Assembly: GCA_049322955.1 (NCBI GenBank)
Contig: JBMOPU010000012.1
Coordinates: 617,517-681,516, forward strand
Source: Patescibacteria group bacterium
Lineage (GTDB): Bacteria; Patescibacteriota; Microgenomatia; UBA10105; UBA927
DNA: 64,000 bases
Direction of reading: 5' to 3'
Position numbers and translations under genes: made by a program. The number at the start of each line of letters is the position of its first letter. The first letter of the stretch is position 1. The notes beneath the pieces are model-generated. The model did no database searches. It saw nothing but the letters and a program-made list of their open reading frames with translations, and was not told the origin of the DNA. Positions 1-64,000 of this stretch are shown here, piece after piece.

Positions 1-447
1 TGTTGGAGTCAGCCGGAAGGCCTTGCTGACGCGGCGGCGTTGGGGGTAACCGTGCTTTATAAAGAAAGTACCGACGGAAGCTATCAGGTTGCACGGGTCG
101 CCGTGGATCCCGATGCGGCCACCCGCGGAAACAATTTCGATGACACGGGAATTACCACCACGGGTTGCGGTATCGGATACTACGGCAAGGACATCGATTT
201 TACCGCCTTGGGAATCAATCCTTCACTGGATACGCTTTTGGCACTCCGTATTAAACCCTACTATTCCGACACGACCCTTGCCATTGACGGCGGCATTAAT
301 GAGATTCCCAAACAAGGAAATCAAATCGAATCCGTCGGTTCAACCGGCACGGGAGTCAGCCGTAAGGTTGTTGTGTACCAACAGTATCGCGCACCGCTTT
401 CGATTTTTGATTCGGTCATCTACAGTGAATCCGCCTTCGGTCATTAG
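1..447 (+). CDS. hypothetical protein, C-terminal fragment (frame open from position 1; gene starts upstream of window)
   Basis: No stop codon in frame 1 from window start to 447; Gly/Thr-rich C-terminus; sits just upstream of pilM. Confidence 0.35.
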   Translation, partial: CWSQPEGLADAAALGVTVLYKESTDGSYQVARVAVDPDAATRGNNFDDTGITTTGCGIGYYGKDIDFTALGINPSLDTLLALRIKPYYSDTTLAIDGGINEIPKQGNQIESVGSTGTGVSRKVVVYQQYRAPLSIFDSVIYSESAFGH

Positions 448-470
448 GATCGGATCGGCGGACTGCCCGT

Positions 471-1496
471 ATGAAAACACTTTTAGGATTAGACATCGGC
501 TCACATAGTATCAAGCTTATTGAAATAGGCTATTCGGGAGGACCGCAACTTCTGGCGGCGGGAAGTATCCCCACTCCTCCCAAGGCGCTCCAATCTTCGT
601 TGGAAGCGGATCATCAGGCAGTCGCGATGGCGATAAAACAGTTGATGAAGGAAACCGGCGCAAAGTCCAATTCTGTCGTCATTGCACTTCCTGAATCTCA
701 GGTCTTCACGAGAGTCATCGAAGTGCCGGCGCTTTCGCAACGGGAGTTGGCGTCCGCAATAAGCTGGGAAGCGGAACAGTATATTCCCCTTCCCCTCGAT
801 CAGGTAAATCTGGATTACTCGATACTGCGGGATGCCAAAGAAACGGGTACCGACAAAATGGATGTATTGCTTGTTGCGTGTCCGAAAACGCTTCTGGATA
901 AATATCTGTCGATTATTGAAATGGCCGAATTAATTCCCGTGGCGGCGGAGACGGAAATTATCGCGGCCGCAAGAGCGCTGTCACGATCGGTGGCGAATGT
1001 GAAAAATGCCTCGCTTTTGGTGTCATTAGGTGCACAGACGACCGATCTTGCCATTTTGCGGAACGGTGTTTTAGCGTTCACCCGGTCGATTTCCGCAGGA
1101 GGCGAAGCGTTATCGCGGGCGCTGGTCTCGGGGCTGGATTTCAATGTGAATCAGGCGGAAGAATTCAAGCGAACCTACGGTCTTGAAAAGGATAAATTGC
1201 AGGGGAAAATCGTCACTGCGGTAAAACCCATCATGGATACGATTGTCGGAGAAATGAAGCGCGCGCTGGCGTTTTATACGGAAAAGCATAAAGAAGAACG
1301 GGTGGAAGTGACGCTTCTCTCGGGAGGTACGGCAAAACTTCCCGGTATGGTTGTGTATATCGCGCAAAGCATCGGCATGGAAGCCCAGCTGGCCAATCCC
1401 TGGGTAGGAATAAAACGAGATCCCCGATTTGCCGTACTCGACAAAGAAGGTCCCACATTTGCCGTAGCGGTGGGGTTGGCGCTACGTGACGCGTAA
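471..1496 (+). CDS. pilM: type IV pilus assembly protein PilM (actin-like ATPase fold)
   Basis: 341 aa; N-terminus MKTLLGLDIGSHSIKLIEI is typical of PilM/FtsA-like proteins; followed by PilN/PilO-like genes. Confidence 0.8.
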   Translation: MKTLLGLDIGSHSIKLIEIGYSGGPQLLAAGSIPTPPKALQSSLEADHQAVAMAIKQLMKETGAKSNSVVIALPESQVFTRVIEVPALSQRELASAISWEAEQYIPLPLDQVNLDYSILRDAKETGTDKMDVLLVACPKTLLDKYLSIIEMAELIPVAAETEIIAAARALSRSVANVKNASLLVSLGAQTTDLAILRNGVLAFTRSISAGGEALSRALVSGLDFNVNQAEEFKRTYGLEKDKLQGKIVTAVKPIMDTIVGEMKRALAFYTEKHKEERVEVTLLSGGTAKLPGMVVYIAQSIGMEAQLANPWVGIKRDPRFAVLDKEGPTFAVAVGLALRDA

Positions 1497-1506
1497 GGAG
1501 AACGGT

Positions 1507-2049
1507 ATGAGTGATGCGCAAATAAACCTCATCAAACGAGACGTTCGCTCGATGGGAGAATTTTCCCGGCTTGAGGAAATGCTACGGGTAGCCGCGTTAT
1601 GGTCTCTCGCAGGACTTTTTGTCGCGGGACTTCTTATCGGCGGACTCTTCCTTTTCTTGCGAAGTCGTACCCAACAGGCGGAAGAGACGAAGGTTCGTAT
1701 CGTACGAGAGATAAATACGCAAAGTGCCAAGGAAGGATTACTGCTTTCATTGAAGGATCGGATTGGGATTGCCGGCAAGGCGCTTGATGCCGCAAAGCCG
1801 TGGGGGAAGTTGTTCGGTGTTTTAGGGGAGATATCGAATGCCGGAACGTTTAGTTCCATATCAATTGATGAAACCGGCCGCGTGAACACCGCCCTTGAAC
1901 TGGTTTCTTTGGATGATGCCGTCTCCGTCATCGGTAATCTGATGGTGCTTTCGTCAGAGAAAGCGCTTCGTACGCCGCAGATGCTTTCATTTGCGCTCAA
2001 GGATGACGGCGCGGTACAGCTTTCGATATCATTTTTTCCGATATTTTAA
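1507..2049 (+). CDS. pilN: PilN-like type IV pilus inner-membrane assembly protein
   Basis: ATG at 1507 follows an AAGGAG SD; single N-terminal TM helix (LWSLAGLFVAGLLIGGLFLF) then a periplasmic domain; gene order pilM-pilN. The 6-frame ORF starts earlier at a GTG (1486). Confidence 0.6.
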   Translation: MSDAQINLIKRDVRSMGEFSRLEEMLRVAALWSLAGLFVAGLLIGGLFLFLRSRTQQAEETKVRIVREINTQSAKEGLLLSLKDRIGIAGKALDAAKPWGKLFGVLGEISNAGTFSSISIDETGRVNTALELVSLDDAVSVIGNLMVLSSEKALRTPQMLSFALKDDGAVQLSISFFPIF

Positions 2050-2051
2050 CT

Positions 2052-2789
2052 ATGCAATTTGATAAGCTCTTCAAGAAATACCAAAACACCATCGTGTCCG
2101 CGGTGATTCTCCTCTTTTGCGTACTGGCCGCCATTTTTGCGGTTATCCCCTCGGTAGCCAAAGTACAGCAACTGGCCGCCGATCTTCGGGTGATGACAGA
2201 AGAATCCACTGCGTTGAAGAAAAAACTTGATACGTTGGTGACGCTGGATGAGGCGACACTTCGCACGAACCTCACGAACGTCCTTTCTGCGGTTCCCGCG
2301 GAACGTTCTTTTCCGACGGTGTTTGAAACGGTGGAATCCGTCGCCGCGCAAACGGGCGTATCCGTGGTGAGTATGAGTATTTCGGGCGGTGCCTCGTTAG
2401 CGACGCCCACCGCTTCACAAGTGTCGGCCGCGGATAAAAAACTGGGGACCCGTACCATTCCGTTTTCCGTAACCATTAACGGTTCCCTTACCGGGATTGA
2501 ACAATTTATTGCGCTCATTCCGCAGGTGCGACGTCTCTTGCGCATCAGGGTATTTTCGATCGCATTCCCGAAGGACGACCGGCCGCTGACCGTCAATATT
2601 GATATGGACGCGTTTTACGAACCCCTCCCCGCGTCTATAGGAAGTGCAAAAGCCGTGCTTCCTCAGCTTACGGAAACGGATCTTGCGATGATAGAGAAAT
2701 TGACCTCCCTTCCGTTGGCTTCACAGGAAAGCGGGGCACTTCCCCCTCCCCTCATCGGGAAGACGAAGGAAAATCCGTTTTCTCCTTAA
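2052..2789 (+). CDS. pilO: PilO-like type IV pilus assembly protein
   Basis: N-terminal TM helix plus coiled-coil region, positioned after pilM/pilN; 4-nt convergent overlap with trmD. Confidence 0.5.
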   Translation: MQFDKLFKKYQNTIVSAVILLFCVLAAIFAVIPSVAKVQQLAADLRVMTEESTALKKKLDTLVTLDEATLRTNLTNVLSAVPAERSFPTVFETVESVAAQTGVSVVSMSISGGASLATPTASQVSAADKKLGTRTIPFSVTINGSLTGIEQFIALIPQVRRLLRIRVFSIAFPKDDRPLTVNIDMDAFYEPLPASIGSAKAVLPQLTETDLAMIEKLTSLPLASQESGALPPPLIGKTKENPFSP

Positions 2790-3469
2790 GCAAGATCAGG
2801 TCGGCGTTTTTTTGTTTTGAGGGTTGCCTGTTCTTTTTGCCAGGCGACGATTGCGGCATGATTGCCGGAGAGCAAAACGGGCGGCACCGCACGGTTTTTG
2901 TACACTTCCGGGCGGGTATATTGCGGATACTCAAGCAGGTTATCTTCAAAGGATTCATGGACGGTGGCGTCGGTCTTTTTGAGTACGCCGGGAAGCAACC
3001 TGGTAATGCTGTCGACAAGTACCATGGCGGGTATTTCACCGCCCGTGAGCACGTAATCCCCGATGGAAATTTCCATATCGACAAGGTCCCGTACCCGTTC
3101 ATCAACCCCTTCATAGTGGCCGCAGAGGATCACAAGATGTGAGACGGTGTCCGCAAGTTCACGTGCCAGTTTCTGGTGATACGGAACTCCCTGCGGATCC
3201 ATAAGCACAATTTTTCGCTTATCAGGAGTTGCCGTCGAACGATCGAGGACAGCCGACAGGGCGCGGTCGATGACATCCACTTTAAGGACCATTCCCGCAC
3301 CGCCGCCGTAGGGATGGTCATCAACCGTTTTATAGGCATCGGTCGCATAGTCGCGAAGATGAACATATTCAACGATAAGCTTTTCTTGGGAAACGGCTCT
3401 TTTCAGTATTGAGGCGGTAAGCGGTCCGGAAAACATTTCCGGAAACAACGTGATGATCGAGATTTTCAT
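2786..3469 (-). CDS. trmD: tRNA (guanine37-N1)-methyltransferase TrmD
   Basis: MKISIITLFPEMF... and PYGGGAGMVLK motifs of the SPOUT TrmD family. Confidence 0.9.
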   Translation of the reverse strand: MKISIITLFPEMFSGPLTASILKRAVSQEKLIVEYVHLRDYATDAYKTVDDHPYGGGAGMVLKVDVIDRALSAVLDRSTATPDKRKIVLMDPQGVPYHQKLARELADTVSHLVILCGHYEGVDERVRDLVDMEISIGDYVLTGGEIPAMVLVDSITRLLPGVLKKTDATVHESFEDNLLEYPQYTRPEVYKNRAVPPVLLSGNHAAIVAWQKEQATLKTKKRRPDLA

Positions 3470-3723
3470 GCAGACACTTCTTGTGGTGCGGCGTCTTCTG
3501 CGATTTCAACATCAACAAACGTATTTGCTTTTGCCGCAAGCACTTTCATAAGGTCGCGAAGTGCTCGGATAATTCGGCCGCTTTTGCCGATGACCTTGCC
3601 GATATCAGAAGGATTCGTATGGATAATGAGGATAGTCGCGTCCCCGTCCATGCGTTCTTCAATGGTGACTTCCTCGGGATTGTCCACGAGGAACCGTACC
3701 ATGTAAAGGAGTGTGTCTTTCAT
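3466..3723 (-). CDS. KH-domain RNA-binding protein (YlqC/UPF0109-like)
   Basis: 85 aa with a VIGKSGRIIRALR KH signature; sits in the conserved position between rpsP and trmD. Confidence 0.7.
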   Translation of the reverse strand: MKDTLLYMVRFLVDNPEEVTIEERMDGDATILIIHTNPSDIGKVIGKSGRIIRALRDLMKVLAAKANTFVDVEIAEDAAPQEVSA

Positions 3724-3956
3724 TTGGTTTTTTCGGTAAGAAGCTTTGCGACTCCCACGGTTACTTGGGCACCCTTGGATGTCCAGTAGCTTATCCGTTC
3801 CTGATTAATTGTCAGCTGTGCGGGTTTCACGAGCGGATTATAGAAACCCAAAATCTCAACGGGTTTGCCGTTTCGTCGTTTGCCTTCTTCAATGGCAACG
3901 ACGCGATAGGTGCGTCGATTGCGTGAACCGTATTGTGCGAGTCGGATTTTGATCAT
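3720..3956 (-). CDS. rpsP: 30S ribosomal protein S16
   Basis: Internal start MIKIRLAQYGSRNRRTYRVVA matches the S16 N-terminus; the longer ORF start would overlap rnc. Confidence 0.85.
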   Translation of the reverse strand: MIKIRLAQYGSRNRRTYRVVAIEEGKRRNGKPVEILGFYNPLVKPAQLTINQERISYWTSKGAQVTVGVAKLLTEKTK

Positions 3957-3972
3957 AAGAGCTCTTATTCTA

Positions 3973-4659
3973 TCAGATATTCCCGCTCTTCTCAAGCGCG
4001 TCCTGGGCGGCCCGTTGTTCGGCCTCCTGTTTGGATTTACCCATGCCTTTTCCCAGTACCGTTTCATCGCTTAATACTTCGACCCAAAACGTTTTGTTAT
4101 GGTCGGGGCCTTCGCTTTTGACGACCCGGTACAGCGGCGAAACCTTCGTTTTTTCCTGGGTCAGTTCCTGCAGAAGACTCTTAAAGTCGATGTAGGTTTT
4201 GTTTTCGAGAATCGCTTTTGTTTTGTAGAGAAGATGGGTGGCAAGAAAATTTTTCGCCGCCGTTATCCCCTGATCCAAAAATATTGCCCCGAGAAGCGCC
4301 TCAAAACAGTCCGCAAGCAGTGACTCATTATTTCTGCCTCCTGACGACTCTTCTCCCCTGCTCAGCAGGAGAAGCGATCCCAGCTGAAGTTCACCCGCTA
4401 CCTGACTCAGACTTTTGGTTTTGACGAGCGTCGAACGGACATTGGTAAGTGTCCCTTCGGGAAAATCCTGATAGGTGGTATAAAGATAGTGCGATGTGAC
4501 GAATGAAAGCACCGCATCGCCCAAAAACTCCAGGCGTTCATTGGACTCCGTGTGTTCCTTTGACTCATTTAAGTACGAACGGTGTACAAACGCCTGACTT
4601 AATAATTTTTTGTCCGCAAACGTTATCCCGATGCGTTGTTCAAGATCGGTAAAACTCAT
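3973..4659 (-). CDS. rnc: ribonuclease III
   Basis: ERLEFLGDAVL RNase III signature plus a C-terminal dsRBD. Confidence 0.9.
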   Translation of the reverse strand: MSFTDLEQRIGITFADKKLLSQAFVHRSYLNESKEHTESNERLEFLGDAVLSFVTSHYLYTTYQDFPEGTLTNVRSTLVKTKSLSQVAGELQLGSLLLLSRGEESSGGRNNESLLADCFEALLGAIFLDQGITAAKNFLATHLLYKTKAILENKTYIDFKSLLQELTQEKTKVSPLYRVVKSEGPDHNKTFWVEVLSDETVLGKGMGKSKQEAEQRAAQDALEKSGNI

Positions 4660-5018
4660 ACTTGTAATGCGATAGTACCCAATACCCCGTTAATGAATTT
4701 GGCGCTGTGCTCATTGCCGTAGGATTTTGCGAGCTCGACTGCCTCGTCAATGATGACCTTGGCGGGGTTTTTCTTGTCGAACTGGAGTTCCCATACCGCA
4801 AGACGAAGAATGGCAAGATCAATACGGGCAATTTTCGCAAGCGGCCACTCGGGAGCGGCTTTTGCAATCTGACCGTCAATTGCCGGAAGAAGCGCAATGA
4901 TATCCGCGGATTCTTCGCCAACGGAAACATCCCGGAAGCTATAGCTGAATAACTGTTGCATGAGGGTAATTCGTTTTTGGTGTCGGGGGTCGTTTGCCGT
5001 CTTCATGAACAAGCGCAT
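4656..5018 (-). CDS. nusB: transcription antitermination factor NusB
   Basis: 120 aa all-helical protein with NusB-like ARIDLAILRLAVWEL and FINGVLG segments; 4-nt overlap with rnc. Confidence 0.75.
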   Translation of the reverse strand: MRLFMKTANDPRHQKRITLMQQLFSYSFRDVSVGEESADIIALLPAIDGQIAKAAPEWPLAKIARIDLAILRLAVWELQFDKKNPAKVIIDEAVELAKSYGNEHSAKFINGVLGTIALQV

Positions 5019-5076
5019 CTCTCAGCTTTCAGTAATCAGCTCTCGCAATAGACAGCTGGCAACTGAAAACCGATGA

Positions 5077-5283
5077 TTACGCGGTCTGTTTTTTGGTTTT
5101 CTTTGTTTTGACGGTTGCCACCTGGCGTCCGCCATAAAAACCACAGTATTTACATGCTCGATGCGGAAGCCGCGGCTTGCCACAGTTTGCGCAAATCATG
5201 ATGCCGGGAAGAGTCATACGGATGCTTGCATCCCGTTTGCCCTGGCGTCGTTTTGAATGTCTTCGTTTTGGTAGCGGTGTCAT
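5077..5283 (-). CDS. rpmF: 50S ribosomal protein L32
   Basis: PKRRHSKRRQGKR N-terminus and CxxC...CxxC zinc ribbon, typical of Gram-positive-type L32. Confidence 0.8.
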   Translation of the reverse strand: MTPLPKRRHSKRRQGKRDASIRMTLPGIMICANCGKPRLPHRACKYCGFYGGRQVATVKTKKTKKQTA

Positions 5284-5286
5284 AGG

Positions 5287-7344
5287 TTACGAATCAATAG
5301 TGTCTATTTTACTCTGATTGAGCTTTTCTCTCAAGTGGGGAAACCGGGAGAGTGTCGGATCAGCCTTGGTGAGGACCGATACGGCATGTTTTACCCTCTC
5401 AATCAGCTTGGTATCCGAAAGACTTGCGATCGCAAACCCCGGAACACCGTGTTGTCTGGTACCGAACAGTTCACCCGGACCCCGCAGGGTCAGATCAAGC
5501 TCGGCAAGCTCGGGACCATTATGCACGGTTTCGAGTGCTTTGAGCCGGGTCAACACCTCGGGTGTTTCGTTTTCGGTAAAGAGGAGACAGTAGGAGGGCT
5601 TTTCTCTTCGCCCTACTCGCCCCCTGAGTTGATGTAATTGCGAAAGCCCGAAGCGTTCGGCGGCTTCAATGACGATGACGGTTGCTTCGGGAATATCGAT
5701 GCCGACTTCAACGACCGGAGTGGCGACCAGTACGTCGTCCTGACCGTCATGAAGTCTTGTTAGCGCGGCGTTTTTTTCCTCGGCTTTCATGCGACCGTGG
5801 AGCATGTTCACCCGTAACGGGGCAAACACTTGTTTCAGCTTTTCGTATTCACTTTTGACGGCGCGAACCGTTGAAAGCGTTTCGGAATCATCAATAAGCG
5901 GGCAAATGACAAATGCCTGTGAATGCGTCGCGGTGAGTTCTTTTTTGATCCACTCATACGCCGCCGTTCGTTTGTTTGCGGGAACCACCCAGGTTTTTAC
6001 CGGTTTTCGACCGCTGGGAAGCGCTCCCAAAACACTCACATCGAGGTTACCGAATACCGTTTGCGCGATCGTACGGGGAATCGGCGTGGCCGTCATGGTC
6101 AGTTGATGCGGGAGATGCCCCCCCTGGCTTCCCTTTCTGAGAGCCGCACGCTGTGCGACGCCGAATCGCTGTTGCTCATCGATGACAATGAGGCCAAGTG
6201 TCGGAAGCGAAACGGTTTCGCTTAACAGTGCATGCGTGCCGATGTACACAGACGGTGTTGTATGGTCAAATGTCTGCGGTTTTTTTTGTCCGCCAAGAAT
6301 AAGATGAACCGGAATGCCGAGTTTTTCGGTAAGAATTTTTCGAAGGGTATCTTCGTGTTGCTGGGCAAGAATTTGCGTGGGAGCGAGGAATGCTGAACTT
6401 TTTCCGTTGACCGCGGCAATATACATCGCGTATGCGGCGACGACCGTTTTTCCCGCACCGACATCTCCTTCGAGGAGTCGGTTCATCGGAATACTCTTTG
6501 CCATGTCGGCTGAAATTGCGGTTATGGCGGATTGTTGATCGTCGGTGAGCGAAAATGGGAGCGATTGCCGAAACGCCGTATCATGTTTCGCCGATGCCAC
6601 AAGCGGTGTTGCGGTGAGCGTGTTTTGCCATGCCTGTCGCTGTTGTTGACTGCGTAACAGGAGAAGAAATAATTCGTCAAACGCCAGCCTCTCCCGTGCC
6701 TGCTGTGCCGAAGCAAGTGAAGAAGGAAAATGTACCTGATGAATCGCGTCAGTAAGAGTCGGTAAATGCTCGAGTGCCCGTATTTCCTCCGGCAGATCAT
6801 CAACGATAAGCGATAACGAGGTCGACAACACATGGGCGATTCTTCCCCGGAGCCATTTGGAACTTAATCCCTCCGTTTCCGGATACACCGGCACGAGTCT
6901 GCCTGTGTGCAGGCTCTCATGCTCGGCTCCTTCAGACTTCAGCACTTCATACTCGGGTGAGGATAAGACCACTTTTTGTCCGAACCACTCGACTTTTCCG
7001 GATGCGCTCAACAAATCTTGCGGGTGTAAGGTCTTGGTTAAATACAGCTGATTGAACCAGGTCACATCGATTGCCCCCGTGGCATCGCGGAGTTTTCCCA
7101 TAACAATCCGCTTGCCGTTTTTTGTCACGAATGCCCGAATGAATTCAAGCGTACCGACCACCGTAACCGTTTCACCGGGTTGAAGCTTTGCGATGGGAGA
7201 AACGAGAGAATAGTCTTTGTATCGGAACGGCGCGTACGTAAGAAGATCAAATACCGTCGTAATGCCGATCCGTTCAAGCAAGGAAGCCATGCGGGGGCCA
7301 ACGCGGGGAACATATTGCACGGGTGAGCTGAGGAGCAATTCCAT
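5287..7344 (-). CDS. recG: ATP-dependent DNA helicase RecG
   Basis: 685 aa; Walker A GDVGAGKT, DEQQRFG (DEQH-like) box, N-terminal wedge domain. Confidence 0.9.
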   Translation of the reverse strand: MELLLSSPVQYVPRVGPRMASLLERIGITTVFDLLTYAPFRYKDYSLVSPIAKLQPGETVTVVGTLEFIRAFVTKNGKRIVMGKLRDATGAIDVTWFNQLYLTKTLHPQDLLSASGKVEWFGQKVVLSSPEYEVLKSEGAEHESLHTGRLVPVYPETEGLSSKWLRGRIAHVLSTSLSLIVDDLPEEIRALEHLPTLTDAIHQVHFPSSLASAQQARERLAFDELFLLLLRSQQQRQAWQNTLTATPLVASAKHDTAFRQSLPFSLTDDQQSAITAISADMAKSIPMNRLLEGDVGAGKTVVAAYAMYIAAVNGKSSAFLAPTQILAQQHEDTLRKILTEKLGIPVHLILGGQKKPQTFDHTTPSVYIGTHALLSETVSLPTLGLIVIDEQQRFGVAQRAALRKGSQGGHLPHQLTMTATPIPRTIAQTVFGNLDVSVLGALPSGRKPVKTWVVPANKRTAAYEWIKKELTATHSQAFVICPLIDDSETLSTVRAVKSEYEKLKQVFAPLRVNMLHGRMKAEEKNAALTRLHDGQDDVLVATPVVEVGIDIPEATVIVIEAAERFGLSQLHQLRGRVGRREKPSYCLLFTENETPEVLTRLKALETVHNGPELAELDLTLRGPGELFGTRQHGVPGFAIASLSDTKLIERVKHAVSVLTKADPTLSRFPHLREKLNQSKIDTIDS

Positions 7345-7377
7345 GGGACTATTATATACTTTCCGCGGATTATGGCT

Positions 7378-7488
7378 TTATTGCAATCCGCCGGCAAGGA
7401 GCGGCACAAAAGAAGTCGCGATAAGGGCAATCGTCGAGATGATAACGATGACTTTCCACACTTTTTCGTGTTTTCTGAAAAAATTCAT
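7378..7488 (-). CDS. putative 36-aa hydrophobic small protein (MNFFRKHEKVWKVIVIISTIALIATSFVPLLAGGLQ)
   Basis: ATG one nt after the tyrS stop, a single predicted TM helix, stop at 7378; too short for the ORF track. Confidence 0.2.
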   Translation of the reverse strand: MNFFRKHEKVWKVIVIISTIALIATSFVPLLAGGLQ

Positions 7489-7489
7489 A

Positions 7490-8677
7490 TTAGGGATCAA
7501 TTTTAACAGCTTTTCTGCCTACTTCAATAACGTCATTAACGGAAAGGGTTACCGGATCTTTGGTGAGTACTACTGGTTGACCGTTATGCCTGACCGCTTT
7601 TTGCTCGATAAGCCGTTTGGCATCAGATTTACTTGCCGCCATGCCGAATGAGACCAACACATCGACCATGGTTGCATCCGTCTTTACGTTATTTTTGGAC
7701 ATATGCGGAATATCGGATGCCGCTACATCCCCTTTCTGGAATCGGAGTTCAAAATTCGCCTTGGCGTCCGATGCGTCTTTTTCCGAATGCAATTCCGTGA
7801 CCAGACGGACCGCAAGTTCTTTTTTGAGTAACATCGGATTTTCTCCGTCGGCAAGCTTTTTTTCCGCTGAAGCGACTTCCTCCATCGTTGCATCGGTTGC
7901 CAGCGTGAGATATTGGATGATGAGTTCATCCCGCAGTGACATAACCTTGCCGAACATCTCGTCGGCACTATCGGTCAGCCAAATGGCGTTTCCCCAGCTC
8001 TTGCTCATTTTTCTGCCGTCGGTGCCCTCGAGAAAACCGTTGGCGATAATAAATGATTCCTTATGTCGTAAATCCTTCTGTAACACTCTCCCCGCCTGCA
8101 TGTTAAAGGTTTGGTCGGTGCCTCCCAGCTGAATATCGGTGTCCATATAGTAACTGTCGTACCCCTGCATAACCGGGTAGAGCAATTCATGCAGGCCTAC
8201 TTTTTTACCTTCCGTTAATCGTTTTTTGATGAGCTCCCTTCCAACGAAATCCCCTGCCGAAAAATGCTGGGTGAGTTTGACGATATCGGTAAATGACAGC
8301 TTCTTAAGCCATTGGCTGTTATGCACGACGGTAATCTTGGAGAAATCCAAGACCTTTTCCGCCTGCTTTTTATAGGTTTCGAAGTTTTTTTGGATTTGTT
8401 CGGTCGTGAGCACGGGCCGTTCGGTATCTTTGTCCGACGTGTCTCCGATAAGTGCGGTGAAGTCACCGATAAGAAACGTCACATGGTGGCCGAGTTTGGC
8501 GAACGCATTGAGCTTTCGTAGCGGTACCGCGTGACCGATATGGATATTGGTTGCGGTAGGATCAATGCCCAAAAAAATATTGAGTTTTTTCCCGCTTTCC
8601 AAAAGCTCCCGCAACTTCTCCTTGCCGGGAATGATGTTTTCGACGCCTCTCGTCAATAATTCTTCGATACTGTCCAT
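7490..8677 (-). CDS. tyrS: tyrosine--tRNA ligase
   Basis: HIGH (HIGHAVP) and KMSKS class-I motifs; C-terminal S4-like domain. Confidence 0.9.
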   Translation of the reverse strand: MDSIEELLTRGVENIIPGKEKLRELLESGKKLNIFLGIDPTATNIHIGHAVPLRKLNAFAKLGHHVTFLIGDFTALIGDTSDKDTERPVLTTEQIQKNFETYKKQAEKVLDFSKITVVHNSQWLKKLSFTDIVKLTQHFSAGDFVGRELIKKRLTEGKKVGLHELLYPVMQGYDSYYMDTDIQLGGTDQTFNMQAGRVLQKDLRHKESFIIANGFLEGTDGRKMSKSWGNAIWLTDSADEMFGKVMSLRDELIIQYLTLATDATMEEVASAEKKLADGENPMLLKKELAVRLVTELHSEKDASDAKANFELRFQKGDVAASDIPHMSKNNVKTDATMVDVLVSFGMAASKSDAKRLIEQKAVRHNGQPVVLTKDPVTLSVNDVIEVGRKAVKIDP

Positions 8678-8709
8678 ATATACCTCCTTTATCTATAACA
8701 CAGCCTATC

Positions 8710-9837
8710 CTATTGTTCCAGAGCCTGTTTCAGGTCGGCAATAATATCATCGGGATGTTCAAGTCCCAGCGATAAACGGAATAACTGTTCACTTGGCGGA
8801 GACAATGCTGGAGTTTTTTCCCAGTTCATCATGCGCGCGGGATGTTGTATTACCGTTTCAACCCCGCCGAACGAATGACTGATGCAAATAAGTTTGAGCT
8901 TCTTGGCAAATGCCGAGGGGTCCCGATCGTTTGTCAAGAGAAAGCTTACCAATGTTCCTTTCCCCCTCATTTGTTCCCGCACAATTTGTTGTTCTTCTCT
9001 CCCTGCGGAGCCCGGCACCATGACGTGACAAATAGCGGGATGATGGCGAAGCCATTTGCTTACCACGGTTGCGGTTTGTTGTTGTGCCCGTATTCGTGCG
9101 GTGAGTGTTTTCATGCCACGTAAGACAAGAAAACATTGTTGGGGATCCAGCACCGGCCCCGTTGTCTGTGTCAGAAACCGTAACCGTTTTCCGATTGCAT
9201 CGTTATTCGTGCCAATAAAGCCTCCGATGACGTCACTATGGCCGTTCAGAAGTTTGGTAAGACTTTCTACGACGATGTCGGCTCCATGCGAAAGCGGCTG
9301 TTGAATACCGCCGGAACACATAGTGGTATCGACAACCAATATTGCGCCGTTTCGGTGTGCAATGCGGGCCAGTGTTGCAATGGGGAGTACCCGAAGTGAC
9401 GGGTTAGTCGGTGTTTCAGCCCAAAGCAATTTCGGTTTCAGTTCTTCTACTTCATGCTCAAGCGATCGTTCATCGGTAAAATCCGTACATACAGCAGTGA
9501 CCCGGAAAGGAGTCAGCACGTCATGAAATATTCTTCCGGTTCCTTCATAGAGCTCATGATGATGCAGGAGCGTATCCCCTGCACCAAGCAGTAAGCTCAC
9601 CATGAAAATTGCCGATGAACCCGATGCGGTGGCAATCCCCCACGAGGCATTATGAAGCCGCATGAGCACCGACTCAAGTGCGGTTCTTGTATCATTTGCG
9701 ATACGTCCGTACTGGTTTCCCTTTGTCGACGATAATTCATCGAGCGCATATATCACTGAAGGGTGTATGGCCGTAACGATTTCTCCCGTATGCGGACACG
9801 GTGCATGTGGTCGTACCAATAGCGTTTGCTGTTTCAT
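8710..9837 (-). CDS. Cys/Met-metabolism PLP-dependent enzyme (cystathionine gamma-synthase / beta-lyase family)
   Basis: SLTKLLNGHSDVIGG PLP-lysine motif of the trans-sulfuration enzyme family; 375 aa. Confidence 0.8.
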   Translation of the reverse strand: MKQQTLLVRPHAPCPHTGEIVTAIHPSVIYALDELSSTKGNQYGRIANDTRTALESVLMRLHNASWGIATASGSSAIFMVSLLLGAGDTLLHHHELYEGTGRIFHDVLTPFRVTAVCTDFTDERSLEHEVEELKPKLLWAETPTNPSLRVLPIATLARIAHRNGAILVVDTTMCSGGIQQPLSHGADIVVESLTKLLNGHSDVIGGFIGTNNDAIGKRLRFLTQTTGPVLDPQQCFLVLRGMKTLTARIRAQQQTATVVSKWLRHHPAICHVMVPGSAGREEQQIVREQMRGKGTLVSFLLTNDRDPSAFAKKLKLICISHSFGGVETVIQHPARMMNWEKTPALSPPSEQLFRLSLGLEHPDDIIADLKQALEQ

Positions 9838-10769
9838 GCGTCACCTCCTTTTTTTGTTAAGACGATGTTGTGTCGCATGCACAGTAACGGCGGCGTATGG
9901 CTATCGTTTCCAAACCGACTTTTTATGTCACTGACAAAAAAGCCTAACCGTTGCCAAAGGCTCATATGATTACCAAGTGTCCGGAACCATTCGCCGTGAC
10001 CGTTGGGATCTTCACCGAACACGACAAATCCCCCCGGGCGTTCTATCTCGATAAGCTTTCCGCGCATACTGGTCAAGTCCTCACCGAATTCGGCAGTCAG
10101 CTGTCGTAAATCGTAGATATTTTTCCGCAAAGCATCGGTGAGCGTCGGGTGATTTCGCGCGCCGTTTGAAAGGTTCACCGACTCGCGGTGTTCCGATAGC
10201 GGTAAGAGTTCGCTTGTCGTGATATTGACGATTGATGTACCGCCCGGTTTAAGAATACGTGCCGTTTCACCGTCTATGGCTCTATCTATTTCGGGAGGAC
10301 AGCAATTGCCCGTATGGTCCCTGATAACCAGATCAATCGAATGATCGGCAATGCCGGTATGACGCGCATCGATAAGATGCGGTAACACGGCAGTAAGTGA
10401 TTTCTCCTTTTTGAGCGCACTGACCTTGCCGATTATTTCCTCGTCGATATCCACAACATGCAACGACGCAAGTTCCGTTCCGAGCGCATGGGCGATGAAT
10501 CGCTGTGTATCCTCAACTCCGTCGATGCTTGCAAGGCCCAACATGGCAACCGATACCGGAGTGCGCCCGATCCGATGCGCGAGCTTTGCAATTCCCGGCA
10601 TTTCCGACAGTAATTGCAAGTTGAGCCCGACGGGCGGGGTTCGGTTGAGCAGTTCATCCGTTATCCCCTCCTGCTCCATGCGAGCGCGGGTTGCTTCGTA
10701 TCCGCTGGTTCCCCGTAGCCCCCGTCCGAACTCGCGGCCTAATGACCGTGATATTTCTTTATCACTCAT
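9834..10769 (-). CDS. putative class I SAM-dependent methyltransferase
   Basis: Start chosen at ATG 10767-10769, 5 nt after a GGAGAGGAGG SD; Rossmann-like LGLASIDG...VVDIDEE; ATGA overlap with the downstream PLP gene. The longer ORF (to 11054) reads through a terminator and is rejected. Confidence 0.5.
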   Translation of the reverse strand: MSDKEISRSLGREFGRGLRGTSGYEATRARMEQEGITDELLNRTPPVGLNLQLLSEMPGIAKLAHRIGRTPVSVAMLGLASIDGVEDTQRFIAHALGTELASLHVVDIDEEIIGKVSALKKEKSLTAVLPHLIDARHTGIADHSIDLVIRDHTGNCCPPEIDRAIDGETARILKPGGTSIVNITTSELLPLSEHRESVNLSNGARNHPTLTDALRKNIYDLRQLTAEFGEDLTSMRGKLIEIERPGGFVVFGEDPNGHGEWFRTLGNHMSLWQRLGFFVSDIKSRFGNDSHTPPLLCMRHNIVLTKKGGDA

Positions 10770-10803
10770 ACATACCTCCTCTCCGTGCGAAACATAAAAA
10801 CAC

Positions 10804-10875
10804 GGGTGCTGAGGAAAGGGTTCGAACCTTTCTTCCACAACGGGTTCTCCCGTTTGTGAATCCACCATACTCAGC
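10804..10875 (-). ncRNA. non-canonical tRNA-like / tmRNA tRNA-like-domain-like structured element
   Basis: Perfect T-arm (AAAGG-TTCGAAC-CCTTT), 6/7-bp acceptor stem (GCTGAGT/CCTCAGC), GGATTC D-loop-like segment, but no 7-nt anticodon loop (AACGGG-AGAA-CCCGTT instead); 5' part resembles the tmRNA 5' end (GCUGA..UGG..GGAUUC..ACGGG). Confidence 0.25.
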
Positions 10876-10984
10876 GCGAGCCACAAAAAAAACGCCCATG
10901 CAAGCCTCCGATTCATATCGGAAACCTGCAAGGGCGTTCTGGTGCACGCGGTACCACCTTGCTTTACGAAGGAATTGTAGCCAT

Positions 10985-11010
10985 AAAAAAATCCCGCGGG
11001 GCGGGATTCT
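10985..11010 (-). terminator. intrinsic terminator (hairpin AATCCCGC-CCC-GCGGGATT followed by a T7 run on the minus strand)
   Basis: Perfect 8-bp GC-rich stem plus U-run read on the minus strand; nothing coding upstream of it on that strand for ~250 nt. Confidence 0.6.
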
Positions 11011-11244
11011 ACCTTCGCCTCATCTGATTGCTCCGCGAAATGCGACACAATCATTCTGCTGTTACGGGCGTACCCGGAGAAATTTACTGATGTTCAACTT
11101 CTCGGCTCCAGAGGGTATTTCGATCCCTAGAAATTCGGCAGGTCTTTCATCAACCGCCTGCTTTCTTGTGTCACTTTCCAGGTATCTACTTCGTTCTCTT
11201 TCGATGCCGTTCCTATTAACTTGTGCTACTTACCATATCATAAT

Positions 11245-11273
11245 TTGTCATTTTCGTCAATCAAAGTTACAAT
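11245..11273 (+). promoter_or_regulatory. sigma70-like promoter (TTGTCA-N17-TACAAT) upstream of the PBP1A gene
   Basis: Near-consensus -35/-10 hexamers with a 17-nt spacer read directly from the sequence. Confidence 0.45.
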
Positions 11274-11279
11274 CATTGG

Positions 11280-13868
11280 GTGATCCAAATGTCCGAATTA
11301 TTCAGCGAGCGGCAACGAAGAAGACTTTTCGGCAGTCGCATCTCCCGGATGAAATTGTGGAGTATCGTCATCTACGGCGCGTTTATTCTTTTTGTCGTCG
11401 GTATTTTGAGTGTCGGATTGCTTTTTGCCTGGTACGCCAAAGACCTTCCCCGCCCCGACAAAGTCCAACGCAACGACGGATTGTCCACGGTGGTGCTCGA
11501 CAGAAACGGCGAAAAACTCTATGACATTTTTGAAGAAGCAAACAGAATTCCCGCCAAATGGGATGAGATTCCCCAATATCTTAAAGATGCGACGATCGCG
11601 GTTGAGGACAAGGATTTTTACAAGCATCAGGGACTTTCGATGACGGGTATCATGCGCGGTATGCTGGCATGCGTGGTTTTACGACGGTGTCAGGGAGGAT
11701 CCACCCTTACCCAACAGCTCGTCAAAAACGTCCTGCTTTCCCAGGAACGGACGCTTCCGCGTAAGATGAAGGAAGCAGTATTAAGCATTCAGATTGAACG
11801 AAAATACAGCAAGAACGATATTCTTCTGATGTATCTCAATGAAGCTCCCTACGGAGGTACCGCAGTGGGGGTAAAGACAGCCGCCGTGCACTACTTCAAT
11901 AAGGACGTGAAAGACTTGTCCCTTATTCAATCGGCGATATTGGCGGGTCTGCCCCAGTCCCCGAGTTACTATTCTCCATTTACGGGTGAAGAAGGCGCAT
12001 TTAAGGATCGCACGGTTCATGTGTTACGGCGCATGCGTGAAGAGGGATATATTACTCCCGCGCAGGAGGGTGAAGCGAAAAAACAAATGGAAACCATTCA
12101 ATTTGCGGCAGGGGACGCGGCGCTCCGGGCACCGCATTTTGTCGCCTACGTAAAGCAACTCCTCATCGACCGGTTCGGCGAGAAGCGGATTAACGCCGGA
12201 GGCCTTACGGTTACCACGACCCTTGATTGGAAATTGCAGGAGGCCTCCCAGCTGGCGGTCAAAGAGGAAGTCGAAAAAGCCAAGAAACTCAAGGTCAGTA
12301 ATGGAGCCGCTCTCGTGACCGATCCCAAGACAGGAGAAATTCTTGCCATGGTGGGAAGTAAAGATTACGCGGCCACCGACAGTTCGGGGTTGAAATTTAA
12401 CGTGGTTACCCAAGGGCTTCGACAGCCGGGAAGTACGTTGAAGCCGATTATTTATGCGGCCGCACTTACCAAGGGCTATACGGCAAGCACAATGCTCATG
12501 GATGTCGAAACCAAGTACCCTTCCGGTGATGCCTCAAAACCCGACTATAACCCCAAAAATTATGACAATAAATACCGCGGACCGATGCAGATGCGATATG
12601 CACTGGCAAATTCCATCAATACCATTGCCGTCAAATTCGCGGCAATCGTCGGTGTCAAAGATGTCTTAAAAATGGGCTATGCCATGGGACTTACCACCTG
12701 GGAACCGACGGATGCCAACTTGAAGCGGGTGGGGCTTTCTCTGCCTTTGGGAGGGGCCGAGGTGAAAATGACCGATATGGCAACGGCGTTTGGCACGTTC
12801 GCGCATGAGGGACAGCGGGTTGATCTGGTCGCTATTTTAAAAGTCGTTGATGCGAAGGGCAAAACACTCTATGAGCATACGGAGGTTGCCCCCCGACAGG
12901 AAATTGAACCCGATGTCGCGTATGTCATTTCCCATATTCTTTCCGATAACGATGCACGGAAGGAAATATTCGGACTACGATCGTATCTGGTCGTACCCGG
13001 AAAAACCGTGGCGGCAAAAACGGGTACCACCGATGACAAACGGGATAATTGGACGGTAGGTTATACGAAAAGTCGCGTGGTAGTCACATGGGTGGGAAAC
13101 AATGACAATTCCCCGATGAGTCCCACGCTTGCTTCCGGCGTGACGGGAGCCGCTCCTATCTGGAATCGCATCATGAAGGAAGCGCTCAAGGATATCCCCG
13201 ATGAATCCTTTACGCGTCCTGACGGGGTCGTGGAAATGGATATCGATGCGTTTGGCGGCGGGTTACCGTTTGAAGGGCAACCGACGAGAAAGGAAGTCTT
13301 TATCCGCGGCACCGAACCCAACGGTCCCGCGTCCATATATCAGAAACTCAAAGTTTCCCGAAAGGACAGCAACAAGCTCGCAAACAACGTTGAGGTAGCA
13401 ACCGGAGATTACGATGAAAAACTCTTTATCGTGCTCCGTGAGGACGATCCGGTTTCCGGTGACGGGAAGAACCGATGGCAGGAAGGGATCAATGCATGGA
13501 TCAACGGACAGGACAGCAAATATAAGGCGCCTACCGAAACGTATAGCGGCGGCGGATCCGATCAGGTGGTCATCCAACTCAAAAAGCCGTCTGATAAAGA
13601 GCGTATCAACAATAATAACGTCACGATCGAAGCGGAAGCGATTTCTACGGCGGACATTGAGCGGATAGAAATATTTGTTGACGGATCAAAGGTGAAAGAG
13701 CGTACCAACGAAAAAACGATCGCCGAAACGGTCAACATAAGTAACGGTTCCCATAGCATCAAAGTCAAGGCGACCGATAAACGGGGAACCTCAAGCGAGC
13801 GGGAAATTCATGTGGGAATAAATGAGGACTACAAAGAGCCGACCCCCGCCCCTACGCCGACGCCGTAA
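11280..13868 (+). CDS. ponA: class A penicillin-binding protein 1A (transglycosylase + transpeptidase) with C-terminal Big-like/PT-repeat extension
   Basis: GT51 motifs (EDKDFYKHQG, RQPGSTLKP), transpeptidase SxxK/KTG (KTGTTDD) motifs, N-terminal TM helix; ends in PTPAPTPTP. True start may be an internal ATG (11289 or 11349). Confidence 0.85.
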   Translation: MIQMSELFSERQRRRLFGSRISRMKLWSIVIYGAFILFVVGILSVGLLFAWYAKDLPRPDKVQRNDGLSTVVLDRNGEKLYDIFEEANRIPAKWDEIPQYLKDATIAVEDKDFYKHQGLSMTGIMRGMLACVVLRRCQGGSTLTQQLVKNVLLSQERTLPRKMKEAVLSIQIERKYSKNDILLMYLNEAPYGGTAVGVKTAAVHYFNKDVKDLSLIQSAILAGLPQSPSYYSPFTGEEGAFKDRTVHVLRRMREEGYITPAQEGEAKKQMETIQFAAGDAALRAPHFVAYVKQLLIDRFGEKRINAGGLTVTTTLDWKLQEASQLAVKEEVEKAKKLKVSNGAALVTDPKTGEILAMVGSKDYAATDSSGLKFNVVTQGLRQPGSTLKPIIYAAALTKGYTASTMLMDVETKYPSGDASKPDYNPKNYDNKYRGPMQMRYALANSINTIAVKFAAIVGVKDVLKMGYAMGLTTWEPTDANLKRVGLSLPLGGAEVKMTDMATAFGTFAHEGQRVDLVAILKVVDAKGKTLYEHTEVAPRQEIEPDVAYVISHILSDNDARKEIFGLRSYLVVPGKTVAAKTGTTDDKRDNWTVGYTKSRVVVTWVGNNDNSPMSPTLASGVTGAAPIWNRIMKEALKDIPDESFTRPDGVVEMDIDAFGGGLPFEGQPTRKEVFIRGTEPNGPASIYQKLKVSRKDSNKLANNVEVATGDYDEKLFIVLREDDPVSGDGKNRWQEGINAWINGQDSKYKAPTETYSGGGSDQVVIQLKKPSDKERINNNNVTIEAEAISTADIERIEIFVDGSKVKERTNEKTIAETVNISNGSHSIKVKATDKRGTSSEREIHVGINEDYKEPTPAPTPTP

Positions 13869-15869
13869 TCACTTCGTTTTGAGCGTTACGCCGAATTGCT
13901 TTTCCGCCAGACGGATCAGTTTTTCTCGAACGGGGACAATACGTTCCGTCGTCAGATTGTTTTCCGGATCCTGATATTCGATATGCAGGGTACGGGTATG
14001 TTCGTGCATATCAAGGAGCGTCACCCGACGCACAAGCGGATCGCCGGTTTCCAACGCCCTCATGAGCGGTGCCACGGTGAATCGTTCGGGAACGATAAAG
14101 GACAGATCCTCATGCACCGAAGGGTACTTCGGTACCGGGACATAGGTCTTGCCTACCCGTGCGCGTTCCCCCATACGATGCATATCTAATACAAGCATAG
14201 TAGCGGCTCCCGAAAAGCCCATCGCTTTACAAAGCTTCGGATGCAAAACGCCGACGATGCCGTATTCTCCTAGCGGCAACCGGTACCCCGGATCAAACCA
14301 CGCATCATGCGATGTTCCGGTACCCTCATGCGGAAACGGAATACCGATAAGGTCAAAGATTGCCTCCGCAAGTCCCTTTGTTTCATAAAACGTATTCCCG
14401 AGGGTAGCCACGGCAAGCATGGGAGTTTCCTTCGGCAAGTCGCCCGGTTTCCAAAGGTAACACATCGATAGCTCAAAAAGTTTTGCTTGCGGGTTTCGTT
14501 CGCTGTTTGCTTTGAGTGCGGTAAGAACGGAGGGAACCAGCGACGGACGCATATATACCCATTCGGACGATAAGGGATTGGCAATGGTATATGCTTTTGT
14601 CGTATCAAGCGAAAACATATCCATCATTGCCTGAGATAGCATCGAATAGGTATAGGTTTCCGTATATCCCCAGTCACGGAGTCGAATTTTTAGTTGTTCC
14701 TCACGGATGAGCGCCGGGTCCGGTATGGTTACGGGCGGCGCATGCGGCGGAAGAACGGAGGGGATCGCATGGTATCCGTGCACTCTGGCTATCTCTTCGA
14801 TGACATCGACGTCGATCGCAACGTCCCGACGATAACTGGGAACCGTGACCGTGACGGCTTCTTTGGTTTGGCTTACCCCAAAACCCAATGAGGTCAAAAT
14901 GGCGGTAATCGCCGACGACGGCAATATGCCGATATACGCGTCAATTTTTTTCCGGGATACGGTGACGGTTCCCGGTTTGTAGGGAGAAGGATAGATATCG
15001 GTGACATTTGAAACGATTGTGGCGCCGGTGATTTCCCTCATCAAACGGATCCCCTCGGCAAATGCCGGTTTCACAAGTTCCGTATCAAGCCCTTTTTCGA
15101 AAAGCCCCGCCGCTTCGGTGCGATGACCGAGTGCCATGGAGGTTTTTCTGATGTTCAACGGGTGATAGGTCTGCACGAACAGGATAACCCGTTTTGTTTT
15201 TTCGGTAACGGAAGAATTTTCGCCTCCCATAATCCCGCAAAGGTCGATAAGCTTACCGGACTTATCTTCGATGACGATGTCCCCTCCCGGAAGCGTATGT
15301 TTCTTTCCGTCGAGGGTGATGAGCGTCTCCCCTTTCTTTGAGGCTCTCAAGGTCATCGTATGACCCTCAATGGCATCATAATCAAACACATGCGCCGGTT
15401 GACCCAGGCCGCGCATCAGGAAGTTGGTGATATCCACGACGGTATTAATTGATCGCATGCCTGCAAGCTCAAGGTAGTTCCTCAGCCAGGCAGGCGATGT
15501 TTTGACGGAAACATTGTCAAAAATTATTGACATCCAGCGGGGGTTTAGACCGGAATCCGTTTTCAGCGTCAGGGGTAGCGGTTTTGCAACTTTGGCAAAT
15601 ATCACCTTCTCCTTATACGGATCTTTCGCAAGTGTTGCGGCGATGCCGAATCGCGGCAGAATGGTAGCCGCCTCGCGGGCAACACCCATGACGGACATGG
15701 CGTCGGGTCGGTTCCCCGTTATTTCAATATCATAGACGGTATCCTTTCCCGTGCCATAAATTCGCTCAATCGACGGACCGCAGAGCGAAAGATACTCTTT
15801 AAGCTGTGACGGCGTCGCCTTGGTTTTCAGATACTCACGAAGCCAAATATCGGGAACTAAGATGTTCAT
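13869..15869 (-). CDS. pheT: phenylalanine--tRNA ligase beta subunit (short form)
   Basis: 666 aa with B3/B4 and B5 domains and a class-II-like core; adjacent to pheS. Confidence 0.85.
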   Translation of the reverse strand: MNILVPDIWLREYLKTKATPSQLKEYLSLCGPSIERIYGTGKDTVYDIEITGNRPDAMSVMGVAREAATILPRFGIAATLAKDPYKEKVIFAKVAKPLPLTLKTDSGLNPRWMSIIFDNVSVKTSPAWLRNYLELAGMRSINTVVDITNFLMRGLGQPAHVFDYDAIEGHTMTLRASKKGETLITLDGKKHTLPGGDIVIEDKSGKLIDLCGIMGGENSSVTEKTKRVILFVQTYHPLNIRKTSMALGHRTEAAGLFEKGLDTELVKPAFAEGIRLMREITGATIVSNVTDIYPSPYKPGTVTVSRKKIDAYIGILPSSAITAILTSLGFGVSQTKEAVTVTVPSYRRDVAIDVDVIEEIARVHGYHAIPSVLPPHAPPVTIPDPALIREEQLKIRLRDWGYTETYTYSMLSQAMMDMFSLDTTKAYTIANPLSSEWVYMRPSLVPSVLTALKANSERNPQAKLFELSMCYLWKPGDLPKETPMLAVATLGNTFYETKGLAEAIFDLIGIPFPHEGTGTSHDAWFDPGYRLPLGEYGIVGVLHPKLCKAMGFSGAATMLVLDMHRMGERARVGKTYVPVPKYPSVHEDLSFIVPERFTVAPLMRALETGDPLVRRVTLLDMHEHTRTLHIEYQDPENNLTTERIVPVREKLIRLAEKQFGVTLKTK

Positions 15870-16894
15870 AGTTTTTTTAGGGTTGCGAGAAACTCGTCAA
15901 CCGCTTCCTCCTTTGTTGCCCAGGACGTCACCAACCGAATGCACGAAGTATTCTCATTCACAGGACACCATACGTAAAATCCGTACCTGTCTTTGATTTT
16001 ATCGATCAAAGTATTTGGGAATATCGGGAAAATCTGATTTGTCGGCGAATCAGTCAGAAAAGTATGGCCTATGGCGGATATCCCTTTACTAAGTTTTTGT
16101 GCCATGGCATTGGCGTGTCGCGCAAGATCTGTGTATAACGTACCGTCAAATAACGCGAGAAATTGGGCCGCGATTATTCTTCCTTTTGCCAACAACGCGC
16201 CGCGTTGTTTGAGATGGTAATCAAAATTTTCCTGAAGTTTGGGATTGCAAATAATAATGGCTTCGCCGAGTGCCGCGCCGTTTTTGGTGCCGCCGATATA
16301 AAAAATATCAACAAGTCGGGCTATATCCTGAAGCGTCATATCGCTTCCGCTTGCCGCAAGTGCCGTGCCTAATCGCGCCCCGTCAAGATACAAGTACAAC
16401 CCGAGTTTTCTGCAGGTGGCAGATAACTCCGTCAGTTCCCGTTTGGTATATATGGTTCCCACTTCCGTTGCCTGGGAGATAAATACCGCTCGGGGTTTTG
16501 TGGTATGAATGGGCATTGCATCGGTGACAACCTTTTCAATCATCGCAGGGGTGAGTTTGCCGTCGGTTGTCGGTACCGTCTCGATTTTATGTCCCGTCGC
16601 TTCGATTGCCCCCGCTTCATGGACGTGAATATGTCCGCTTATCGGGGCGATGACTGACTCATACGGTTGCAACAGTGAAGCGAGAACCACAAGATTTGCC
16701 TGTGTCCCTCCGGAAACAAATGCAATTTTTGCTTCATTATCTCCGATATGTTTGCGAAGTAATGTTACCGCTTTTCGGGTAATTGTATCTTCCCCGTACC
16801 CGTTTTCCTGACCGTCGTTATAGGTGCCTAATGCCGATAATACCTCTGGGTGCATCCCTTCTGAGTAATCGTTATAAAAAAGATACGTATGCAT
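15866..16894 (-). CDS. ltaE: low-specificity L-threonine aldolase (beta-eliminating lyase family, PLP)
   Basis: GGTQANL, LDGAR and GGTKNG (PLP lysine) motifs, 342 aa; inserted between pheS and pheT with 4-nt overlaps. Confidence 0.7.
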   Translation of the reverse strand: MHTYLFYNDYSEGMHPEVLSALGTYNDGQENGYGEDTITRKAVTLLRKHIGDNEAKIAFVSGGTQANLVVLASLLQPYESVIAPISGHIHVHEAGAIEATGHKIETVPTTDGKLTPAMIEKVVTDAMPIHTTKPRAVFISQATEVGTIYTKRELTELSATCRKLGLYLYLDGARLGTALAASGSDMTLQDIARLVDIFYIGGTKNGAALGEAIIICNPKLQENFDYHLKQRGALLAKGRIIAAQFLALFDGTLYTDLARHANAMAQKLSKGISAIGHTFLTDSPTNQIFPIFPNTLIDKIKDRYGFYVWCPVNENTSCIRLVTSWATKEEAVDEFLATLKKL

Positions 16895-16905
16895 AGTGAT
16901 ACAAA

Positions 16906-17985
16906 TTAAAATTGCTCCAGAAATCGGATATCGTTACTGTACAGTAGTCGTATATCGTCAAGCTTGGTTCCGGATTTCATCATGTACGTGCGCTCGATTC
17001 CCCAACCGAAAGCAAATCCTGAATAGACGTCGGGATCAATGCCGCCGTTTCGAAGTACGACGGGATGCACCATTCCCGACCCTCCCAATTCCAACCATCC
17101 CGCCTTGCAGAGTTTGCAGGGGGTTTTGTCGGGTAATACGCCGGTGCCGAGACAGATGCCGCAGTTGATGTCCACCTCAAATGACGGTTCCGTAAATTGA
17201 AAATGAAACGGCCGGAGTCGTGTCTCCCGATCGGCGCCGAAAAATTGTTTGACGAAATAATCGAACACGCCCTTGAGGTGACCGATCGAAACATCTTTGT
17301 CGATGTAGAGCCCCTCAAATTGATGGAACATCGGTGTATGCGATACGTCAATTTGTCTTCGGTAGCATTTGGCGATATTGATCATACGGATAGGCAATTT
17401 TCCCTTTTCCATCTCTCGTACCTGCCCGTTACTGGTATGCGGGGTAAGGACGATTTTTTGTTTCTTGGGGTTTGTTCCCGGCTTTCCCGGGTAGTTAATG
17501 AAAAACGTTTCCCATTCATCGCGTGCCGGATGATTTTTGGGCATGTTGAGCGACTCAAAAGGATACCAGTCCCAATCAATTTCAGGGTGACGGACGCGGG
17601 TGAATCCGATGCGTTCGAAAATTCGGGTGACTTCCATGATTGCCTGCGTAACGATATGTAAGTGACCTTCGGGAGGACGGATACCCGGTGCGGTTACATC
17701 GATAAAGGTAGTTGGTGTCGAAATAGCGGTCTCTTCGATCTGGGAAAGCGCGCTTTCTATGGAGTGTTTTACCTCGGTGACGACCGGACCGATTTTATGC
17801 CGATCCTCCTTGGGTACGAGACCGATTTGCTTGGTAAGACGGGTAATTTCACTTTTTGCGCCGAGAAGCAAAACACGGAAATCTTCCGGAGATTTTCCTC
17901 CCGCTTTTATGGTGCGTAACGCATCGCCTTGTGCTTCGAGAAGAAGGCTGATGAGGTTCGTCGCTGAAATAATTTCTTCGGTCAT
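16906..17985 (-). CDS. pheS: phenylalanine--tRNA ligase alpha subunit
   Basis: Class II motifs (FQFTEPSFEVD, GWGIERTYMM). Confidence 0.9.
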   Translation of the reverse strand: MTEEIISATNLISLLLEAQGDALRTIKAGGKSPEDFRVLLLGAKSEITRLTKQIGLVPKEDRHKIGPVVTEVKHSIESALSQIEETAISTPTTFIDVTAPGIRPPEGHLHIVTQAIMEVTRIFERIGFTRVRHPEIDWDWYPFESLNMPKNHPARDEWETFFINYPGKPGTNPKKQKIVLTPHTSNGQVREMEKGKLPIRMINIAKCYRRQIDVSHTPMFHQFEGLYIDKDVSIGHLKGVFDYFVKQFFGADRETRLRPFHFQFTEPSFEVDINCGICLGTGVLPDKTPCKLCKAGWLELGGSGMVHPVVLRNGGIDPDVYSGFAFGWGIERTYMMKSGTKLDDIRLLYSNDIRFLEQF

Positions 17986-18006
17986 AACAATATATTGATT
18001 GTACGG

Positions 18007-18231
18007 TTATAGCTCTGGCAGATCAAGGTTATCGATTAAACGTGCCATTTGGCGGATTTTATATAATCGGTTGGTCGCATCCTCCTCAATGAGTTTTAAA
18101 TCATGGTGTAATGGCTGTTCCCGATAAAACAAGCGCGCAGACGCAAGCACTTCCTCAACCTCGGACTCCTCTACGGCCCGATTTACCCGTATGCGCGCTT
18201 CCCTATCGAATGAATAAAATCCTCCCGGCAT
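18007..18231 (-). CDS. hypothetical 74-aa protein (questionable)
   Basis: ORF begins immediately after a strong terminator hairpin and ends 21 nt before pheS; no recognisable domain. Confidence 0.2.
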   Translation of the reverse strand: MPGGFYSFDREARIRVNRAVEESEVEEVLASARLFYREQPLHHDLKLIEEDATNRLYKIRQMARLIDNLDLPEL

Positions 18232-18243
18232 AGTGTTTTGCCC

Positions 18244-18270
18244 AAAAAAAATCCCGCTTGCGCGGGATCC
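18244..18270 (-). terminator. intrinsic terminator / possible attenuator between rplT and pheS (GGATCCCGCGCAAGCGGGAT + T8 on the minus strand)
   Basis: GC-rich hairpin followed by eight U read on the minus strand, ~100 nt downstream of the rplT stop. Confidence 0.6.
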
Positions 18271-18372
18271 TTGGGCATATGTTTTTTTGTTTATGCACCC
18301 AAAGAAACCCGCTGTGGCGAGTTAAAAAAGAAAAATGCAAAAAAGTTCTTGGAGTTCATAACGTCGATTAGC

Positions 18373-18723
18373 TTAGTTGACCGTTTTGACTTCGTCGAGT
18401 ATTGCATCGAAAACGGCGGGATCCTCAACAACCAGGTTGGCAAGCGTCTTGCGATCAAGCTCGATGTTTGCCGCCTTGAGCTTATGGACAAATGAGCTGT
18501 AGGAAAGATTCCGTGCCTTGCTTGCTTCGGAAATACGGGTAATCCACAGTTCGCGGAAATCGCGCTTTCGGTTCTTACGTCCGGCATAGGCGTATTCTCC
18601 CGCGTGGAGGAAGGCCTCTGTGGCGACCTTGATAAGTCGTCGTTTGGTCATCCGATAGCCTTTGTTGGCTCGGAATATCTTGTTGTGCTTTGCTTTACTG
18701 GTAACGCCTCGTTTGACTCTCAT
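18373..18723 (-). CDS. rplT: 50S ribosomal protein L20
   Basis: MRVKRGVTSKAKHNKIFRANKGY... L20 signature. Confidence 0.9.
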   Translation of the reverse strand: MRVKRGVTSKAKHNKIFRANKGYRMTKRRLIKVATEAFLHAGEYAYAGRKNRKRDFRELWITRISEASKARNLSYSSFVHKLKAANIELDRKTLANLVVEDPAVFDAILDEVKTVN

Positions 18724-18734
18724 AGAAAATCTCC

Positions 18735-18935
18735 TTACTTCTTGCGACGAACGTATATTCTAACATGTTTGACCATGGCCTTTTCAAGAGCCACCTGACG
18801 ATCCTGCCGTCGTTGCTGTCTCTTATCCTTCCGTCGCCTGATGTGTCTGGCACCCTGGACGCGATGGACGAGTTTGCCCGTCCCGGTTACTTTAAACCGT
18901 TTTGCCGCAACTTTTCTTGTTTTCATTTTTGCCAT
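18735..18935 (-). CDS. rpmI: 50S ribosomal protein L35
   Basis: MAKMKTRKVAAKRFKVTGTGK N-terminus typical of L35. Confidence 0.85.
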   Translation of the reverse strand: MAKMKTRKVAAKRFKVTGTGKLVHRVQGARHIRRRKDKRQQRRQDRQVALEKAMVKHVRIYVRRKK

Positions 18936-18938
18936 AGG

Positions 18939-19511
18939 TTATTTCGATGAATGATTATCCGTATGTTCGTCTTCGCCGGATCCTTCACCCTTCTTGTCGG
19001 GTACGACCATTGCGGCAAGGACTCTTCCTTCCATCCGGGGCTCGCGGACGAGTTTTACTCCGTCGAGCGATTTGATGAAGCGGTTGAGCACTTCAAACCC
19101 GAACTGTTTTCTCCCTAATTCTCTTCCCTTAAACAGGACGTTTATCTTTACCTGATTGCCCTTTTCAATAAATTCCGTCGCCCGTTTGAGCCACGTGTCG
19201 AAATCATGTTGTTCGATAAACGGTCGCAAACGGACTTCTTTGACACCGACATTTTTGACATTCTTTTTCGCCTCGCGCTCTTTTCTGGCCTCCTGGTATT
19301 TAAACTTTTTGTAATCAATCAGTTTAGCTACCGGCGGCTTGGCGTTTGGCGCAATTTCAACGACGTCGACCGAAAATTCCTTCGCCTTTTGCAAGGCTTC
19401 GATTTTCGAGACTATGCCGATTTGCATACCTTTTTCATCCAAAAGCCGCACCTGCGGACTCAGGATTTGGTAATTAATTCGGTATGTCTTATGAAATTGC
19501 TTTGGTCTCAA
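18939..19511 (-). CDS. infC: translation initiation factor IF-3
   Basis: IF-3 N- and C-domain motifs (VRLLDEKGMQIGIVS, KEVRLRPFIEQHDFD); the true start may be a non-ATG codon, as is common for infC. Confidence 0.8.
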   Translation of the reverse strand: MRPKQFHKTYRINYQILSPQVRLLDEKGMQIGIVSKIEALQKAKEFSVDVVEIAPNAKPPVAKLIDYKKFKYQEARKEREAKKNVKNVGVKEVRLRPFIEQHDFDTWLKRATEFIEKGNQVKINVLFKGRELGRKQFGFEVLNRFIKSLDGVKLVREPRMEGRVLAAMVVPDKKGEGSGEDEHTDNHSSK

Positions 19512-21246
19512 TCTCGGTTACCAGCTTTGCAAGGAAGTCATCAAGGGATTGTTCCTTGAGATTTTCCCCGCGCCGCGTACGAACGCTCACCGTGTTACTA
19601 TTTATTTCGGTATCCCCGATTATAGCTAAGTACGGCACTTTTTGCAACGAGCCATCTCGGACTTTGGCCTGCATGGGTTGGCTACGGAGGTCGGCTTCCG
19701 CCCTGATCCCCTTCTTCTTCATCATTTCGGCAACCGATACCGCCGCTTCGTTATGCCGTTCTGCAATCGGAACGACGATCGCCTGGACGGGAGCGAGCCA
19801 CAACGGGAATGCGCCGCCGTATTTTTCGATAAGAAATGCCATGGTTCGCTCGATGGCTCCCACCGAGGACCGGTGGACAACGACCGGTTCCGCCTCTTTA
19901 CCCTCTTCGTTGGTATAGCTCAGTTTGAAGCGTTTGGGCATGACAAAGTCATATTGCACGGTGAATGCCGTTTCCTCTTTGCCGTGAATATTCTTTATCT
20001 GCACATCAATTTTCGGGCCGTAAAACGCCGCTTCATCGGGTGCCTCATAGAATGACGCATTCCGTTTGACCAGCACCGTGCGAAGCACCGTTTCCGCTTC
20101 ATCCCACATGGCGTCATCCTTGAAGTATTTCTTTTCGTTAGATCGGTCTCCCAGCGACAGGCGATATCGGTAATCGGCTCCCGCGACAAGCCCCATGACC
20201 CGGGCGATGTAATCGATAAGATCCAAAACCGCGTTAATTTCCCCTTCCGCCTGACTTTTTTGGGCGATGATATGGGCATCCGCAAGGCAGAAGCTCCGCA
20301 CCCGCATAAGTCCCGAGAGCTCGCCCGATTTCTCATAGCGGAATAACTTGGCAAGTTCCGCATACCGAAGCGGCAGTTCCCGATAACTGCGGGTTTTTGC
20401 ACGGTACAGTTCAAAATGGTGCGGACACGTCATGGGCCGCAACATAAACTCATCTTCGTCGATCGTTATCGGGGCATACATTGTGTCCTTGTAATACGGA
20501 TAATGCCCGCTCGTGCGGTAAAGATCGAGTCTTGCCAGTTCGGGGGTGACCACATGCAGGTACCCTCGACGCAATTCTTCATCCACGACAAAGCGTTCCA
20601 ATTCCCGTCGTACGGTGGCTCCTTTCGGAGTCCAGAGCGGGAGCCCCTTCCCGACAAGGTCGGAAAAGGTAAACAGATCGAGTTCGACTCCCAATTTCCG
20701 GTGATCCCGTTTCTTGGCTTCTTCGAGCATCACTAGGTGTGCCTCGAGTTCTTTCTTTGTGGGGAAACAGGTGCCGTAGATGCGAGTTAACATTTTGTTC
20801 TTCTCGCTTCCCCGCCAATACGCTCCCGCCACCGAAAGCAGGGTAAAGTGCTTTATGTCACTGCTGGGGTGCTGGCAATGCCCTCCCCGGCACAGGTCCG
20901 TATAGTCGCCTGAGGTGTATGTGGTAAGTTTTTGATCTTCACCTGAAAATTCTTCTATCAATTCACGCTTATATTCGTTGTCGGCAAAAAGAGCGAGCGC
21001 ATCTTCTTTTGACACTTCCGCTCGGTCAAAGGATTTCCAGTTTTTGACAAGTTCCCGCATCTTGGCTTCGATTCGGGGAAAGTCGGCTTCCGACACTTTG
21101 TCGTTACCGAAATCGAAATCATAATAAAACCCGTCCTCTATGGCGGGGCCTATTGTACGTTTTGCATTCGGCCAAAGTTCCATGACGGCCGCCGCGAGCA
21201 AATGCGCGCACGAATGTCTCAGGTTCTCAAGATGTTTTGTTTCCAT
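19489..21246 (-). CDS. thrS: threonine--tRNA ligase (lacks N-terminal TGS domain)
   Basis: Editing-domain HxxxH (HSCAHLL), class II catalytic motifs, C-terminal anticodon-binding domain; 585 aa. Confidence 0.9.
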   Translation of the reverse strand: METKHLENLRHSCAHLLAAAVMELWPNAKRTIGPAIEDGFYYDFDFGNDKVSEADFPRIEAKMRELVKNWKSFDRAEVSKEDALALFADNEYKRELIEEFSGEDQKLTTYTSGDYTDLCRGGHCQHPSSDIKHFTLLSVAGAYWRGSEKNKMLTRIYGTCFPTKKELEAHLVMLEEAKKRDHRKLGVELDLFTFSDLVGKGLPLWTPKGATVRRELERFVVDEELRRGYLHVVTPELARLDLYRTSGHYPYYKDTMYAPITIDEDEFMLRPMTCPHHFELYRAKTRSYRELPLRYAELAKLFRYEKSGELSGLMRVRSFCLADAHIIAQKSQAEGEINAVLDLIDYIARVMGLVAGADYRYRLSLGDRSNEKKYFKDDAMWDEAETVLRTVLVKRNASFYEAPDEAAFYGPKIDVQIKNIHGKEETAFTVQYDFVMPKRFKLSYTNEEGKEAEPVVVHRSSVGAIERTMAFLIEKYGGAFPLWLAPVQAIVVPIAERHNEAAVSVAEMMKKKGIRAEADLRSQPMQAKVRDGSLQKVPYLAIIGDTEINSNTVSVRTRRGENLKEQSLDDFLAKLVTEIETKAIS

Positions 21247-21396
21247 AAAAAAACCGTCCTTTCCTTTGCGCTCCCCGCGTATGGCAGAGAAGGTTCCAGC
21301 GCAAATTTAGTAACGGTCCTTAATTTTCTATCGTATCGTTGATAGACCGCTTTACTTTAGGAGTGGTGAGGTCCTATGCAAACGTAAAGTATGTAT

Positions 21397-21424
21397 AGTC
21401 TAGCACACCCGTTCCGCGTGTCAA
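21397..21424 (-). promoter_or_regulatory. sigma70-like promoter for thrS (TTGACA-N16-TAGACT on the minus strand), followed by a ~150-nt structured leader
   Basis: Consensus -35 TTGACA read directly; the leader (21247-21390) contains inverted repeats (CTTTAC...GTAAAG; GCGCT...AGCGC). Confidence 0.4.
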
Positions 21425-21430
21425 ATACAC

Positions 21431-21841
21431 TCACATGCGCTCAAGTTGCCGGGGAGCCCGTTCCTGTAGATATCGTCGGACAAACTGATCTGCGTCTCGG
21501 TAAAAGTTATGCGTGTCTAAGACCGACAAATGGAGGGTTTTTATGGCATGCGCCTCGAAGTCGCGGATATGCCGGGCGTCATGGAGGTCTCCGCTAATAA
21601 GAACCGGTACGTGGCGTTTATGGAGATGCGGAGCTAGCGAAAGATATGTTTCGTCAGGAAACCCCATTGCATCGAATACGACGATACACGGAAGCTTTTC
21701 GCGAAGATGACGCTTGGCCAGATCCATGCTGTCGACGTGAGTAAAAACCGCATCGGGAAGTCCTTTAAACCCGGTTTCCACAAATCGTCTCCAATCGTTG
21801 GCAATTGCTTTGGGACTCAGGAAAGTCAGTATTGATGTCAT
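21431..21841 (-). CDS. hypothetical protein (weak CheY-receiver-like alpha/beta pattern)
   Basis: 136 aa; IVVFDAMGFPDE...VPVLISGD pattern; no confident family. Confidence 0.3.
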   Translation of the reverse strand: MTSILTFLSPKAIANDWRRFVETGFKGLPDAVFTHVDSMDLAKRHLREKLPCIVVFDAMGFPDETYLSLAPHLHKRHVPVLISGDLHDARHIRDFEAHAIKTLHLSVLDTHNFYRDADQFVRRYLQERAPRQLERM

Positions 21842-21886
21842 ACGATTGCGTCGCTTTCCGCATATTGGCTCACAAAAGCCAATTTG

Positions 21887-22402
21887 TCAAATGCGGAAGG
21901 CATAAATATGGTTCACCGTATCTTGTCGTACCACCTTCCAATCCGGGAACATGAAGCTATTTGAAATTACCAGCGCACCCGGTTTTAATTCCTTTTTTAA
22001 CTTTTTTGCCAGAACATCCATTTTCCAGGGAATCAGATACACAAACACGACATCCGCATTCGTAAGGTCAGCGGACCAGAGGTTCTGCCAACGGACCGTA
22101 ATACGGCCCCTGTATGCCCCCAGGAAGGCTTTTATTTGGGTAAAACGCACGAGATACGGATTGATCTCAATGCCGATGGCGTTGGCTCCTTTTTTGGCGG
22201 CGGCAAAAAGCACCCGTCCGTCGCCGGATCCCACGTCGATAATCGTCTGTCCAGACCGTATTTTGGCAAGCGCGACCATGGCATCAACCGATTTTTTTGA
22301 AGAGGGCACGAACGGTCCTCCCGTGACGAAAGCCAGGCAAAGAAACAGGAAAAACCCGGCCATAAGCAGTTGCAGGATAAGAAAAAGAATACTAAGCATC
22401 AT
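21887..22402 (-). CDS. membrane-anchored class I SAM-dependent methyltransferase
   Basis: N-terminal TM helix followed by an IIDVGSGDGRVLFAAAKKGANAIGIEINP SAM-binding motif. Confidence 0.55.
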   Translation of the reverse strand: MMLSILFLILQLLMAGFFLFLCLAFVTGGPFVPSSKKSVDAMVALAKIRSGQTIIDVGSGDGRVLFAAAKKGANAIGIEINPYLVRFTQIKAFLGAYRGRITVRWQNLWSADLTNADVVFVYLIPWKMDVLAKKLKKELKPGALVISNSFMFPDWKVVRQDTVNHIYAFRI

Positions 22403-23040
22403 ATTCGTTCTGCGGTGACAATAAGGCGTTTATATGTGGTACCGGGCGGCCAGCACGTCATAAGCGTGACCGTTTCCTTGCCGTTTCCCTTGTTTGTCAG
22501 ATATTCTACCGCTTTGGGTGAAACGGTATTTTTACGGGTAACCCGATAGGTATATTTTGCATCATCAAAGTAGAGCAAGATCGTATCATTATCTTCCAAC
22601 TTGCTTAAAAGATAAAACACCGAATTGTATCTAGTTGCCTCATAAAAATTTACCGACGAATGGGAAAACAAAAATACATTTCCCTGGCTCCCGGGTTTTG
22701 CCGTGCCTTTGGCGTGTGCAACGCCACGGGTAAGTGCCACCTGATATTGGCGGCTGTCATACGGATTGACGTCGGGGACAATCACGGCATTCGCGCCGAT
22801 TTTGGGGATGACGATACCGAATTTCCTGTCGACCGGGATGATGTTTCTCGCATGCAATACGGGGATGTTGTTCGTTATCGAATACCCGAGCTCTTCCCGA
22901 ATCACGGGCCAAAACGTGGCAAGGGCTATCACAAAAGATAACGCGATGCACGAAATGCCGCCGTAGGTGAAAAATATGCCCCAGGGGATCGGTCGTCGCG
23001 GATCAGACGGAGAGATCTTTTTTCTTTTTCCGGAAGGCAT
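22399..23040 (-). CDS. sortase family transpeptidase
   Basis: N-terminal TM, conserved His region (VFLFSHSS), and a TLMTCWP (TLxTC catalytic Cys) motif; located immediately downstream of a surface-protein gene. Confidence 0.7.
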   Translation of the reverse strand: MPSGKRKKISPSDPRRPIPWGIFFTYGGISCIALSFVIALATFWPVIREELGYSITNNIPVLHARNIIPVDRKFGIVIPKIGANAVIVPDVNPYDSRQYQVALTRGVAHAKGTAKPGSQGNVFLFSHSSVNFYEATRYNSVFYLLSKLEDNDTILLYFDDAKYTYRVTRKNTVSPKAVEYLTNKGNGKETVTLMTCWPPGTTYKRLIVTAERI

Positions 23041-23989
23041 AAAGCAAGGCTCCTAGTACAAGTATAGCACCGGCGATCGCCATGTTGCGGGCCGTAGAAG
23101 ATTTGTCTGTGCTTTCGGACGTTTTGACCACTTCCGCGCTCGGCGTCGTGTCACCGAGAGTTTCGCCGCTTGTGCCGGTAGGTTGTATGCTCCCGCTTGT
23201 CGAGGATTGTCCCAGGATGCTTCCTCCCGCGTTGCCGCCGCCACTTACCGGGATTGCTCCCTGTGCGGGAGATCCGGTCGGATTGATGACGGTGACGGTG
23301 CTTACATTGTCTCCGATAAGTGCAGAGCCGTTACCCGCCGCATCAAAAGCCCGTACGGCGTAGTAGTACGTCTTGCCGCAGTCAGGTGGGGTATCCGTGA
23401 CGTTTTTGGCCTCATCGGATCCTATGGAAATTACCTGTATGCGCGAGCCGCCGTCCGCGTTAAACGGTACCGCGTCGGATCGGTAGAGTTCTGCCTTGAC
23501 CGTGGCGCCGCTGTCATTTGCGGTTTTGAAATGAATGGTATATTCACAGGCGTTTGTTTTGTTTTTGCTGTAATCGCGCAGATCCCCCGGGCCGCTGGTG
23601 TCATAGGTCACCGTTGTCGTTTCATCGTCGAAGTTATCGCCCGATCCGTCTCCCGCGGTGGCTTCTACTTTAAACGAGTACGTTCCTTCGCCGTCATTGA
23701 GCACGGCATTATCTACGGCACAGCTCCCGCTGTTGCCGCCGTCGGCAAACGTTTGAGTGCTACCGAACTGTGAGAATGCCGCATCGGAAGGACCTTTCTG
23801 AAAACATTTAACGGTCACCGTTCTTCCCTGAAGGTCCAGAACAACAAAGCTCACGGTGAAGTTATTTTGATTGATCGGCGATTTGGGCTGTTGGATTCTG
23901 ACGCTGACATTTTTGGCGGCATACACCCTGCCCGTTACGGCAAACGCCGACAATCCCGCTACAGAGAGAATAATCAGTTTTTTAAACAT
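23003..23989 (-). CDS. secreted cell-surface protein with Ig/Fn3-like beta domains and C-terminal hydrophobic anchor + KKKK tail
   Basis: Signal peptide; beta-rich repeats; C-terminus NMAIAGAILVLGALLYAFRKKKKDLSV resembles a sorting signal but lacks canonical LPXTG. Confidence 0.55.
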   Translation of the reverse strand: MFKKLIILSVAGLSAFAVTGRVYAAKNVSVRIQQPKSPINQNNFTVSFVVLDLQGRTVTVKCFQKGPSDAAFSQFGSTQTFADGGNSGSCAVDNAVLNDGEGTYSFKVEATAGDGSGDNFDDETTTVTYDTSGPGDLRDYSKNKTNACEYTIHFKTANDSGATVKAELYRSDAVPFNADGGSRIQVISIGSDEAKNVTDTPPDCGKTYYYAVRAFDAAGNGSALIGDNVSTVTVINPTGSPAQGAIPVSGGGNAGGSILGQSSTSGSIQPTGTSGETLGDTTPSAEVVKTSESTDKSSTARNMAIAGAILVLGALLYAFRKKKKDLSV

Positions 23990-24016
23990 GGAGCCTCCGT
24001 GTGTATTTCCCGGCAG

Positions 24017-24289
24017 TTAATAATCCGATACCCGTAATGAACAGGAGTACCGCAAACGCGAGCCATGCTTCATCCGCTCCCCTATGAGAATTTCAGCAGG
24101 ATATGAAACGGGCGCAGACGCGGAGGTAAAAAGCGAGGCGTGACGAAGTGAAAGCGTCATACTTCGGAAATATAAAAATTTGTGGGCGCCCCAAACGCCG
24201 AGCAAAACAACTCCGAGGACAAGCAAAACCGTTCCCATGACGCTTTGCCGGTTATGCTGTTTCTTCAAATTTTTCTTGCGTTTTGGCAT
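24017..24289 (-). CDS. small membrane protein (hypothetical)
   Basis: 90 aa; basic N-terminus then one TM helix. Confidence 0.3.
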   Translation of the reverse strand: MPKRKKNLKKQHNRQSVMGTVLLVLGVVLLGVWGAHKFLYFRSMTLSLRHASLFTSASAPVSYPAEILIGERMKHGSRLRYSCSLRVSDY

Positions 24290-24373
24290 GGTGTATCTGT
24301 AGTGTAACAGAGAGCGAGTTCCACCAAAAAGGGGCTCCTAGCAGAGCCCCTTTTGTGCTGCGAATTGAAAATA

Positions 24374-25108
<735 letters not shown>

Positions 25109-25309
25109 CGCCGATTTTCCCGGCGCCTCCTCTGTTAATAAATAATAAATAACCGATAGTTTAGGGTGTAAAAATCACATATCCCTATCTATCAGTCTTT
25201 TCTATCGTAAAATTCTAGGCAGAAGAAATTTATTGAGGCTTATAGTGTAACATACCATACGTAACCTGACAAGAGAGGCGTATCTTTTGGCGAAGAATGC
25301 TTGCGAGGG

Positions 25310-25383
25310 TGGGCGCACAGGGGCTCGAACCCCGGACCTTTGCAATGTGAATGCAACGCTCTAGCCAGCTGAGCTATGCGCCC
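25310..25383 (-). tRNA. tRNA-Val (anticodon CAC), no encoded CCA
   Basis: Manual cloverleaf: acceptor GGGCGCA/TGCGCCC, anticodon loop TTCACAT, T-loop TTCGAGC. Confidence 0.8.
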
Positions 25384-25390
25384 GTGTTTT

Positions 25391-25430
25391 CTGGGACAAA
25401 ACCTGCGGTTTTTTCCCAACGATTTTCCCT
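25391..25430 (-). promoter_or_regulatory. conserved tRNA 5'-leader hairpin motif, copy 1 (upstream of tRNA-Val)
   Basis: Plus-strand CTGGGACAAAACC-TGC-GGTTTTTTCCC-AACGATTTTCCC; shared with copies at 31450 and 33588. Confidence 0.5.
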
Positions 25431-25636
25431 TCAGTGGAGTCGCGAAAGCAGAGGTTCCTCTGCAGAAAACTTCGCGAAGCGTCTTTGTTACTGAAAGAAA
25501 ACATTGTCATTATATATGGAAGCAACGGATTTGGAAAGAATTGTAACGAAAGGGAAAAAGAGCGGTGGCGGTGTTTATCCGGCTATGCCGGATGCCACAT
25601 CGAGAAAAAACCCGCAGGTTTTGTCTCGAGATGCGC

Positions 25637-26239
25637 TTAGCCTGCTGAGGTGGCAAGCGACCGTTCATTAGAGAGGCCAAAGGTGGTACCGTGTTTCTTG
25701 TACATACCCCAGTACCCCATTTTCTTTTTGCGGGTAGCAAATGACGCAAGCCAGGTGCGGCTATCCTCAACCTGTTCACGAAGCACTTTGATGAACGTGC
25801 GAAGTTGTTCGTAGAAGTTCAAATGATACACGCCGGGATTGACCACTTCCTGACTGACTGCGGTCGCGACTTCATTATGGAGGTTTTTGAGCGATACGAT
25901 AAGCGCTTTCAGTTCGGCACGAATTGCATCAAGCTGGCGCTTTGTTTCCGCTTCGATTACATCCGAATTCGGTTTGGGCTGAGGATGTGCTTCCACCCGA
26001 ACGGGTTGCACCGCAACCTGTTTTTCCGGTTTCGTATCACCGAATTCAATGGTTTGATTCGGCCGTAGTTCTCCCGATGCGGGCATCCCCCCGATAAGCG
26101 AAGCGACGATATCACCCCCGATTTTCGAAAATTCGGAAACTGTACTTTTCCCCACGCTTGAAGGTACGGAGCCCAAAGCTTCGAGGACATTATCGTTCTT
26201 ATAATGGTTCTGCTTTTTCTTGGAGGCTAGCTGTGCCAT
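25637..26239 (-). CDS. hypothetical protein
   Basis: 200 aa, no recognisable motif; lies upstream of the trigger-factor-like gene. Confidence 0.4.
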   Translation of the reverse strand: MAQLASKKKQNHYKNDNVLEALGSVPSSVGKSTVSEFSKIGGDIVASLIGGMPASGELRPNQTIEFGDTKPEKQVAVQPVRVEAHPQPKPNSDVIEAETKRQLDAIRAELKALIVSLKNLHNEVATAVSQEVVNPGVYHLNFYEQLRTFIKVLREQVEDSRTWLASFATRKKKMGYWGMYKKHGTTFGLSNERSLATSAG

Positions 26240-26282
26240 AGCGCCTGCATTATACCCTCACGGGCAGTGCAATTGCAAACGA

Positions 26283-27149
26283 TTACGCCATGAGGCCGTC
26301 GAGGGTTTTTTGCCTTCGGATGAGTGACGTTAGGTAATACCGTTGCCCTTCAAGCGCCGTGCGCTCTTCGGGTGATTTGGCGGTCGAAAGGAGCTTATCC
26401 ACTTCCGCTTCGCTCACGGTAACCTTTTCCTGCTCGGCAATCGCTTCAAGACCGAACTCAAGGGTCAGGTTCTTGGCCGCCTGGGCACGAAAATCAGCCC
26501 GAATCGAGTCTGCCGTCTTTCCTGTTGAGGAGAGATACTGTTCCACGGAAAGCCCGAGTTTTTTGGTTTGATCGACGAGTTGTGAAAGCTGATGGGTAAC
26601 TTCATGCTCAAGCAAAATTCCGGGAAGCTTCGCCTCGATTGCGGTAAGCAATGCATCAAGTACTTCGTCCACGGAAGGCCCTTTCGGTTGCGTATCTTCT
26701 TTCCCCGGAACCAGTATTTTGCTCCCGCCTTTGGCCGCTTTGACATCGGCCACTGCTTTTTTGTAGTCCTTCAGTGTCACGACGGGTCGTTCACAGGTTT
26801 TGGCAAGAACGATCCAATCTTTCCCTTCTTCTGCACTTTTCAGTTCAATCTGCGGCATCATGATGGGCGCGACTTTTTGTTCCATCACGGCGTCGGTATA
26901 GGCTTTCGGCACTAACCGCTTGATTGTTTCTTCGTAGGTTTTGGTCTTGTCGATATTTTCCTCAATGATTTGCTTGGGAGCTTTTCCTTTGCGGAAACCT
27001 GCTATTTCGGTGTTACTTGCCGTCTCGGTAACGACGGTCTGATACATGTCCTGGATGTCGCTCCAGGGAATGGTGATGGTAAGTTCAATTGTGCCGTCTT
27101 CGGTTCGGTTGATGGTGCTTTTCATAATTGCCAAGTGTAACACAGGCAT
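26283..27149 (-). CDS. tig: trigger factor, domain-reduced (N-terminal ribosome-binding + C-terminal domain, no PPIase domain)
   Basis: GFRKGKAP trigger-factor signature in the N-domain; total length only 288 aa; an alternative start is 27125. Confidence 0.6.
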   Translation of the reverse strand: MPVLHLAIMKSTINRTEDGTIELTITIPWSDIQDMYQTVVTETASNTEIAGFRKGKAPKQIIEENIDKTKTYEETIKRLVPKAYTDAVMEQKVAPIMMPQIELKSAEEGKDWIVLAKTCERPVVTLKDYKKAVADVKAAKGGSKILVPGKEDTQPKGPSVDEVLDALLTAIEAKLPGILLEHEVTHQLSQLVDQTKKLGLSVEQYLSSTGKTADSIRADFRAQAAKNLTLEFGLEAIAEQEKVTVSEAEVDKLLSTAKSPEERTALEGQRYYLTSLIRRQKTLDGLMA

Positions 27150-27173
27150 GCCTGAGCGTAAAGGGATCGCTCA

Positions 27174-27641
27174 TCAATTGGAAAGATTGAGCTCGAGATC
27201 CAAGATGGGAGGAGCAAGGGTACTGTCCTGTAACGAAAACGAGTTGAGTGTTGCCGAAAATGAGGCAATCTCTTCCTTAAATGCCATAAACGCGGTGGTT
27301 GTCGCAATCCGGGAGACATTGGGAGGAGGGGTCGGTGTCGGTATATGTGTGGGCGTGACGGCAACGGGAGGAGCGGACGTCGTCGGCGCGGCACTTCGTG
27401 CATACAATAAGCCGAAAACCACAATTCCAACAAACAGGATCGCACCGACGACAATATAAAGAACATTCCCCTTTTTTGCTTTGGGAGGAGCAGTCGGCGG
27501 GGTGGTGAGTGATGAAAGTGACGGTTGAACCGTAGGGGTCTGTTCGGGTGCTTGTTGTTGAGGAACAGGCGACGGGGTGGCCTGTGGTGCGGTTGCTGTC
27601 GGTTCATTCACTGTCGGTGATGGTGATTGTTGTTCGTCCAT
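27174..27641 (-). CDS. Pro/Thr-rich single-pass membrane protein (hypothetical)
   Basis: PT-rich low-complexity N-terminus, one TM helix (LYIVVGAILFVGIVVFGLL). Confidence 0.4.
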   Translation of the reverse strand: MDEQQSPSPTVNEPTATAPQATPSPVPQQQAPEQTPTVQPSLSSLTTPPTAPPKAKKGNVLYIVVGAILFVGIVVFGLLYARSAAPTTSAPPVAVTPTHIPTPTPPPNVSRIATTTAFMAFKEEIASFSATLNSFSLQDSTLAPPILDLELNLSN

Positions 27642-27643
27642 AG

Positions 27644-28441
27644 TTATTCGTAGGTTAATGCGGTTTCCAATTCCTTAAGATACGATCCCGCTTCCACAAG
27701 ATCTTGTCGTGCGGTATTGACGGTTCCCTGTAATTGCTGGAATATGCGCTCCTGTTGTTGCACGTCTCCGGTAATTTTGGGAATCGTCGCCCGAATCGTA
27801 TTGGCTTTTTGCTGATACAAGCTGTATTTATTGGAAAGAGCCAACAGCCAACGATCCAAAATAGCCTGCTTTTGGGGTGAAGCGTCCGTTTTGCTCGCAT
27901 TGATAAGCACCTGCGAGTGGGTCGCGACATCATTAAACTCTTTGGCGAAGTAGTTAAGATACCCAAGTTGCAGTGCCGCGATAATCTGCCGATAGGCCGA
28001 CTGCATGGTTTCGTAGTTGGTAACAAATTTTTCCGATACGTCTTCGGCGTCATCAAGTGAAGCGATCGAAGGGGCTAAAATAAGATGTTGATCCAAATAC
28101 GCGATTTGGTTGGTGAGGATCGCCCGATACGTTTGTTTTTCGCTGGCGATCATTCCGGGGTTTTCCGTGATTTTCTCATTAAGAAACAGGAAATAGGTTT
28201 TCGCGACATTCCCCCGCTGGGCGATATACAATTTCACTTTTTCCAGTACATCCTGTTGCGATGCCAACGATTTGAATTGCTTGTATTGATTTAACGCAAT
28301 CTGGTAATCGGATAACCGTTGGCGATACACGCTGAACTGATATTGGTAATCCTGATATGCCTGTTGACTCGTGGCAAAAGCGGGCCGTGGCACGATAAGG
28401 AAGCTCACCGCCAGCAAAAATAGATACGCAATTCTTCTCAC
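27644..28441 (-). CDS. secreted alpha-helical hypothetical protein
   Basis: Signal peptide MRRIAYLFLLAVSFLIVPRPAFA; Q/Y-rich helical repeats. Confidence 0.45.
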   Translation of the reverse strand: MRRIAYLFLLAVSFLIVPRPAFATSQQAYQDYQYQFSVYRQRLSDYQIALNQYKQFKSLASQQDVLEKVKLYIAQRGNVAKTYFLFLNEKITENPGMIASEKQTYRAILTNQIAYLDQHLILAPSIASLDDAEDVSEKFVTNYETMQSAYRQIIAALQLGYLNYFAKEFNDVATHSQVLINASKTDASPQKQAILDRWLLALSNKYSLYQQKANTIRATIPKITGDVQQQERIFQQLQGTVNTARQDLVEAGSYLKELETALTYE

Positions 28442-28488
28442 CGAATTATCGTACCATGCAAAAAAATGAGAATCAACGCGAAATATTT

Positions 28489-28797
28489 TTACTTCCTCTT
28501 GGTGTGGTGATGTTCGGGTAATCGGGTAGCGATACCGCAGGTGAGGCTAAACAGACGGAGTTTCGTACGACCGTCCGCAAGGCAAAAGTTGCAGGCTTTT
28601 TTCATCGTATCCGTTACTTTTGTGCCTTCCGCGCCTATGGCATCCCATTGCTTCCCCAAATCGGTGAGCATCGTTCGTATGAGCTGGCGGTTTCCCTCTC
28701 CCGCCTCTGCGTCTTCGGCCTGATGGCAGGCTAAGCACTGACCGTCGATGGCCCGAGCGGCCGCTTCTAATTTGTCGTCCGAAAGAATTTCATTCAT
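28489..28797 (-). CDS. small CxxC...CxxC putative metal-binding protein (contains CLACH)
   Basis: Two Cys pairs (CLAC, CNFC); no signal peptide. Confidence 0.35.
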   Translation of the reverse strand: MNEILSDDKLEAAARAIDGQCLACHQAEDAEAGEGNRQLIRTMLTDLGKQWDAIGAEGTKVTDTMKKACNFCLADGRTKLRLFSLTCGIATRLPEHHHTKRK

Positions 28798-28952
28798 GGG
28801 TTATGCGAGCTTTTTTTACCGTACGTTATGTCGTGAAGAAGCATTGAATACTTGTAACCGCGACACCCTGCAAAGTGTGATGCGTTTTGTGCTCCCGAGA
28901 GAAACGATCCCCTAAGGGGTACCACATCCCGCTCAGCGGGATACGTTGAGTG

Positions 28953-29034
28953 TGCCGCTGAGAGGACTTGAACCTCTAAGCCTTACGGCACAGGTTCCTA
29001 AAACCTGCGTGTCTACCAGTTTCACCACAGCGGC
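28953..29034 (-). tRNA. tRNA-Leu (anticodon TAG), long variable arm, no encoded CCA
   Basis: Manual fold: acceptor GCCGCTG/CAGCGGC, anticodon loop TTTAGGA, T-loop TTCAAGT; near-identical to tRNA-Leu(GAG) at 41370. Confidence 0.8.
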
Positions 29035-29056
29035 GTATGCTCGATTATACCCTGCT

Positions 29057-29662
29057 TTAGATGGTGACTTCCAGATGTTCGACACCCACGGGATCAAAGT
29101 TTTCGATCTTCGTAAGGAAATAACGCACCTTTATACTCCACGTCGGTGACGCGGCATAGATGCTCCCCATTTTCTCAATGGTATCCGCTCCACGATCAAT
29201 ATACCGATACTTCAAACCCTCGGAAACCGTGGTAATCCCGTCTTTCCAGCTGTCAAAATGTATACCGTCATTTTGTCCGGTGAATACTCCCCAACCCCAT
29301 CCGTTATAGGAATTGCGCGGAATATGTTTGCCGAAGGTAGATTCTACCCCTGCAATGGCGGCGACAAGTTTCCAATCAAGCCCAAGTCTGTCTGCCTCCG
29401 CGATAAAATGCCCCGCATCATCCGCCATGGGTGAATTATGCAGAGTAAGGTATGCCTTCAGTTTGGTGACACGGGCATCGGCAACCGTTTCAGGTATGGG
29501 AAGATGCGCGGAAGCTTCCGCCATGGGAAGAGCCTGCGCAAAAGCGGGCTTTGTAATACACCCAAAAAGGACAAACGACAATGCTATAGTTATGGCTTTT
29601 TTCATAGTCTTACCTCGCATTGATCCCGATACATTCGGGACAAAGGTGAAGTAAGAGAACAT
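29057..29662 (-). CDS. secreted lytic transglycosylase / muramidase-like protein (paralog A)
   Basis: Signal peptide; AIAGVESTFG (ES catalytic-Glu-like motif); paralogous to 29979..30575. Confidence 0.45.
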   Translation of the reverse strand: MFSYFTFVPNVSGSMRGKTMKKAITIALSFVLFGCITKPAFAQALPMAEASAHLPIPETVADARVTKLKAYLTLHNSPMADDAGHFIAEADRLGLDWKLVAAIAGVESTFGKHIPRNSYNGWGWGVFTGQNDGIHFDSWKDGITTVSEGLKYRYIDRGADTIEKMGSIYAASPTWSIKVRYFLTKIENFDPVGVEHLEVTI

Positions 29663-29978
29663 CTTGCCTCATATGTGGGTGAGGCATCGGGGAAGACTGA
29701 GGAATGAGTCGTTAACGGGTACTCAAGCGGGCAGTTTATTTAGCCTCAATTTGAGGCGGCTTGAGTATCCATTAATAACCCTAAAGCAAGCTATGGTTTA
29801 GGTAGCAAACCTTAGGATCTAAGGATGTACTATACCCTATAATAGTTATCTTGTCAAGTCTATGGGCTATTCAGACAAAATGATCTACCCTATTATATAG
29901 GCGCGTTAGTACTTTTTTGTATGTATTATGGGTTAATTATTTGGAGATAAAAAATAAGAAAAGACGAAGCGCGAATAC

Positions 29979-30575
29979 TTACTGAATTTCCGTCATGAAG
30001 TGATCGACGCAATTTGCCCAGGAGTTTCCGTTGGCAACGGAAGGGGGTGCGTATATAGCACCGATATCAACAAGTTCAGTGATGCCTCTGGCAAAATATT
30101 TTTCTTTGAGATATCTCGACACCCAATCAATCGCGTACAGCCAGTTGGGAAATTTTGCGCCGCTAATTTCTCCCGTCTCGACGCTTATTCCCCATGCATT
30201 ATGCGAGTCTTTGCTCGGCATGCGTTTGCCCACATTGCTCTCGCACATGGCGATAGCAGGGACAAGCCGGTAATCAATGCCGTAATGTTCAGCCCTATCG
30301 ACGATGTATTCGGCATACTCCGCAATCGGTGACTCATGTTCTTCTAAAAATTTCGTAAGCAGAAGTGCCCGGGCATCACCCGCAAGTACACTCGCACCCA
30401 ATACCTGTTCGGTACCGTAGGAAGATGCGGCAATGCGCATCGGGGGAACGATCGGCGTCACGACTTCCCCTGCATTTGCTTTATTGGTCAGGGTAATAAG
30501 CAGTGATAAATTGACGGCAAGAAGGCTCAAGGTGAGGGGAAACCACACCAGCGCAATCAGTGCTTTTTTAAGCAT
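29979..30575 (-). CDS. secreted lytic transglycosylase / muramidase-like protein (paralog B)
   Basis: Signal peptide; AIAMCESNVG motif; same architecture as paralog A. Confidence 0.45.
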   Translation of the reverse strand: MLKKALIALVWFPLTLSLLAVNLSLLITLTNKANAGEVVTPIVPPMRIAASSYGTEQVLGASVLAGDARALLLTKFLEEHESPIAEYAEYIVDRAEHYGIDYRLVPAIAMCESNVGKRMPSKDSHNAWGISVETGEISGAKFPNWLYAIDWVSRYLKEKYFARGITELVDIGAIYAPPSVANGNSWANCVDHFMTEIQ

Positions 30576-30632
30576 ATAAACATACTGACATGACCCGATA
30601 GTTCTGTCAACTTGACATGCGGGATTAGCGCG

Positions 30633-31367
30633 TTAAATACGGAAGAATGTTCCCACAACGTATGCTACAAGAGCCGATATTCCGCCGACGAGAAGCGTTT
30701 CGCTGATTGTCTGGAAAGGTTTTCGCTGGGTAACGCCCGCACGGAGTGCGCCGAGGAGTAGCAATGCTGAGGCGGTTGCGATAACGGAATAAAGAAAAAC
30801 ATTCGATCCCATATGTATCATGTATGGCACAAGCGGTATAGTACCGAAGCAGATAAAGGCCAAAAACGTCGCAACGGCCACGACGATCGGCTTTTCACCT
30901 TCCGGATTCGTCATTTCGAGCTCGTCCTTCATCATAAACTCCGTCCAATAGGAAGGATTCGTGCGATAAATACTCGCCAGCGTTGTGGCGTCCTTTTCAC
31001 TAAATCCCTTGTTATGAAGAATCGTAATCGTTTCGGCAAACTCTCCCTCGGGTTCATGGAGGATTTCATGATGTTCTTTGGCTTTTTCGTTGCGATAGAC
31101 TTCCTGATCTGCTCGAAGCGAGAGGAAACTACCCAATCCCATGGATAAGCCGTCGGCAAACAAATTGGCTAATCCGAATAATAAAACGGTTATCACGGGA
31201 ACAGAGGAGGTGACAGGATCCTGTTGTGCACCGGCAAATCCGGCGACGACGGCAAATGTGGTGACGATCCCGTCATTGCCGCCATAGACGATCTCCCGAA
31301 GGTATTGGGAAAACGCCGTGCGTTTGTGTTCCGTCGCAAGGTGTTTCGCCAAATCAAATTTTTTCAT
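30633..31367 (-). CDS. VIT1/CCC1-family Fe/Mn transporter
   Basis: YGGNDGIVTTFAVVAGFAGA N-terminal motif, central cytoplasmic loop, five TM helices. Confidence 0.7.
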   Translation of the reverse strand: MKKFDLAKHLATEHKRTAFSQYLREIVYGGNDGIVTTFAVVAGFAGAQQDPVTSSVPVITVLLFGLANLFADGLSMGLGSFLSLRADQEVYRNEKAKEHHEILHEPEGEFAETITILHNKGFSEKDATTLASIYRTNPSYWTEFMMKDELEMTNPEGEKPIVVAVATFLAFICFGTIPLVPYMIHMGSNVFLYSVIATASALLLLGALRAGVTQRKPFQTISETLLVGGISALVAYVVGTFFRI

Positions 31368-31371
31368 CGTG

Positions 31372-31443
31372 TGAGCGCAGAAGGATTCGAACCTTCAACC
31401 GACAACTTAAGAGGTTGCTGCTCTACCGTTGAGCTATGCGCCC
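31372..31443 (-). tRNA. tRNA-Lys (anticodon CTT), no encoded CCA
   Basis: Manual fold: acceptor GGGCGCA/TGCGCTC, anticodon loop CTCTTAA, T-loop TTCGAAT. Confidence 0.8.
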
Positions 31444-31449
31444 TATTCA

Positions 31450-31487
31450 TGGGGCAAAACCGAGGTTTTTCCCCAACGCTTTTCCTT
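31450..31487 (-). promoter_or_regulatory. conserved tRNA 5'-leader hairpin motif, copy 2 (upstream of tRNA-Lys); a TATAAT box and second hairpin lie further upstream (to ~31550)
   Basis: Plus-strand TGGGGCAAAACC-GA-GGTTTTTCCCC-AACGCTTTTCC; followed by the GTTGCAACGG...CCGTTGCAAC hairpin and, on the minus strand, GGCGTATAAT. Confidence 0.5.
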
Positions 31488-31584
31488 CAAGGTGTTGCAA
31501 CGGGTTCAGATCGAGAGCCACACCGTTGCAACAAATTATACGCCAATTCCTTCGTTGTAATCTCCACTTTCTTATTCACTGCGG

Positions 31585-31656
31585 CGCCCTTGGAGGGAAT
31601 CGAACCCCCATCACCTGTTCCGAAGACAGGCACTTTATCCATTAAGCTACAAGGGC
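31585..31656 (-). tRNA. tRNA-Arg (anticodon TCG), no encoded CCA
   Basis: Manual fold: acceptor GCCCTTG/CAAGGGC, anticodon loop CTTCGGA. Confidence 0.8.
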
Positions 31657-31659
31657 AAC

Positions 31660-31738
31660 TGGGGTGGCTGAGCGGATTCGAACCGCCGACATTCTGCTCC
31701 ACAGGCAGACGCTCTAACCGGGCTGAGCTACAGCCACC
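31660..31738 (-). tRNA. tRNA-His (anticodon GTG) with encoded G-1 and encoded 3' CCA
   Basis: G(-1)GTGGCTG acceptor, anticodon loop CTGTGGA, 3' end CAGCCAC-C-CCA; 3 nt from tRNA-Arg. Confidence 0.8.
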
Positions 31739-31800
31739 AATGACAATATTGTACCTTATTCAGGCGTGATTTGCATGGAGATATACGTGCGCGAAAGGAG

Positions 31801-33510
31801 TTACGGACCGACGAATAGCGAGAGAATAAAGTTCGGTTGTAACTTTATGACGGCAACTGCATCTCTGAAGGTAAGCGCACCGTCCCGATCAAAATCGAGC
31901 GGCAAGGCCTTTGGCATACGAACGTTTGTTCCTTTTGCCGCAATCTCCGTAATACGCTGGGTGGGCAAATAATACGGAACTAAAACGACGACACGATACT
32001 TATTCCCCGGTACGACGTTTCGTAATTCGCCCACTTCGGCTTTACCGTTTTTGAAGGTCACTCCCTGGATTTTATGAATCAATGAAAGATGCTCATACAC
32101 CAGCACGGTTGCGTTTGTAGTATCACTTTGCGTGCGCCACCCCAATTCCGCGTTCACGGTAATAGAAGGCGGCGGAACGACGGCAATGCTACCTGATTCG
32201 ATAGGAATTATCGTGTCATGGTGTCGTATGTTCAGCGCATACGCATAGGTTCCTGGCTGGTTCGGTGTTTCGAGATGGAGTGAAAGCGTACCGAATTGCA
32301 ATGGTTCCATGACGGGAAGCGGGTCATGTACCATGAGAAAAGGAGGATCGATGACCAGCTCCACCGTATATTCCTTATCCTGTTGGGTGAGTATCCCTTG
32401 CCCCTCATTCTTCAAAAGCCCCGTCAGTACGTAAGTGGAACCCGCCACTAACGATTCGGGGAGGATTCGTTTATCAAGGGTATATTTTTCCCGTTGCCTT
32501 GGTCTGCCTTGCGGCTTAGGCAATTTTTGATAGGCATAATAGTGACTGTAATACTCGCCGCTCCCGAGTTTTTTCCAGGAAAAGTGATCAAAGGGAAGGC
32601 CCTGATAACTGAATACAAACGGGGTGACCGCGACGATATTCGGATCATTCCATACGGTGGTAGCCGCAATGGCGAGGTTTGCCCCAACCTGATCTGTGGT
32701 AAGGAGTGCCGAATTGGGCGTCATTCCTTCACGATGTACCCAACCGGTTTCGGTAATAAATACCGGCAGTTTCTTTTGCACGCCCAATTCTGTAAGACGC
32801 ATAAGTTCCCACTGATATGAACGAAGTGTTCCGCGACCTATCGCGTACGGTGACCCGGAAAACGCCGGATTGGGGTACGAGTGTGACGTCCAACCGTCCA
32901 GGTGATCAGCAAGTTTCGGTTCGGCGGCAAACATACGCGCCAAATAGACCGAAGCGTCCATGGATCTGCCGTCGGATGCCGCGGAAACATCCAGCCCCGC
33001 CGGAAGCACAAAAAAATCCTCGCTTACTTCATGCAATTTTCTCGCGTGGGAAACCAGGGTTCTGGCATAGTCTTCGGGGTCGAGTGTTCTCCCCCACTCG
33101 TTGGCATGATTCGGTTCGTTAAACAACACGACGTATCGATTTTCCGTCGGCCAATTTAAACTATTGAGAAAGCGCGCCCAATCGCTCGCTGAATCCTTAT
33201 ACGGCTTTGCCCAGGAATCTCCCTGGATGTGCGTGGCAATACGCACGATCGGTATGAGGTGGAGCGAACGCATATCATTCATTACCCTCTGCCACTTCCC
33301 GAGATCACGATCGTCTTCCTGCATAACCAGCGTGACATATCCCCAATCGCCGCCGTTACTGTTTATGAGATCCTTGGTACTGCCGAGATCATTGGGATCC
33401 ACGATATGAATACCGAATTTATTATTCGGTACGGAGAGCGGATCATATTTCGCGGCGACCGTTTGCGGTAACAACAGGACGGCGATAAGGAGAAGAAAAA
33501 AAACTTTCAT
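31801..33510 (-). CDS. secreted GH5-like (clan GH-A) glycoside hydrolase with C-terminal beta-sandwich domains
   Basis: Signal peptide; VVLFNEPN (acid/base Glu) and FITETGW (nucleophile Glu) motifs, separated by roughly 100 residues. Confidence 0.6.
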   Translation of the reverse strand: MKVFFLLLIAVLLLPQTVAAKYDPLSVPNNKFGIHIVDPNDLGSTKDLINSNGGDWGYVTLVMQEDDRDLGKWQRVMNDMRSLHLIPIVRIATHIQGDSWAKPYKDSASDWARFLNSLNWPTENRYVVLFNEPNHANEWGRTLDPEDYARTLVSHARKLHEVSEDFFVLPAGLDVSAASDGRSMDASVYLARMFAAEPKLADHLDGWTSHSYPNPAFSGSPYAIGRGTLRSYQWELMRLTELGVQKKLPVFITETGWVHREGMTPNSALLTTDQVGANLAIAATTVWNDPNIVAVTPFVFSYQGLPFDHFSWKKLGSGEYYSHYYAYQKLPKPQGRPRQREKYTLDKRILPESLVAGSTYVLTGLLKNEGQGILTQQDKEYTVELVIDPPFLMVHDPLPVMEPLQFGTLSLHLETPNQPGTYAYALNIRHHDTIIPIESGSIAVVPPPSITVNAELGWRTQSDTTNATVLVYEHLSLIHKIQGVTFKNGKAEVGELRNVVPGNKYRVVVLVPYYLPTQRITEIAAKGTNVRMPKALPLDFDRDGALTFRDAVAVIKLQPNFILSLFVGP

Positions 33511-33511
33511 G

Positions 33512-33583
33512 TACCCCCAGAAGGAATCGAACCTTCATCGGATCATTAGAAGTGATCTGCTCTATCCATTGAGCTATGGGGGC
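33512..33583 (-). tRNA. tRNA-Arg (anticodon TCT), no encoded CCA
   Basis: Manual fold: acceptor GCCCCCA/TGGGGGT, anticodon loop CTTCTAA, T-loop TTCGATT. Confidence 0.8.
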
Positions 33584-33587
33584 GTTC

Positions 33588-33627
33588 TGGGGCAAAACCT
33601 AGCGGTTTTTCCCCAACGATTTTCCCT
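33588..33627 (-). promoter_or_regulatory. conserved tRNA 5'-leader hairpin motif, copy 3 (upstream of tRNA-Arg TCT), followed by the GTTGCAAGC...GCTTGCAAC hairpin
   Basis: Plus-strand TGGGGCAAAACC-TAGC-GGTTTTTCCCC-AACGATTTTCCC. Confidence 0.5.
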
Positions 33628-33771
33628 ATTGTGTTGCAAGCTATTCACTCGCATACGCACGCTTGCAACGGATTTTGCCCATTTGATAACGGTTACTTGG
33701 CTTATCCAACGGGCTTTCCGGCAAGTATACGTATTATAAAGGTTTTTGCTACAGGTGAGAAGCGAATGGAA

Positions 33772-35508
33772 TTAATGAAGTTCGGCGCGGCGCTCTTTGA
33801 TGTATTGGCTCCAGTTTTCGATAAAATCAAAAACGACAACCATCGGTGTTTCGACGAGGAACGTGAACACGATCGCAATAATGTTGTACTCTTTCCATTT
33901 GGCGGCAAGGATGCTTCCGATACGCGCGATCGGTACGGAAAGCATATCCAGCAAAAACTCCCACACCGGGGTTTTGTCATCCACGGAAAGTTCTTTTGAT
34001 TTATTGCGTATGCCTACAGCCGCAAAGAAGGTCAACGCAATGGTAAAGGTATCAAAGATAACGGAGGTGATGGGGAGCTTTGCAATGTAGAATAGATAGC
34101 CGACTCCGCCCAACACGCCGAACATCATAATAAGGTACAAAATGCCCACAACCAGCATAAACATCGAATTTCTCCGCCGTTTGATATACACATCATAGAG
34201 TTTCTTTTTTTCATCGTCATAGACGAATTGATATACCGTTGAAAGCACTTGTTTGATGTTTTCGTCTGGCGGCGGACGGATTATCGAGACCAGGGCGAAC
34301 ATGACCGCAGTCGGGACAACAAAGTCGACAATCGCCGCAAACAGATTAAATCCTTCATAAAAAATCTTTGCGAGCGGAATTTCCACGATGTAAAACGTCA
34401 CCCAGTTAGACAAGAATACCGAAAGCGTTGAAAATATCGCCAGTCTGAACAACCTGCTCTTTAAGGAAAGATATCGTTTGTTGTATGACTCGGTGAGCGC
34501 CTCGGTAAGTTTTGCCTTATCGGTGAAAATGGCGTGGACCTTATGCGGCATTTCCTTATGTTGGTCGAGGATGTCTCCCAGAAGCATATATACCGTATCG
34601 ATACGTTCGCATATGGCATACAGCTGGCGACTGATCGGGTGTTCCAATACCTTATCGCTTTGGGCCCATATGCTCGGGATTTCCGCGGAAAGTTTATCCA
34701 GCAATTCTCCCGAAGGGTTATGCCAATCGGCATAGGTAAATTTCAAAAGCTGGGCAACGATAAAACTGTCGTCGAGGTCGAATAACGTGCGACTTGCGGC
34801 GATGAATACGTGTGTTTTTTTCTCATCCGGCGTCATACTGCCTTCGGGCTGAATGCGAATTCTGTCTGTCAGCGTTTGGGTCATCGTTTCCAAAAGCACG
34901 CGTTCTTTGACGGGGTTGGTAAGGATTTCCTCGATATCGACAGCCGCCAGTTCGATAATGAAGTACGTGAAATTTATCTGGCGTTTGAGAGGTATGAGTT
35001 CGGAAGTGGGGAACTTTGCGTGTTTGAGAATATAGAGATACTTCTTCAAAACTGTCTCAACGATATTCACCTGTTCTTCCGGGATTTCATCGTTAGGCAG
35101 ATGCCCGCCGCGGATAAGGTCTGCGGTTACGGAATACGCGACCCGGTAGGTATCGATATCCTGCTTTAGGGTAACGCCGGTAAGTTTTGGAAATAAAATA
35201 CGCTTTAACGCCCGTTCGATTGCACTTCGACGCAACACGTTATCTTCCTTCCAATCAATGACTTTTCGTACCTGTTCATAAAACTTTGCAATATGCGAGG
35301 CGATTTCATCCACGTGGATCGGCGTCACCGGTTTTTTGGCCGATTGGATACCCGCAATATAGGAATCAAGCATGTGTGCTATCTCGGGAGAAAGAGGGTG
35401 TGTATCGCCACTTTCATCGGACGGCGGGGGTTCATGATGCGTCTGCGCGTGATCGTGTGTGTCAGTGGTATGTTCCATACAAATTGCCGAAAACGTTTCG
35501 GCACTCAA
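33772..35508 (-). CDS. large hypothetical membrane protein (cytoplasmic N-domain + C-terminal multi-TM region)
   Basis: 578 aa; His/Pro-rich N-terminus, 5-6 predicted TM helices in the C-terminal third; no family recognised. Confidence 0.4.
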   Translation of the reverse strand: MSAETFSAICMEHTTDTHDHAQTHHEPPPSDESGDTHPLSPEIAHMLDSYIAGIQSAKKPVTPIHVDEIASHIAKFYEQVRKVIDWKEDNVLRRSAIERALKRILFPKLTGVTLKQDIDTYRVAYSVTADLIRGGHLPNDEIPEEQVNIVETVLKKYLYILKHAKFPTSELIPLKRQINFTYFIIELAAVDIEEILTNPVKERVLLETMTQTLTDRIRIQPEGSMTPDEKKTHVFIAASRTLFDLDDSFIVAQLLKFTYADWHNPSGELLDKLSAEIPSIWAQSDKVLEHPISRQLYAICERIDTVYMLLGDILDQHKEMPHKVHAIFTDKAKLTEALTESYNKRYLSLKSRLFRLAIFSTLSVFLSNWVTFYIVEIPLAKIFYEGFNLFAAIVDFVVPTAVMFALVSIIRPPPDENIKQVLSTVYQFVYDDEKKKLYDVYIKRRRNSMFMLVVGILYLIMMFGVLGGVGYLFYIAKLPITSVIFDTFTIALTFFAAVGIRNKSKELSVDDKTPVWEFLLDMLSVPIARIGSILAAKWKEYNIIAIVFTFLVETPMVVVFDFIENWSQYIKERRAELH

Positions 35509-35513
35509 TAATT

Positions 35514-35587
35514 TGGAGCGGATGAAGGGAATCGAACCCTCGTCACCAGTTTGGAAAACTGGCGCTCTACCATTGAGCTACACCCGC
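35514..35587 (-). tRNA. tRNA-Gly (anticodon TCC) with encoded CCA
   Basis: Manual fold: acceptor GCGGGTG/CATCCGC, anticodon loop TTTCCAA, 3' T-CCA. Confidence 0.8.
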
Positions 35588-35696
35588 TTCTTGGACGGGA
35601 AACGACGTTTCCCTTCCGACTATTGTACCCGGTTATCCTGCTGGCGATATATCATATCGCCGGATAATCTCACGTCATATTATATCGTGTTTTGCG

Positions 35697-36137
35697 TTAT
35701 CGGTCGAGAAAGCGCACCGTGTCCCCTACCGCAATACCGTGTTTTTCAACAAACCCCGCATTGACCTCAAGTACTTTATCAACGGGTACACGAGGCTTGA
35801 CGATTGCGGGTGCGCCGTTTGGTTGGGGCGGAGGGACACGGGTCGTGATATCAACAATCGTTGTCCCGTCAATCCATATAAAATCCAACGGAAACTGCAT
35901 GCCGCGCATCCAAAAATTATATTGTTCCTTATGATCGTACACAAATACCATGCCGTGCAACGGATCAAGCGAGGTTCTGCCTCCCAACCCTTTTTGCTTT
36001 TGCGCTTCCGTCGCCGCAACTTGTGTGGTGATGACAACATCACGGATACGAATTTTTGAAACAAGCGGATTCGTGCGGTAGTACAAAATAAGTGCGAGAA
36101 TGAGTACTACGCCGATGGGAATAAGAAAGCGTTTCAT
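35697..36137 (-). CDS. DUF192-family secreted/periplasmic protein
   Basis: N-terminal TM/signal; MQFPLDFIWID and LEVNAGF segments typical of DUF192 (COG1430). Confidence 0.5.
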   Translation of the reverse strand: MKRFLIPIGVVLILALILYYRTNPLVSKIRIRDVVITTQVAATEAQKQKGLGGRTSLDPLHGMVFVYDHKEQYNFWMRGMQFPLDFIWIDGTTIVDITTRVPPPQPNGAPAIVKPRVPVDKVLEVNAGFVEKHGIAVGDTVRFLDR

Positions 36138-36141
36138 AACG

Positions 36142-37050
36142 TTATTTTTTCCTTGTCATACAGAAGCGGACGAGCGATGCGAGTTCCTCTTTGTTCACTT
36201 GTTGTATGGGAAGGACAGCGATTTCCTCATCGCAATGTTCAAACAACGATACCTTCAGGTCATTCATTTCTTCGCTATCGAGAAATTTCGCGAGCGTTTG
36301 CTTGTCGTTTCGTTCATCACTTCCCACAGGTTTCCCTGTGACGGCGGTATCACCTTCGATGCTTAGCTCGTCGTCGCGGATCTGATAGAGCAATCCCATC
36401 GATTCGCCGAGCCGGTCGAATATATCGATGGTATCCTGCGAGCAACCCGCTATCGTGGCGCCGACCGCCATGGATAAGGAAAACGTATATCGGGCGGTTT
36501 TATATCGGTATAACGAAATCACATCATCTTTTGACAAAGCTTTTTTGGAACATCGATGCACATCCTGCATTTGAGCAATGATGACGGGAGGCAGTTCTTT
36601 GCTCACAAGATCGGTAATAGTACTCTTGCCCGCGAGTTCCTGCCCCATAAAAAGACACAGATCACCCGTGTTAATTGCCTGGCTTATGCCCACATGAGGA
36701 TCCTGAGATACGACGCGGTACTGTTCCCATAGACTCGGATTTCCCCGGCGAAGCGTGTCTTTATCCATAATATCATCGTGAATCAGGAATCCAGAATGAA
36801 AAAATTCGAGTGCCGCGGCGGCGTCGAGTATTTTCTGCGACGGTTTCTTCTTGAAGAGCGTGTAAATATAGACGGCCAAACTTCCGCGGGTAGTTTTACC
36901 CGATGTCGTAAATGTGATCAGACGATCGATCGTGTCATCTCCCCAACCGTTTATCGGAGACAGAACCGTCCGTTTTATTTGAAGGTACGCGACTATTGTC
37001 GCATCCACCTCGTGTTTATATCTCAGAATATTCGCCAATCCTCGTTCCAT
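36142..37050 (-). CDS. polyprenyl diphosphate synthase (trans-isoprenyl diphosphate synthase family)
   Basis: First DDxxD (LIHDDIMD) and second DDxxD-like (IRDDELS) motifs. Confidence 0.75.
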   Translation of the reverse strand: MERGLANILRYKHEVDATIVAYLQIKRTVLSPINGWGDDTIDRLITFTTSGKTTRGSLAVYIYTLFKKKPSQKILDAAAALEFFHSGFLIHDDIMDKDTLRRGNPSLWEQYRVVSQDPHVGISQAINTGDLCLFMGQELAGKSTITDLVSKELPPVIIAQMQDVHRCSKKALSKDDVISLYRYKTARYTFSLSMAVGATIAGCSQDTIDIFDRLGESMGLLYQIRDDELSIEGDTAVTGKPVGSDERNDKQTLAKFLDSEEMNDLKVSLFEHCDEEIAVLPIQQVNKEELASLVRFCMTRKK

Positions 37051-37091
37051 GGGATTATTGTAGCGGATTTTGATAAAATAGGAATAGTTAT

Positions 37092-37167
37092 CGGGGTGTG
37101 GCTCAATTGGTAGAGTGCGCGCTTTGGGAGCGTGAGGTTCCGAGTTCGAGTCTCGGCACCCCGACCA
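37092..37167 (+). tRNA. tRNA-Pro (anticodon TGG) with encoded CCA
   Basis: Manual fold: acceptor CGGGGTG/CACCCCG, anticodon loop TTTGGGA, T-loop TTCGAGT, 3' A-CCA. Confidence 0.8.
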
Positions 37168-37177
37168 ATGGACGATT

Positions 37178-37292
37178 CGGGGTGCGGTATCTCGTTCCGA
37201 GTTCTCCGTGGGTACACGGGATCGTTGGCAGTAAGACTCAGCGCGATGCGCGCTTCGTTAACTGCCTCCGTCGAGTCTAGGCACCCCGACTG
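37178..37292 (+). pseudogene. degenerate / scrambled tRNA-Pro-like element (tRNA-like structured RNA or att remnant)
   Basis: Shares the acceptor 5' CGGGGTG, a GTTCCGAGTTC block, a GCGCGCTT block and 3' GAGTCT-GGCACCCCGAC with the adjacent tRNA-Pro, but is ~115 nt and the blocks are in a different order. Confidence 0.35.
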
Positions 37293-37302
37293 AGTGTCAC
37301 GT

Positions 37303-37755
37303 ATGCCTGAAGTCACGGATGAATTTCGGCAAAATAAATCACTGCTCGACGTAAAGCGAGCGCTTCGTGCGGAAGGATTGCATGTTCCTGAGGTTACCCA
37401 TGAGCAATTCTTTGAAGGTCTTCGGAAGTTATTTCCGAGAACTCCCGATATTCCCCGATTACAGAGTGAAATCATGGGAAGAGTTACGCTTCATGATCCT
37501 CACTTCCTCGAAGAACACCCGCTATTCGGCGAACCGTTCACGCAGAAGAGAATTCGCGCACTCTATGGCGGAAGAAAAGATCTCGTTGCGCGTGAAGGAT
37601 CGGTGAAAAAGTTAGTACAAAGAATTGAACGAACGTTTCAAGTGCGGCTGAAACATATCTCGTATCACATGATCGATTCGCCAAGACCCAAAGAATTACA
37701 CTACGCGATTCAACAGGCTGAAGAGATATTGGAGGGAAAGTGGGAGTTTGGCTGA
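37303..37755 (+). CDS. hypothetical protein
   Basis: ATG at 37303 (the ORF track starts at an upstream GTG); no recognisable domain. Confidence 0.35.
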   Translation: MPEVTDEFRQNKSLLDVKRALRAEGLHVPEVTHEQFFEGLRKLFPRTPDIPRLQSEIMGRVTLHDPHFLEEHPLFGEPFTQKRIRALYGGRKDLVAREGSVKKLVQRIERTFQVRLKHISYHMIDSPRPKELHYAIQQAEEILEGKWEFG

Positions 37756-37761
37756 CGCCGA

Positions 37762-38508
37762 CTATTTTCCTTTTCCCTTTTTCCACGAAACACCGGTGAT
37801 AAGCGGAGCGTATATATCCAAAGACAACGGAATACGCAGTTCTTTTGTTTCCGTCGGGGTCGGCGCGTCGGGATCAAAATGAATAAACGGAATATCAGTA
37901 ATAAGGGCTATCGGCGTTTGTTCACTCCCCTCTCCCATGACAAGTACCGAGCTTGCGGCAAGACCGTCAGCCACATTTGCTTTCGTTACCTTGAGTTTTC
38001 TTCCGAAAAGATCGGGCTCCCCGATATAATTATTGAGTGCGGAAAAACCGGCATACGCAAGGGAAACACCCGTAGTTCCGAGGCGGAGGGGGGTCGTTTT
38101 GCTATCAGTGATGAGCACCCCGATTTTATTGCGATGGAATCGCCTCGTGAGGTAATCGAGAATTTCGCGGGCGCTTTTTTCCGGATCACGCGGCCAGAGT
38201 ACATAGTTGCCGTTGCCATTTGATTCATCGATACCGGCCGTCGGAATAAGCGTATCTCGGGTGATCGTCAGCGTGATATCGTACTTGCTTTTTTCGGGAG
38301 GAATATACAGTTGTGCTTCCTGTTCGATGAGTGTTTCTTTGTCCGTGGTTTCCATGGGAATAACGCTTCCTTCGGTAAGCGAAATAATTTTTGAAGTGAC
38401 CGCAAGTATCGATTGTTCCGGCATGTCCGACAAGGCGGCATCAAGGAGGGAAAATAAGGTGCATTTTCCGGCCGAGACTTTTTCGGTTTTTATCGGAATG
38501 ATGTTCAT
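37762..38508 (-). CDS. CofE-like gamma-glutamyl ligase family protein (F420-0:gamma-glutamyl ligase-like)
   Basis: Internal start MNIIPIKTEKV...; TTPLRLGTTGVSLAYAGF-type glycine-rich segment; ATGA overlap with the downstream DHFR-family gene. Confidence 0.45.
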   Translation of the reverse strand: MNIIPIKTEKVSAGKCTLFSLLDAALSDMPEQSILAVTSKIISLTEGSVIPMETTDKETLIEQEAQLYIPPEKSKYDITLTITRDTLIPTAGIDESNGNGNYVLWPRDPEKSAREILDYLTRRFHRNKIGVLITDSKTTPLRLGTTGVSLAYAGFSALNNYIGEPDLFGRKLKVTKANVADGLAASSVLVMGEGSEQTPIALITDIPFIHFDPDAPTPTETKELRIPLSLDIYAPLITGVSWKKGKGK

Positions 38509-39032
38509 ACGACGTGATAATGAATAAGTAACGTCCCCTGATCGTTTAATTTTGTCACAGTAGCGAGACGAAGTGCCACATCGGTGGTGTACGGGGCAAA
38601 CAACGTATTGCCGCTTCCGAAAAACCTGGGCTCGATCGTCAGATAACACTGCGTGATAAGTTTCTTTTCAAGAAATGCGGTATTGAGCATACTGCCGCCG
38701 ACAAGTAACAGGCTTTCATACCCTTCAGCCGCTAATCGCGTGACGAGTGCCTCGGGAGTTTCCGCGGTAAATTCAAGTTGGCCATCGACCTGTTTATCGG
38801 AAAATTGATCGGGTGAATGCGTCATAACGATGCGGCGTAGCGACGTTTGGGGTACGATCTTTTCTTTGAGGGTGAGGTAGGTATTCTTGCCCATGACCAA
38901 TACCCGATGTTTCGATTTCAGTAGGGCAAAATGTGCGAGATCTTCAGGAGAAGACCAGCCGTGCAAAGTGGGATTATCCCCTTTGGTCGTTTTGCCGTCT
39001 GCCGTTTGGACCATGACCAGGATAACGTTCAT
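38505..39032 (-). CDS. dihydrofolate reductase-family / RibD C-terminal-domain reductase
   Basis: MNVILVMVQTADGKT...LLLVGG pattern of bacterial DHFR-like (RibD_C) proteins. Confidence 0.6.
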   Translation of the reverse strand: MNVILVMVQTADGKTTKGDNPTLHGWSSPEDLAHFALLKSKHRVLVMGKNTYLTLKEKIVPQTSLRRIVMTHSPDQFSDKQVDGQLEFTAETPEALVTRLAAEGYESLLLVGGSMLNTAFLEKKLITQCYLTIEPRFFGSGNTLFAPYTTDVALRLATVTKLNDQGTLLIHYHVV

Positions 39033-39352
39033 TTTGAAGGAAACGAAAAAAACGATTGCGTAAGATCAACGGTGTTATCATCCAGAAACACTACGCCTTC
39101 TAACTGCAGTTTTCTGAGTTGTTCTTTGGGACCGCCGAACGCGTATCCGGGGGCAAGTTTGCCGTTGGTAAATACCACCCGATGGCACGGTGTTTTTTCG
39201 GCGTCAGGGTTGGCATGTAAAGCGTGTCCGACTCGCCGGGCGTCTTTGGTATTGAGCGCCTTTGCAAGTGCCCCGTACGTCGTTACATAGCCAGGGGGTA
39301 CGCACTCAACCAGCCGATATACCTGTTCAAAAAATGATGGTGCAGTTTTCAT
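39029..39352 (-). CDS. ogt: methylated-DNA--protein-cysteine methyltransferase (Ogt/MGMT, DNA-binding domain)
   Basis: PCHRVV active-site motif; start set at the internal ATG (39352) to avoid a 139-nt overlap with the upstream gene. Confidence 0.75.
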   Translation of the reverse strand: MKTAPSFFEQVYRLVECVPPGYVTTYGALAKALNTKDARRVGHALHANPDAEKTPCHRVVFTNGKLAPGYAFGGPKEQLRKLQLEGVVFLDDNTVDLTQSFFSFPSK

Positions 39353-40029
39353 ATCTCGGATGTTTGGTACGTCGTAAGAAGAAATGGCACAACACGACTT
39401 ATAAGTTGTTGTTTGACTGTTCGTCCCGCTTTGCCGGGAATTTCCAGGGTAAATGAACGGTTTGCGCGTCGCTCGTCGTACAACCACTTACTCAAAAATC
39501 CGGCAGTGCCGGCTGTTTTTTCAAATCCCAAAGATACATAGCCTTTTTCAACAAGTAAATTCAAATGTTCGTCGTCCACATCATCGACGCCGCTATACAG
39601 TCTGGCGTCGGTCTGTTGAACAAGCTCACGATAACGTTCAAGTTCGTTTATCGTCATTTGTTCACTGTCGTAAAGATAAAATCCGAGCGTGCGATCCGGA
39701 TCCTCATGCACGTCAACGCAAAGCGAAAATCGGTATTGGGAGACAAGCGACATAACAGAGAGTGCCTCAGGATCTTTTGATCCCCGCACAAACTGTCTAT
39801 TTATATCATTGCCGTAGCGGTTTTTGCGTTTTTTGACTTCGACGGCACTTGGGCTTACTTGCGGAATATAAAGAAACGATGGTAAGGAGGAAGCATACGT
39901 TCGTAGATAGTGTTCGAGCAACGCGCCCGATTCATATTCATCGCCGTGCATGCCCGAAAGCAACAACACACGGGGAGATTCTCCGGAAAGAATATAAGGA
40001 AGCCTCCCTTGGTGTAATTGGTTATCCAT
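39349..40029 (-). CDS. M14-family zinc carboxypeptidase / AstE-AspA-like deacylase
   Basis: SGMHGDE zinc-binding motif and DVHED; start set at the internal ATG (40029), since the longer ORF would overlap tRNA-Leu(TAA). Confidence 0.5.
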   Translation of the reverse strand: MDNQLHQGRLPYILSGESPRVLLLSGMHGDEYESGALLEHYLRTYASSLPSFLYIPQVSPSAVEVKKRKNRYGNDINRQFVRGSKDPEALSVMSLVSQYRFSLCVDVHEDPDRTLGFYLYDSEQMTINELERYRELVQQTDARLYSGVDDVDDEHLNLLVEKGYVSLGFEKTAGTAGFLSKWLYDERRANRSFTLEIPGKAGRTVKQQLISRVVPFLLTTYQTSEI

Positions 40030-40036
40030 TGGTAAG

Positions 40037-40123
40037 TGCCGAGGGCGGGGGTCGAACCCGCACGAAGGTTTTAACTTCACGGGCTCTTAAGGCCCGCGTG
40101 TCTGCCAATTCCACCACCTCGGC
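40037..40123 (-). tRNA. tRNA-Leu (anticodon TAA), long variable arm, no encoded CCA
   Basis: Manual fold: acceptor GCCGAGG/CCTCGGC, anticodon loop CTTAAGA, T-loop TTCGACC; a TATAAT box ~10 nt upstream on the minus strand. Confidence 0.8.
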
Positions 40124-40136
40124 GATCTTCCTATTA

Positions 40137-41153
40137 TTATAGCGTATTTTCGCCGCGCATAGCCGAAGGAAGCGTGGAAGCGCTCTTCGTAAGCTTGGCA
40201 ACGAAGAATCCTTCCATAAGCGATGAAGGGAAAACCCGTCCGGTACGGGCAACGGATGGATCGAACACCGTGCCGTCCCATTGTGATAACACGGGATCAA
40301 AAGTAAAGTGCGGTAATACGAGCGTATCGACGGTAACGACTCCTTTTTCCTTTTTGACAATCCAGTCGATGACGCTTTCGTTTTCTTCGGGGCTTAGCGT
40401 ACAGGTGGAGTACACGATAGTTCCTCCGGGTTTCGTGGCACTGATTGCCGAACGGAGCATCCATTTTTGGGCACGGGAAAGTTCCCGTACTTTTTTTACC
40501 GACCAGTCGGAAAAACTTTTCGGATCGTTTGCCTGAAACCGCCCTTCCATACTGCAGGGTACATCAACGAGCGTTTTGTCGAAATATTCGGGGTATTTCT
40601 GCCAGATAGCCCTGGCATCATCGTTGGTGACCCGAACAATAGTTGCCCCCTGAAGCGCAATATTTGCTTTTAGCCGATAGAGACGAACGTGACTTGCATC
40701 GTTTGCCAGGATCTCCCCCTTATTCTCCATGAGTGTCGCCATTTGGGTAGTCTTACTCCCCGGGGCGGCGGTGATGTCGAGCACTCTTTCACCCGGTTTC
40801 GGATCAAGAATAAGCGGCGGAAGCATACTCGAAAGACTTTGTACATAAATACAGCCTTCCTTATAGAGCCCGGTGTCGGTTAGTTCCCTCAGTGTTTTGT
40901 TTTCCAACACAAACGCGTTTTCCTGCCAATCGATAATGCTTATCATAAAGCCGAGCTTTCCGATTGTACGTAACGCATCGACGGTTTTTATCTTAAGGGT
41001 ATTTACCCGAAAGGTTGTTTTTCGATCATTGTTGAAAGCGGCCAAAACGCGGTGCAGGCGATCGTCCGGGACAATAGCGGAAAGTCGCTCAAGAAATTCT
41101 TTGGGAAGTGCGTTCGCAGGTGTAGCATCCATGGTTTGATTGTACCGCGCCAA
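40137..41153 (-). CDS. NOL1/NOP2/Sun-family RNA m5C methyltransferase (RsmB/RsmF-like)
   Basis: SAM-binding DITAAPGSKT, catalytic DVPCS and TC(T) motifs. Confidence 0.75.
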   Translation of the reverse strand: MARYNQTMDATPANALPKEFLERLSAIVPDDRLHRVLAAFNNDRKTTFRVNTLKIKTVDALRTIGKLGFMISIIDWQENAFVLENKTLRELTDTGLYKEGCIYVQSLSSMLPPLILDPKPGERVLDITAAPGSKTTQMATLMENKGEILANDASHVRLYRLKANIALQGATIVRVTNDDARAIWQKYPEYFDKTLVDVPCSMEGRFQANDPKSFSDWSVKKVRELSRAQKWMLRSAISATKPGGTIVYSTCTLSPEENESVIDWIVKKEKGVVTVDTLVLPHFTFDPVLSQWDGTVFDPSVARTGRVFPSSLMEGFFVAKLTKSASTLPSAMRGENTL

Positions 41154-41190
41154 TGCAGGCTATTTCTATGGTATAATTTTTGCTGTTGCC

Positions 41191-41272
41191 GCCCGGATGG
41201 CGAAACTGGTAGACGCGTACGCTTCAGGAGCGTATGCCGCAAGGCTTGGGAGTTCGAGTCTCCCTCTGGGCA
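41191..41272 (+). tRNA. tRNA-Leu (anticodon CAG), long variable arm, no encoded CCA
   Basis: Manual fold: acceptor GCCCGGA/TCTGGGC, anticodon loop TTCAGGA; a TATAAT box at 41172-41177. Confidence 0.8.
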
Positions 41273-41294
41273 CACGGTGTCTTGTTTTGAGTGA

Positions 41295-41336
41295 AGCGAA
41301 ATCCCGCTTGGCGGGACGAGTCCGCTTCTGGGCACA
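41295..41336 (+). other. degenerate tRNA-Leu 3'-half-like remnant (variable-arm-like hairpin + T-arm-like hairpin + CTTCTGGGCACA)
   Basis: GAGTCCGCTTCTGGGCACA matches 16/19 nt of the tRNA-Leu(CAG) 3' end GAGTCTCCCTCTGGGCACA ~60 nt upstream. Confidence 0.35.
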
Positions 41337-41369
41337 AAACAAAAAAATTGCTATAATGAGTATCTCGTT

Positions 41370-41451
41370 GCGGGTGTGGTGAAACTGGTAGACACGCAGT
41401 CTTGAGGAGGCTGTGCCGTAAGGCTTAGAGGTTCAAGTCCTCTCACCCGCA
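41370..41451 (+). tRNA. tRNA-Leu (anticodon GAG), long variable arm, no encoded CCA; its 3' end is overlapped by the integrase gene
   Basis: Manual fold: acceptor GCGGGTG/CACCCGC, anticodon loop TTGAGGA; TATAAT at 41352-41357. Confidence 0.8.
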
Positions 41452-42968
41452 CAAGAAGAGATAGCACCGTTATCAAAGGTGCAAATTGATTGATATAACG
41501 GGCTAATCTCGCGGTTCAATGTACCATTTTGACTCCAAGCTAGTCCTGAGGGGAAGATTGAACCCAAGAGTACTTTGATCTGGCTGATACTCGATCTTTT
41601 GTAGGCTTCTCCTAAATCTGCAAGTAAAGTCCTGATAAATGTTGTTACATCATCGATGTTGTATCTATCAATTGTTGCGTCGTTTTTTACAACCTGCGCT
41701 TTTACCATTCTGTCTTCAACTACAGAATTTTGCTCCTTAAATACCTCATCTGAATAGACACCTGCAAGGTTCTTTTCTACTAGGGTTTGCCTGAGTGCTT
41801 TCAGGGTCGCGATTTCTTGATCTGCCTGGCTTTTAATCTTCTGCAATCTTGCCAGACGAGTGTGATAAGTGCGATATAGAAAAGCGATAAATAGATCTAG
41901 ACATTCTTTCTTCGGGGTTACATCTTTGAGCGTCTCAATCACTGATCCTTCCAAGACATCTGCTTTGGCTGCAACTCCTTTGCAGATACCACCGCAACGA
42001 TAGTAGGCGTATCTAGCGTGTCTGCCTCTACTCCAACCACCAGTCATTCCTGTGCCACATTCTTTGCAACGGACGATCCTTCGCAGTGGAAAATCTGGGT
42101 TAGAGTGAACTCTCTTGGCTAGGGCAACTTTATTGGGATTTCTCCCGTCCAGAATCGCCTGTACTCGGTAAAACTGTTCCTCGGTAATCATTGGCACATG
42201 CTGAGCTTTGACTTCCTCACGATACGTTTTAGAAGTTAATAATCCTAGATAGAACTTATTCCTAAACAACACGTTTGCACGTTGTGCCCTAATCATAAAC
42301 TCTCTTTTTCCGTGATGTTCCCTAAGTCCCCAAGCGTTCATTAAATCTGCCATTTCTTGAAGGCTTTTACTACCAGTCGCCATCAAGTTCCAGGCTTTTT
42401 TCATCAAATCCCATGTTTTATCATCTTTAATGGCATAACCAGCTTGAACTGAGTAACCTAGTGGTACTTGGCCTGTGACAATCATTCCAGATAAGTATCT
42501 AGCCTTTAAGCCATTTCGCGATCGTTCACTGCGAATATCGTTATCAAGTTGTGCAAACCCGGCAAGAATAGTTTCTACAAGCTTTTCAGTAGGGCTATCT
42601 CCGGTAGGCTCAGTAGCCGAAATAATGGTGACACCGTTTTCAGTGAGCTTTTTTCTAATTGCTAAATAGTCGGCGGTAATACGAGAGACGCGATCAAGGC
42701 GATAAACAAATACGGCCTGTACCTTATGCTTTTGTTTTCGACAGAACTCTAAAAGCTGGATAAGAATTGGTCTTCCAATAATTGTCTTGGCTGAGCGACC
42801 TTCCTCTCTAAATACTTCCGTAATTTGGTAACCTCTTTTTTCTGCTTCTTTCCGACAAATTTCCTCTTGCGTATCCAGCGAGAAGTTATCTACCTGTTCT
42901 TCAGTCGAAACACGAAGATAAAGTACTGCTTTTTTACCGTCCGCATATATCACATTTGTTTTATTCAT
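41433..42968 (-). CDS. large serine recombinase (integrase)
   Basis: N-terminal resolvase domain (VLYLRVSTEEQ, catalytic Ser), recombinase domain, Cys-rich zinc-ribbon region; 511 aa; last 18 nt overlap tRNA-Leu(GAG). Confidence 0.8.
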   Translation of the reverse strand: MNKTNVIYADGKKAVLYLRVSTEEQVDNFSLDTQEEICRKEAEKRGYQITEVFREEGRSAKTIIGRPILIQLLEFCRKQKHKVQAVFVYRLDRVSRITADYLAIRKKLTENGVTIISATEPTGDSPTEKLVETILAGFAQLDNDIRSERSRNGLKARYLSGMIVTGQVPLGYSVQAGYAIKDDKTWDLMKKAWNLMATGSKSLQEMADLMNAWGLREHHGKREFMIRAQRANVLFRNKFYLGLLTSKTYREEVKAQHVPMITEEQFYRVQAILDGRNPNKVALAKRVHSNPDFPLRRIVRCKECGTGMTGGWSRGRHARYAYYRCGGICKGVAAKADVLEGSVIETLKDVTPKKECLDLFIAFLYRTYHTRLARLQKIKSQADQEIATLKALRQTLVEKNLAGVYSDEVFKEQNSVVEDRMVKAQVVKNDATIDRYNIDDVTTFIRTLLADLGEAYKRSSISQIKVLLGSIFPSGLAWSQNGTLNREISPLYQSICTFDNGAISSCAGERT

Positions 42969-43312
42969 TTTGCTCCTTTCTCATGTAGTAATTCTTGAAG
43001 TGTTAATCCATCAAATATGTTTCGCTCGTATTCATCCAGCCAAGACTCGGTTAGATATTCGACCTCTGTAATTATGTCGCTCAGTTCTGTTTCGGTGAAT
43101 TGATTTGCCAACGACCCCAAGGCATCCTTAGCAACCTTGATTCGCTTATCTGCTTGTTTTTGTTCTGGGAAGATTGCTTCAAGTGATTGGGAAATTGTTG
43201 GTGTTTGATTGTATTTGAAAGTCGATTGACCGACAGGTTGAAGATATGGCTGAACAATTTCCTGTCTGGTATATTGCTGTTGGATGTGTACTAATTCTAG
43301 GCTCATGGGCAT
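42965..43312 (-). CDS. hypothetical protein translationally coupled to the integrase (candidate recombination directionality/accessory factor)
   Basis: 4-nt overlap with the integrase start; 115 aa, acidic; no recognised domain. Confidence 0.3.
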   Translation of the reverse strand: MPMSLELVHIQQQYTRQEIVQPYLQPVGQSTFKYNQTPTISQSLEAIFPEQKQADKRIKVAKDALGSLANQFTETELSDIITEVEYLTESWLDEYERNIFDGLTLQELLHEKGAK

Positions 43313-43471
43313 GTATCAACTATAAATATATTTATAGTTTATATCATTATATTTATAGTGTCAAGCCAGATGTAGGGAGTATCCTTTTGCCAAAAACGAC
43401 CTCTAGGAGTATCATTCAAACAATATCAAAAACCATTAGTTCTTGATGTTAACTGCCCATCCTGGGTAGTT

Positions 43472-46081
43472 ATGTTGAAAAACAATATCATCCTCACAAC
43501 TATTTACAAAGAAATTCAATCTATTGGAGTATTTCTTGCCCCGTATTTCAACTCTATTTCAGTCACCTTAGTCAATTACAAACTATATCTAGTATTAGGT
43601 ATATCGGTAATCATAGTTATTTGGATAATCTACCACGCTGCTAGACTATATCTATCGTGGAAAGAAGCTACTAAACAATTCACATTATTTGAAGTATCTC
43701 CACCAACTTCTACAGAACAAAGCTCGTTTACCACCACCCAACTGTTCACATCAGTTCACGGATTACTACGCCAACGCTCATTGCTTCTCAGGCTATTTGA
43801 TGCAACTAAATCTTATTCTTTTGAGATTGTCTCTACCAAAGAAAAGGGTATCAGATACATCTTAAGAGTGGGATCGGATGACGCCCCGATTATCAAAAAG
43901 AATTTGATCTCGTATTTACCGGGCATACAAGTAAAAGAAACGGTCGAATATTTAGACGAAACCAGTGATCAGGGGCATGTTGTTGATATAAAACTCAATA
44001 ATCATTTTGCGTTTCCTCTCAAAAAGCAAGATAACCTGCCGGAGTACGATCCAATCGCCTATATCACGGGCACTATGACTAAATTAGGATCACATGAACT
44101 CGTGGCTGCTCAAATTATTGTCGCGCCAGTTAGTAGGTCTACTATAGAATTTGTTGCACGGTTACGATCACTCTTCTTAGGAAAGAAAGATGTTTTATCA
44201 GAACTTAAAGGTACAAGCCTTATAAACTCAATTGTGATATCCATCGTTCATTTTTGTTTACAAATTGTATTGTTTCCGCTCGGGCTACTTGTTTGGATTC
44301 TTACTGGTGGTCGAGAAGGGCCAATTCTATCTATTATGACGCTTGGCGCACAGCTACCCGATAGTACTTATAAAGATATAGTTGAAACCCAGATAAAACA
44401 AAAGATCGACCAGCAATTATTCACCGTTTCATTACGTTATCTCACTGTCTCAAGTAGCTATCAGGATAGAGTTAGAATCGAAAAAGGCTTTATTGCAGCC
44501 CTCAGTCCATTTACTAATGGCGGATATCAAAACCTGCGACCCAAAAGATATTTGAAAATTAAGTCAATCAATAAACTATTGTTATGGCTGTACAAACATC
44601 GCTTATTTAGCTTTGTTGGTAACTTAGTTCTATCAAGCTCAGAGTTGTCTGATTTGTATCACTTCCCATATACGAGTATTACCAAAACTGAAAACTTATC
44701 TAAGCTACACAGCAAAGAATTACCAGCTCCATTATCTTTAAAACAAAAGTCTGAACTCGACATATATTTTGCCAAAAACACTTATGGCGGCACAGATACA
44801 CCAATTGGATTAACCGAAGATGAACGTCGTCGCCATGTCTATATTATTGGCGCAACCGGCACTGGCAAGTCCACCATGCTTTTATCCATGATCAAACAAG
44901 ATGTAGATAACAACAAAGGTTTGGCTGTTATTGATCCGCATGGTGATTTAACAGATCAGATTGTTTCCGTCATTCCTAGAGATCGGATTAAAGATGTCGT
45001 GTATTTTAACCCAGACGATATTAGCTACCCCATGGGGATTAACTTACTTGAATTAACTCCAGGACTTCCAGAAGAGCAAGCCATCAGAGAAAAAGAATTT
45101 ATTGCCGAAAGCATAATTTCCGTATTTCAAAAGATTTACACGGATAAATACTCGGGGCCTCGCATGGAATACATACTCCGCAATACGATTCATACGGCTT
45201 TTACCGTACCCAATGCCACGCTGTTTACCATCTATAAACTCCTTATCAATACGAGTTATAGAAAATCGGTCACTAAAAACCTGACTGACGAAAACCTCAA
45301 AGACTTCTGGAAGTATGAGTTTGCCAAGGCTGGAGATTACCAGAAAGTCAAAATGATCTCACCGATCACTAACAAGATTGGACGCTTCCTATTTTCTCCC
45401 ACAGCCAAGCGAATACTCGAGCAAGGCAAGTCCACAATAAATTTTGACACAATTATGAATGAGGGAAAAATTCTGTTATGCAATCTCTCTAAAGGTAAAG
45501 TTGGTGAAGATAACTCAAGCGTCTTTGGTGTGCTTATTATGGCTAAGATACAACTTTCAGCCTTAAAACGAGCCAGGATAAAGCAGGAAGATCGCAAGGA
45601 CTTCTATTTATATGTAGATGAATTCCAAAACTTTGCCACTCCTGCCTTCGCCCAGATCCTCTCAGAAGCCAGAAAGTATCGACTCAATGCGATTCTGGCT
45701 CACCAGACCACTTCACAACTTGAAGAAACATCACTTGTAAATGTAACTTTGGCAAATACAGGTACAGTAATTTGCTTCAGAACCGCTAACCCTGAGGATG
45801 AACGGATGATCCTGCCACAGTTTCGACCATATATAGAGCAAGGTGAAATTGCCAGTTTGCCGTCATACCACTTCTATATGCGTCTTGGTGCACTTAATCC
45901 AGAAGAACCGTTCTCAGGCGTAACAATACCAGTAAAGATTGAATACAGTCAAAATAGGGTTGATGAGGTGATCGAGTCATCGAGGAAACTGTACGCTAAA
46001 AAGTACACTGGAGCAGTTGAAGCCATCAGCAAACCTAAAGAAAAGCAGGCATCTAAAAAGGTGTATTCAGCGCTTCCTTGA
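43472..46081 (+). CDS. type IV coupling protein-like P-loop ATPase (VirD4/TraG/TraD family) with N-terminal TM helices
   Basis: Two N-terminal TM helices; Walker A GATGTGKST; IDPHGDL...VYFNPDDISYPMGINLLE (IDPKGE / FNPxD..NPL pattern of T4CPs); Walker B LYVDEFQNF; LAHQTTSQL. Confidence 0.55.
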   Translation: MLKNNIILTTIYKEIQSIGVFLAPYFNSISVTLVNYKLYLVLGISVIIVIWIIYHAARLYLSWKEATKQFTLFEVSPPTSTEQSSFTTTQLFTSVHGLLRQRSLLLRLFDATKSYSFEIVSTKEKGIRYILRVGSDDAPIIKKNLISYLPGIQVKETVEYLDETSDQGHVVDIKLNNHFAFPLKKQDNLPEYDPIAYITGTMTKLGSHELVAAQIIVAPVSRSTIEFVARLRSLFLGKKDVLSELKGTSLINSIVISIVHFCLQIVLFPLGLLVWILTGGREGPILSIMTLGAQLPDSTYKDIVETQIKQKIDQQLFTVSLRYLTVSSSYQDRVRIEKGFIAALSPFTNGGYQNLRPKRYLKIKSINKLLLWLYKHRLFSFVGNLVLSSSELSDLYHFPYTSITKTENLSKLHSKELPAPLSLKQKSELDIYFAKNTYGGTDTPIGLTEDERRRHVYIIGATGTGKSTMLLSMIKQDVDNNKGLAVIDPHGDLTDQIVSVIPRDRIKDVVYFNPDDISYPMGINLLELTPGLPEEQAIREKEFIAESIISVFQKIYTDKYSGPRMEYILRNTIHTAFTVPNATLFTIYKLLINTSYRKSVTKNLTDENLKDFWKYEFAKAGDYQKVKMISPITNKIGRFLFSPTAKRILEQGKSTINFDTIMNEGKILLCNLSKGKVGEDNSSVFGVLIMAKIQLSALKRARIKQEDRKDFYLYVDEFQNFATPAFAQILSEARKYRLNAILAHQTTSQLEETSLVNVTLANTGTVICFRTANPEDERMILPQFRPYIEQGEIASLPSYHFYMRLGALNPEEPFSGVTIPVKIEYSQNRVDEVIESSRKLYAKKYTGAVEAISKPKEKQASKKVYSALP

Positions 46082-46181
46082 TTTCCTACCGGTAGGTAAT
46101 GGATATATTTGATTTAGGTTGATAGTACGGTATTTTATATTTTCTTTTTACCCTCTTATTCCTTATATATAAGGGAGAGGA

Positions 46182-46991
46182 ATGATACAATCATTCCAAG
46201 CTGCCCAAAACATAACTATGGACAGTCCTAAACTACCGCAAGCACAATTAGATATTCTTCATTATCTCTATAGATTCCGATTCTTAACCAGTCTTCAACT
46301 TCAAAAACTTCTCAAACACTCAAACATTCGCTTAACTAACTACCATCTCAAAAACCTGATTACTCAAAACTACATAGGTAAACATTATTCGCGTTCCCTA
46401 GGACTCACCAATCAACCAGCCGTCTACTATCTTTCATCTGGAAGTATTAAATTACTATCAGATCACATCGACTTTGATAAACGAGCTCTCAAACGGATTT
46501 ATCGAGAGAAGATACGATCGCAACAATTTATTACTCATGCTTCATTTCTTGCGGATTATTTTCTATTCCTTAGATCCGAGTCCGAAAAATCAGGTCATAC
46601 AATTCATTTCTTTACTAAAACCGACTTACTCGCTCATCCATACCTACTACACCCTTTACCGGATGCGTATTTTGCCAGAGTTGATAAAGCAGGGAAAACA
46701 AAACGATATTTTGTCGAAGTAGTCGAGGACAGTTCTCCTCGTTTTGCCCTGCGAAAAAGAGTCGAACAATACTGTGACTACATTGATGACGGCAAGTTCA
46801 CGGAAGCGACTGGCCATGATTTTCCAGTCTTGCTATTTATCTGCCCCGGGCGTGCAAGTCTTATCTACCTTAAGAAACATATTGCGCGTATCTATGAAGA
46901 AACATCGCTTGACCAAATTGAGATTTACATTGCCACAAAAGAGAGTGCCTTCGCTGGTAATTGGGAAATGATTGAGGTTGAAGATGAGTAA
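46182..46991 (+). CDS. replication-relaxation (Replic_Relax)-family-like protein with N-terminal wHTH
   Basis: N-terminal LDILHYLYRFRFLTSLQLQKLL wHTH-like segment; size and context next to the T4CP. Confidence 0.4.
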   Translation: MIQSFQAAQNITMDSPKLPQAQLDILHYLYRFRFLTSLQLQKLLKHSNIRLTNYHLKNLITQNYIGKHYSRSLGLTNQPAVYYLSSGSIKLLSDHIDFDKRALKRIYREKIRSQQFITHASFLADYFLFLRSESEKSGHTIHFFTKTDLLAHPYLLHPLPDAYFARVDKAGKTKRYFVEVVEDSSPRFALRKRVEQYCDYIDDGKFTEATGHDFPVLLFICPGRASLIYLKKHIARIYEETSLDQIEIYIATKESAFAGNWEMIEVEDE

Positions 46992-47008
46992 AGTTATATA
47001 ATGTATAT

Positions 47009-47611
47009 ATGTTACCAGAAGGTTTTGAATTAAGAACCCAATTTCCTCCAGGAGAACAGGTGAAAGTCACTCCGGCAATTCGCGAGATAAGTGAGCGATT
47101 TCGTGGACTACATTATCCGAATGCTTTTCGCGATATTCATGACTATATTTTTGATCGCATAAAAATACTCCCATATGACGAGTCTGTAGTTGCTTATGAG
47201 AAAAAACGGAGATGGAAATTAACGGCAGATGATATTTTAAGAGTAGGTACAGTTGTCGATACTAAATACTGCAATGACATGGTTAGTCTGTTTTTAGCAA
47301 TTTCTCGAGGCATAGGTTTCGATGCCAAGGTTGCGAAAGTATTTAATCGAAATATTGCAGTTCATTCGTTAGCACTTGTTGACTCACCTCAACTTTCTGA
47401 TCAATATCTTATTAATGCTGGGTCAAAGGATAAATATTGGATTGAACCATTCCCAAGAGAACAAAAATTACAATTTGGGGCTCATTTACCTAATGATTGG
47501 ATTTTATGGAAAGCTGACGTAGATCAATGGGCAATGGGATTAAATGATTCTTCACAAGAAACAACGACAATTATGGCAGATGCCAGACAATTATTTGCTC
47601 CTAAGGCATGA
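47009..47611 (+). CDS. transglutaminase-like cysteine peptidase superfamily protein
   Basis: KYCNDMVSLFLAISRGIGFDAKV matches the TGase-core Cys motif (C..F/LF.A..R..GIPAR); downstream His (AVHSLA) and Asp. Confidence 0.5.
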   Translation: MLPEGFELRTQFPPGEQVKVTPAIREISERFRGLHYPNAFRDIHDYIFDRIKILPYDESVVAYEKKRRWKLTADDILRVGTVVDTKYCNDMVSLFLAISRGIGFDAKVAKVFNRNIAVHSLALVDSPQLSDQYLINAGSKDKYWIEPFPREQKLQFGAHLPNDWILWKADVDQWAMGLNDSSQETTTIMADARQLFAPKA

Positions 47612-48098
47612 AGAAGTAGTTATATTCATCATATTGAAAGTGTCCGGCTGGCTTATTGAGTAGCACATCAGCCAGATCCCAAGCAGTCATATTCTCAGAA
47701 ATCCGATATTCAGCATTTTGGTCTATTGTTCCGCTTGAACCGACCTTTATAGCTTTATCGTTTGGTGTTGTATCTTTGGTGTGTTCTAGTGCATGCATAA
47801 AAGCTTTTTCGTCTCTAATAAATCCATAATGAACAAGATTCCCAGTCAATCCTTGTAACGTAACGTTAGTGTTTAATCGTAAATCAACCGTTCCATCAAC
47901 TCCTGGCTTCTTCCTGATTGTATTGGCTTCCTCGGAAGACATATGCAGCCGTTCAATAAAATAATCCTCGACTTTCTTGGGTGATTCCCAATCCCTGCCT
48001 GGCGCTTTGAAATTTTCCTCGTTTGGTTTTGAGAAATACCAATATGCACTTATAGCCAACAATAAAAGCACGATCAACAGACCTACTTTCTTGATCAT
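47601..48098 (-). CDS. secreted/membrane-anchored hypothetical protein
   Basis: N-terminal TM/signal (VGLLIVLLLLAISAYWYF). Confidence 0.4.
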   Translation of the reverse strand: MIKKVGLLIVLLLLAISAYWYFSKPNEENFKAPGRDWESPKKVEDYFIERLHMSSEEANTIRKKPGVDGTVDLRLNTNVTLQGLTGNLVHYGFIRDEKAFMHALEHTKDTTPNDKAIKVGSSGTIDQNAEYRISENMTAWDLADVLLNKPAGHFQYDEYNYFFMP

Positions 48099-48121
48099 TC
48101 CATTATTATAACCCTTTTAAG

Positions 48122-48325
48122 CTAGTAGTCGCTTAAACGCCTACCTAAAACATAAGCAATTTCTTTTCGGCCTTCCTGCGTTTGTCTTAACTCATTAAAT
48201 AGTCGTGTTCCCTTATCGCTTAAGAGTGGGACAAACTCTGGTAAGTCGTTAAGCGGGACTTTTCGAAACTCCTGCAATCGTAAATCTACTGTGTAACCTT
48301 TAAAAACTGGTAATCTTCTGATCAT
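48122..48325 (-). CDS. small hypothetical protein (MIRRLPVFKGYTVDLRLQEFRK...)
   Basis: Internal start chosen to avoid overlap with DUF2958 and a GC-rich palindrome; 67 aa. Confidence 0.3.
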   Translation of the reverse strand: MIRRLPVFKGYTVDLRLQEFRKVPLNDLPEFVPLLSDKGTRLFNELRQTQEGRKEIAYVLGRRLSDY

Positions 48326-48383
48326 ATATTTTCCTTTCTTGGATACCCATCCGCGGGGTTGGGGCCCCGCGGTGGATAAAACT

Positions 48384-48698
48384 TTATAATTTTGCACTCG
48401 GCACAACCTCGCTGATTCTCTTCTCGTCAAAATACAAATCTCTCTCAATCCCTATACCAAACTGTCCACGATAGCTTTCAAGCTCAGTTAGGGAAAAAGA
48501 ACCCCATTCGTCATTCCAATCCCCAAAGATTGAAACGAAGCCGAAAAATTCTTGACTCGCTGGATCGTACTCGGTGGCGTACCATGTACCCGCGCCAGCT
48601 GGATTGAAGAACTTAGCAACTACGATGGGATCGCTGCTGTCCTCCTGTCTGCCTAGCTTGGCGAATCTGGCTAAAAGCTCCTTGGTTAATAGTTTCAT
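48384..48698 (-). CDS. DUF2958-family protein (common on conjugative plasmids/ICEs)
   Basis: MKLLTKEL...VAKFFNPAGAGTWYATEYD...FGFV...WGSFSLTELES...GIERDLYF matches the DUF2958 pattern from memory. Confidence 0.55.
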   Translation of the reverse strand: MKLLTKELLARFAKLGRQEDSSDPIVVAKFFNPAGAGTWYATEYDPASQEFFGFVSIFGDWNDEWGSFSLTELESYRGQFGIGIERDLYFDEKRISEVVPSAKL

Positions 48699-48949
48699 AA
48701 TTTCTCACCTCCTTCTTGGCTTCTTCCCTAAAATTAATGGTTGGGAAGTATGGCCATACTTCCCATACCTGGGAATTTTTAAAGCGGGGTGAATTTTGCA
48801 AGGGCAAGCGAAGCGCAGTTTATTGAAGGCGTAGCCGGAAACCCTTGCGAAATGAGGGGTAAGGCCCCTTCTTTAAGCAGAACTAACTACTCTATACAAA
48901 CTGTATAGTTAAAAAGAAGACAACCATCATAGTAAAAACTTATCAATCA

Positions 48950-49387
48950 TTAATCAGATTCATTTTTTGGAATACTGAGTAATTTTTCGATCCTTTTCAT
49001 ACGCTTATCCCGCCCTTCGATAAAACTTCTAGCGAGAGTAGAAAAAATGTATAGTCCCAGGCCAACACCTATAAAAATGTAGGCAACTGTAAAAAGTTTT
49101 GTCGCTGTGGTAGTTGGATGTAGATCACCGTATCCGACAGTTGCTAGTGTAACAACTGAGAAATAAAAAGAGTCGATATAACTCCAGCCTTCATATGATG
49201 AATAAAAAGCAGTGCCCACAATCAGCAAAATAGATAGCGTTGAAATAGTCGCGATAAATCCTGGTGGTGGTTTTACGCCAGTAAGCTGTTCATGTATTTC
49301 GGAAAGTAGCCAATGTAAAATACGTTTCATAATAGCAATAATTTTATTGATCTTTATTATTAATATTCTTCCGAGTGTTATAGTCAA
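48950..49387 (-). CDS. small two-TM potassium channel (pore-only, TVGYGD selectivity filter)
   Basis: FYFSVVTLATVGYGDLHP pore helix + filter between two TM helices; a likely start is the internal ATG at ~49327. Confidence 0.7.
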   Translation of the reverse strand: MTITLGRILIIKINKIIAIMKRILHWLLSEIHEQLTGVKPPPGFIATISTLSILLIVGTAFYSSYEGWSYIDSFYFSVVTLATVGYGDLHPTTTATKLFTVAYIFIGVGLGLYIFSTLARSFIEGRDKRMKRIEKLLSIPKNESD

Positions 49388-49482
49388 TCATAGTTTATGA
49401 ACTTTTTGCTTCCTATAAAAATGTAAGGGTAGGTTCAAAGACAGAGATGATTGAGAGACGCCAGCAAATTGTTTTTGTTCTT

Positions 49483-50697
49483 TTATTCATGTCTCAGTGC
49501 TTCTATCGGTGACAGTTCACTTGCTTTTTTAGCCGGCGTCACGCCAAAAATTATGCCTACTCCGGCAGAGACAGCGAATGCTAAAGCTATTGACCACCAA
49601 GCAACAGTAATAGGCATGAAGTTTCCGATAAGAAGTGCTCCACCTGCACCAAGCAAAATCCCGATAATACCGCCTCCAACGGACAAAATGGTAGCTTCGA
49701 GTAGAAACTGTGTCAGAATAACTTCCGGTTTGGCCCCCAAGGCTTTTCGCAAACCGATTTCCTGGGTGCGTTCCGTCACTGATACCAGCATGATATTCAT
49801 GATGCCAATACCTCCCACTAACAAAGAAATAGCAGCAATACCCCCCAAGGCAATTGTCAAAGTATTCAATATACTAGAAACAGTCGATAGAATTTCCTTC
49901 TGATCAAGCACGGTAAATTCACTCGATTCCAACCTTCGACTCATAATACTTTCAACCATTTCTACCGCAGGGGTGACGTCTTCGGATGATGTTGCCTGAG
50001 CAAAAATAACACCTAAATGATTCTGATTAAATTGTCTTTGAGCGACAGTTACAGGAATGAACACCTTATCATCTGAGCTCATACTACCTTGGCCACCAGC
50101 TTCTTCAATGACCCCGACAATGGTGTATCGGTAATCACCGAGTTTAATTTTTTCACCGATAATATTGGTGGTTCCAAAAATATCATCGGCAACTTTGTAG
50201 CCGACGACGGCTACTTTTCTGCCAGAATTAACGTCCGCTTCAGAGAAAAAATCACCTGAAGCGAAGTTGGTACTACGCACTTTGGTGTAATCCGCAGTTG
50301 TACCAAATATCTGCGCCATTTGCGACTCTCCCTGATAGCGAATCGGTGCAGACCCCACAACCATTGCAGCTGCGTGTTTTATATATGGCACTTGCTCTTT
50401 AATTGTCGCTAAATCGTCCATCTCAAGTTTTGAAGCGGACATGGCGGCAAAACTACTCGACATAGCTCCACCACCAGCAACATTATCTAAGTCAATTTCT
50501 CCTGGCATCACCATCACCAGATTGGACCCCATATCCTCCATCTGGCTGGTTATGTAATCCTTAAGCCCAGAGCCGACGGAAACTAGAAGAATAACTGAGG
50601 CAACCCCAATAATGACACCGAGTGAGGTGAGCACTGAACGGTTTTTATTGGCTTTAATTGCCCTGAGGGCTACTTTTAATAATGATTTAAATGGCAT
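49483..50697 (-). CDS. MacB/FtsX-family ABC transporter permease
   Basis: N-terminal TM, large periplasmic domain, C-terminal FtsX-type 3-TM bundle; 404 aa. Confidence 0.75.
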   Translation of the reverse strand: MPFKSLLKVALRAIKANKNRSVLTSLGVIIGVASVILLVSVGSGLKDYITSQMEDMGSNLVMVMPGEIDLDNVAGGGAMSSSFAAMSASKLEMDDLATIKEQVPYIKHAAAMVVGSAPIRYQGESQMAQIFGTTADYTKVRSTNFASGDFFSEADVNSGRKVAVVGYKVADDIFGTTNIIGEKIKLGDYRYTIVGVIEEAGGQGSMSSDDKVFIPVTVAQRQFNQNHLGVIFAQATSSEDVTPAVEMVESIMSRRLESSEFTVLDQKEILSTVSSILNTLTIALGGIAAISLLVGGIGIMNIMLVSVTERTQEIGLRKALGAKPEVILTQFLLEATILSVGGGIIGILLGAGGALLIGNFMPITVAWWSIALAFAVSAGVGIIFGVTPAKKASELSPIEALRHE

Positions 50698-50705
50698 ATA
50701 TATTG

Positions 50706-51422
50706 TTACGAAACTATTTTTCCGTCTTTAATAGTGATTATTCGATCAGCTTGGCTTGCAACCGAGCCATCATGGGTAACTAAAATAATCGTCTTTCCGT
50801 GTTGATGCAAGTTTCTGAAAATTTGCATGACCTCTTTTCCTGACTTTGAGTCCAGATTTCCGGTAGGCTCGTCTCCCAAAATAACCGGAGCGTCCGTTAT
50901 TAGCGACCTGGCGATAGCTACCCTTTGCTGCTGCCCGCCTGAAAGCTGATTGGGATGATGGTAAAGTCTTTCGCCGAGACCCACCATTTCCAACATTGCT
51001 TTGGCTTTTTCCAGGGCATGTTCTTCGGAAGTGTGATTATAAATCAGCGGCAGGCTCACATTTTCCAAGGCACTGGTTCTGGCAAGTAGGTTAAAAGCCT
51101 GAAAAACAAAGCCGATTTTTTGATTTCTGATTTCTACCAGTTCGCTTTCCTCTAATTTACTGATATCGTGGCCGTCCAAGATAATTTTGCCTTCGGTTGG
51201 CACATCCAGGCAACCAATGAGGTGCATCAGGGTTGATTTACCTGAACCCGATGGTCCGGTGATCGACACGAATTCCCCTCGCTCTATAGACAGGGAAACA
51301 CTGTCAAGCGCTTTTACCGCAATGCCATCCATCTGATAGGCCTTGGTCACATTTTGAACAGAGAGAAGGACATTTTTGCTACTCATATTGTGTTTCTTAT
51401 TTACTTTCCTTAACCAGGACAA
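50706..51422 (-). CDS. ABC transporter ATP-binding protein (MacB/LolD-type)
   Basis: Walker A GPSGSGKST, ABC signature LSGGQQQRVAIARS, Walker B ILGDEPTGNLD. Confidence 0.85.
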   Translation of the reverse strand: MSWLRKVNKKHNMSSKNVLLSVQNVTKAYQMDGIAVKALDSVSLSIERGEFVSITGPSGSGKSTLMHLIGCLDVPTEGKIILDGHDISKLEESELVEIRNQKIGFVFQAFNLLARTSALENVSLPLIYNHTSEEHALEKAKAMLEMVGLGERLYHHPNQLSGGQQQRVAIARSLITDAPVILGDEPTGNLDSKSGKEVMQIFRNLHQHGKTIILVTHDGSVASQADRIITIKDGKIVS

Positions 51423-52467
51423 CTTCCTGACCTTCTTCTACGCCAGATGCAACTTCCGTTTGGGAAATAGTTGAGAGGCCAACAGTCACTTCCCGGGATA
51501 CTGGCTTGCCATTCTCCAAGATATAGACATATGTCTTTCCTTGGTTGTGTTTAATAAATTCCCTGGGAATAGAGAGGACGTTTTCTTTCTTGGCAATGAT
51601 AAAATCAGCGTCTCCGGACAAGCCGACCGCTAGTCTCTCATCAACTTTGGTAAAGGTTATTTCGATGGGGATGGTAACTCCACCGCTTAATGTTTTCTCT
51701 CCCTCTTTACCGATAAAACTGACGGCACCTTCAAATGACTGATCAGGAAAAGCGTCCAGTTGAATTTCTACCTTCTGTCCGACCTGGATTTTGCCAAAAT
51801 CAACCTCGTCAATTTGGGCAATAAAGTAGAGTGTGGACAGGTCAGCAACCTTGATAATTTTAGTTGCCAGATTTGCTGCCGTTAAATTCTCTCCTGCAAT
51901 TAGACCGCCGGTGCTCAGAACCGTGCCGGAGATGGGTGAAACTAATACTGCATCTTTTGCCGCGACATCAGCTATTTCGACATCCAAAACCGATTTATCA
52001 AGTCCGAACTGGGTTTTTTCCAGGATTCGTTTTTCTTCATCGGTCAGGAGTACCTGCTCCAGGGATCGTCCATCGACATCGTAGTTGTCCTGTGTTTGCT
52101 CAAAGTCCCATCGATTTGTCTGGTAGTCCAGTAATTTTTTTCGTAGGTTTTTTTCCAGGGTGCGTTTATCCAACGAGGCAACTGATTGCCATTTCTTGAC
52201 CCTATCACCTTTTTTAACTCCCAACCAAACTATCTTGCTTGGGGTATTAAAGCGTAATTCCGCATAATCCTTTGCTTGCACATTGCCTGAGGCATTCACG
52301 GACTCGGTAATATCTTGTCTTTTGACGGTGGTGGTCCGGAGTTCATCGCCATTTTGACGGAAAGTGATATACCCAGTTGAAATAGTGACCAGCAGTAAGA
52401 GTGCTATATACCACTTGTATTTTTTAAGACGATCGACAACAGTTTGTTTTTTAGTATTTTGTGACAT
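51397..52467 (-). CDS. HlyD/MacA-family periplasmic adaptor (membrane fusion protein)
   Basis: N-terminal TM, coiled-coil and beta-barrel segments typical of MFP; located upstream of the ABC pair. Confidence 0.7.
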   Translation of the reverse strand: MSQNTKKQTVVDRLKKYKWYIALLLLVTISTGYITFRQNGDELRTTTVKRQDITESVNASGNVQAKDYAELRFNTPSKIVWLGVKKGDRVKKWQSVASLDKRTLEKNLRKKLLDYQTNRWDFEQTQDNYDVDGRSLEQVLLTDEEKRILEKTQFGLDKSVLDVEIADVAAKDAVLVSPISGTVLSTGGLIAGENLTAANLATKIIKVADLSTLYFIAQIDEVDFGKIQVGQKVEIQLDAFPDQSFEGAVSFIGKEGEKTLSGGVTIPIEITFTKVDERLAVGLSGDADFIIAKKENVLSIPREFIKHNQGKTYVYILENGKPVSREVTVGLSTISQTEVASGVEEGQEVVLVKESK

Positions 52468-52476
52468 AGTGCACCT

Positions 52477-53037
52477 CTAAACTTTTTGGGTTAATAATTC
52501 AGTTAAATCTTTTGCTGTTTGCTTGGTATTTTTCCCATGCATTAAATAAAAGGGAGACAGAGTAATACTTATAATAGAAGTGGCCAAGGTAAATAAAACC
52601 GAATATGTAGATGTCCTGACAAAATCCAACCCTTTAATCATCAATAATATTGATTTTATTAATTCCTGTCTAAGTTCTGTTGCTAGTTCCAGCATAGGAA
52701 CACGTTCATCATTTTGTACCCCTAACGATACCAGTAAAGAAATTTCGGGGTGTCCTAGCTTAAAGTTGAGCAATGTCTTGGTGATGTTGAAAACCATATC
52801 AGACGGGAGAATACTAGCGTTAACCGTCAGTTTTAACTCACTTTTCAGTTCGCTCACAGCATCTCGGAGCAGTATTTCCACCAAGGCATCCTTGCTTTCA
52901 AAGTGGTAGTAAAGGGCGGCCTTGGTAATACCCACTTCGTTAGCAATATCCTGCATGGATACGCCAAAATAGCCCTTTTGAGATAGGAGCTTTCCAGCTT
53001 TCTGTAGTATTATTGTTTTAGTTTCTGATTTTTTCAT
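52477..53037 (-). CDS. TetR-family transcriptional regulator
   Basis: N-terminal HTH GYFGVSMQDIANEVGITKAALYYHF. Confidence 0.8.
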   Translation of the reverse strand: MKKSETKTIILQKAGKLLSQKGYFGVSMQDIANEVGITKAALYYHFESKDALVEILLRDAVSELKSELKLTVNASILPSDMVFNITKTLLNFKLGHPEISLLVSLGVQNDERVPMLELATELRQELIKSILLMIKGLDFVRTSTYSVLFTLATSIISITLSPFYLMHGKNTKQTAKDLTELLTQKV

Positions 53038-53134
53038 AATATTTACTAACCGTTCGGTAAGTATAATACCTCACATTGCATTTGTCAACACACCACATAC
53101 CTGAAAACAAAGGGAGAGTAACAACAAGCGCGAT

Positions 53135-53458
53135 TTAGGAAGATTTACTTAAGTATTTTTCCGCAAATAATTTAATTTGCTTTAAAATTGGTAAGATACC
53201 TATTCCCTTATCGGTTAGAGCGTAAACTACTGATAATTTATCAACCGTTTCCTCTTTACGTACTATAAGGCCTTGCTCTTCCAGCTTTTTTAGCCTATTA
53301 CTCAGTGTTGTAGGATTAATGCTTGCAAGCTCCCGTTCAATTTCAGAGAATCTTTTTTCAGAAGCGCTTAGGACTTGAATTATCGAGAGTGTCCAATAAT
53401 CACCTAGAATTTGTAATTCATGAGCCGAACATTTATTGGTATTACTTTGTGTTGACAT
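53135..53458 (-). CDS. HxlR-type winged-helix transcriptional regulator
   Basis: CSAHELQILGDYWTLSIIQVL...RFSEIEREL...LSNRLKKLEEQGLIVRKE. Confidence 0.75.
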   Translation of the reverse strand: MSTQSNTNKCSAHELQILGDYWTLSIIQVLSASEKRFSEIERELASINPTTLSNRLKKLEEQGLIVRKEETVDKLSVVYALTDKGIGILPILKQIKLFAEKYLSKSS

Positions 53459-53536
53459 GCTATAAAAACTGTAGTACTCTATTTATCGTAGTAATTATAT
53501 ACAAACAAGACGCAAAAATCAAATCGGGAGGATTTT

Positions 53537-54145
53537 ATGAAATACAACACAATACCTTCAAACGAAGTTATAGAAAAAACACAAAAAGCACTTGAGGCAA
53601 ACGGGATGCAAGTCATAATTGTCGAAAATGGCAGACAAGCAAAAGAAAAAGCTCTGTCTCTTATCCAAAAAGGCGCAAGCGTTATGACTGCCACTTCCAC
53701 AACGGCTCAGCAGATCGAACTTGATAAAGCAATCGATGAATCTTCAGATTTTGAATCTTTGAGAAAAAAAATTATGGCCCTTCCCCAAAGCGAGCAACGG
53801 GCTCAGGCAAGAAGGATTAATAGCTCACCTGATTATGTAGTGGGAAGTGTTCACGCAGTGACAGAGAACGGAAAAGTTGTTATTGCCTCAAACTCAGGCA
53901 GCCAGCTTGCCCCCTATGCTTTTTCGGCGGCAAAAGTTATCTGGGTAGTAGGTGCGCAAAAGATCGTTAAAAATCTTGAAGAGGCAACGAAACGCATTGA
54001 GGAATATACCTTTAAATTAGAAGATGAGCGAATGATGCAAGTGTATGGCATGCACAGCGGTATCAGAAAAACTCTGATTGTTGACTCCGAAGTCATGCCT
54101 GAGCGTATCACTATTATTCTGGTCAAAGAAAATCTGGGGTTTTAA
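53537..54145 (+). CDS. LUD-domain (LutC/YkgG-like) protein
   Basis: 202 aa with the lactate-utilisation-domain pattern (VIWVVGAQKIV...). Confidence 0.5.
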   Translation: MKYNTIPSNEVIEKTQKALEANGMQVIIVENGRQAKEKALSLIQKGASVMTATSTTAQQIELDKAIDESSDFESLRKKIMALPQSEQRAQARRINSSPDYVVGSVHAVTENGKVVIASNSGSQLAPYAFSAAKVIWVVGAQKIVKNLEEATKRIEEYTFKLEDERMMQVYGMHSGIRKTLIVDSEVMPERITIILVKENLGF

Positions 54146-54146
54146 A

Positions 54147-54758
54147 ATGAAGCTAGCAATTTTTGGGGCGACTGGCCCAAGCGGACAACTATTGGTAAAA
54201 CAGGCCTTACGAGCAGGTTATAATGTTACCGTGCTTGTCAGGGACCCTGCAAAATTAGGGGTTCAGAATAAAAACTTGACTGTTATAAAGGGTAACGTTT
54301 TAAATTACGATGATGTTGATAAAACAGTCAAAGGCCAGGATGTTGTATTAAGCGCCTTGGGAGTCAAACCACCAAGCCGGGAGAAAGTTGTCGGACCCGC
54401 AACCAGAAACATAGTCCGTGCCATGGTAAGTCATAGTGTAAAAAGGCTCATTGTAGAATCCGCGTTTTTTATGGACGAGTCCGTAAGAAAGAATCTGTTT
54501 ATAAAACTCCTTACCGTGACGTTTATGAAAGGTCTTTACGATGATAAAAAAATACAAAATGAAGCACTTCAGAAAAGCGGACTTGACTGGACAGAAGTAC
54601 GACCAACTATGCTTACTAATGGTCCCAAAAGCTCCTATAGAATAAACGTTAAGCCTGGAATGTTTTCAAAAATTTCAAGAGCAAATGTGGCGGATTTTAT
54701 GCTGAAAGAGATTGTCGACGGTAATTTTAAAAATAAGTCAGTCATAATAACAGAATAG
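54147..54758 (+). CDS. NmrA-like / atypical SDR NAD(P)H-binding oxidoreductase
   Basis: MKLAIFGATGPSGQLLVKQAL Rossmann motif at the ATG 54147, right after the LUD stop. Confidence 0.7.
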   Translation: MKLAIFGATGPSGQLLVKQALRAGYNVTVLVRDPAKLGVQNKNLTVIKGNVLNYDDVDKTVKGQDVVLSALGVKPPSREKVVGPATRNIVRAMVSHSVKRLIVESAFFMDESVRKNLFIKLLTVTFMKGLYDDKKIQNEALQKSGLDWTEVRPTMLTNGPKSSYRINVKPGMFSKISRANVADFMLKEIVDGNFKNKSVIITE

Positions 54759-54761
54759 CCT

Positions 54762-55142
54762 ATGCCCCAACAAGAATATATTCCGGGAGTTTGTAATATT
54801 GGACCTGCTGAAACAAAGAGACGAAAACAATCGGGATGGGTAGGGCTTGCCTTAACCGTTATCCTCCGGGGAATCCTTGTTTACATTAATGCCGCACCGG
54901 TCTGGCAACTGCTTCTCTTTTTTCCAGCGATGATGTCAGCAACAGGATTTTTGCAGGCATACATGCATTTCTGCGCTTATTTTGGCTTTACCTCGCTTTT
55001 TAATTTTGGCAATGTCGGTAAAACCGATTCAGTCCAGCAGGTAGAATTTCGTGTCCGGGATAGACACAAAGCATTGCAAATCGTAATCTATTCCGTGTTT
55101 ATCGGAATACTAGTTTCTGTATTAGCAGTATACATAAAATGA
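54762..55142 (+). CDS. small multi-TM hypothetical membrane protein
   Basis: 126 aa, 3-4 predicted TM helices. Confidence 0.4.
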   Translation: MPQQEYIPGVCNIGPAETKRRKQSGWVGLALTVILRGILVYINAAPVWQLLLFFPAMMSATGFLQAYMHFCAYFGFTSLFNFGNVGKTDSVQQVEFRVRDRHKALQIVIYSVFIGILVSVLAVYIK

Positions 55143-56080
55143 CTACTTTATCTCTCCCTCAGCCTGTGGCAATTTCAGTCGACCGCATTCATCCCGAAAG
55201 TCTGCCGGGCTATATTCACCTCAAAGTCGCTGATCTTGACAATCAAATTAGGTTTTACCAGCAGGTGATCGGCTTGCAGTTGAACTGGCGCAAGGATAAA
55301 AACGCCGCGCTCGGCGTCAACGGACACGATCTAGTGCGCATGAGTCAAGTGCAGGACGGTAAGCGGTACCGAGGCGTGACCGGTATGTATCACTTTGCCA
55401 TTCTATTTCCCAGCCGTCGTGAACTGGCGCGCGTGATTGCTCGCCTATTTGATAAGAAGTATCCGAATTATCCAACCGACCACATCATGACCAAGACCAC
55501 CTACCTCGATGACCCCGAAGGCAATAACATTGAGTTGTACTGTGAGTCGCCCGAAGATGGGGTGAATGAGATCAAAAAGGGGCAGTTTTATGTCCGCCGC
55601 GCTGACGGCTCCATTAGTGACGGGCGTGAAGCTATGGATTTGGATGCGCTTTTCTCAAACCTGACTGAAGACGACCTCCTCAACCTGCCCGTCCCACACG
55701 AAACGCGCATGGGACATTTCCATCTCTACGTCGCTAACTTGGAGGAGACACGCAAGTTCTATCACGACCTACTCGGCTTCGACGATATGGGGACTGCGAG
55801 TGGCTTCCGCATGGGAATGTTGTCTGCTGGAGCGTATCACCACCACATCGGATATAACACATGGCAGGGAGAGGGCGCGCCTCCTCCCCCCGATGACGCT
55901 CTGGGTTTGTTTTACTACACTTTTAACCTTCCCAATGTCCGGGAATTGAAAAGAATGGAACATTTACTGGAAACAAAAGATATTTCCTTCGAACGCCGCC
56001 CCAACGGTCTATTCATGAGCGACCCATCCCGAAACTCCTTACTCCTAACCACTGCTGAACTAGCGCGAGAGGGCAGGTGA
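55139..56080 (+). CDS. two-domain VOC (glyoxalase/bleomycin-resistance/extradiol dioxygenase) family protein
   Basis: Two tandem VOC modules (HLKVADLDNQIRFYQQVIGL...; HFHLYVANLEETRKFYHDLLGF...); noticeably higher GC than the surrounding island. Confidence 0.65.
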   Translation: MTTLSLPQPVAISVDRIHPESLPGYIHLKVADLDNQIRFYQQVIGLQLNWRKDKNAALGVNGHDLVRMSQVQDGKRYRGVTGMYHFAILFPSRRELARVIARLFDKKYPNYPTDHIMTKTTYLDDPEGNNIELYCESPEDGVNEIKKGQFYVRRADGSISDGREAMDLDALFSNLTEDDLLNLPVPHETRMGHFHLYVANLEETRKFYHDLLGFDDMGTASGFRMGMLSAGAYHHHIGYNTWQGEGAPPPPDDALGLFYYTFNLPNVRELKRMEHLLETKDISFERRPNGLFMSDPSRNSLLLTTAELAREGR

Positions 56081-56260
56081 AGAATTATAAGATCTCTAAT
56101 TGTGTTGCGCGAGGCATAATGGCAAATCAAAATTTGATTGGAAAATTGAAAAATAGGTAAATTGTTTTATATATTAATAGTTTTTTGTTACTCCATGATT
56201 TGCTTTCTTCTTGACTTTCTGCCTGGTTAGGATAATAATTCCCTCAAATTTACAAGAGCT

Positions 56261-56285
56261 GCCCCTCCGATAGGGGCTTTTTTGT
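56261..56285 (+). terminator. intrinsic terminator (GCCCCTCCGATAGGGGC + T6)
   Basis: Perfect 6-bp GC stem plus U-run downstream of the VOC gene. Confidence 0.6.
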
Positions 56286-56336
56286 AACTAGTCCTGCCTA
56301 AAGTTATAAATTATTGATTTATATGGAGGTCGGACT

Positions 56337-56672
56337 ATGAATAAAAAAATAATTGTTACTTCTTCTCTAGCCATCACGGCACTAATGTTTGCGTCACCAG
56401 TCTTTGCTGCTTCAGCCGACGTAACCAAAATAGAAACCTTCATCAAAAGCATTATCCAAATATTAGTTACCCTTGCCGGACTTATCTCCGCTGGTTTCTT
56501 TGTTTGGGGTGGCGTTGGCTATATCACAAGCTCAGGCAATCCAGAAACTCTCGACCGTTCCAAAAAAACTATCATGTACTCTGCCATAGGTTTAGCTGTA
56601 GTACTTGGTGCGTTTGTGTTGACTAATATCATCTCTGATTTAGCGACTGGAGCATTTGGCTCGGCGCAGTAA
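56337..56672 (+). CDS. VirB2/TrbC-like conjugative pilin candidate
   Basis: Signal peptide + two hydrophobic helices (ILVTLAGLISAGFFVWGGVGYI...; AIGLAVVLGAFVLTNII), 111 aa. Confidence 0.5.
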   Translation: MNKKIIVTSSLAITALMFASPVFAASADVTKIETFIKSIIQILVTLAGLISAGFFVWGGVGYITSSGNPETLDRSKKTIMYSAIGLAVVLGAFVLTNIISDLATGAFGSAQ

Positions 56673-56700
56673 GTCGGCCAATATTGGAATATGAACAAAT

Positions 56701-57990
56701 ATGAAATTATTAGTATTGGCTGTAACCATACTCATAGGACTTCTATCACCGTCGGTAGCATATGCTTCAACTAACGCACCTACGGAGGTAACAGCGTTTA
56801 CTAATGACGCTCTTTCAATAGTTACACTTATCTCGACCGCAGCAACGGTCTTTTTTTTAATTCGGGGTGGCTATATCTACATTACCTCCACTGGTAAGCC
56901 GGACGCTTTAGAAGAAGCCAAGAAAACTATCAGAAATGCCTTGATAGGCTTGGTGGTTGTTTTTGCTGCCAGTTCGATTGTCTCGTTTCTCTCTGGTGCA
57001 TTAGTCGGTGACGGTTCAACTACTTCCACATCCAACTTACCTATTACCCAAATTGAGAGTGTTGCGCCTAGTGATGGCTTAACCCAAGTACTTATTGATG
57101 CAGTCAACGGCTTTATTCAAAACATTGTTGAAAGTTCCACCAAGCCAATAGTTGATGGCATTATGACCTTTCTTTCAACCACACCATCACTTCTAGAGAA
57201 TGCTTCGATCGTTAAATTCTGGCTAATCATGCTCGGGATTACCGACACGTTATTCGTGCTGGTTGTAGCGCTTCTAGGCCTTCAGTTTATGAGTGCTTCC
57301 ACCTTTGGATTTGAAGAGATTGAATTTAAACACCTGCTTCCCCGAATTGGCTTGGCTTTTCTCGGAGCCAATATTTCGCTTTTCCTGGCTGACTACGCCC
57401 TAAAAGCGAGTAATGCTCTAGTTTCTGGTGTCATTTCCGCTACTGGAGGACTAAATCACGCATGGATTAGTAACGCCGTTACTATCTCAAGCATTACTAA
57501 CGGTACTGCACCATTTATTATCCTGATTTTCCTACTCATATTCCTAATCGTGGCGATTGTGCTACTTCTTATGTACATAAGTCGCCTGATAGTGATCTCG
57601 CTTGGTGCTGTGCTCTCACCATTTATTTTCCTACTCTCAGCAATCCCCAAGACAGCCGACTTTGCCGAGATGGCAGTAAAAGGGTACTTTGTTTCAGTAT
57701 TTACCATCTTCATCCATGTGGTGACGATTCAGCTTGCGGGTACTTTTTTGTCTCTCCCTGAACAAACTAATAATTCGCTCATCTCAATCGCTGTCGCGAT
57801 TGGGTTACTCTTAACTCTGCTTAAAATTCCCTCATTCATGATGCAACTCATCCTCTTTTCTAGAAGTGTAGGAGCAGTTCGCCATATGGGTAGTCAAATC
57901 ACCAATGTGTTAAGTACTGACTCTAGCTCAAACATGTCATACAAAGGCACCAAATCGGCCAAATTGCCTAGAAGGAGTGCCAACCTATGA
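56701..57990 (+). CDS. fusion of a second VirB2-like pilin domain to a VirB6/TrbL-like polytopic membrane domain
   Basis: Residues 1-105 parallel the 111-aa pilin-like protein; residues ~150-400 contain 6+ TM helices typical of VirB6-like proteins. Confidence 0.5.
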   Translation: MKLLVLAVTILIGLLSPSVAYASTNAPTEVTAFTNDALSIVTLISTAATVFFLIRGGYIYITSTGKPDALEEAKKTIRNALIGLVVVFAASSIVSFLSGALVGDGSTTSTSNLPITQIESVAPSDGLTQVLIDAVNGFIQNIVESSTKPIVDGIMTFLSTTPSLLENASIVKFWLIMLGITDTLFVLVVALLGLQFMSASTFGFEEIEFKHLLPRIGLAFLGANISLFLADYALKASNALVSGVISATGGLNHAWISNAVTISSITNGTAPFIILIFLLIFLIVAIVLLLMYISRLIVISLGAVLSPFIFLLSAIPKTADFAEMAVKGYFVSVFTIFIHVVTIQLAGTFLSLPEQTNNSLISIAVAIGLLLTLLKIPSFMMQLILFSRSVGAVRHMGSQITNVLSTDSSSNMSYKGTKSAKLPRRSANL

Positions 57991-58460
57991 GAACTACGAT
58001 AATTCCAGCTCAGATTACGACTGTTGAAGATAAAGTGGCTGGCTCACTCAATATGACTCAGGTATTAATCCTGATGACGCCGATTCTTTGGACTGCTCTC
58101 ATCTACACTCTTTTTGCACCTACTATGAAGCTCGTGCCCTATAAGCTTGGGCTCATTGGCGTCGTGATCGTGATCTGTCTAATTCTCGTTATTCGGATTA
58201 AAGACAAAATAGTAGCTGAGTGGCTTGGAGTGGTACTCAGGTATCAATTCCGCCCTAAGTACTGGCTCTATAACAAAAACGATACTACTAACCGCATTAT
58301 TGATATTCCTGATATCCCAGACATTGCCCTTGTTAAACGAAAATCAACAAAGAAGGTCTCTAGCGATCAAAAGACTGAAATAAATATTTCTGACCTTGTT
58401 CGTCTCGAGCAATTAATCGACTCAGGCAAGGTAGCCGTTCGTTATCAAATGAAGAATTAA
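57987..58460 (+). CDS. VirB3-like small membrane protein
   Basis: Two TM helices; located immediately upstream of VirB4. Confidence 0.45.
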   Translation: MRTTIIPAQITTVEDKVAGSLNMTQVLILMTPILWTALIYTLFAPTMKLVPYKLGLIGVVIVICLILVIRIKDKIVAEWLGVVLRYQFRPKYWLYNKNDTTNRIIDIPDIPDIALVKRKSTKKVSSDQKTEINISDLVRLEQLIDSGKVAVRYQMKN

Positions 58461-58464
58461 AACT

Positions 58465-59082
58465 ATGAATATCTTTAGTAAATCAAAAAAGTCTAGCAGT
58501 CGAGGACAAATCCAGATTAAAGAAGTCGTGGATAATATCCTCGTACTCCCTGGTAACGAATATCGCCAGATTTTAGAAACTTCATCGGTTAACTTTGAGC
58601 TCAAGAGTGAGGAAGAACAGGATGTGATTATCGATAGCTTTCAAAACTTCTTAAATTCGTTACCGTGTGAAATCCAAATATTAGTGAGAGTGAGAGAAGT
58701 GGATATTGATCGCTATGTCGAAGATATTGGTAAAACCAAAGACAAAGAAACCATTCCTGCCTACAAAAAGCAGATTGAAGGTTACTGCTCGTTCGTTAAA
58801 AAACTTGTCTCTGGTAACAAGATTCTTTCCCGCCGTTTCTATATTGTTATTCCTTACAAGCACGCGGAGCGTCATCAAGATATGAAACTCATCAAAGAAC
58901 ATTTAAACCTTGAGAAAGACATTATAATCAAAGGCTTGGAGAGAATGCAAATGAAAGCACGAAGTTTAACTGGCCTTGAAATTCTCAATTTATTTTATGG
59001 TTTCTACAACCCTGAAAATCTGAAAACTCAGGCCATAACGAGGGAAACGGTCGAAGCCTTACTAAAGAACAACTATGTTTAA
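58465..59082 (+). CDS. VirB4-like ATPase, N-terminal domain fragment (split gene, part 1)
   Basis: N-terminal domain pattern of Gram-positive VirB4/TrsE (ILVLPGNEYRQILETSSVNFELKSEEEQ...FQNFLNSL); ends 8 nt after the start of part 2, in another frame. Confidence 0.55.
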   Translation: MNIFSKSKKSSSRGQIQIKEVVDNILVLPGNEYRQILETSSVNFELKSEEEQDVIIDSFQNFLNSLPCEIQILVRVREVDIDRYVEDIGKTKDKETIPAYKKQIEGYCSFVKKLVSGNKILSRRFYIVIPYKHAERHQDMKLIKEHLNLEKDIIIKGLERMQMKARSLTGLEILNLFYGFYNPENLKTQAITRETVEALLKNNYV

Positions 59083-60874
59083 CTTAAAGAAAAGAATCAC
59101 TAACCTCAAACCGATTAAAGCTTGGCAAAAGAAGCGCAAACTCAAAGTCATGACAAATCAGGCGGTCAAAATAGCGTTTGGTACACAGGATCAAGTGGAT
59201 TTAATATCCTACTCAGGCCTCAAAGAGGAATCCTCGTATTTGCAGATTAACGATAGATATGTCCGCACCTTGTTTGTTTCTGGATATCCCTATGTAGCTT
59301 CAACTGGTTGGCTCAACAACCTCATCAACTTCAACCACGATATCGATATCAGCTACCATATCGAGCAAGTTGACCCGCTTACTGCCCTGCCCAAACTAAT
59401 CAGAAAAATAACTGAGCTTGAGTCCACCAAGCGTACCATGCTTAAAGAAGGCAAAGTCATAGGGAGCGAAATTACTGATCCTCTTGAATCCGCCATGGAG
59501 CTTAAAGACAAAATCCAGCGGGGCATGGAAAAACTCTTTCAAATCTCAATCTATATGACGATTAGTGCGGAATCGCTGATTGAGTTAAACAAAGTCACCA
59601 AACTTTTAGAAACAGTCATGCAAACAAGGCTTTTCTACATCAAGTCTGCCACCTTTCAGCAAATCGAGGGGTTACAGTCCATTCTCCCTAGAGCTGAGAA
59701 CAAACTCGCGCAAAAACGTAACCTTGATAGCTCTAGTGCTGCCTTAACATTTCCTTTCGTCTCATCTGAACTCGTACAGGAATCAGGCATCCTCTATGGC
59801 ATTAACAAATCAAATAACTCATTAGTAATTATCGACCGATACTCTCTTAACAATGCCAACTCTATAATTTTTGCACAGTCTGGATCGGGCAAAAGCTATA
59901 CCGCTAAAGTAGAGATCTTGAGACATCTCATGCAGGGCACCAAAGTCATCATTATTGACCCTGAGAGGGAATACAAACAACTGGCTGCAAGTGTGGGCGG
60001 AACATATATCAAACTCTCAGCCACTTCCAAAGAGAAAATTAATCCGTTCCAATTCTCTCAGCACTCAGTTACATCGGAAAATAACTTAGCCGAGCATATT
60101 CAGGATTTAACTGAGCTTATTTCTCTCATGGTGGGGTCACTCACCTCAGAGGAACGTGCGGTAGTGGATCGAGCGCTACTTCTTACCTACAAAGAGGCCA
60201 AGCTAACTCCTCGCAAAAACGCTAAAAAGCAAAAAGAAGTTGAATACCCACTCCTGAAGGATTTCTACAAAAACCTCAAAACCATGAAGCATAGAGATTT
60301 ATGCGACAGACTCGAGCGATTTGTTAAAGGTTCGCTATCAACCGTCTTTGATTCTCAAACTAACATTAAACTAGATAACCGCCTGATAGTCTTTGACATC
60401 AAAGACCTAAATGAATCAATCAGGTCAATCATGATGATGGTGGTGGCCAACTTCGTAAATAATGAAGTAAAACAAAATCCTCAAAAACGAATGCTAGTTA
60501 TTGATGAGGGATGGATTCTCCTCCAAGAGCCAGAAAGCGCCAGATTTATCTCAGGACTTGTCAGACGTGCTAGAAAATATTATCTAGGTGTCACAATTAT
60601 TTCTCAACAAGCCAATGACTTCCTCAATCAAGATTATGGAAAAGCAATCGCGAGCCAGTCTTCACTTAGAGTCCTAATGCGCCAAGACACGACCACCATC
60701 AAAAAAGTGGCTGATGAATTCCATTTATCTGCTTACGAACAACATTATCTGCTGACCTGTGATCGCGGTGAAGCTTTAATTATTGCCGATCAAAATCATG
60801 TGGCAGTCAAAATTGTAGCCTCAGAGCAAGAACACCCATTTCTGACTACTGATCCCCGGGAAGTCTATATCTAG
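59075..60874 (+). CDS. VirB4-like conjugation ATPase (CagE/TrbE/VirB4 family), central + ATPase domains (split gene, part 2)
   Basis: Walker A AQSGSGKSYT, Walker B LVIDEGWIL; N-terminal part of this piece matches the VirB4 middle domain (RTLFVSGYPYVASTGWL). Confidence 0.8.
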   Translation: MFNLKKRITNLKPIKAWQKKRKLKVMTNQAVKIAFGTQDQVDLISYSGLKEESSYLQINDRYVRTLFVSGYPYVASTGWLNNLINFNHDIDISYHIEQVDPLTALPKLIRKITELESTKRTMLKEGKVIGSEITDPLESAMELKDKIQRGMEKLFQISIYMTISAESLIELNKVTKLLETVMQTRLFYIKSATFQQIEGLQSILPRAENKLAQKRNLDSSSAALTFPFVSSELVQESGILYGINKSNNSLVIIDRYSLNNANSIIFAQSGSGKSYTAKVEILRHLMQGTKVIIIDPEREYKQLAASVGGTYIKLSATSKEKINPFQFSQHSVTSENNLAEHIQDLTELISLMVGSLTSEERAVVDRALLLTYKEAKLTPRKNAKKQKEVEYPLLKDFYKNLKTMKHRDLCDRLERFVKGSLSTVFDSQTNIKLDNRLIVFDIKDLNESIRSIMMMVVANFVNNEVKQNPQKRMLVIDEGWILLQEPESARFISGLVRRARKYYLGVTIISQQANDFLNQDYGKAIASQSSLRVLMRQDTTTIKKVADEFHLSAYEQHYLLTCDRGEALIIADQNHVAVKIVASEQEHPFLTTDPREVYI

Positions 60875-60876
60875 CT

Positions 60877-61503
60877 ATGAATCCGAAGCTAGTATTTACA
60901 CTCTGGTCATTTCGCAAAGAACTTAAATTCGCCCTCTTAGCCTTCTTAACGATCCTCATGTTGCCTGTGATTGCGGTTATCCTGCTAACTCAGGTTGGTA
61001 TCAATGTCATCTCTGACAAGCTCATTGATCAAAATTCCACAACTCAGGCCATTCAGATCAAAGATCCAACAACTGGAGAGGTAGTCAAAGAAATTAATCC
61101 GACAGTGGTCTGGCCTACAAAAGGGGTAATTACTCTGGAATTTGCACAATCGAGCATGTACCAAGTATTTCATACAGGAATTGACTTAGCTAGCAAACTG
61201 GATGAGCCGGTAAATCCTGCCATGGACGGCACTGTTATTTATGCAGGTGAAATATTCTGGGGTTACGGCAAGCACGTCATTATTGACCATGGTAATAATG
61301 TGGTGACTATCTATGCCCACCTAAACAAGATTTACGTCTTTAAAGGCCAAAAGGTGACCGTCAGTGACGTGATTGGTGGCCAAGGTCAAACTGGTTGGGC
61401 AACAGGAGTTCATCTTCACTTTCAGGTGAATGTGTATGGGATACCAGTGAATCCGAGAGTGTTCTTAGACAATCCCGCATCAGCCGATTTAACAAAGAAC
61501 TAG
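60877..61503 (+). CDS. membrane-anchored M23 (LytM-type) peptidoglycan endopeptidase, T4SS-associated hydrolase
   Basis: N-terminal TM; HTGIDLA ... DHGNNVVTIYAHL ... HLHFQV zinc-binding motifs. Confidence 0.75.
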   Translation: MNPKLVFTLWSFRKELKFALLAFLTILMLPVIAVILLTQVGINVISDKLIDQNSTTQAIQIKDPTTGEVVKEINPTVVWPTKGVITLEFAQSSMYQVFHTGIDLASKLDEPVNPAMDGTVIYAGEIFWGYGKHVIIDHGNNVVTIYAHLNKIYVFKGQKVTVSDVIGGQGQTGWATGVHLHFQVNVYGIPVNPRVFLDNPASADLTKN

Positions 61504-61590
61504 GGTAATTATGCCTATGAAGTACTATAATGTAGATATAATTAATTTTTGTTGATAGCAAATAAATAGTAGCCGAATAAACATAAAATT

Positions 61591-63423
61591 ATGTGGAGCG
61601 ATAACGAAACAGCCATAGACCTTTTAAACATTGAACATTACGTTTCTACTGTTATTGAACTAGCTACGGACGAAACACTATTGCCAGTAACTATTGGTGT
61701 ATTTGGCGATTGGGGCAATGGGAAGTCTAGTCTACTGCAAATGGTTAAAGAGAAATTAGTTGCAGAAGATAAAGTTGTTTGTCTATATTTTAACGGTTGG
61801 CTATTTGAAGATTATGACGATGCGAAAGCTGCTTTAATGGGAACTATTCTTGATGAAATTGAAAAGTCTCCAAAATTTCTTACTTCAGCAAAGAAAACGC
61901 TAGATAATCTTCGCAAAAAAATAAACTGGCTCGGTCTTATGGGGGTTGCGGGGAAATACGGAATGGGTTTGATGCTTGGTGGACCCGTTGGTGGGATTGG
62001 TGCGATTGCGATGGACGTAGGACAAAAGGTTTTGAAAAAGGTAACTACTGGCGAGGTTGCGGATGCAACTCAAAAAATATTCAATGACAGTATTCCAGAT
62101 TCTACGCAAGTTAGAAAGAATATCCAAGAATTTAAAGAAGAATTTCCTAAGTTGTTAGAAGAGTCAAAAATTGAAAAATTGGTTGTAATAATTGATGATC
62201 TGGATCGATGTTTACCAGATACTATAATCAACACATTGGAAGCAATAAAACTTTTTCTTACATCAAAAAATACATCATTCCTAATCAGTATTGACGAAAG
62301 AGTAATAAAATACGCAATTACTGATAGATACAGCAAATTTGATTCACAGCAAAAGGAGAGCATATCGAGAGATTATCTTGAGAAACTTATTCAAATTCCT
62401 CTAAGAATCCCACTCATGAACAAAAGCGAGATGAAGTCGTATATAAATTTACTATTTGCTTCAAAACATTTGTCGGCAGATGTATTTACAACTCTTCTCG
62501 CATCCGTAAACGAGTCTCGGAAAGGTTCAAATTTTAACGTAGGCATTGACCTGCCTTGGTTCAAGAAAAATTCAGCAAGCGCTTTGGGTAAAGGATTGGA
62601 TGAAGAGTTGATGATTACAGAGCAAATAAATGATCTACTATATGATTTCCTGAAAGGAAACCCGAGGCAAGTAAAGAGATTTATCAACGCTTTGCTTCTA
62701 AGAATCAAGCTTGCTCATCTTCGAGGAGTTACACTCAAGAAACAGGTTTTAGCTAAACTCATGGCGTTGGAGTATATGAAAATAGACTATTTTAAAACTC
62801 TTGCGGACTGGCAAAGCCTTCAAAACGGGCAACCAAAGGAAATTAAGGAATTGGAATCAGTAAATCACGAAAAAGATGAAGACGAATATAAAAAATGGAC
62901 ATCTGATCCATGGGTTAGAAAATGGCTTAACACAGAGCCTAAATTAGGTGATGAAAATTTAGAGTCCTACTTCTATATCTCCAGAGATTCTCTCTCTCAT
63001 TTTTCTACACCATCAATTGAATTAAGTGAGACAGAACAGACAGTATTTGATGAACTTGTTTCAGGATCAGAAGCACATAAAATAAAAGGAAAGGATCTTT
63101 TCAAAAACCTTACTGAACAAGAAGCTTCAAGAATTGTTAGGGTTCTAGTTGAGAGACAGACAAAAATTGATCCTGATTCTGATGATGGTGATTTGGTTGC
63201 ACTAATTTCATCTTTACCAAACCTTAAACGAGAAGTATCAGACGATGTTATTAGCTTTTTGACTATGGCCCCAGAGAAATCAATACCACCAGCCGTGGTA
63301 GCAGAGATAAAAGGATTACAAAAGAGTGCAACAGGTGATCAGAAGGCGAGAATAGATTCTGTGTTGGAGAAATTTAAAAAATCTACAATAAATAAGCAAT
63401 TAGCCAAAGCAGTGGATTTATAA
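61591..63423 (+). CDS. KAP-family P-loop NTPase
   Basis: FGDWGNGKSS Walker A, hydrophobic/TM insertion between Walker A and Walker B (GLMGVAGKYGMGLMLGGPVGGIGAIAM), Walker B LVVIIDDLDRC. Confidence 0.7.
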   Translation: MWSDNETAIDLLNIEHYVSTVIELATDETLLPVTIGVFGDWGNGKSSLLQMVKEKLVAEDKVVCLYFNGWLFEDYDDAKAALMGTILDEIEKSPKFLTSAKKTLDNLRKKINWLGLMGVAGKYGMGLMLGGPVGGIGAIAMDVGQKVLKKVTTGEVADATQKIFNDSIPDSTQVRKNIQEFKEEFPKLLEESKIEKLVVIIDDLDRCLPDTIINTLEAIKLFLTSKNTSFLISIDERVIKYAITDRYSKFDSQQKESISRDYLEKLIQIPLRIPLMNKSEMKSYINLLFASKHLSADVFTTLLASVNESRKGSNFNVGIDLPWFKKNSASALGKGLDEELMITEQINDLLYDFLKGNPRQVKRFINALLLRIKLAHLRGVTLKKQVLAKLMALEYMKIDYFKTLADWQSLQNGQPKEIKELESVNHEKDEDEYKKWTSDPWVRKWLNTEPKLGDENLESYFYISRDSLSHFSTPSIELSETEQTVFDELVSGSEAHKIKGKDLFKNLTEQEASRIVRVLVERQTKIDPDSDDGDLVALISSLPNLKREVSDDVISFLTMAPEKSIPPAVVAEIKGLQKSATGDQKARIDSVLEKFKKSTINKQLAKAVDL

Positions 63424-63425
63424 AT

Positions 63426-64000
63426 ATGGGAACTTCTAAATCATATTCTGGTCCCTCAGGGAAAAACCCCTTAATTCCCGATTGGGCTGAAGATGGTGCA
63501 AGCATTCTTCCCCAAGACAGCTCCACTCAAGATACAACGAATCCAAACGAAGGTTCAGCTGAAGCCAATACGAATCAGACAAATATGCCTCCAACACCTA
63601 ACCCAGCTGCACTAGAGTCTTGGGGAGATGTAAAGGGAAACTTTACTAGGTATGCAGGGAATTCCTCATCTTCAGCAAGCGGTCGTAGTACATTGAGAAG
63701 TTTTGTAAGAGCCCAAGGAGGTGCGAAGAGCGCTTCTAGCAACTCAAGAAGAGGCCGGAGTGTAGTTCAAAATATTGGTGGCGTACTTTCTGGCTTAGCT
63801 CAGCAGGGAACTAAATTTGTCTATGAAGGTTTTAATTTTCAAGAATGCGTTGGTAAAACATCCACAGAATTATTGGCAACATTGGTCGAGCTTGTGGCTC
63901 CCGATAGCGATGACTTAGAAAGTATGATTGCACGAAATGCATCGATTGAAGCTTTTCAAAAATTATTTGAAATATTTGATATTAACGCACAAGGCTTAGA
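63426..64000 (+). CDS. hypothetical protein, N-terminal fragment (runs off the window end)
   Basis: ATG 3 nt after the KAP NTPase stop; open to the window end; Ser/Asn/Thr-rich low-complexity N-terminus. Confidence 0.4.
   Translation, partial: MGTSKSYSGPSGKNPLIPDWAEDGASILPQDSSTQDTTNPNEGSAEANTNQTNMPPTPNPAALESWGDVKGNFTRYAGNSSSSASGRSTLRSFVRAQGGAKSASSNSRRGRSVVQNIGGVLSGLAQQGTKFVYEGFNFQECVGKTSTELLATLVELVAPDSDDLESMIARNASIEAFQKLFEIFDINAQGL

Follow-up and report, generated by a model that had tools for sequence, protein, structure and literature searches.

Two tRNA-Leu genes of a Patescibacteria genome as putative landing sites for mobile DNA, and a large serine recombinase that reads into one of them

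In the window, by which we mean the whole 64,000-nt stretch of Patescibacteria DNA that was analysed, two tRNA-Leu genes stand close together and the gene of an integrase ends inside the second of them. How did this arrangement come about, and is the spacer between the two genes the trace of an earlier event of the same sort? We propose that both genes are landing sites for mobile DNA, tRNA-Leu(GAG) now holding a conjugative element and tRNA-Leu(CAG) having kept the scar of an older insertion, and as a whole we consider this explanation probable, its two parts carrying different weight. Both genes are called by ARAGORN as well as by Rfam and lie on the forward strand. tRNA-Leu(CAG) is intact (41191-41272 by Rfam, 50.4 bits; 41191-41273 by ARAGORN) and has a TATAAT promoter-like box of its own upstream, and tRNA-Leu(GAG) runs from 41370 to 41451 (Rfam) or through C74 to 41452 (ARAGORN). 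The distance between them is 97 nt, as a preliminary description of the locus had it.

The junction at tRNA-Leu(GAG) and the island behind it

Contigs of the same species without the island (L001, L002 and L113-L115) match the window to 41452 and diverge from 41453, and the sequence of tRNA-Leu(GAG) through C74 is the same at occupied and empty sites. This comparison demonstrates the host/element junction (attL core, 41451-41453): 41452 is the last base of the stretch shared with the empty sites, which puts the junction at position 73/74 of the tRNA and leaves the mature tRNA unchanged. The earlier suggestion that it lies inside or at the tRNA is thereby borne out and refined. The locus was also described as an integration hotspot, which agrees with the variation in the DNA that follows tRNA-Leu(GAG), namely the island in the window, a 155-aa ORF in L001 and L114, and an 88-aa ORF in L020 and L123. 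In other genera the same tRNA is followed by different serine-recombinase islands or by a repeat-flanked mini-island, and repeat-flanked mini-inserts are found at other tRNAs too, including the tRNA-Pro of the window.

The island begins at 41453, fills the rest of the window to 64000 and runs at least 4.2 kb beyond its end, which makes it at least 26.7 kb long. A contig that is 100% identical to 55700-64000 (L108) reaches the equivalent of 68181; with L003 it comes from the read set SRR32167788, in which this element is present. At 41.4 kb the GC content drops from 0.49 in the host DNA to 0.40 in the island. Behind the integrase come, on the forward strand, a type IV coupling protein of the VirD4/TraG/TrwB kind (43472-46081) and a Replic_Relax protein (46182-46991, E 1.9e-10), a putative relaxase or replication-relaxation protein for which this match is the sole basis of the relaxase assignment. 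A stretch of cargo genes (48950-56080) encodes a K+ channel, a MacB-type ABC efflux system with HlyD and TetR proteins, and LUD, NmrA-like and glyoxalase proteins. It is followed by a type IV secretion module (56337-61503, forward strand) with two VirB2/TrbC pilins, PrgI, a TraC-like protein, a VirB4-like ATPase and an M23 peptidase, and by the KAP NTPase (QatA) of a QatABCD defence system (61591-63423, forward strand), whose QatB-D lie past the end of the window and were found on L108. One island thus carries an integrase, a coupling protein, a VirB4-type ATPase, a putative relaxase and mating-pore and pilin genes, and by this gene content it is an integrative conjugative element (ICE). The presence of empty and occupied alleles within one species is an indirect sign of its mobility.

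The right junction (attR) of the island was not reached, L108 ending inside a gene. The end of the tRNA (24 nt, at most 3 mismatches) and the right flank of the empty site were each sought across the window and are absent, and look-ups of the 155-aa right-flank protein (P0121, P0126, P0127) returned empty sites alone. In a locus with a complete small island (L121) a placement of attR at ..AGTTC|TAGCGAA was considered. It is probably mistaken, since in L126 the ORF homologous to the adjacent one stands outside the mini-island. Logan contigs stopping at 41440 were considered as a sign of an attR repeat, and this is ruled out since the break is accounted for by a 35-nt identity between tRNA-Leu(GAG) and tRNA-Leu(TAG).

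The integrase, its family and the point of exchange

The integrase gene (41433-42968, reverse strand) encodes 511 amino acids and is assigned by Pfam domains and as a phrog_95 integrase. The N-terminal catalytic domain with the serine nucleophile matches Resolvase (PF00239, E 2.4e-32, residues 14-161), and C-terminal to it are Recombinase (PF07508, E 1.7e-8) and Zn_ribbon_recom (PF13408, E 2.1e-7), both above the cut-off. The motif R19-V20-S21 does not vary in 40 homologues. The match in sequence to 4KIS, a structure of the A118 integrase, is weak, and the best NCBIfam match is CcrB with a score far under the CcrB cut-off. Judged by these domains the product is a large serine recombinase. Among the viral contigs scanned with it there was a single distant relative. 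A 115-aa ORF (42965-43312, reverse strand) overlaps the start of the integrase by 4 nt and is a neighbour of the integrase in relatives as well; it matches nothing in Pfam, PHROG or NCBIfam, and from its position alone it is a candidate directionality factor.

The last five codons and the stop of the integrase come from the antisense strand of tRNA-Leu(GAG), the stop TGA (41435-41433) being read opposite TCA of the T-loop. The overlap noted earlier is real, but it measures 19 nt if counted to the discriminator and 20 nt if counted to C74, not the 18 nt given before. In the alignment of homologues the conservation stops at I495, and the tail past residue ~495 is variable and probably dispensable. 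Within the non-conserved tail, at codons 496-506, lies what we take as the P' arm of the attachment site (41453-41483); the same 60 nt follow directly after ..GCAC in L028, L029, L034, L038 and other loci, at other tRNA-Leu genes.

This geometry extends to the whole family. In 61 of the 64 evaluable loci among 80 metagenome loci the integrase ORF ends in an antisense tRNA, the targets being tRNAs for Leu, Gly, Glu, His, Val, Met and Ser, and the C-terminal tails of 120 homologues are readable as antisense-tRNA translations. In three loci (L052, L056 and L069), which may represent attP or another site, no tRNA follows the integrase. In L052 the place of the tRNA is taken by a sequence that resembles tRNA-Leu (17/23), and when L069 was considered as an attP junction, its downstream proteins had no homologues in any locus compared. 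Homologues at 64% identity or more number over 1000, mainly in Patescibacteria-type genomes.

Integrases that are 94-98% identical adjoin four tRNA-Leu isoacceptors, with the element end AAGAAGAGATAGCACCGTTATC... beginning directly after ..GCAC at tRNA-Leu GAG, CAG, TAG and TAA genes, and in L031 and L032 integrases that are 96% identical adjoin tRNA-Leu(CAG). The acceptor stems at these element ends differ (GCCCAGG, GCCGAGG, GCCGAGA, GCGGGCG, GCCAAGG and GCGGGTG) and each is paired at 7/7 positions. One element end beside differing but fully paired stems means that the 3' strand of the acceptor is host DNA.

We hold it very probable, taking the steps jointly, that the ICE from 41453 onward owes its insertion to the large serine recombinase that it encodes. 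For this enzyme, one half of the chromosomal site would consist of the T-arm and the 3' strand of the acceptor in tRNA-Leu(GAG), so that this segment would form the B arm of attL, and strand exchange would occur at the discriminator/C74 dinucleotide. The mature tRNA would then be host-encoded and intact, with the 3' trailer alone replaced. The half-site of the element, P', would be contained in the final ~10 codons of the gene for the integrase, leaving the integrated ORF without a stop of its own, so that it reads into the tRNA antisense to the first in-frame stop, TGA. We infer that the crossover dinucleotide is A73-C74 (41451-41452); because attR was not recovered, this placement draws on one junction and on the comparison between hosts. 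The base following C74 is A in the window and T and C in two empty alleles, a difference that is compatible with a 73/74 crossover and is not proof of it. Under such a crossover the right junction would be expected to read P arm and then TAGCGAACATGG.., with AC at the join.

The exchange could instead take place inside the T-loop, as has been proposed for the integrase DsiB of Dehalococcoides, in which case ~19 nt at the 3' end of the tRNA would come from the element and a ~19-nt direct repeat would stand at the far end of the island. The islands at ssrA in Dehalococcoides do have 20-bp repeats from the T-loop (PMC3146451), the tRNA-Leu-like sequence of L052 replaces a tRNA, and in L126 the end of tRNA-Leu(GAG), from T-loop to C74, is repeated perfectly over 19 nt at a distance of 319 nt downstream. 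The DNA that separates the two copies in L126 contains a weak antisense trace of the C-terminal end of the integrase (LGSFFP..IPPMYPS; E 0.006, the search space being tiny), while at the DNA level the mini-island shows nothing significant against integrase 3' ends. The L126 repeat is explained equally well by a P arm that mimics the tRNA end. Moreover, six different and perfectly paired acceptor stems beside nearly identical integrases and identical element ends are not to be expected if the element brought the 3' strand along, no repeat of at least 20/30 was found within 10 kb in any of 60 loci, and none was found in the complete L121 island. An exchange in the T-loop is thus quite improbable, and we keep to the exchange at A73-C74.

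The spacer behind tRNA-Leu(CAG)

In the short-spacer relatives L125, L022, L049 and L054 the two genes are 25-38 nt apart, and the flank AAAAC..TGCTATAAT follows directly after the tRNA. In the window this flank picks up again only past 41336, and relative to these relatives the window has an insert of 64 nt (41273-41336, forward strand). The insert ends with an imperfect copy of the 3'-terminal 20 nt of tRNA-Leu(CAG), which spans T-loop to discriminator plus CA (CGAGTCCGCTTCTGGGCACA, 41317-41336, forward strand). It is identical at 17/20 positions with the register shifted by one, or at 16/20 with the end set by ARAGORN. The preliminary description had called for an alignment of the spacer with the tRNA-Leu genes, and this was run for tRNA-Leu(CAG): in addition to the match at the end, 41306-41335 agrees with tRNA positions 53-83 at 23/30 positions without gaps. 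The score of the spacer was equalled in 1 of 5000 dinucleotide shuffles, and nine control tRNAs of the window reached at best 11-13/20 anywhere in the 1 kb downstream of them.

The spacer had been said to mimic the 3' half of tRNA-Leu(CAG), with a hairpin in the place of the variable arm. For the last 20 nt the likeness goes beyond chance, but the GC hairpin TCCCGC-TTG-GCGGGA (41302-41316), around which the minimum-free-energy fold of the spacer is built, belongs to a terminator-type family with other members at 10992, 18252 and 28927, two of the four being canonical terminators, so that it does not point specifically to a variable arm. The objection raised beforehand, that the similarity might be nothing but a generic GC hairpin, consequently holds for the left hairpin, but not for the tRNA-like positions, which exceed both controls and shuffles.

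A decayed att duplication, as first suggested, is the best reading of these observations, and we lean somewhat towards it: 41273-41336 may be the scar of an older insertion at the 3' end of tRNA-Leu(CAG), a 64-nt leftover with a degenerate copy of the last 20 nt. A repeat of the tRNA 3' end stands downstream of the tRNA and the native flank resumes behind it, as in a scar. The reading also gains from the repeat-flanked mini-inserts at other tRNAs, from the 59-nt tRNA-Leu(CAG) 3' fragment at the corresponding place in L021, and from the 96% identical integrases that occupy tRNA-Leu(CAG) in L031 and L032. The left 44 nt hold no recognisable element DNA and have no significant similarity to the P' ends of the integrase family. 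The remnant is found in the empty-site strains as well and is for that reason older than the present island and unrelated to it. In its present state the scar would bear a terminator-like hairpin and the -35 box of a putative sigma-70-like promoter of tRNA-Leu(GAG) (41329-41357, forward strand; TGGGCA, a 17-nt spacer and TATAAT with TG), which is recognised from a consensus match (10/12) alone.

It is this promoter, whose -35 hexamer TGGGCA falls within the remnant 41317-41336, that speaks for a likeness without history, in which the spacer is a terminator hairpin and a promoter, and the tRNA-like 20 nt are due to chance or to selection on the -35 box or a processing signal. The generic nature of the hairpin points the same way, as do the lack of a match when the Rfam tRNA model was run on the spacer, a fold z-score of just -1.7, and the near absence of variation of the spacer in close relatives, which is compatible with function as much as with youth. 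As a description of the present role of the spacer this may hold, but as an account of its origin it is very improbable, given the distance between 16-17/20 and the controls and shuffles, a block that stops exactly at the tRNA-end motif GGGCACA and then gives way to the flank that follows the tRNA in relatives, and a like repeat beside the tRNA-Pro of the window.

Could the remnant be the 3' leftover of an older tRNA-Leu(CAG), replaced by a cassette of the GIY-YIG homing-endonuclease type that brought an intact copy? In L021 the old tRNA-Leu(CAG) is split at 24/25 by an insert with an intact copy, and a 59-nt 3' fragment of it lies at the very place of the window remnant. GIY-YIG ORFs together with 5' tRNA fragments precede tRNA-Leu genes in L022 and L126, and in its T-stem strand, CCGCT (CCTCT in L020), the remnant is nearer to the CCTCT of relatives (L125 and the old copy in L021) than to the resident CTCCC. 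But upstream of tRNA-Leu(CAG) in the window there is neither a 5' tRNA fragment nor a GIY-YIG ORF, the recognisably tRNA-like part is 20-30 nt only, and repeats from T-loop to C74 occur at many tRNAs without such a cassette. We regard the cassette as unlikely, and prefer the scar of an inserted element.

Relation to known systems and significance

The use of a tRNA by a serine integrase had been called unusual. It is so against the textbook rule that tRNA 3' ends are the usual niche of tyrosine integrases (PMC5704250), but not within its own family, where it is the norm, and there is a published precedent in DsiB at ssrA (PMC3146451). Our literature search found no description of tRNA-targeting serine integrases in Patescibacteria. 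The Dehalococcoides ssrA islands of McMurdie et al. 2011 are the closest precedent. In them attL is followed first by the gene of a CcrB-like large serine recombinase, which reads toward the tRNA-like RNA gene; its ORF overlaps attL and ends in the target, and the islands are low in GC, variable in cargo and placed at a hotspot (PMC3146451). All this applies to the window, where CcrB is also the best NCBIfam match of the integrase, and where the island is of low GC, bears cargo and occupies a hotspot site. There are differences too: the family described here targets ordinary tRNA genes for at least seven amino acids and not ssrA, its junction is at 73/74 without a 20-bp repeat from the T-loop having been found, the element has a full conjugation module, and unlike the DsiB islands with their small serine recombinase DsiA, it has a Resolvase domain in the integrase only (~25 island ORFs scanned).

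SCCmec, with CcrAB or CcrC, also depends on large serine recombinases, which belong to the same broad branch by NCBIfam match. Its integration site is the very 3' end of rlmH/orfX, a conserved housekeeping gene that stays functional (as cited in PMC3146451). The element of the window likewise sits at the extreme 3' end of a conserved gene and the target is kept active, but the target of SCCmec is a protein gene, which the integrase ORF does not enter, two recombinases are used and conjugation genes are absent.

Islands, ICE and IME with tyrosine integrases are found at tRNA 3' ends, e.g. NBU1 at tRNA-Leu (PMC5704250), and they share with our locus the target, the functional tRNA, the piling up of scars and tandem remnants, and the hotspots. 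They differ in enzyme family and chemistry and in the identity block of 15-60 bp that the element supplies, which tyrosine systems require and leave behind, whereas here the acceptor strand is host-derived and no long repeat was found. In the archaeal integrases of the SSV type the att site lies inside int and the gene is split on integration, and in the integration-dependent immunity of mycobacteriophages attP lies inside the repressor gene. As in those systems, the C-terminus of an element protein would here depend on whether the element is integrated or excised, but the integrases there are of the tyrosine type and the change of the C-terminus is known to be regulatory, while here such a role is putative.

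As a tentative and still rather doubtful generalisation, this very large and highly conserved family of serine integrases may have occupied the tRNA 3'-end niche of the tyrosine integrases by reading one conserved half-site, crossing over at the discriminator/C74, and keeping the attP half-site in the end of its gene, where C-terminus and stop would switch with the integration state. Since only the T-arm and acceptor strand would be read, one integrase could serve several isoacceptors and many hosts without bringing along tRNA sequence, and with the half-site in the gene end the C-terminus and stop codon would differ between the integrated and the excised state. If this is true, the switch could serve as a built-in sensor of integration.

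If the mapping of the junction holds, serine integrases can use tRNA ends without a replacement segment, through a 2-bp exchange at the discriminator/CCA boundary, and closely related integrases with many different but predictable sites would be useful for studies of how asymmetric sites are read, and for engineering. Patescibacteria have genomes of ~1 Mb and are often considered poor in mobile DNA. The locus suggests that conjugative elements with defence and efflux cargo move among them, and the scars beside tRNA-Leu(CAG) and tRNA-Pro, that such events recur and that the leftover sequence may be reused as terminator and promoter.

An island that begins at the end of tRNA-Leu(GAG)

The two tRNA-Leu genes are called by both ARAGORN and Rfam on the forward strand, tRNA-Leu(CAG) at 41191-41272/3 and tRNA-Leu(GAG) at 41370-41451/2. 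A large serine recombinase ORF of 511 codons (41433-42968, minus strand), with Resolvase, Recombinase and Zn_ribbon_recom domains, runs into the second of them. It matches best to an integrase family in PHROG and to CcrB in NCBIfam, the latter with a score far under the cut-off of that model. The stop codon TGA (41435-41433) is the complement of TCA within the T-loop TTCAAGT of the tRNA, and the C-terminal residues C-A-G-E-R-T are encoded on the antisense strand of acceptor and T-stem, an overlap of 19 nt counted to the discriminator or 20 nt counted to C74. A 35-mer covering the variable arm and T-arm is identical between tRNA-Leu(GAG) (41411-41445) and tRNA-Leu(TAG) (28959-28993), which accounts for the breaks of k=31 assemblies at 41440 and 41416.

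For the flanking RsmB-like protein (40137-41132) and its relatives, the named sources are Patescibacteria group bacteria. Two contigs of the same species, L001 and L002, encode an RsmB protein identical to that of the window, carry the two tRNAs with their spacer, and are 99.98% identical to the window across 11.3 kb, ending at 41452; past this point a 155-aa ORF, a flavodoxin and Ddl are found in place of the island. Contigs L020 and L123 represent a second allele, where a different sequence with an 88-aa ORF comes after the same ..CACCCGCAC. These island-free alleles place the host/element junction directly after C74, and the insertion leaves tRNA-Leu(GAG) unchanged. The preliminary description, which had put the junction inside or at the tRNA, was right, and the position can be narrowed to the very end of the gene.

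In a close relative (RsmB 90%; L114:1-361, corresponding to window 31656-31737) another serine recombinase, of 533 aa, runs into the 3' end of tRNA-His and sits between this gene and tRNA-Arg(TCG), a gap of 3 nt in the window. Contigs L125 and L126 encode an identical RsmB protein, and tRNA-Leu(GAG) is oppositely oriented in them relative to tRNA-Leu(CAG) (L125:2284-2476 and L126:402-1351); in the genus to which L010 and L121 belong, the two genes are convergent and not tandem. This suggests inversion of a tRNA-bearing segment.

The integrase family and its target tRNAs

Homologues of the integrase number more than 1000. Over their full length the best 120 show 64-97% identity, and their C-terminal tails (..SSCAGERT, ..SSADERS, ..PSGAGDGNRTRDLLLGKE..) look like translations of the antisense strand of tRNA 3' ends; the conservation of the family stops at I495. 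A metagenome scan gave 80 loci, 64 of them with enough sequence after the gene to be evaluated, and in 61 of these the ORF terminates within an antisense tRNA. The targets are tRNAs for Leu (GAG, CAG, TAG, TAA, CAA), Gly, Glu, His, Val, Met and Ser. In L052, L056 and L069 no tRNA follows the integrase gene, and these loci could represent attP junctions or sites of another kind; L052 carries a tRNA-Leu-like stretch (17/23) with the stop codon at the same place, and L069 shares just GCTCCA with tRNA-Gly. In none of the loci did the 10 kb upstream of the gene contain a tRNA-end repeat of at least 20/30.

Four tRNA-Leu isoacceptors host integrases that are 94-98% identical to the one in the window, and at all four the element sequence AAGAAGAGATAGCACCGTTATCAAAGGTGC.. 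starts directly after ..GCAC. The acceptor stems vary with the host and are paired at 7/7 positions in 61 of 62 tRNAs, the remaining one being cut by a contig end, so the 3' strand of the acceptor belongs to the host and exchange takes place 3' of position 72. It also takes place at or before C74, since the next base in the window is not the one seen in either empty allele. The simplest reading, which we infer from these alignments, would be a 2-bp exchange core at A73-C74, corresponding to U73-C74 in the tRNA-Gly subfamily. The P' half-site at the left end of the element would then lie at integrase codons 496-506. Many family members have a short palindrome inside the element end, within the codons of the integrase tail (e.g. 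GGGAGTCCATCACTCCC, GATGGCAGTGCCATC, GCACC..GGTGC), as in L078, L084, L086, L095 and the window (41464-41482).

A probable older tRNA remnant in the spacer

The spacer between the two tRNAs was proposed to contain a remnant of the 3' half of tRNA-Leu(CAG), and the alignments bear this out in part. Positions 41306-41335 align ungapped to tRNA positions 53-83 with 23/30 identities (17/20 in the last 20 nt), a score reached by 1 of 5000 dinucleotide shuffles, and the spacer is the best-scoring non-tRNA 96-nt stretch in the window. When the 3'-terminal 20 nt of all 11 window tRNAs were compared, each with its own 1 kb downstream, nine gave 11-13/20 and tRNA-Leu(CAG) 16/20 at +43. The highest value, 17/20, belongs to tRNA-Pro(TGG) (37092-37167), matched 106 nt downstream by GAGTCTAGGCACCCCGACTG (37273-37292), a repeat also found in L001 and L123. 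The Rfam tRNA model gave no call on the spacer. Of the hairpins described earlier, the T-arm/acceptor part stands; the left one, TCCCGC-TTG-GCGGGA, is generic, one of four in the window, and should not be counted as a tRNA-derived variable arm. The members of this family, (A)TCCCGC-loop-GCGGGA(T), lie at 10992-11006, 18252-18267, 28927-28941 and 41302-41316; two have T-runs on the minus strand as canonical terminators, and two follow tRNA-Leu genes, one being tRNA-Leu(TAG).

Relatives with the same tandem pair have a spacer of just 25-38 nt, and tRNA-Leu(CAG) of L125 and L022 runs directly into the flank (C)AAAAC..GCTATAAT, which in the window resumes only past the repeat. Compared with these relatives, the stretch 41273-41336 thus looks like an insertion of 64 nt whose last part is a copy of the tRNA end. 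At the equivalent place L021 has a 59-nt 3' fragment of tRNA-Leu(CAG). The remnant is also present in the strains with an empty site and is therefore unconnected with the island now there. No resemblance to the element ends of the integrase family is seen in its left 44 nt. The first interpretation of the locus is supported as a whole, with these refinements of junction, hairpin and scar. The -35 hexamer TGGGCA of a promoter-like site for tRNA-Leu(GAG) falls inside the remnant, and judged from its sequence the stretch today probably serves as hairpin and promoter.

Other tRNAs of related loci have mini-inserts of 44-740 nt between repeats; for the one at tRNA-Leu(GAG) in L126 the repeat is 19 nt long and perfect. 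Two in L043 (2074-2220 and 3287-3425; 118-125 nt), after tRNA-Leu(CAG) and tRNA-Gln, have a common right end of ~60 nt (GACGGAGCTGTGRCGACAGCGAGTCCGG..), and each closes with a repeat of its own tRNA 3' end, which in the first takes in 41 nt of the downstream terminator as well. Upstream of tRNA-Leu genes there are also ORFs for GIY-YIG homing endonucleases (L022:9600-10000, L126:100-484, L021:2900-3190), accompanied by short GC palindromes and by 24-nt pieces of tRNA 5' ends. In L021 a 120-nt insert bearing an intact tRNA-Leu(CAG) interrupts an old copy of this gene at position 24/25.

A conjugative element with a proposed one-sided attachment site

The GC content falls from ~0.49 to ~0.40 at 41.4 kb and stays low as far as the window end. 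The island encodes a VirD4/TraG-like coupling protein and a Replic_Relax protein (43472-46991), a DUF2958 protein, a MacB-type efflux system with a TetR regulator, and two VirB2/TrbC pilins, PrgI, a TraC-like protein, a VirB4-like ATPase and an M23 peptidase (56337-61503). The conjugation module looks complete, in a Patescibacteria-type genome, and its backbone is common to the relatives L010, L013, L031, L036, L037 and L046. A KAP NTPase (61591-63423) is QatA of a QatABCD anti-phage system, which continues with QatB, a QueC-like protein and TatD on contig L108 (7727-10647), followed by NERD, HTH and PLD-like genes. L108 is 100% identical to window 55700-64000 and carries the island on to the equivalent of 68181, where its end is still not reached; the right junction was not found in the window, in this extension or in look-ups of the relatives' flanks. 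The conjugation genes and the extension make the island an integrative conjugative element of at least 26.7 kb.

According to reviews, serine recombinase elements integrate inside genes, and tRNA 3' ends are the targets of tyrosine integrases (PMC5704250). Among known systems, the ssrA islands of Dehalococcoides with the serine recombinase DsiB come closest (PMC3146451). Their target is ssrA and their junction lies in the T-loop, whereas here the targets are tRNA genes of many types with a junction at position 73/74, neither a 20-bp repeat nor a second small recombinase was found, and the element has a conjugation module. Our literature search found no paper describing tRNA-end serine integrases of this type in Patescibacteria. 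The chief interest of the locus lies in the family-wide rule and in the one-sided attachment site at the tRNA end.
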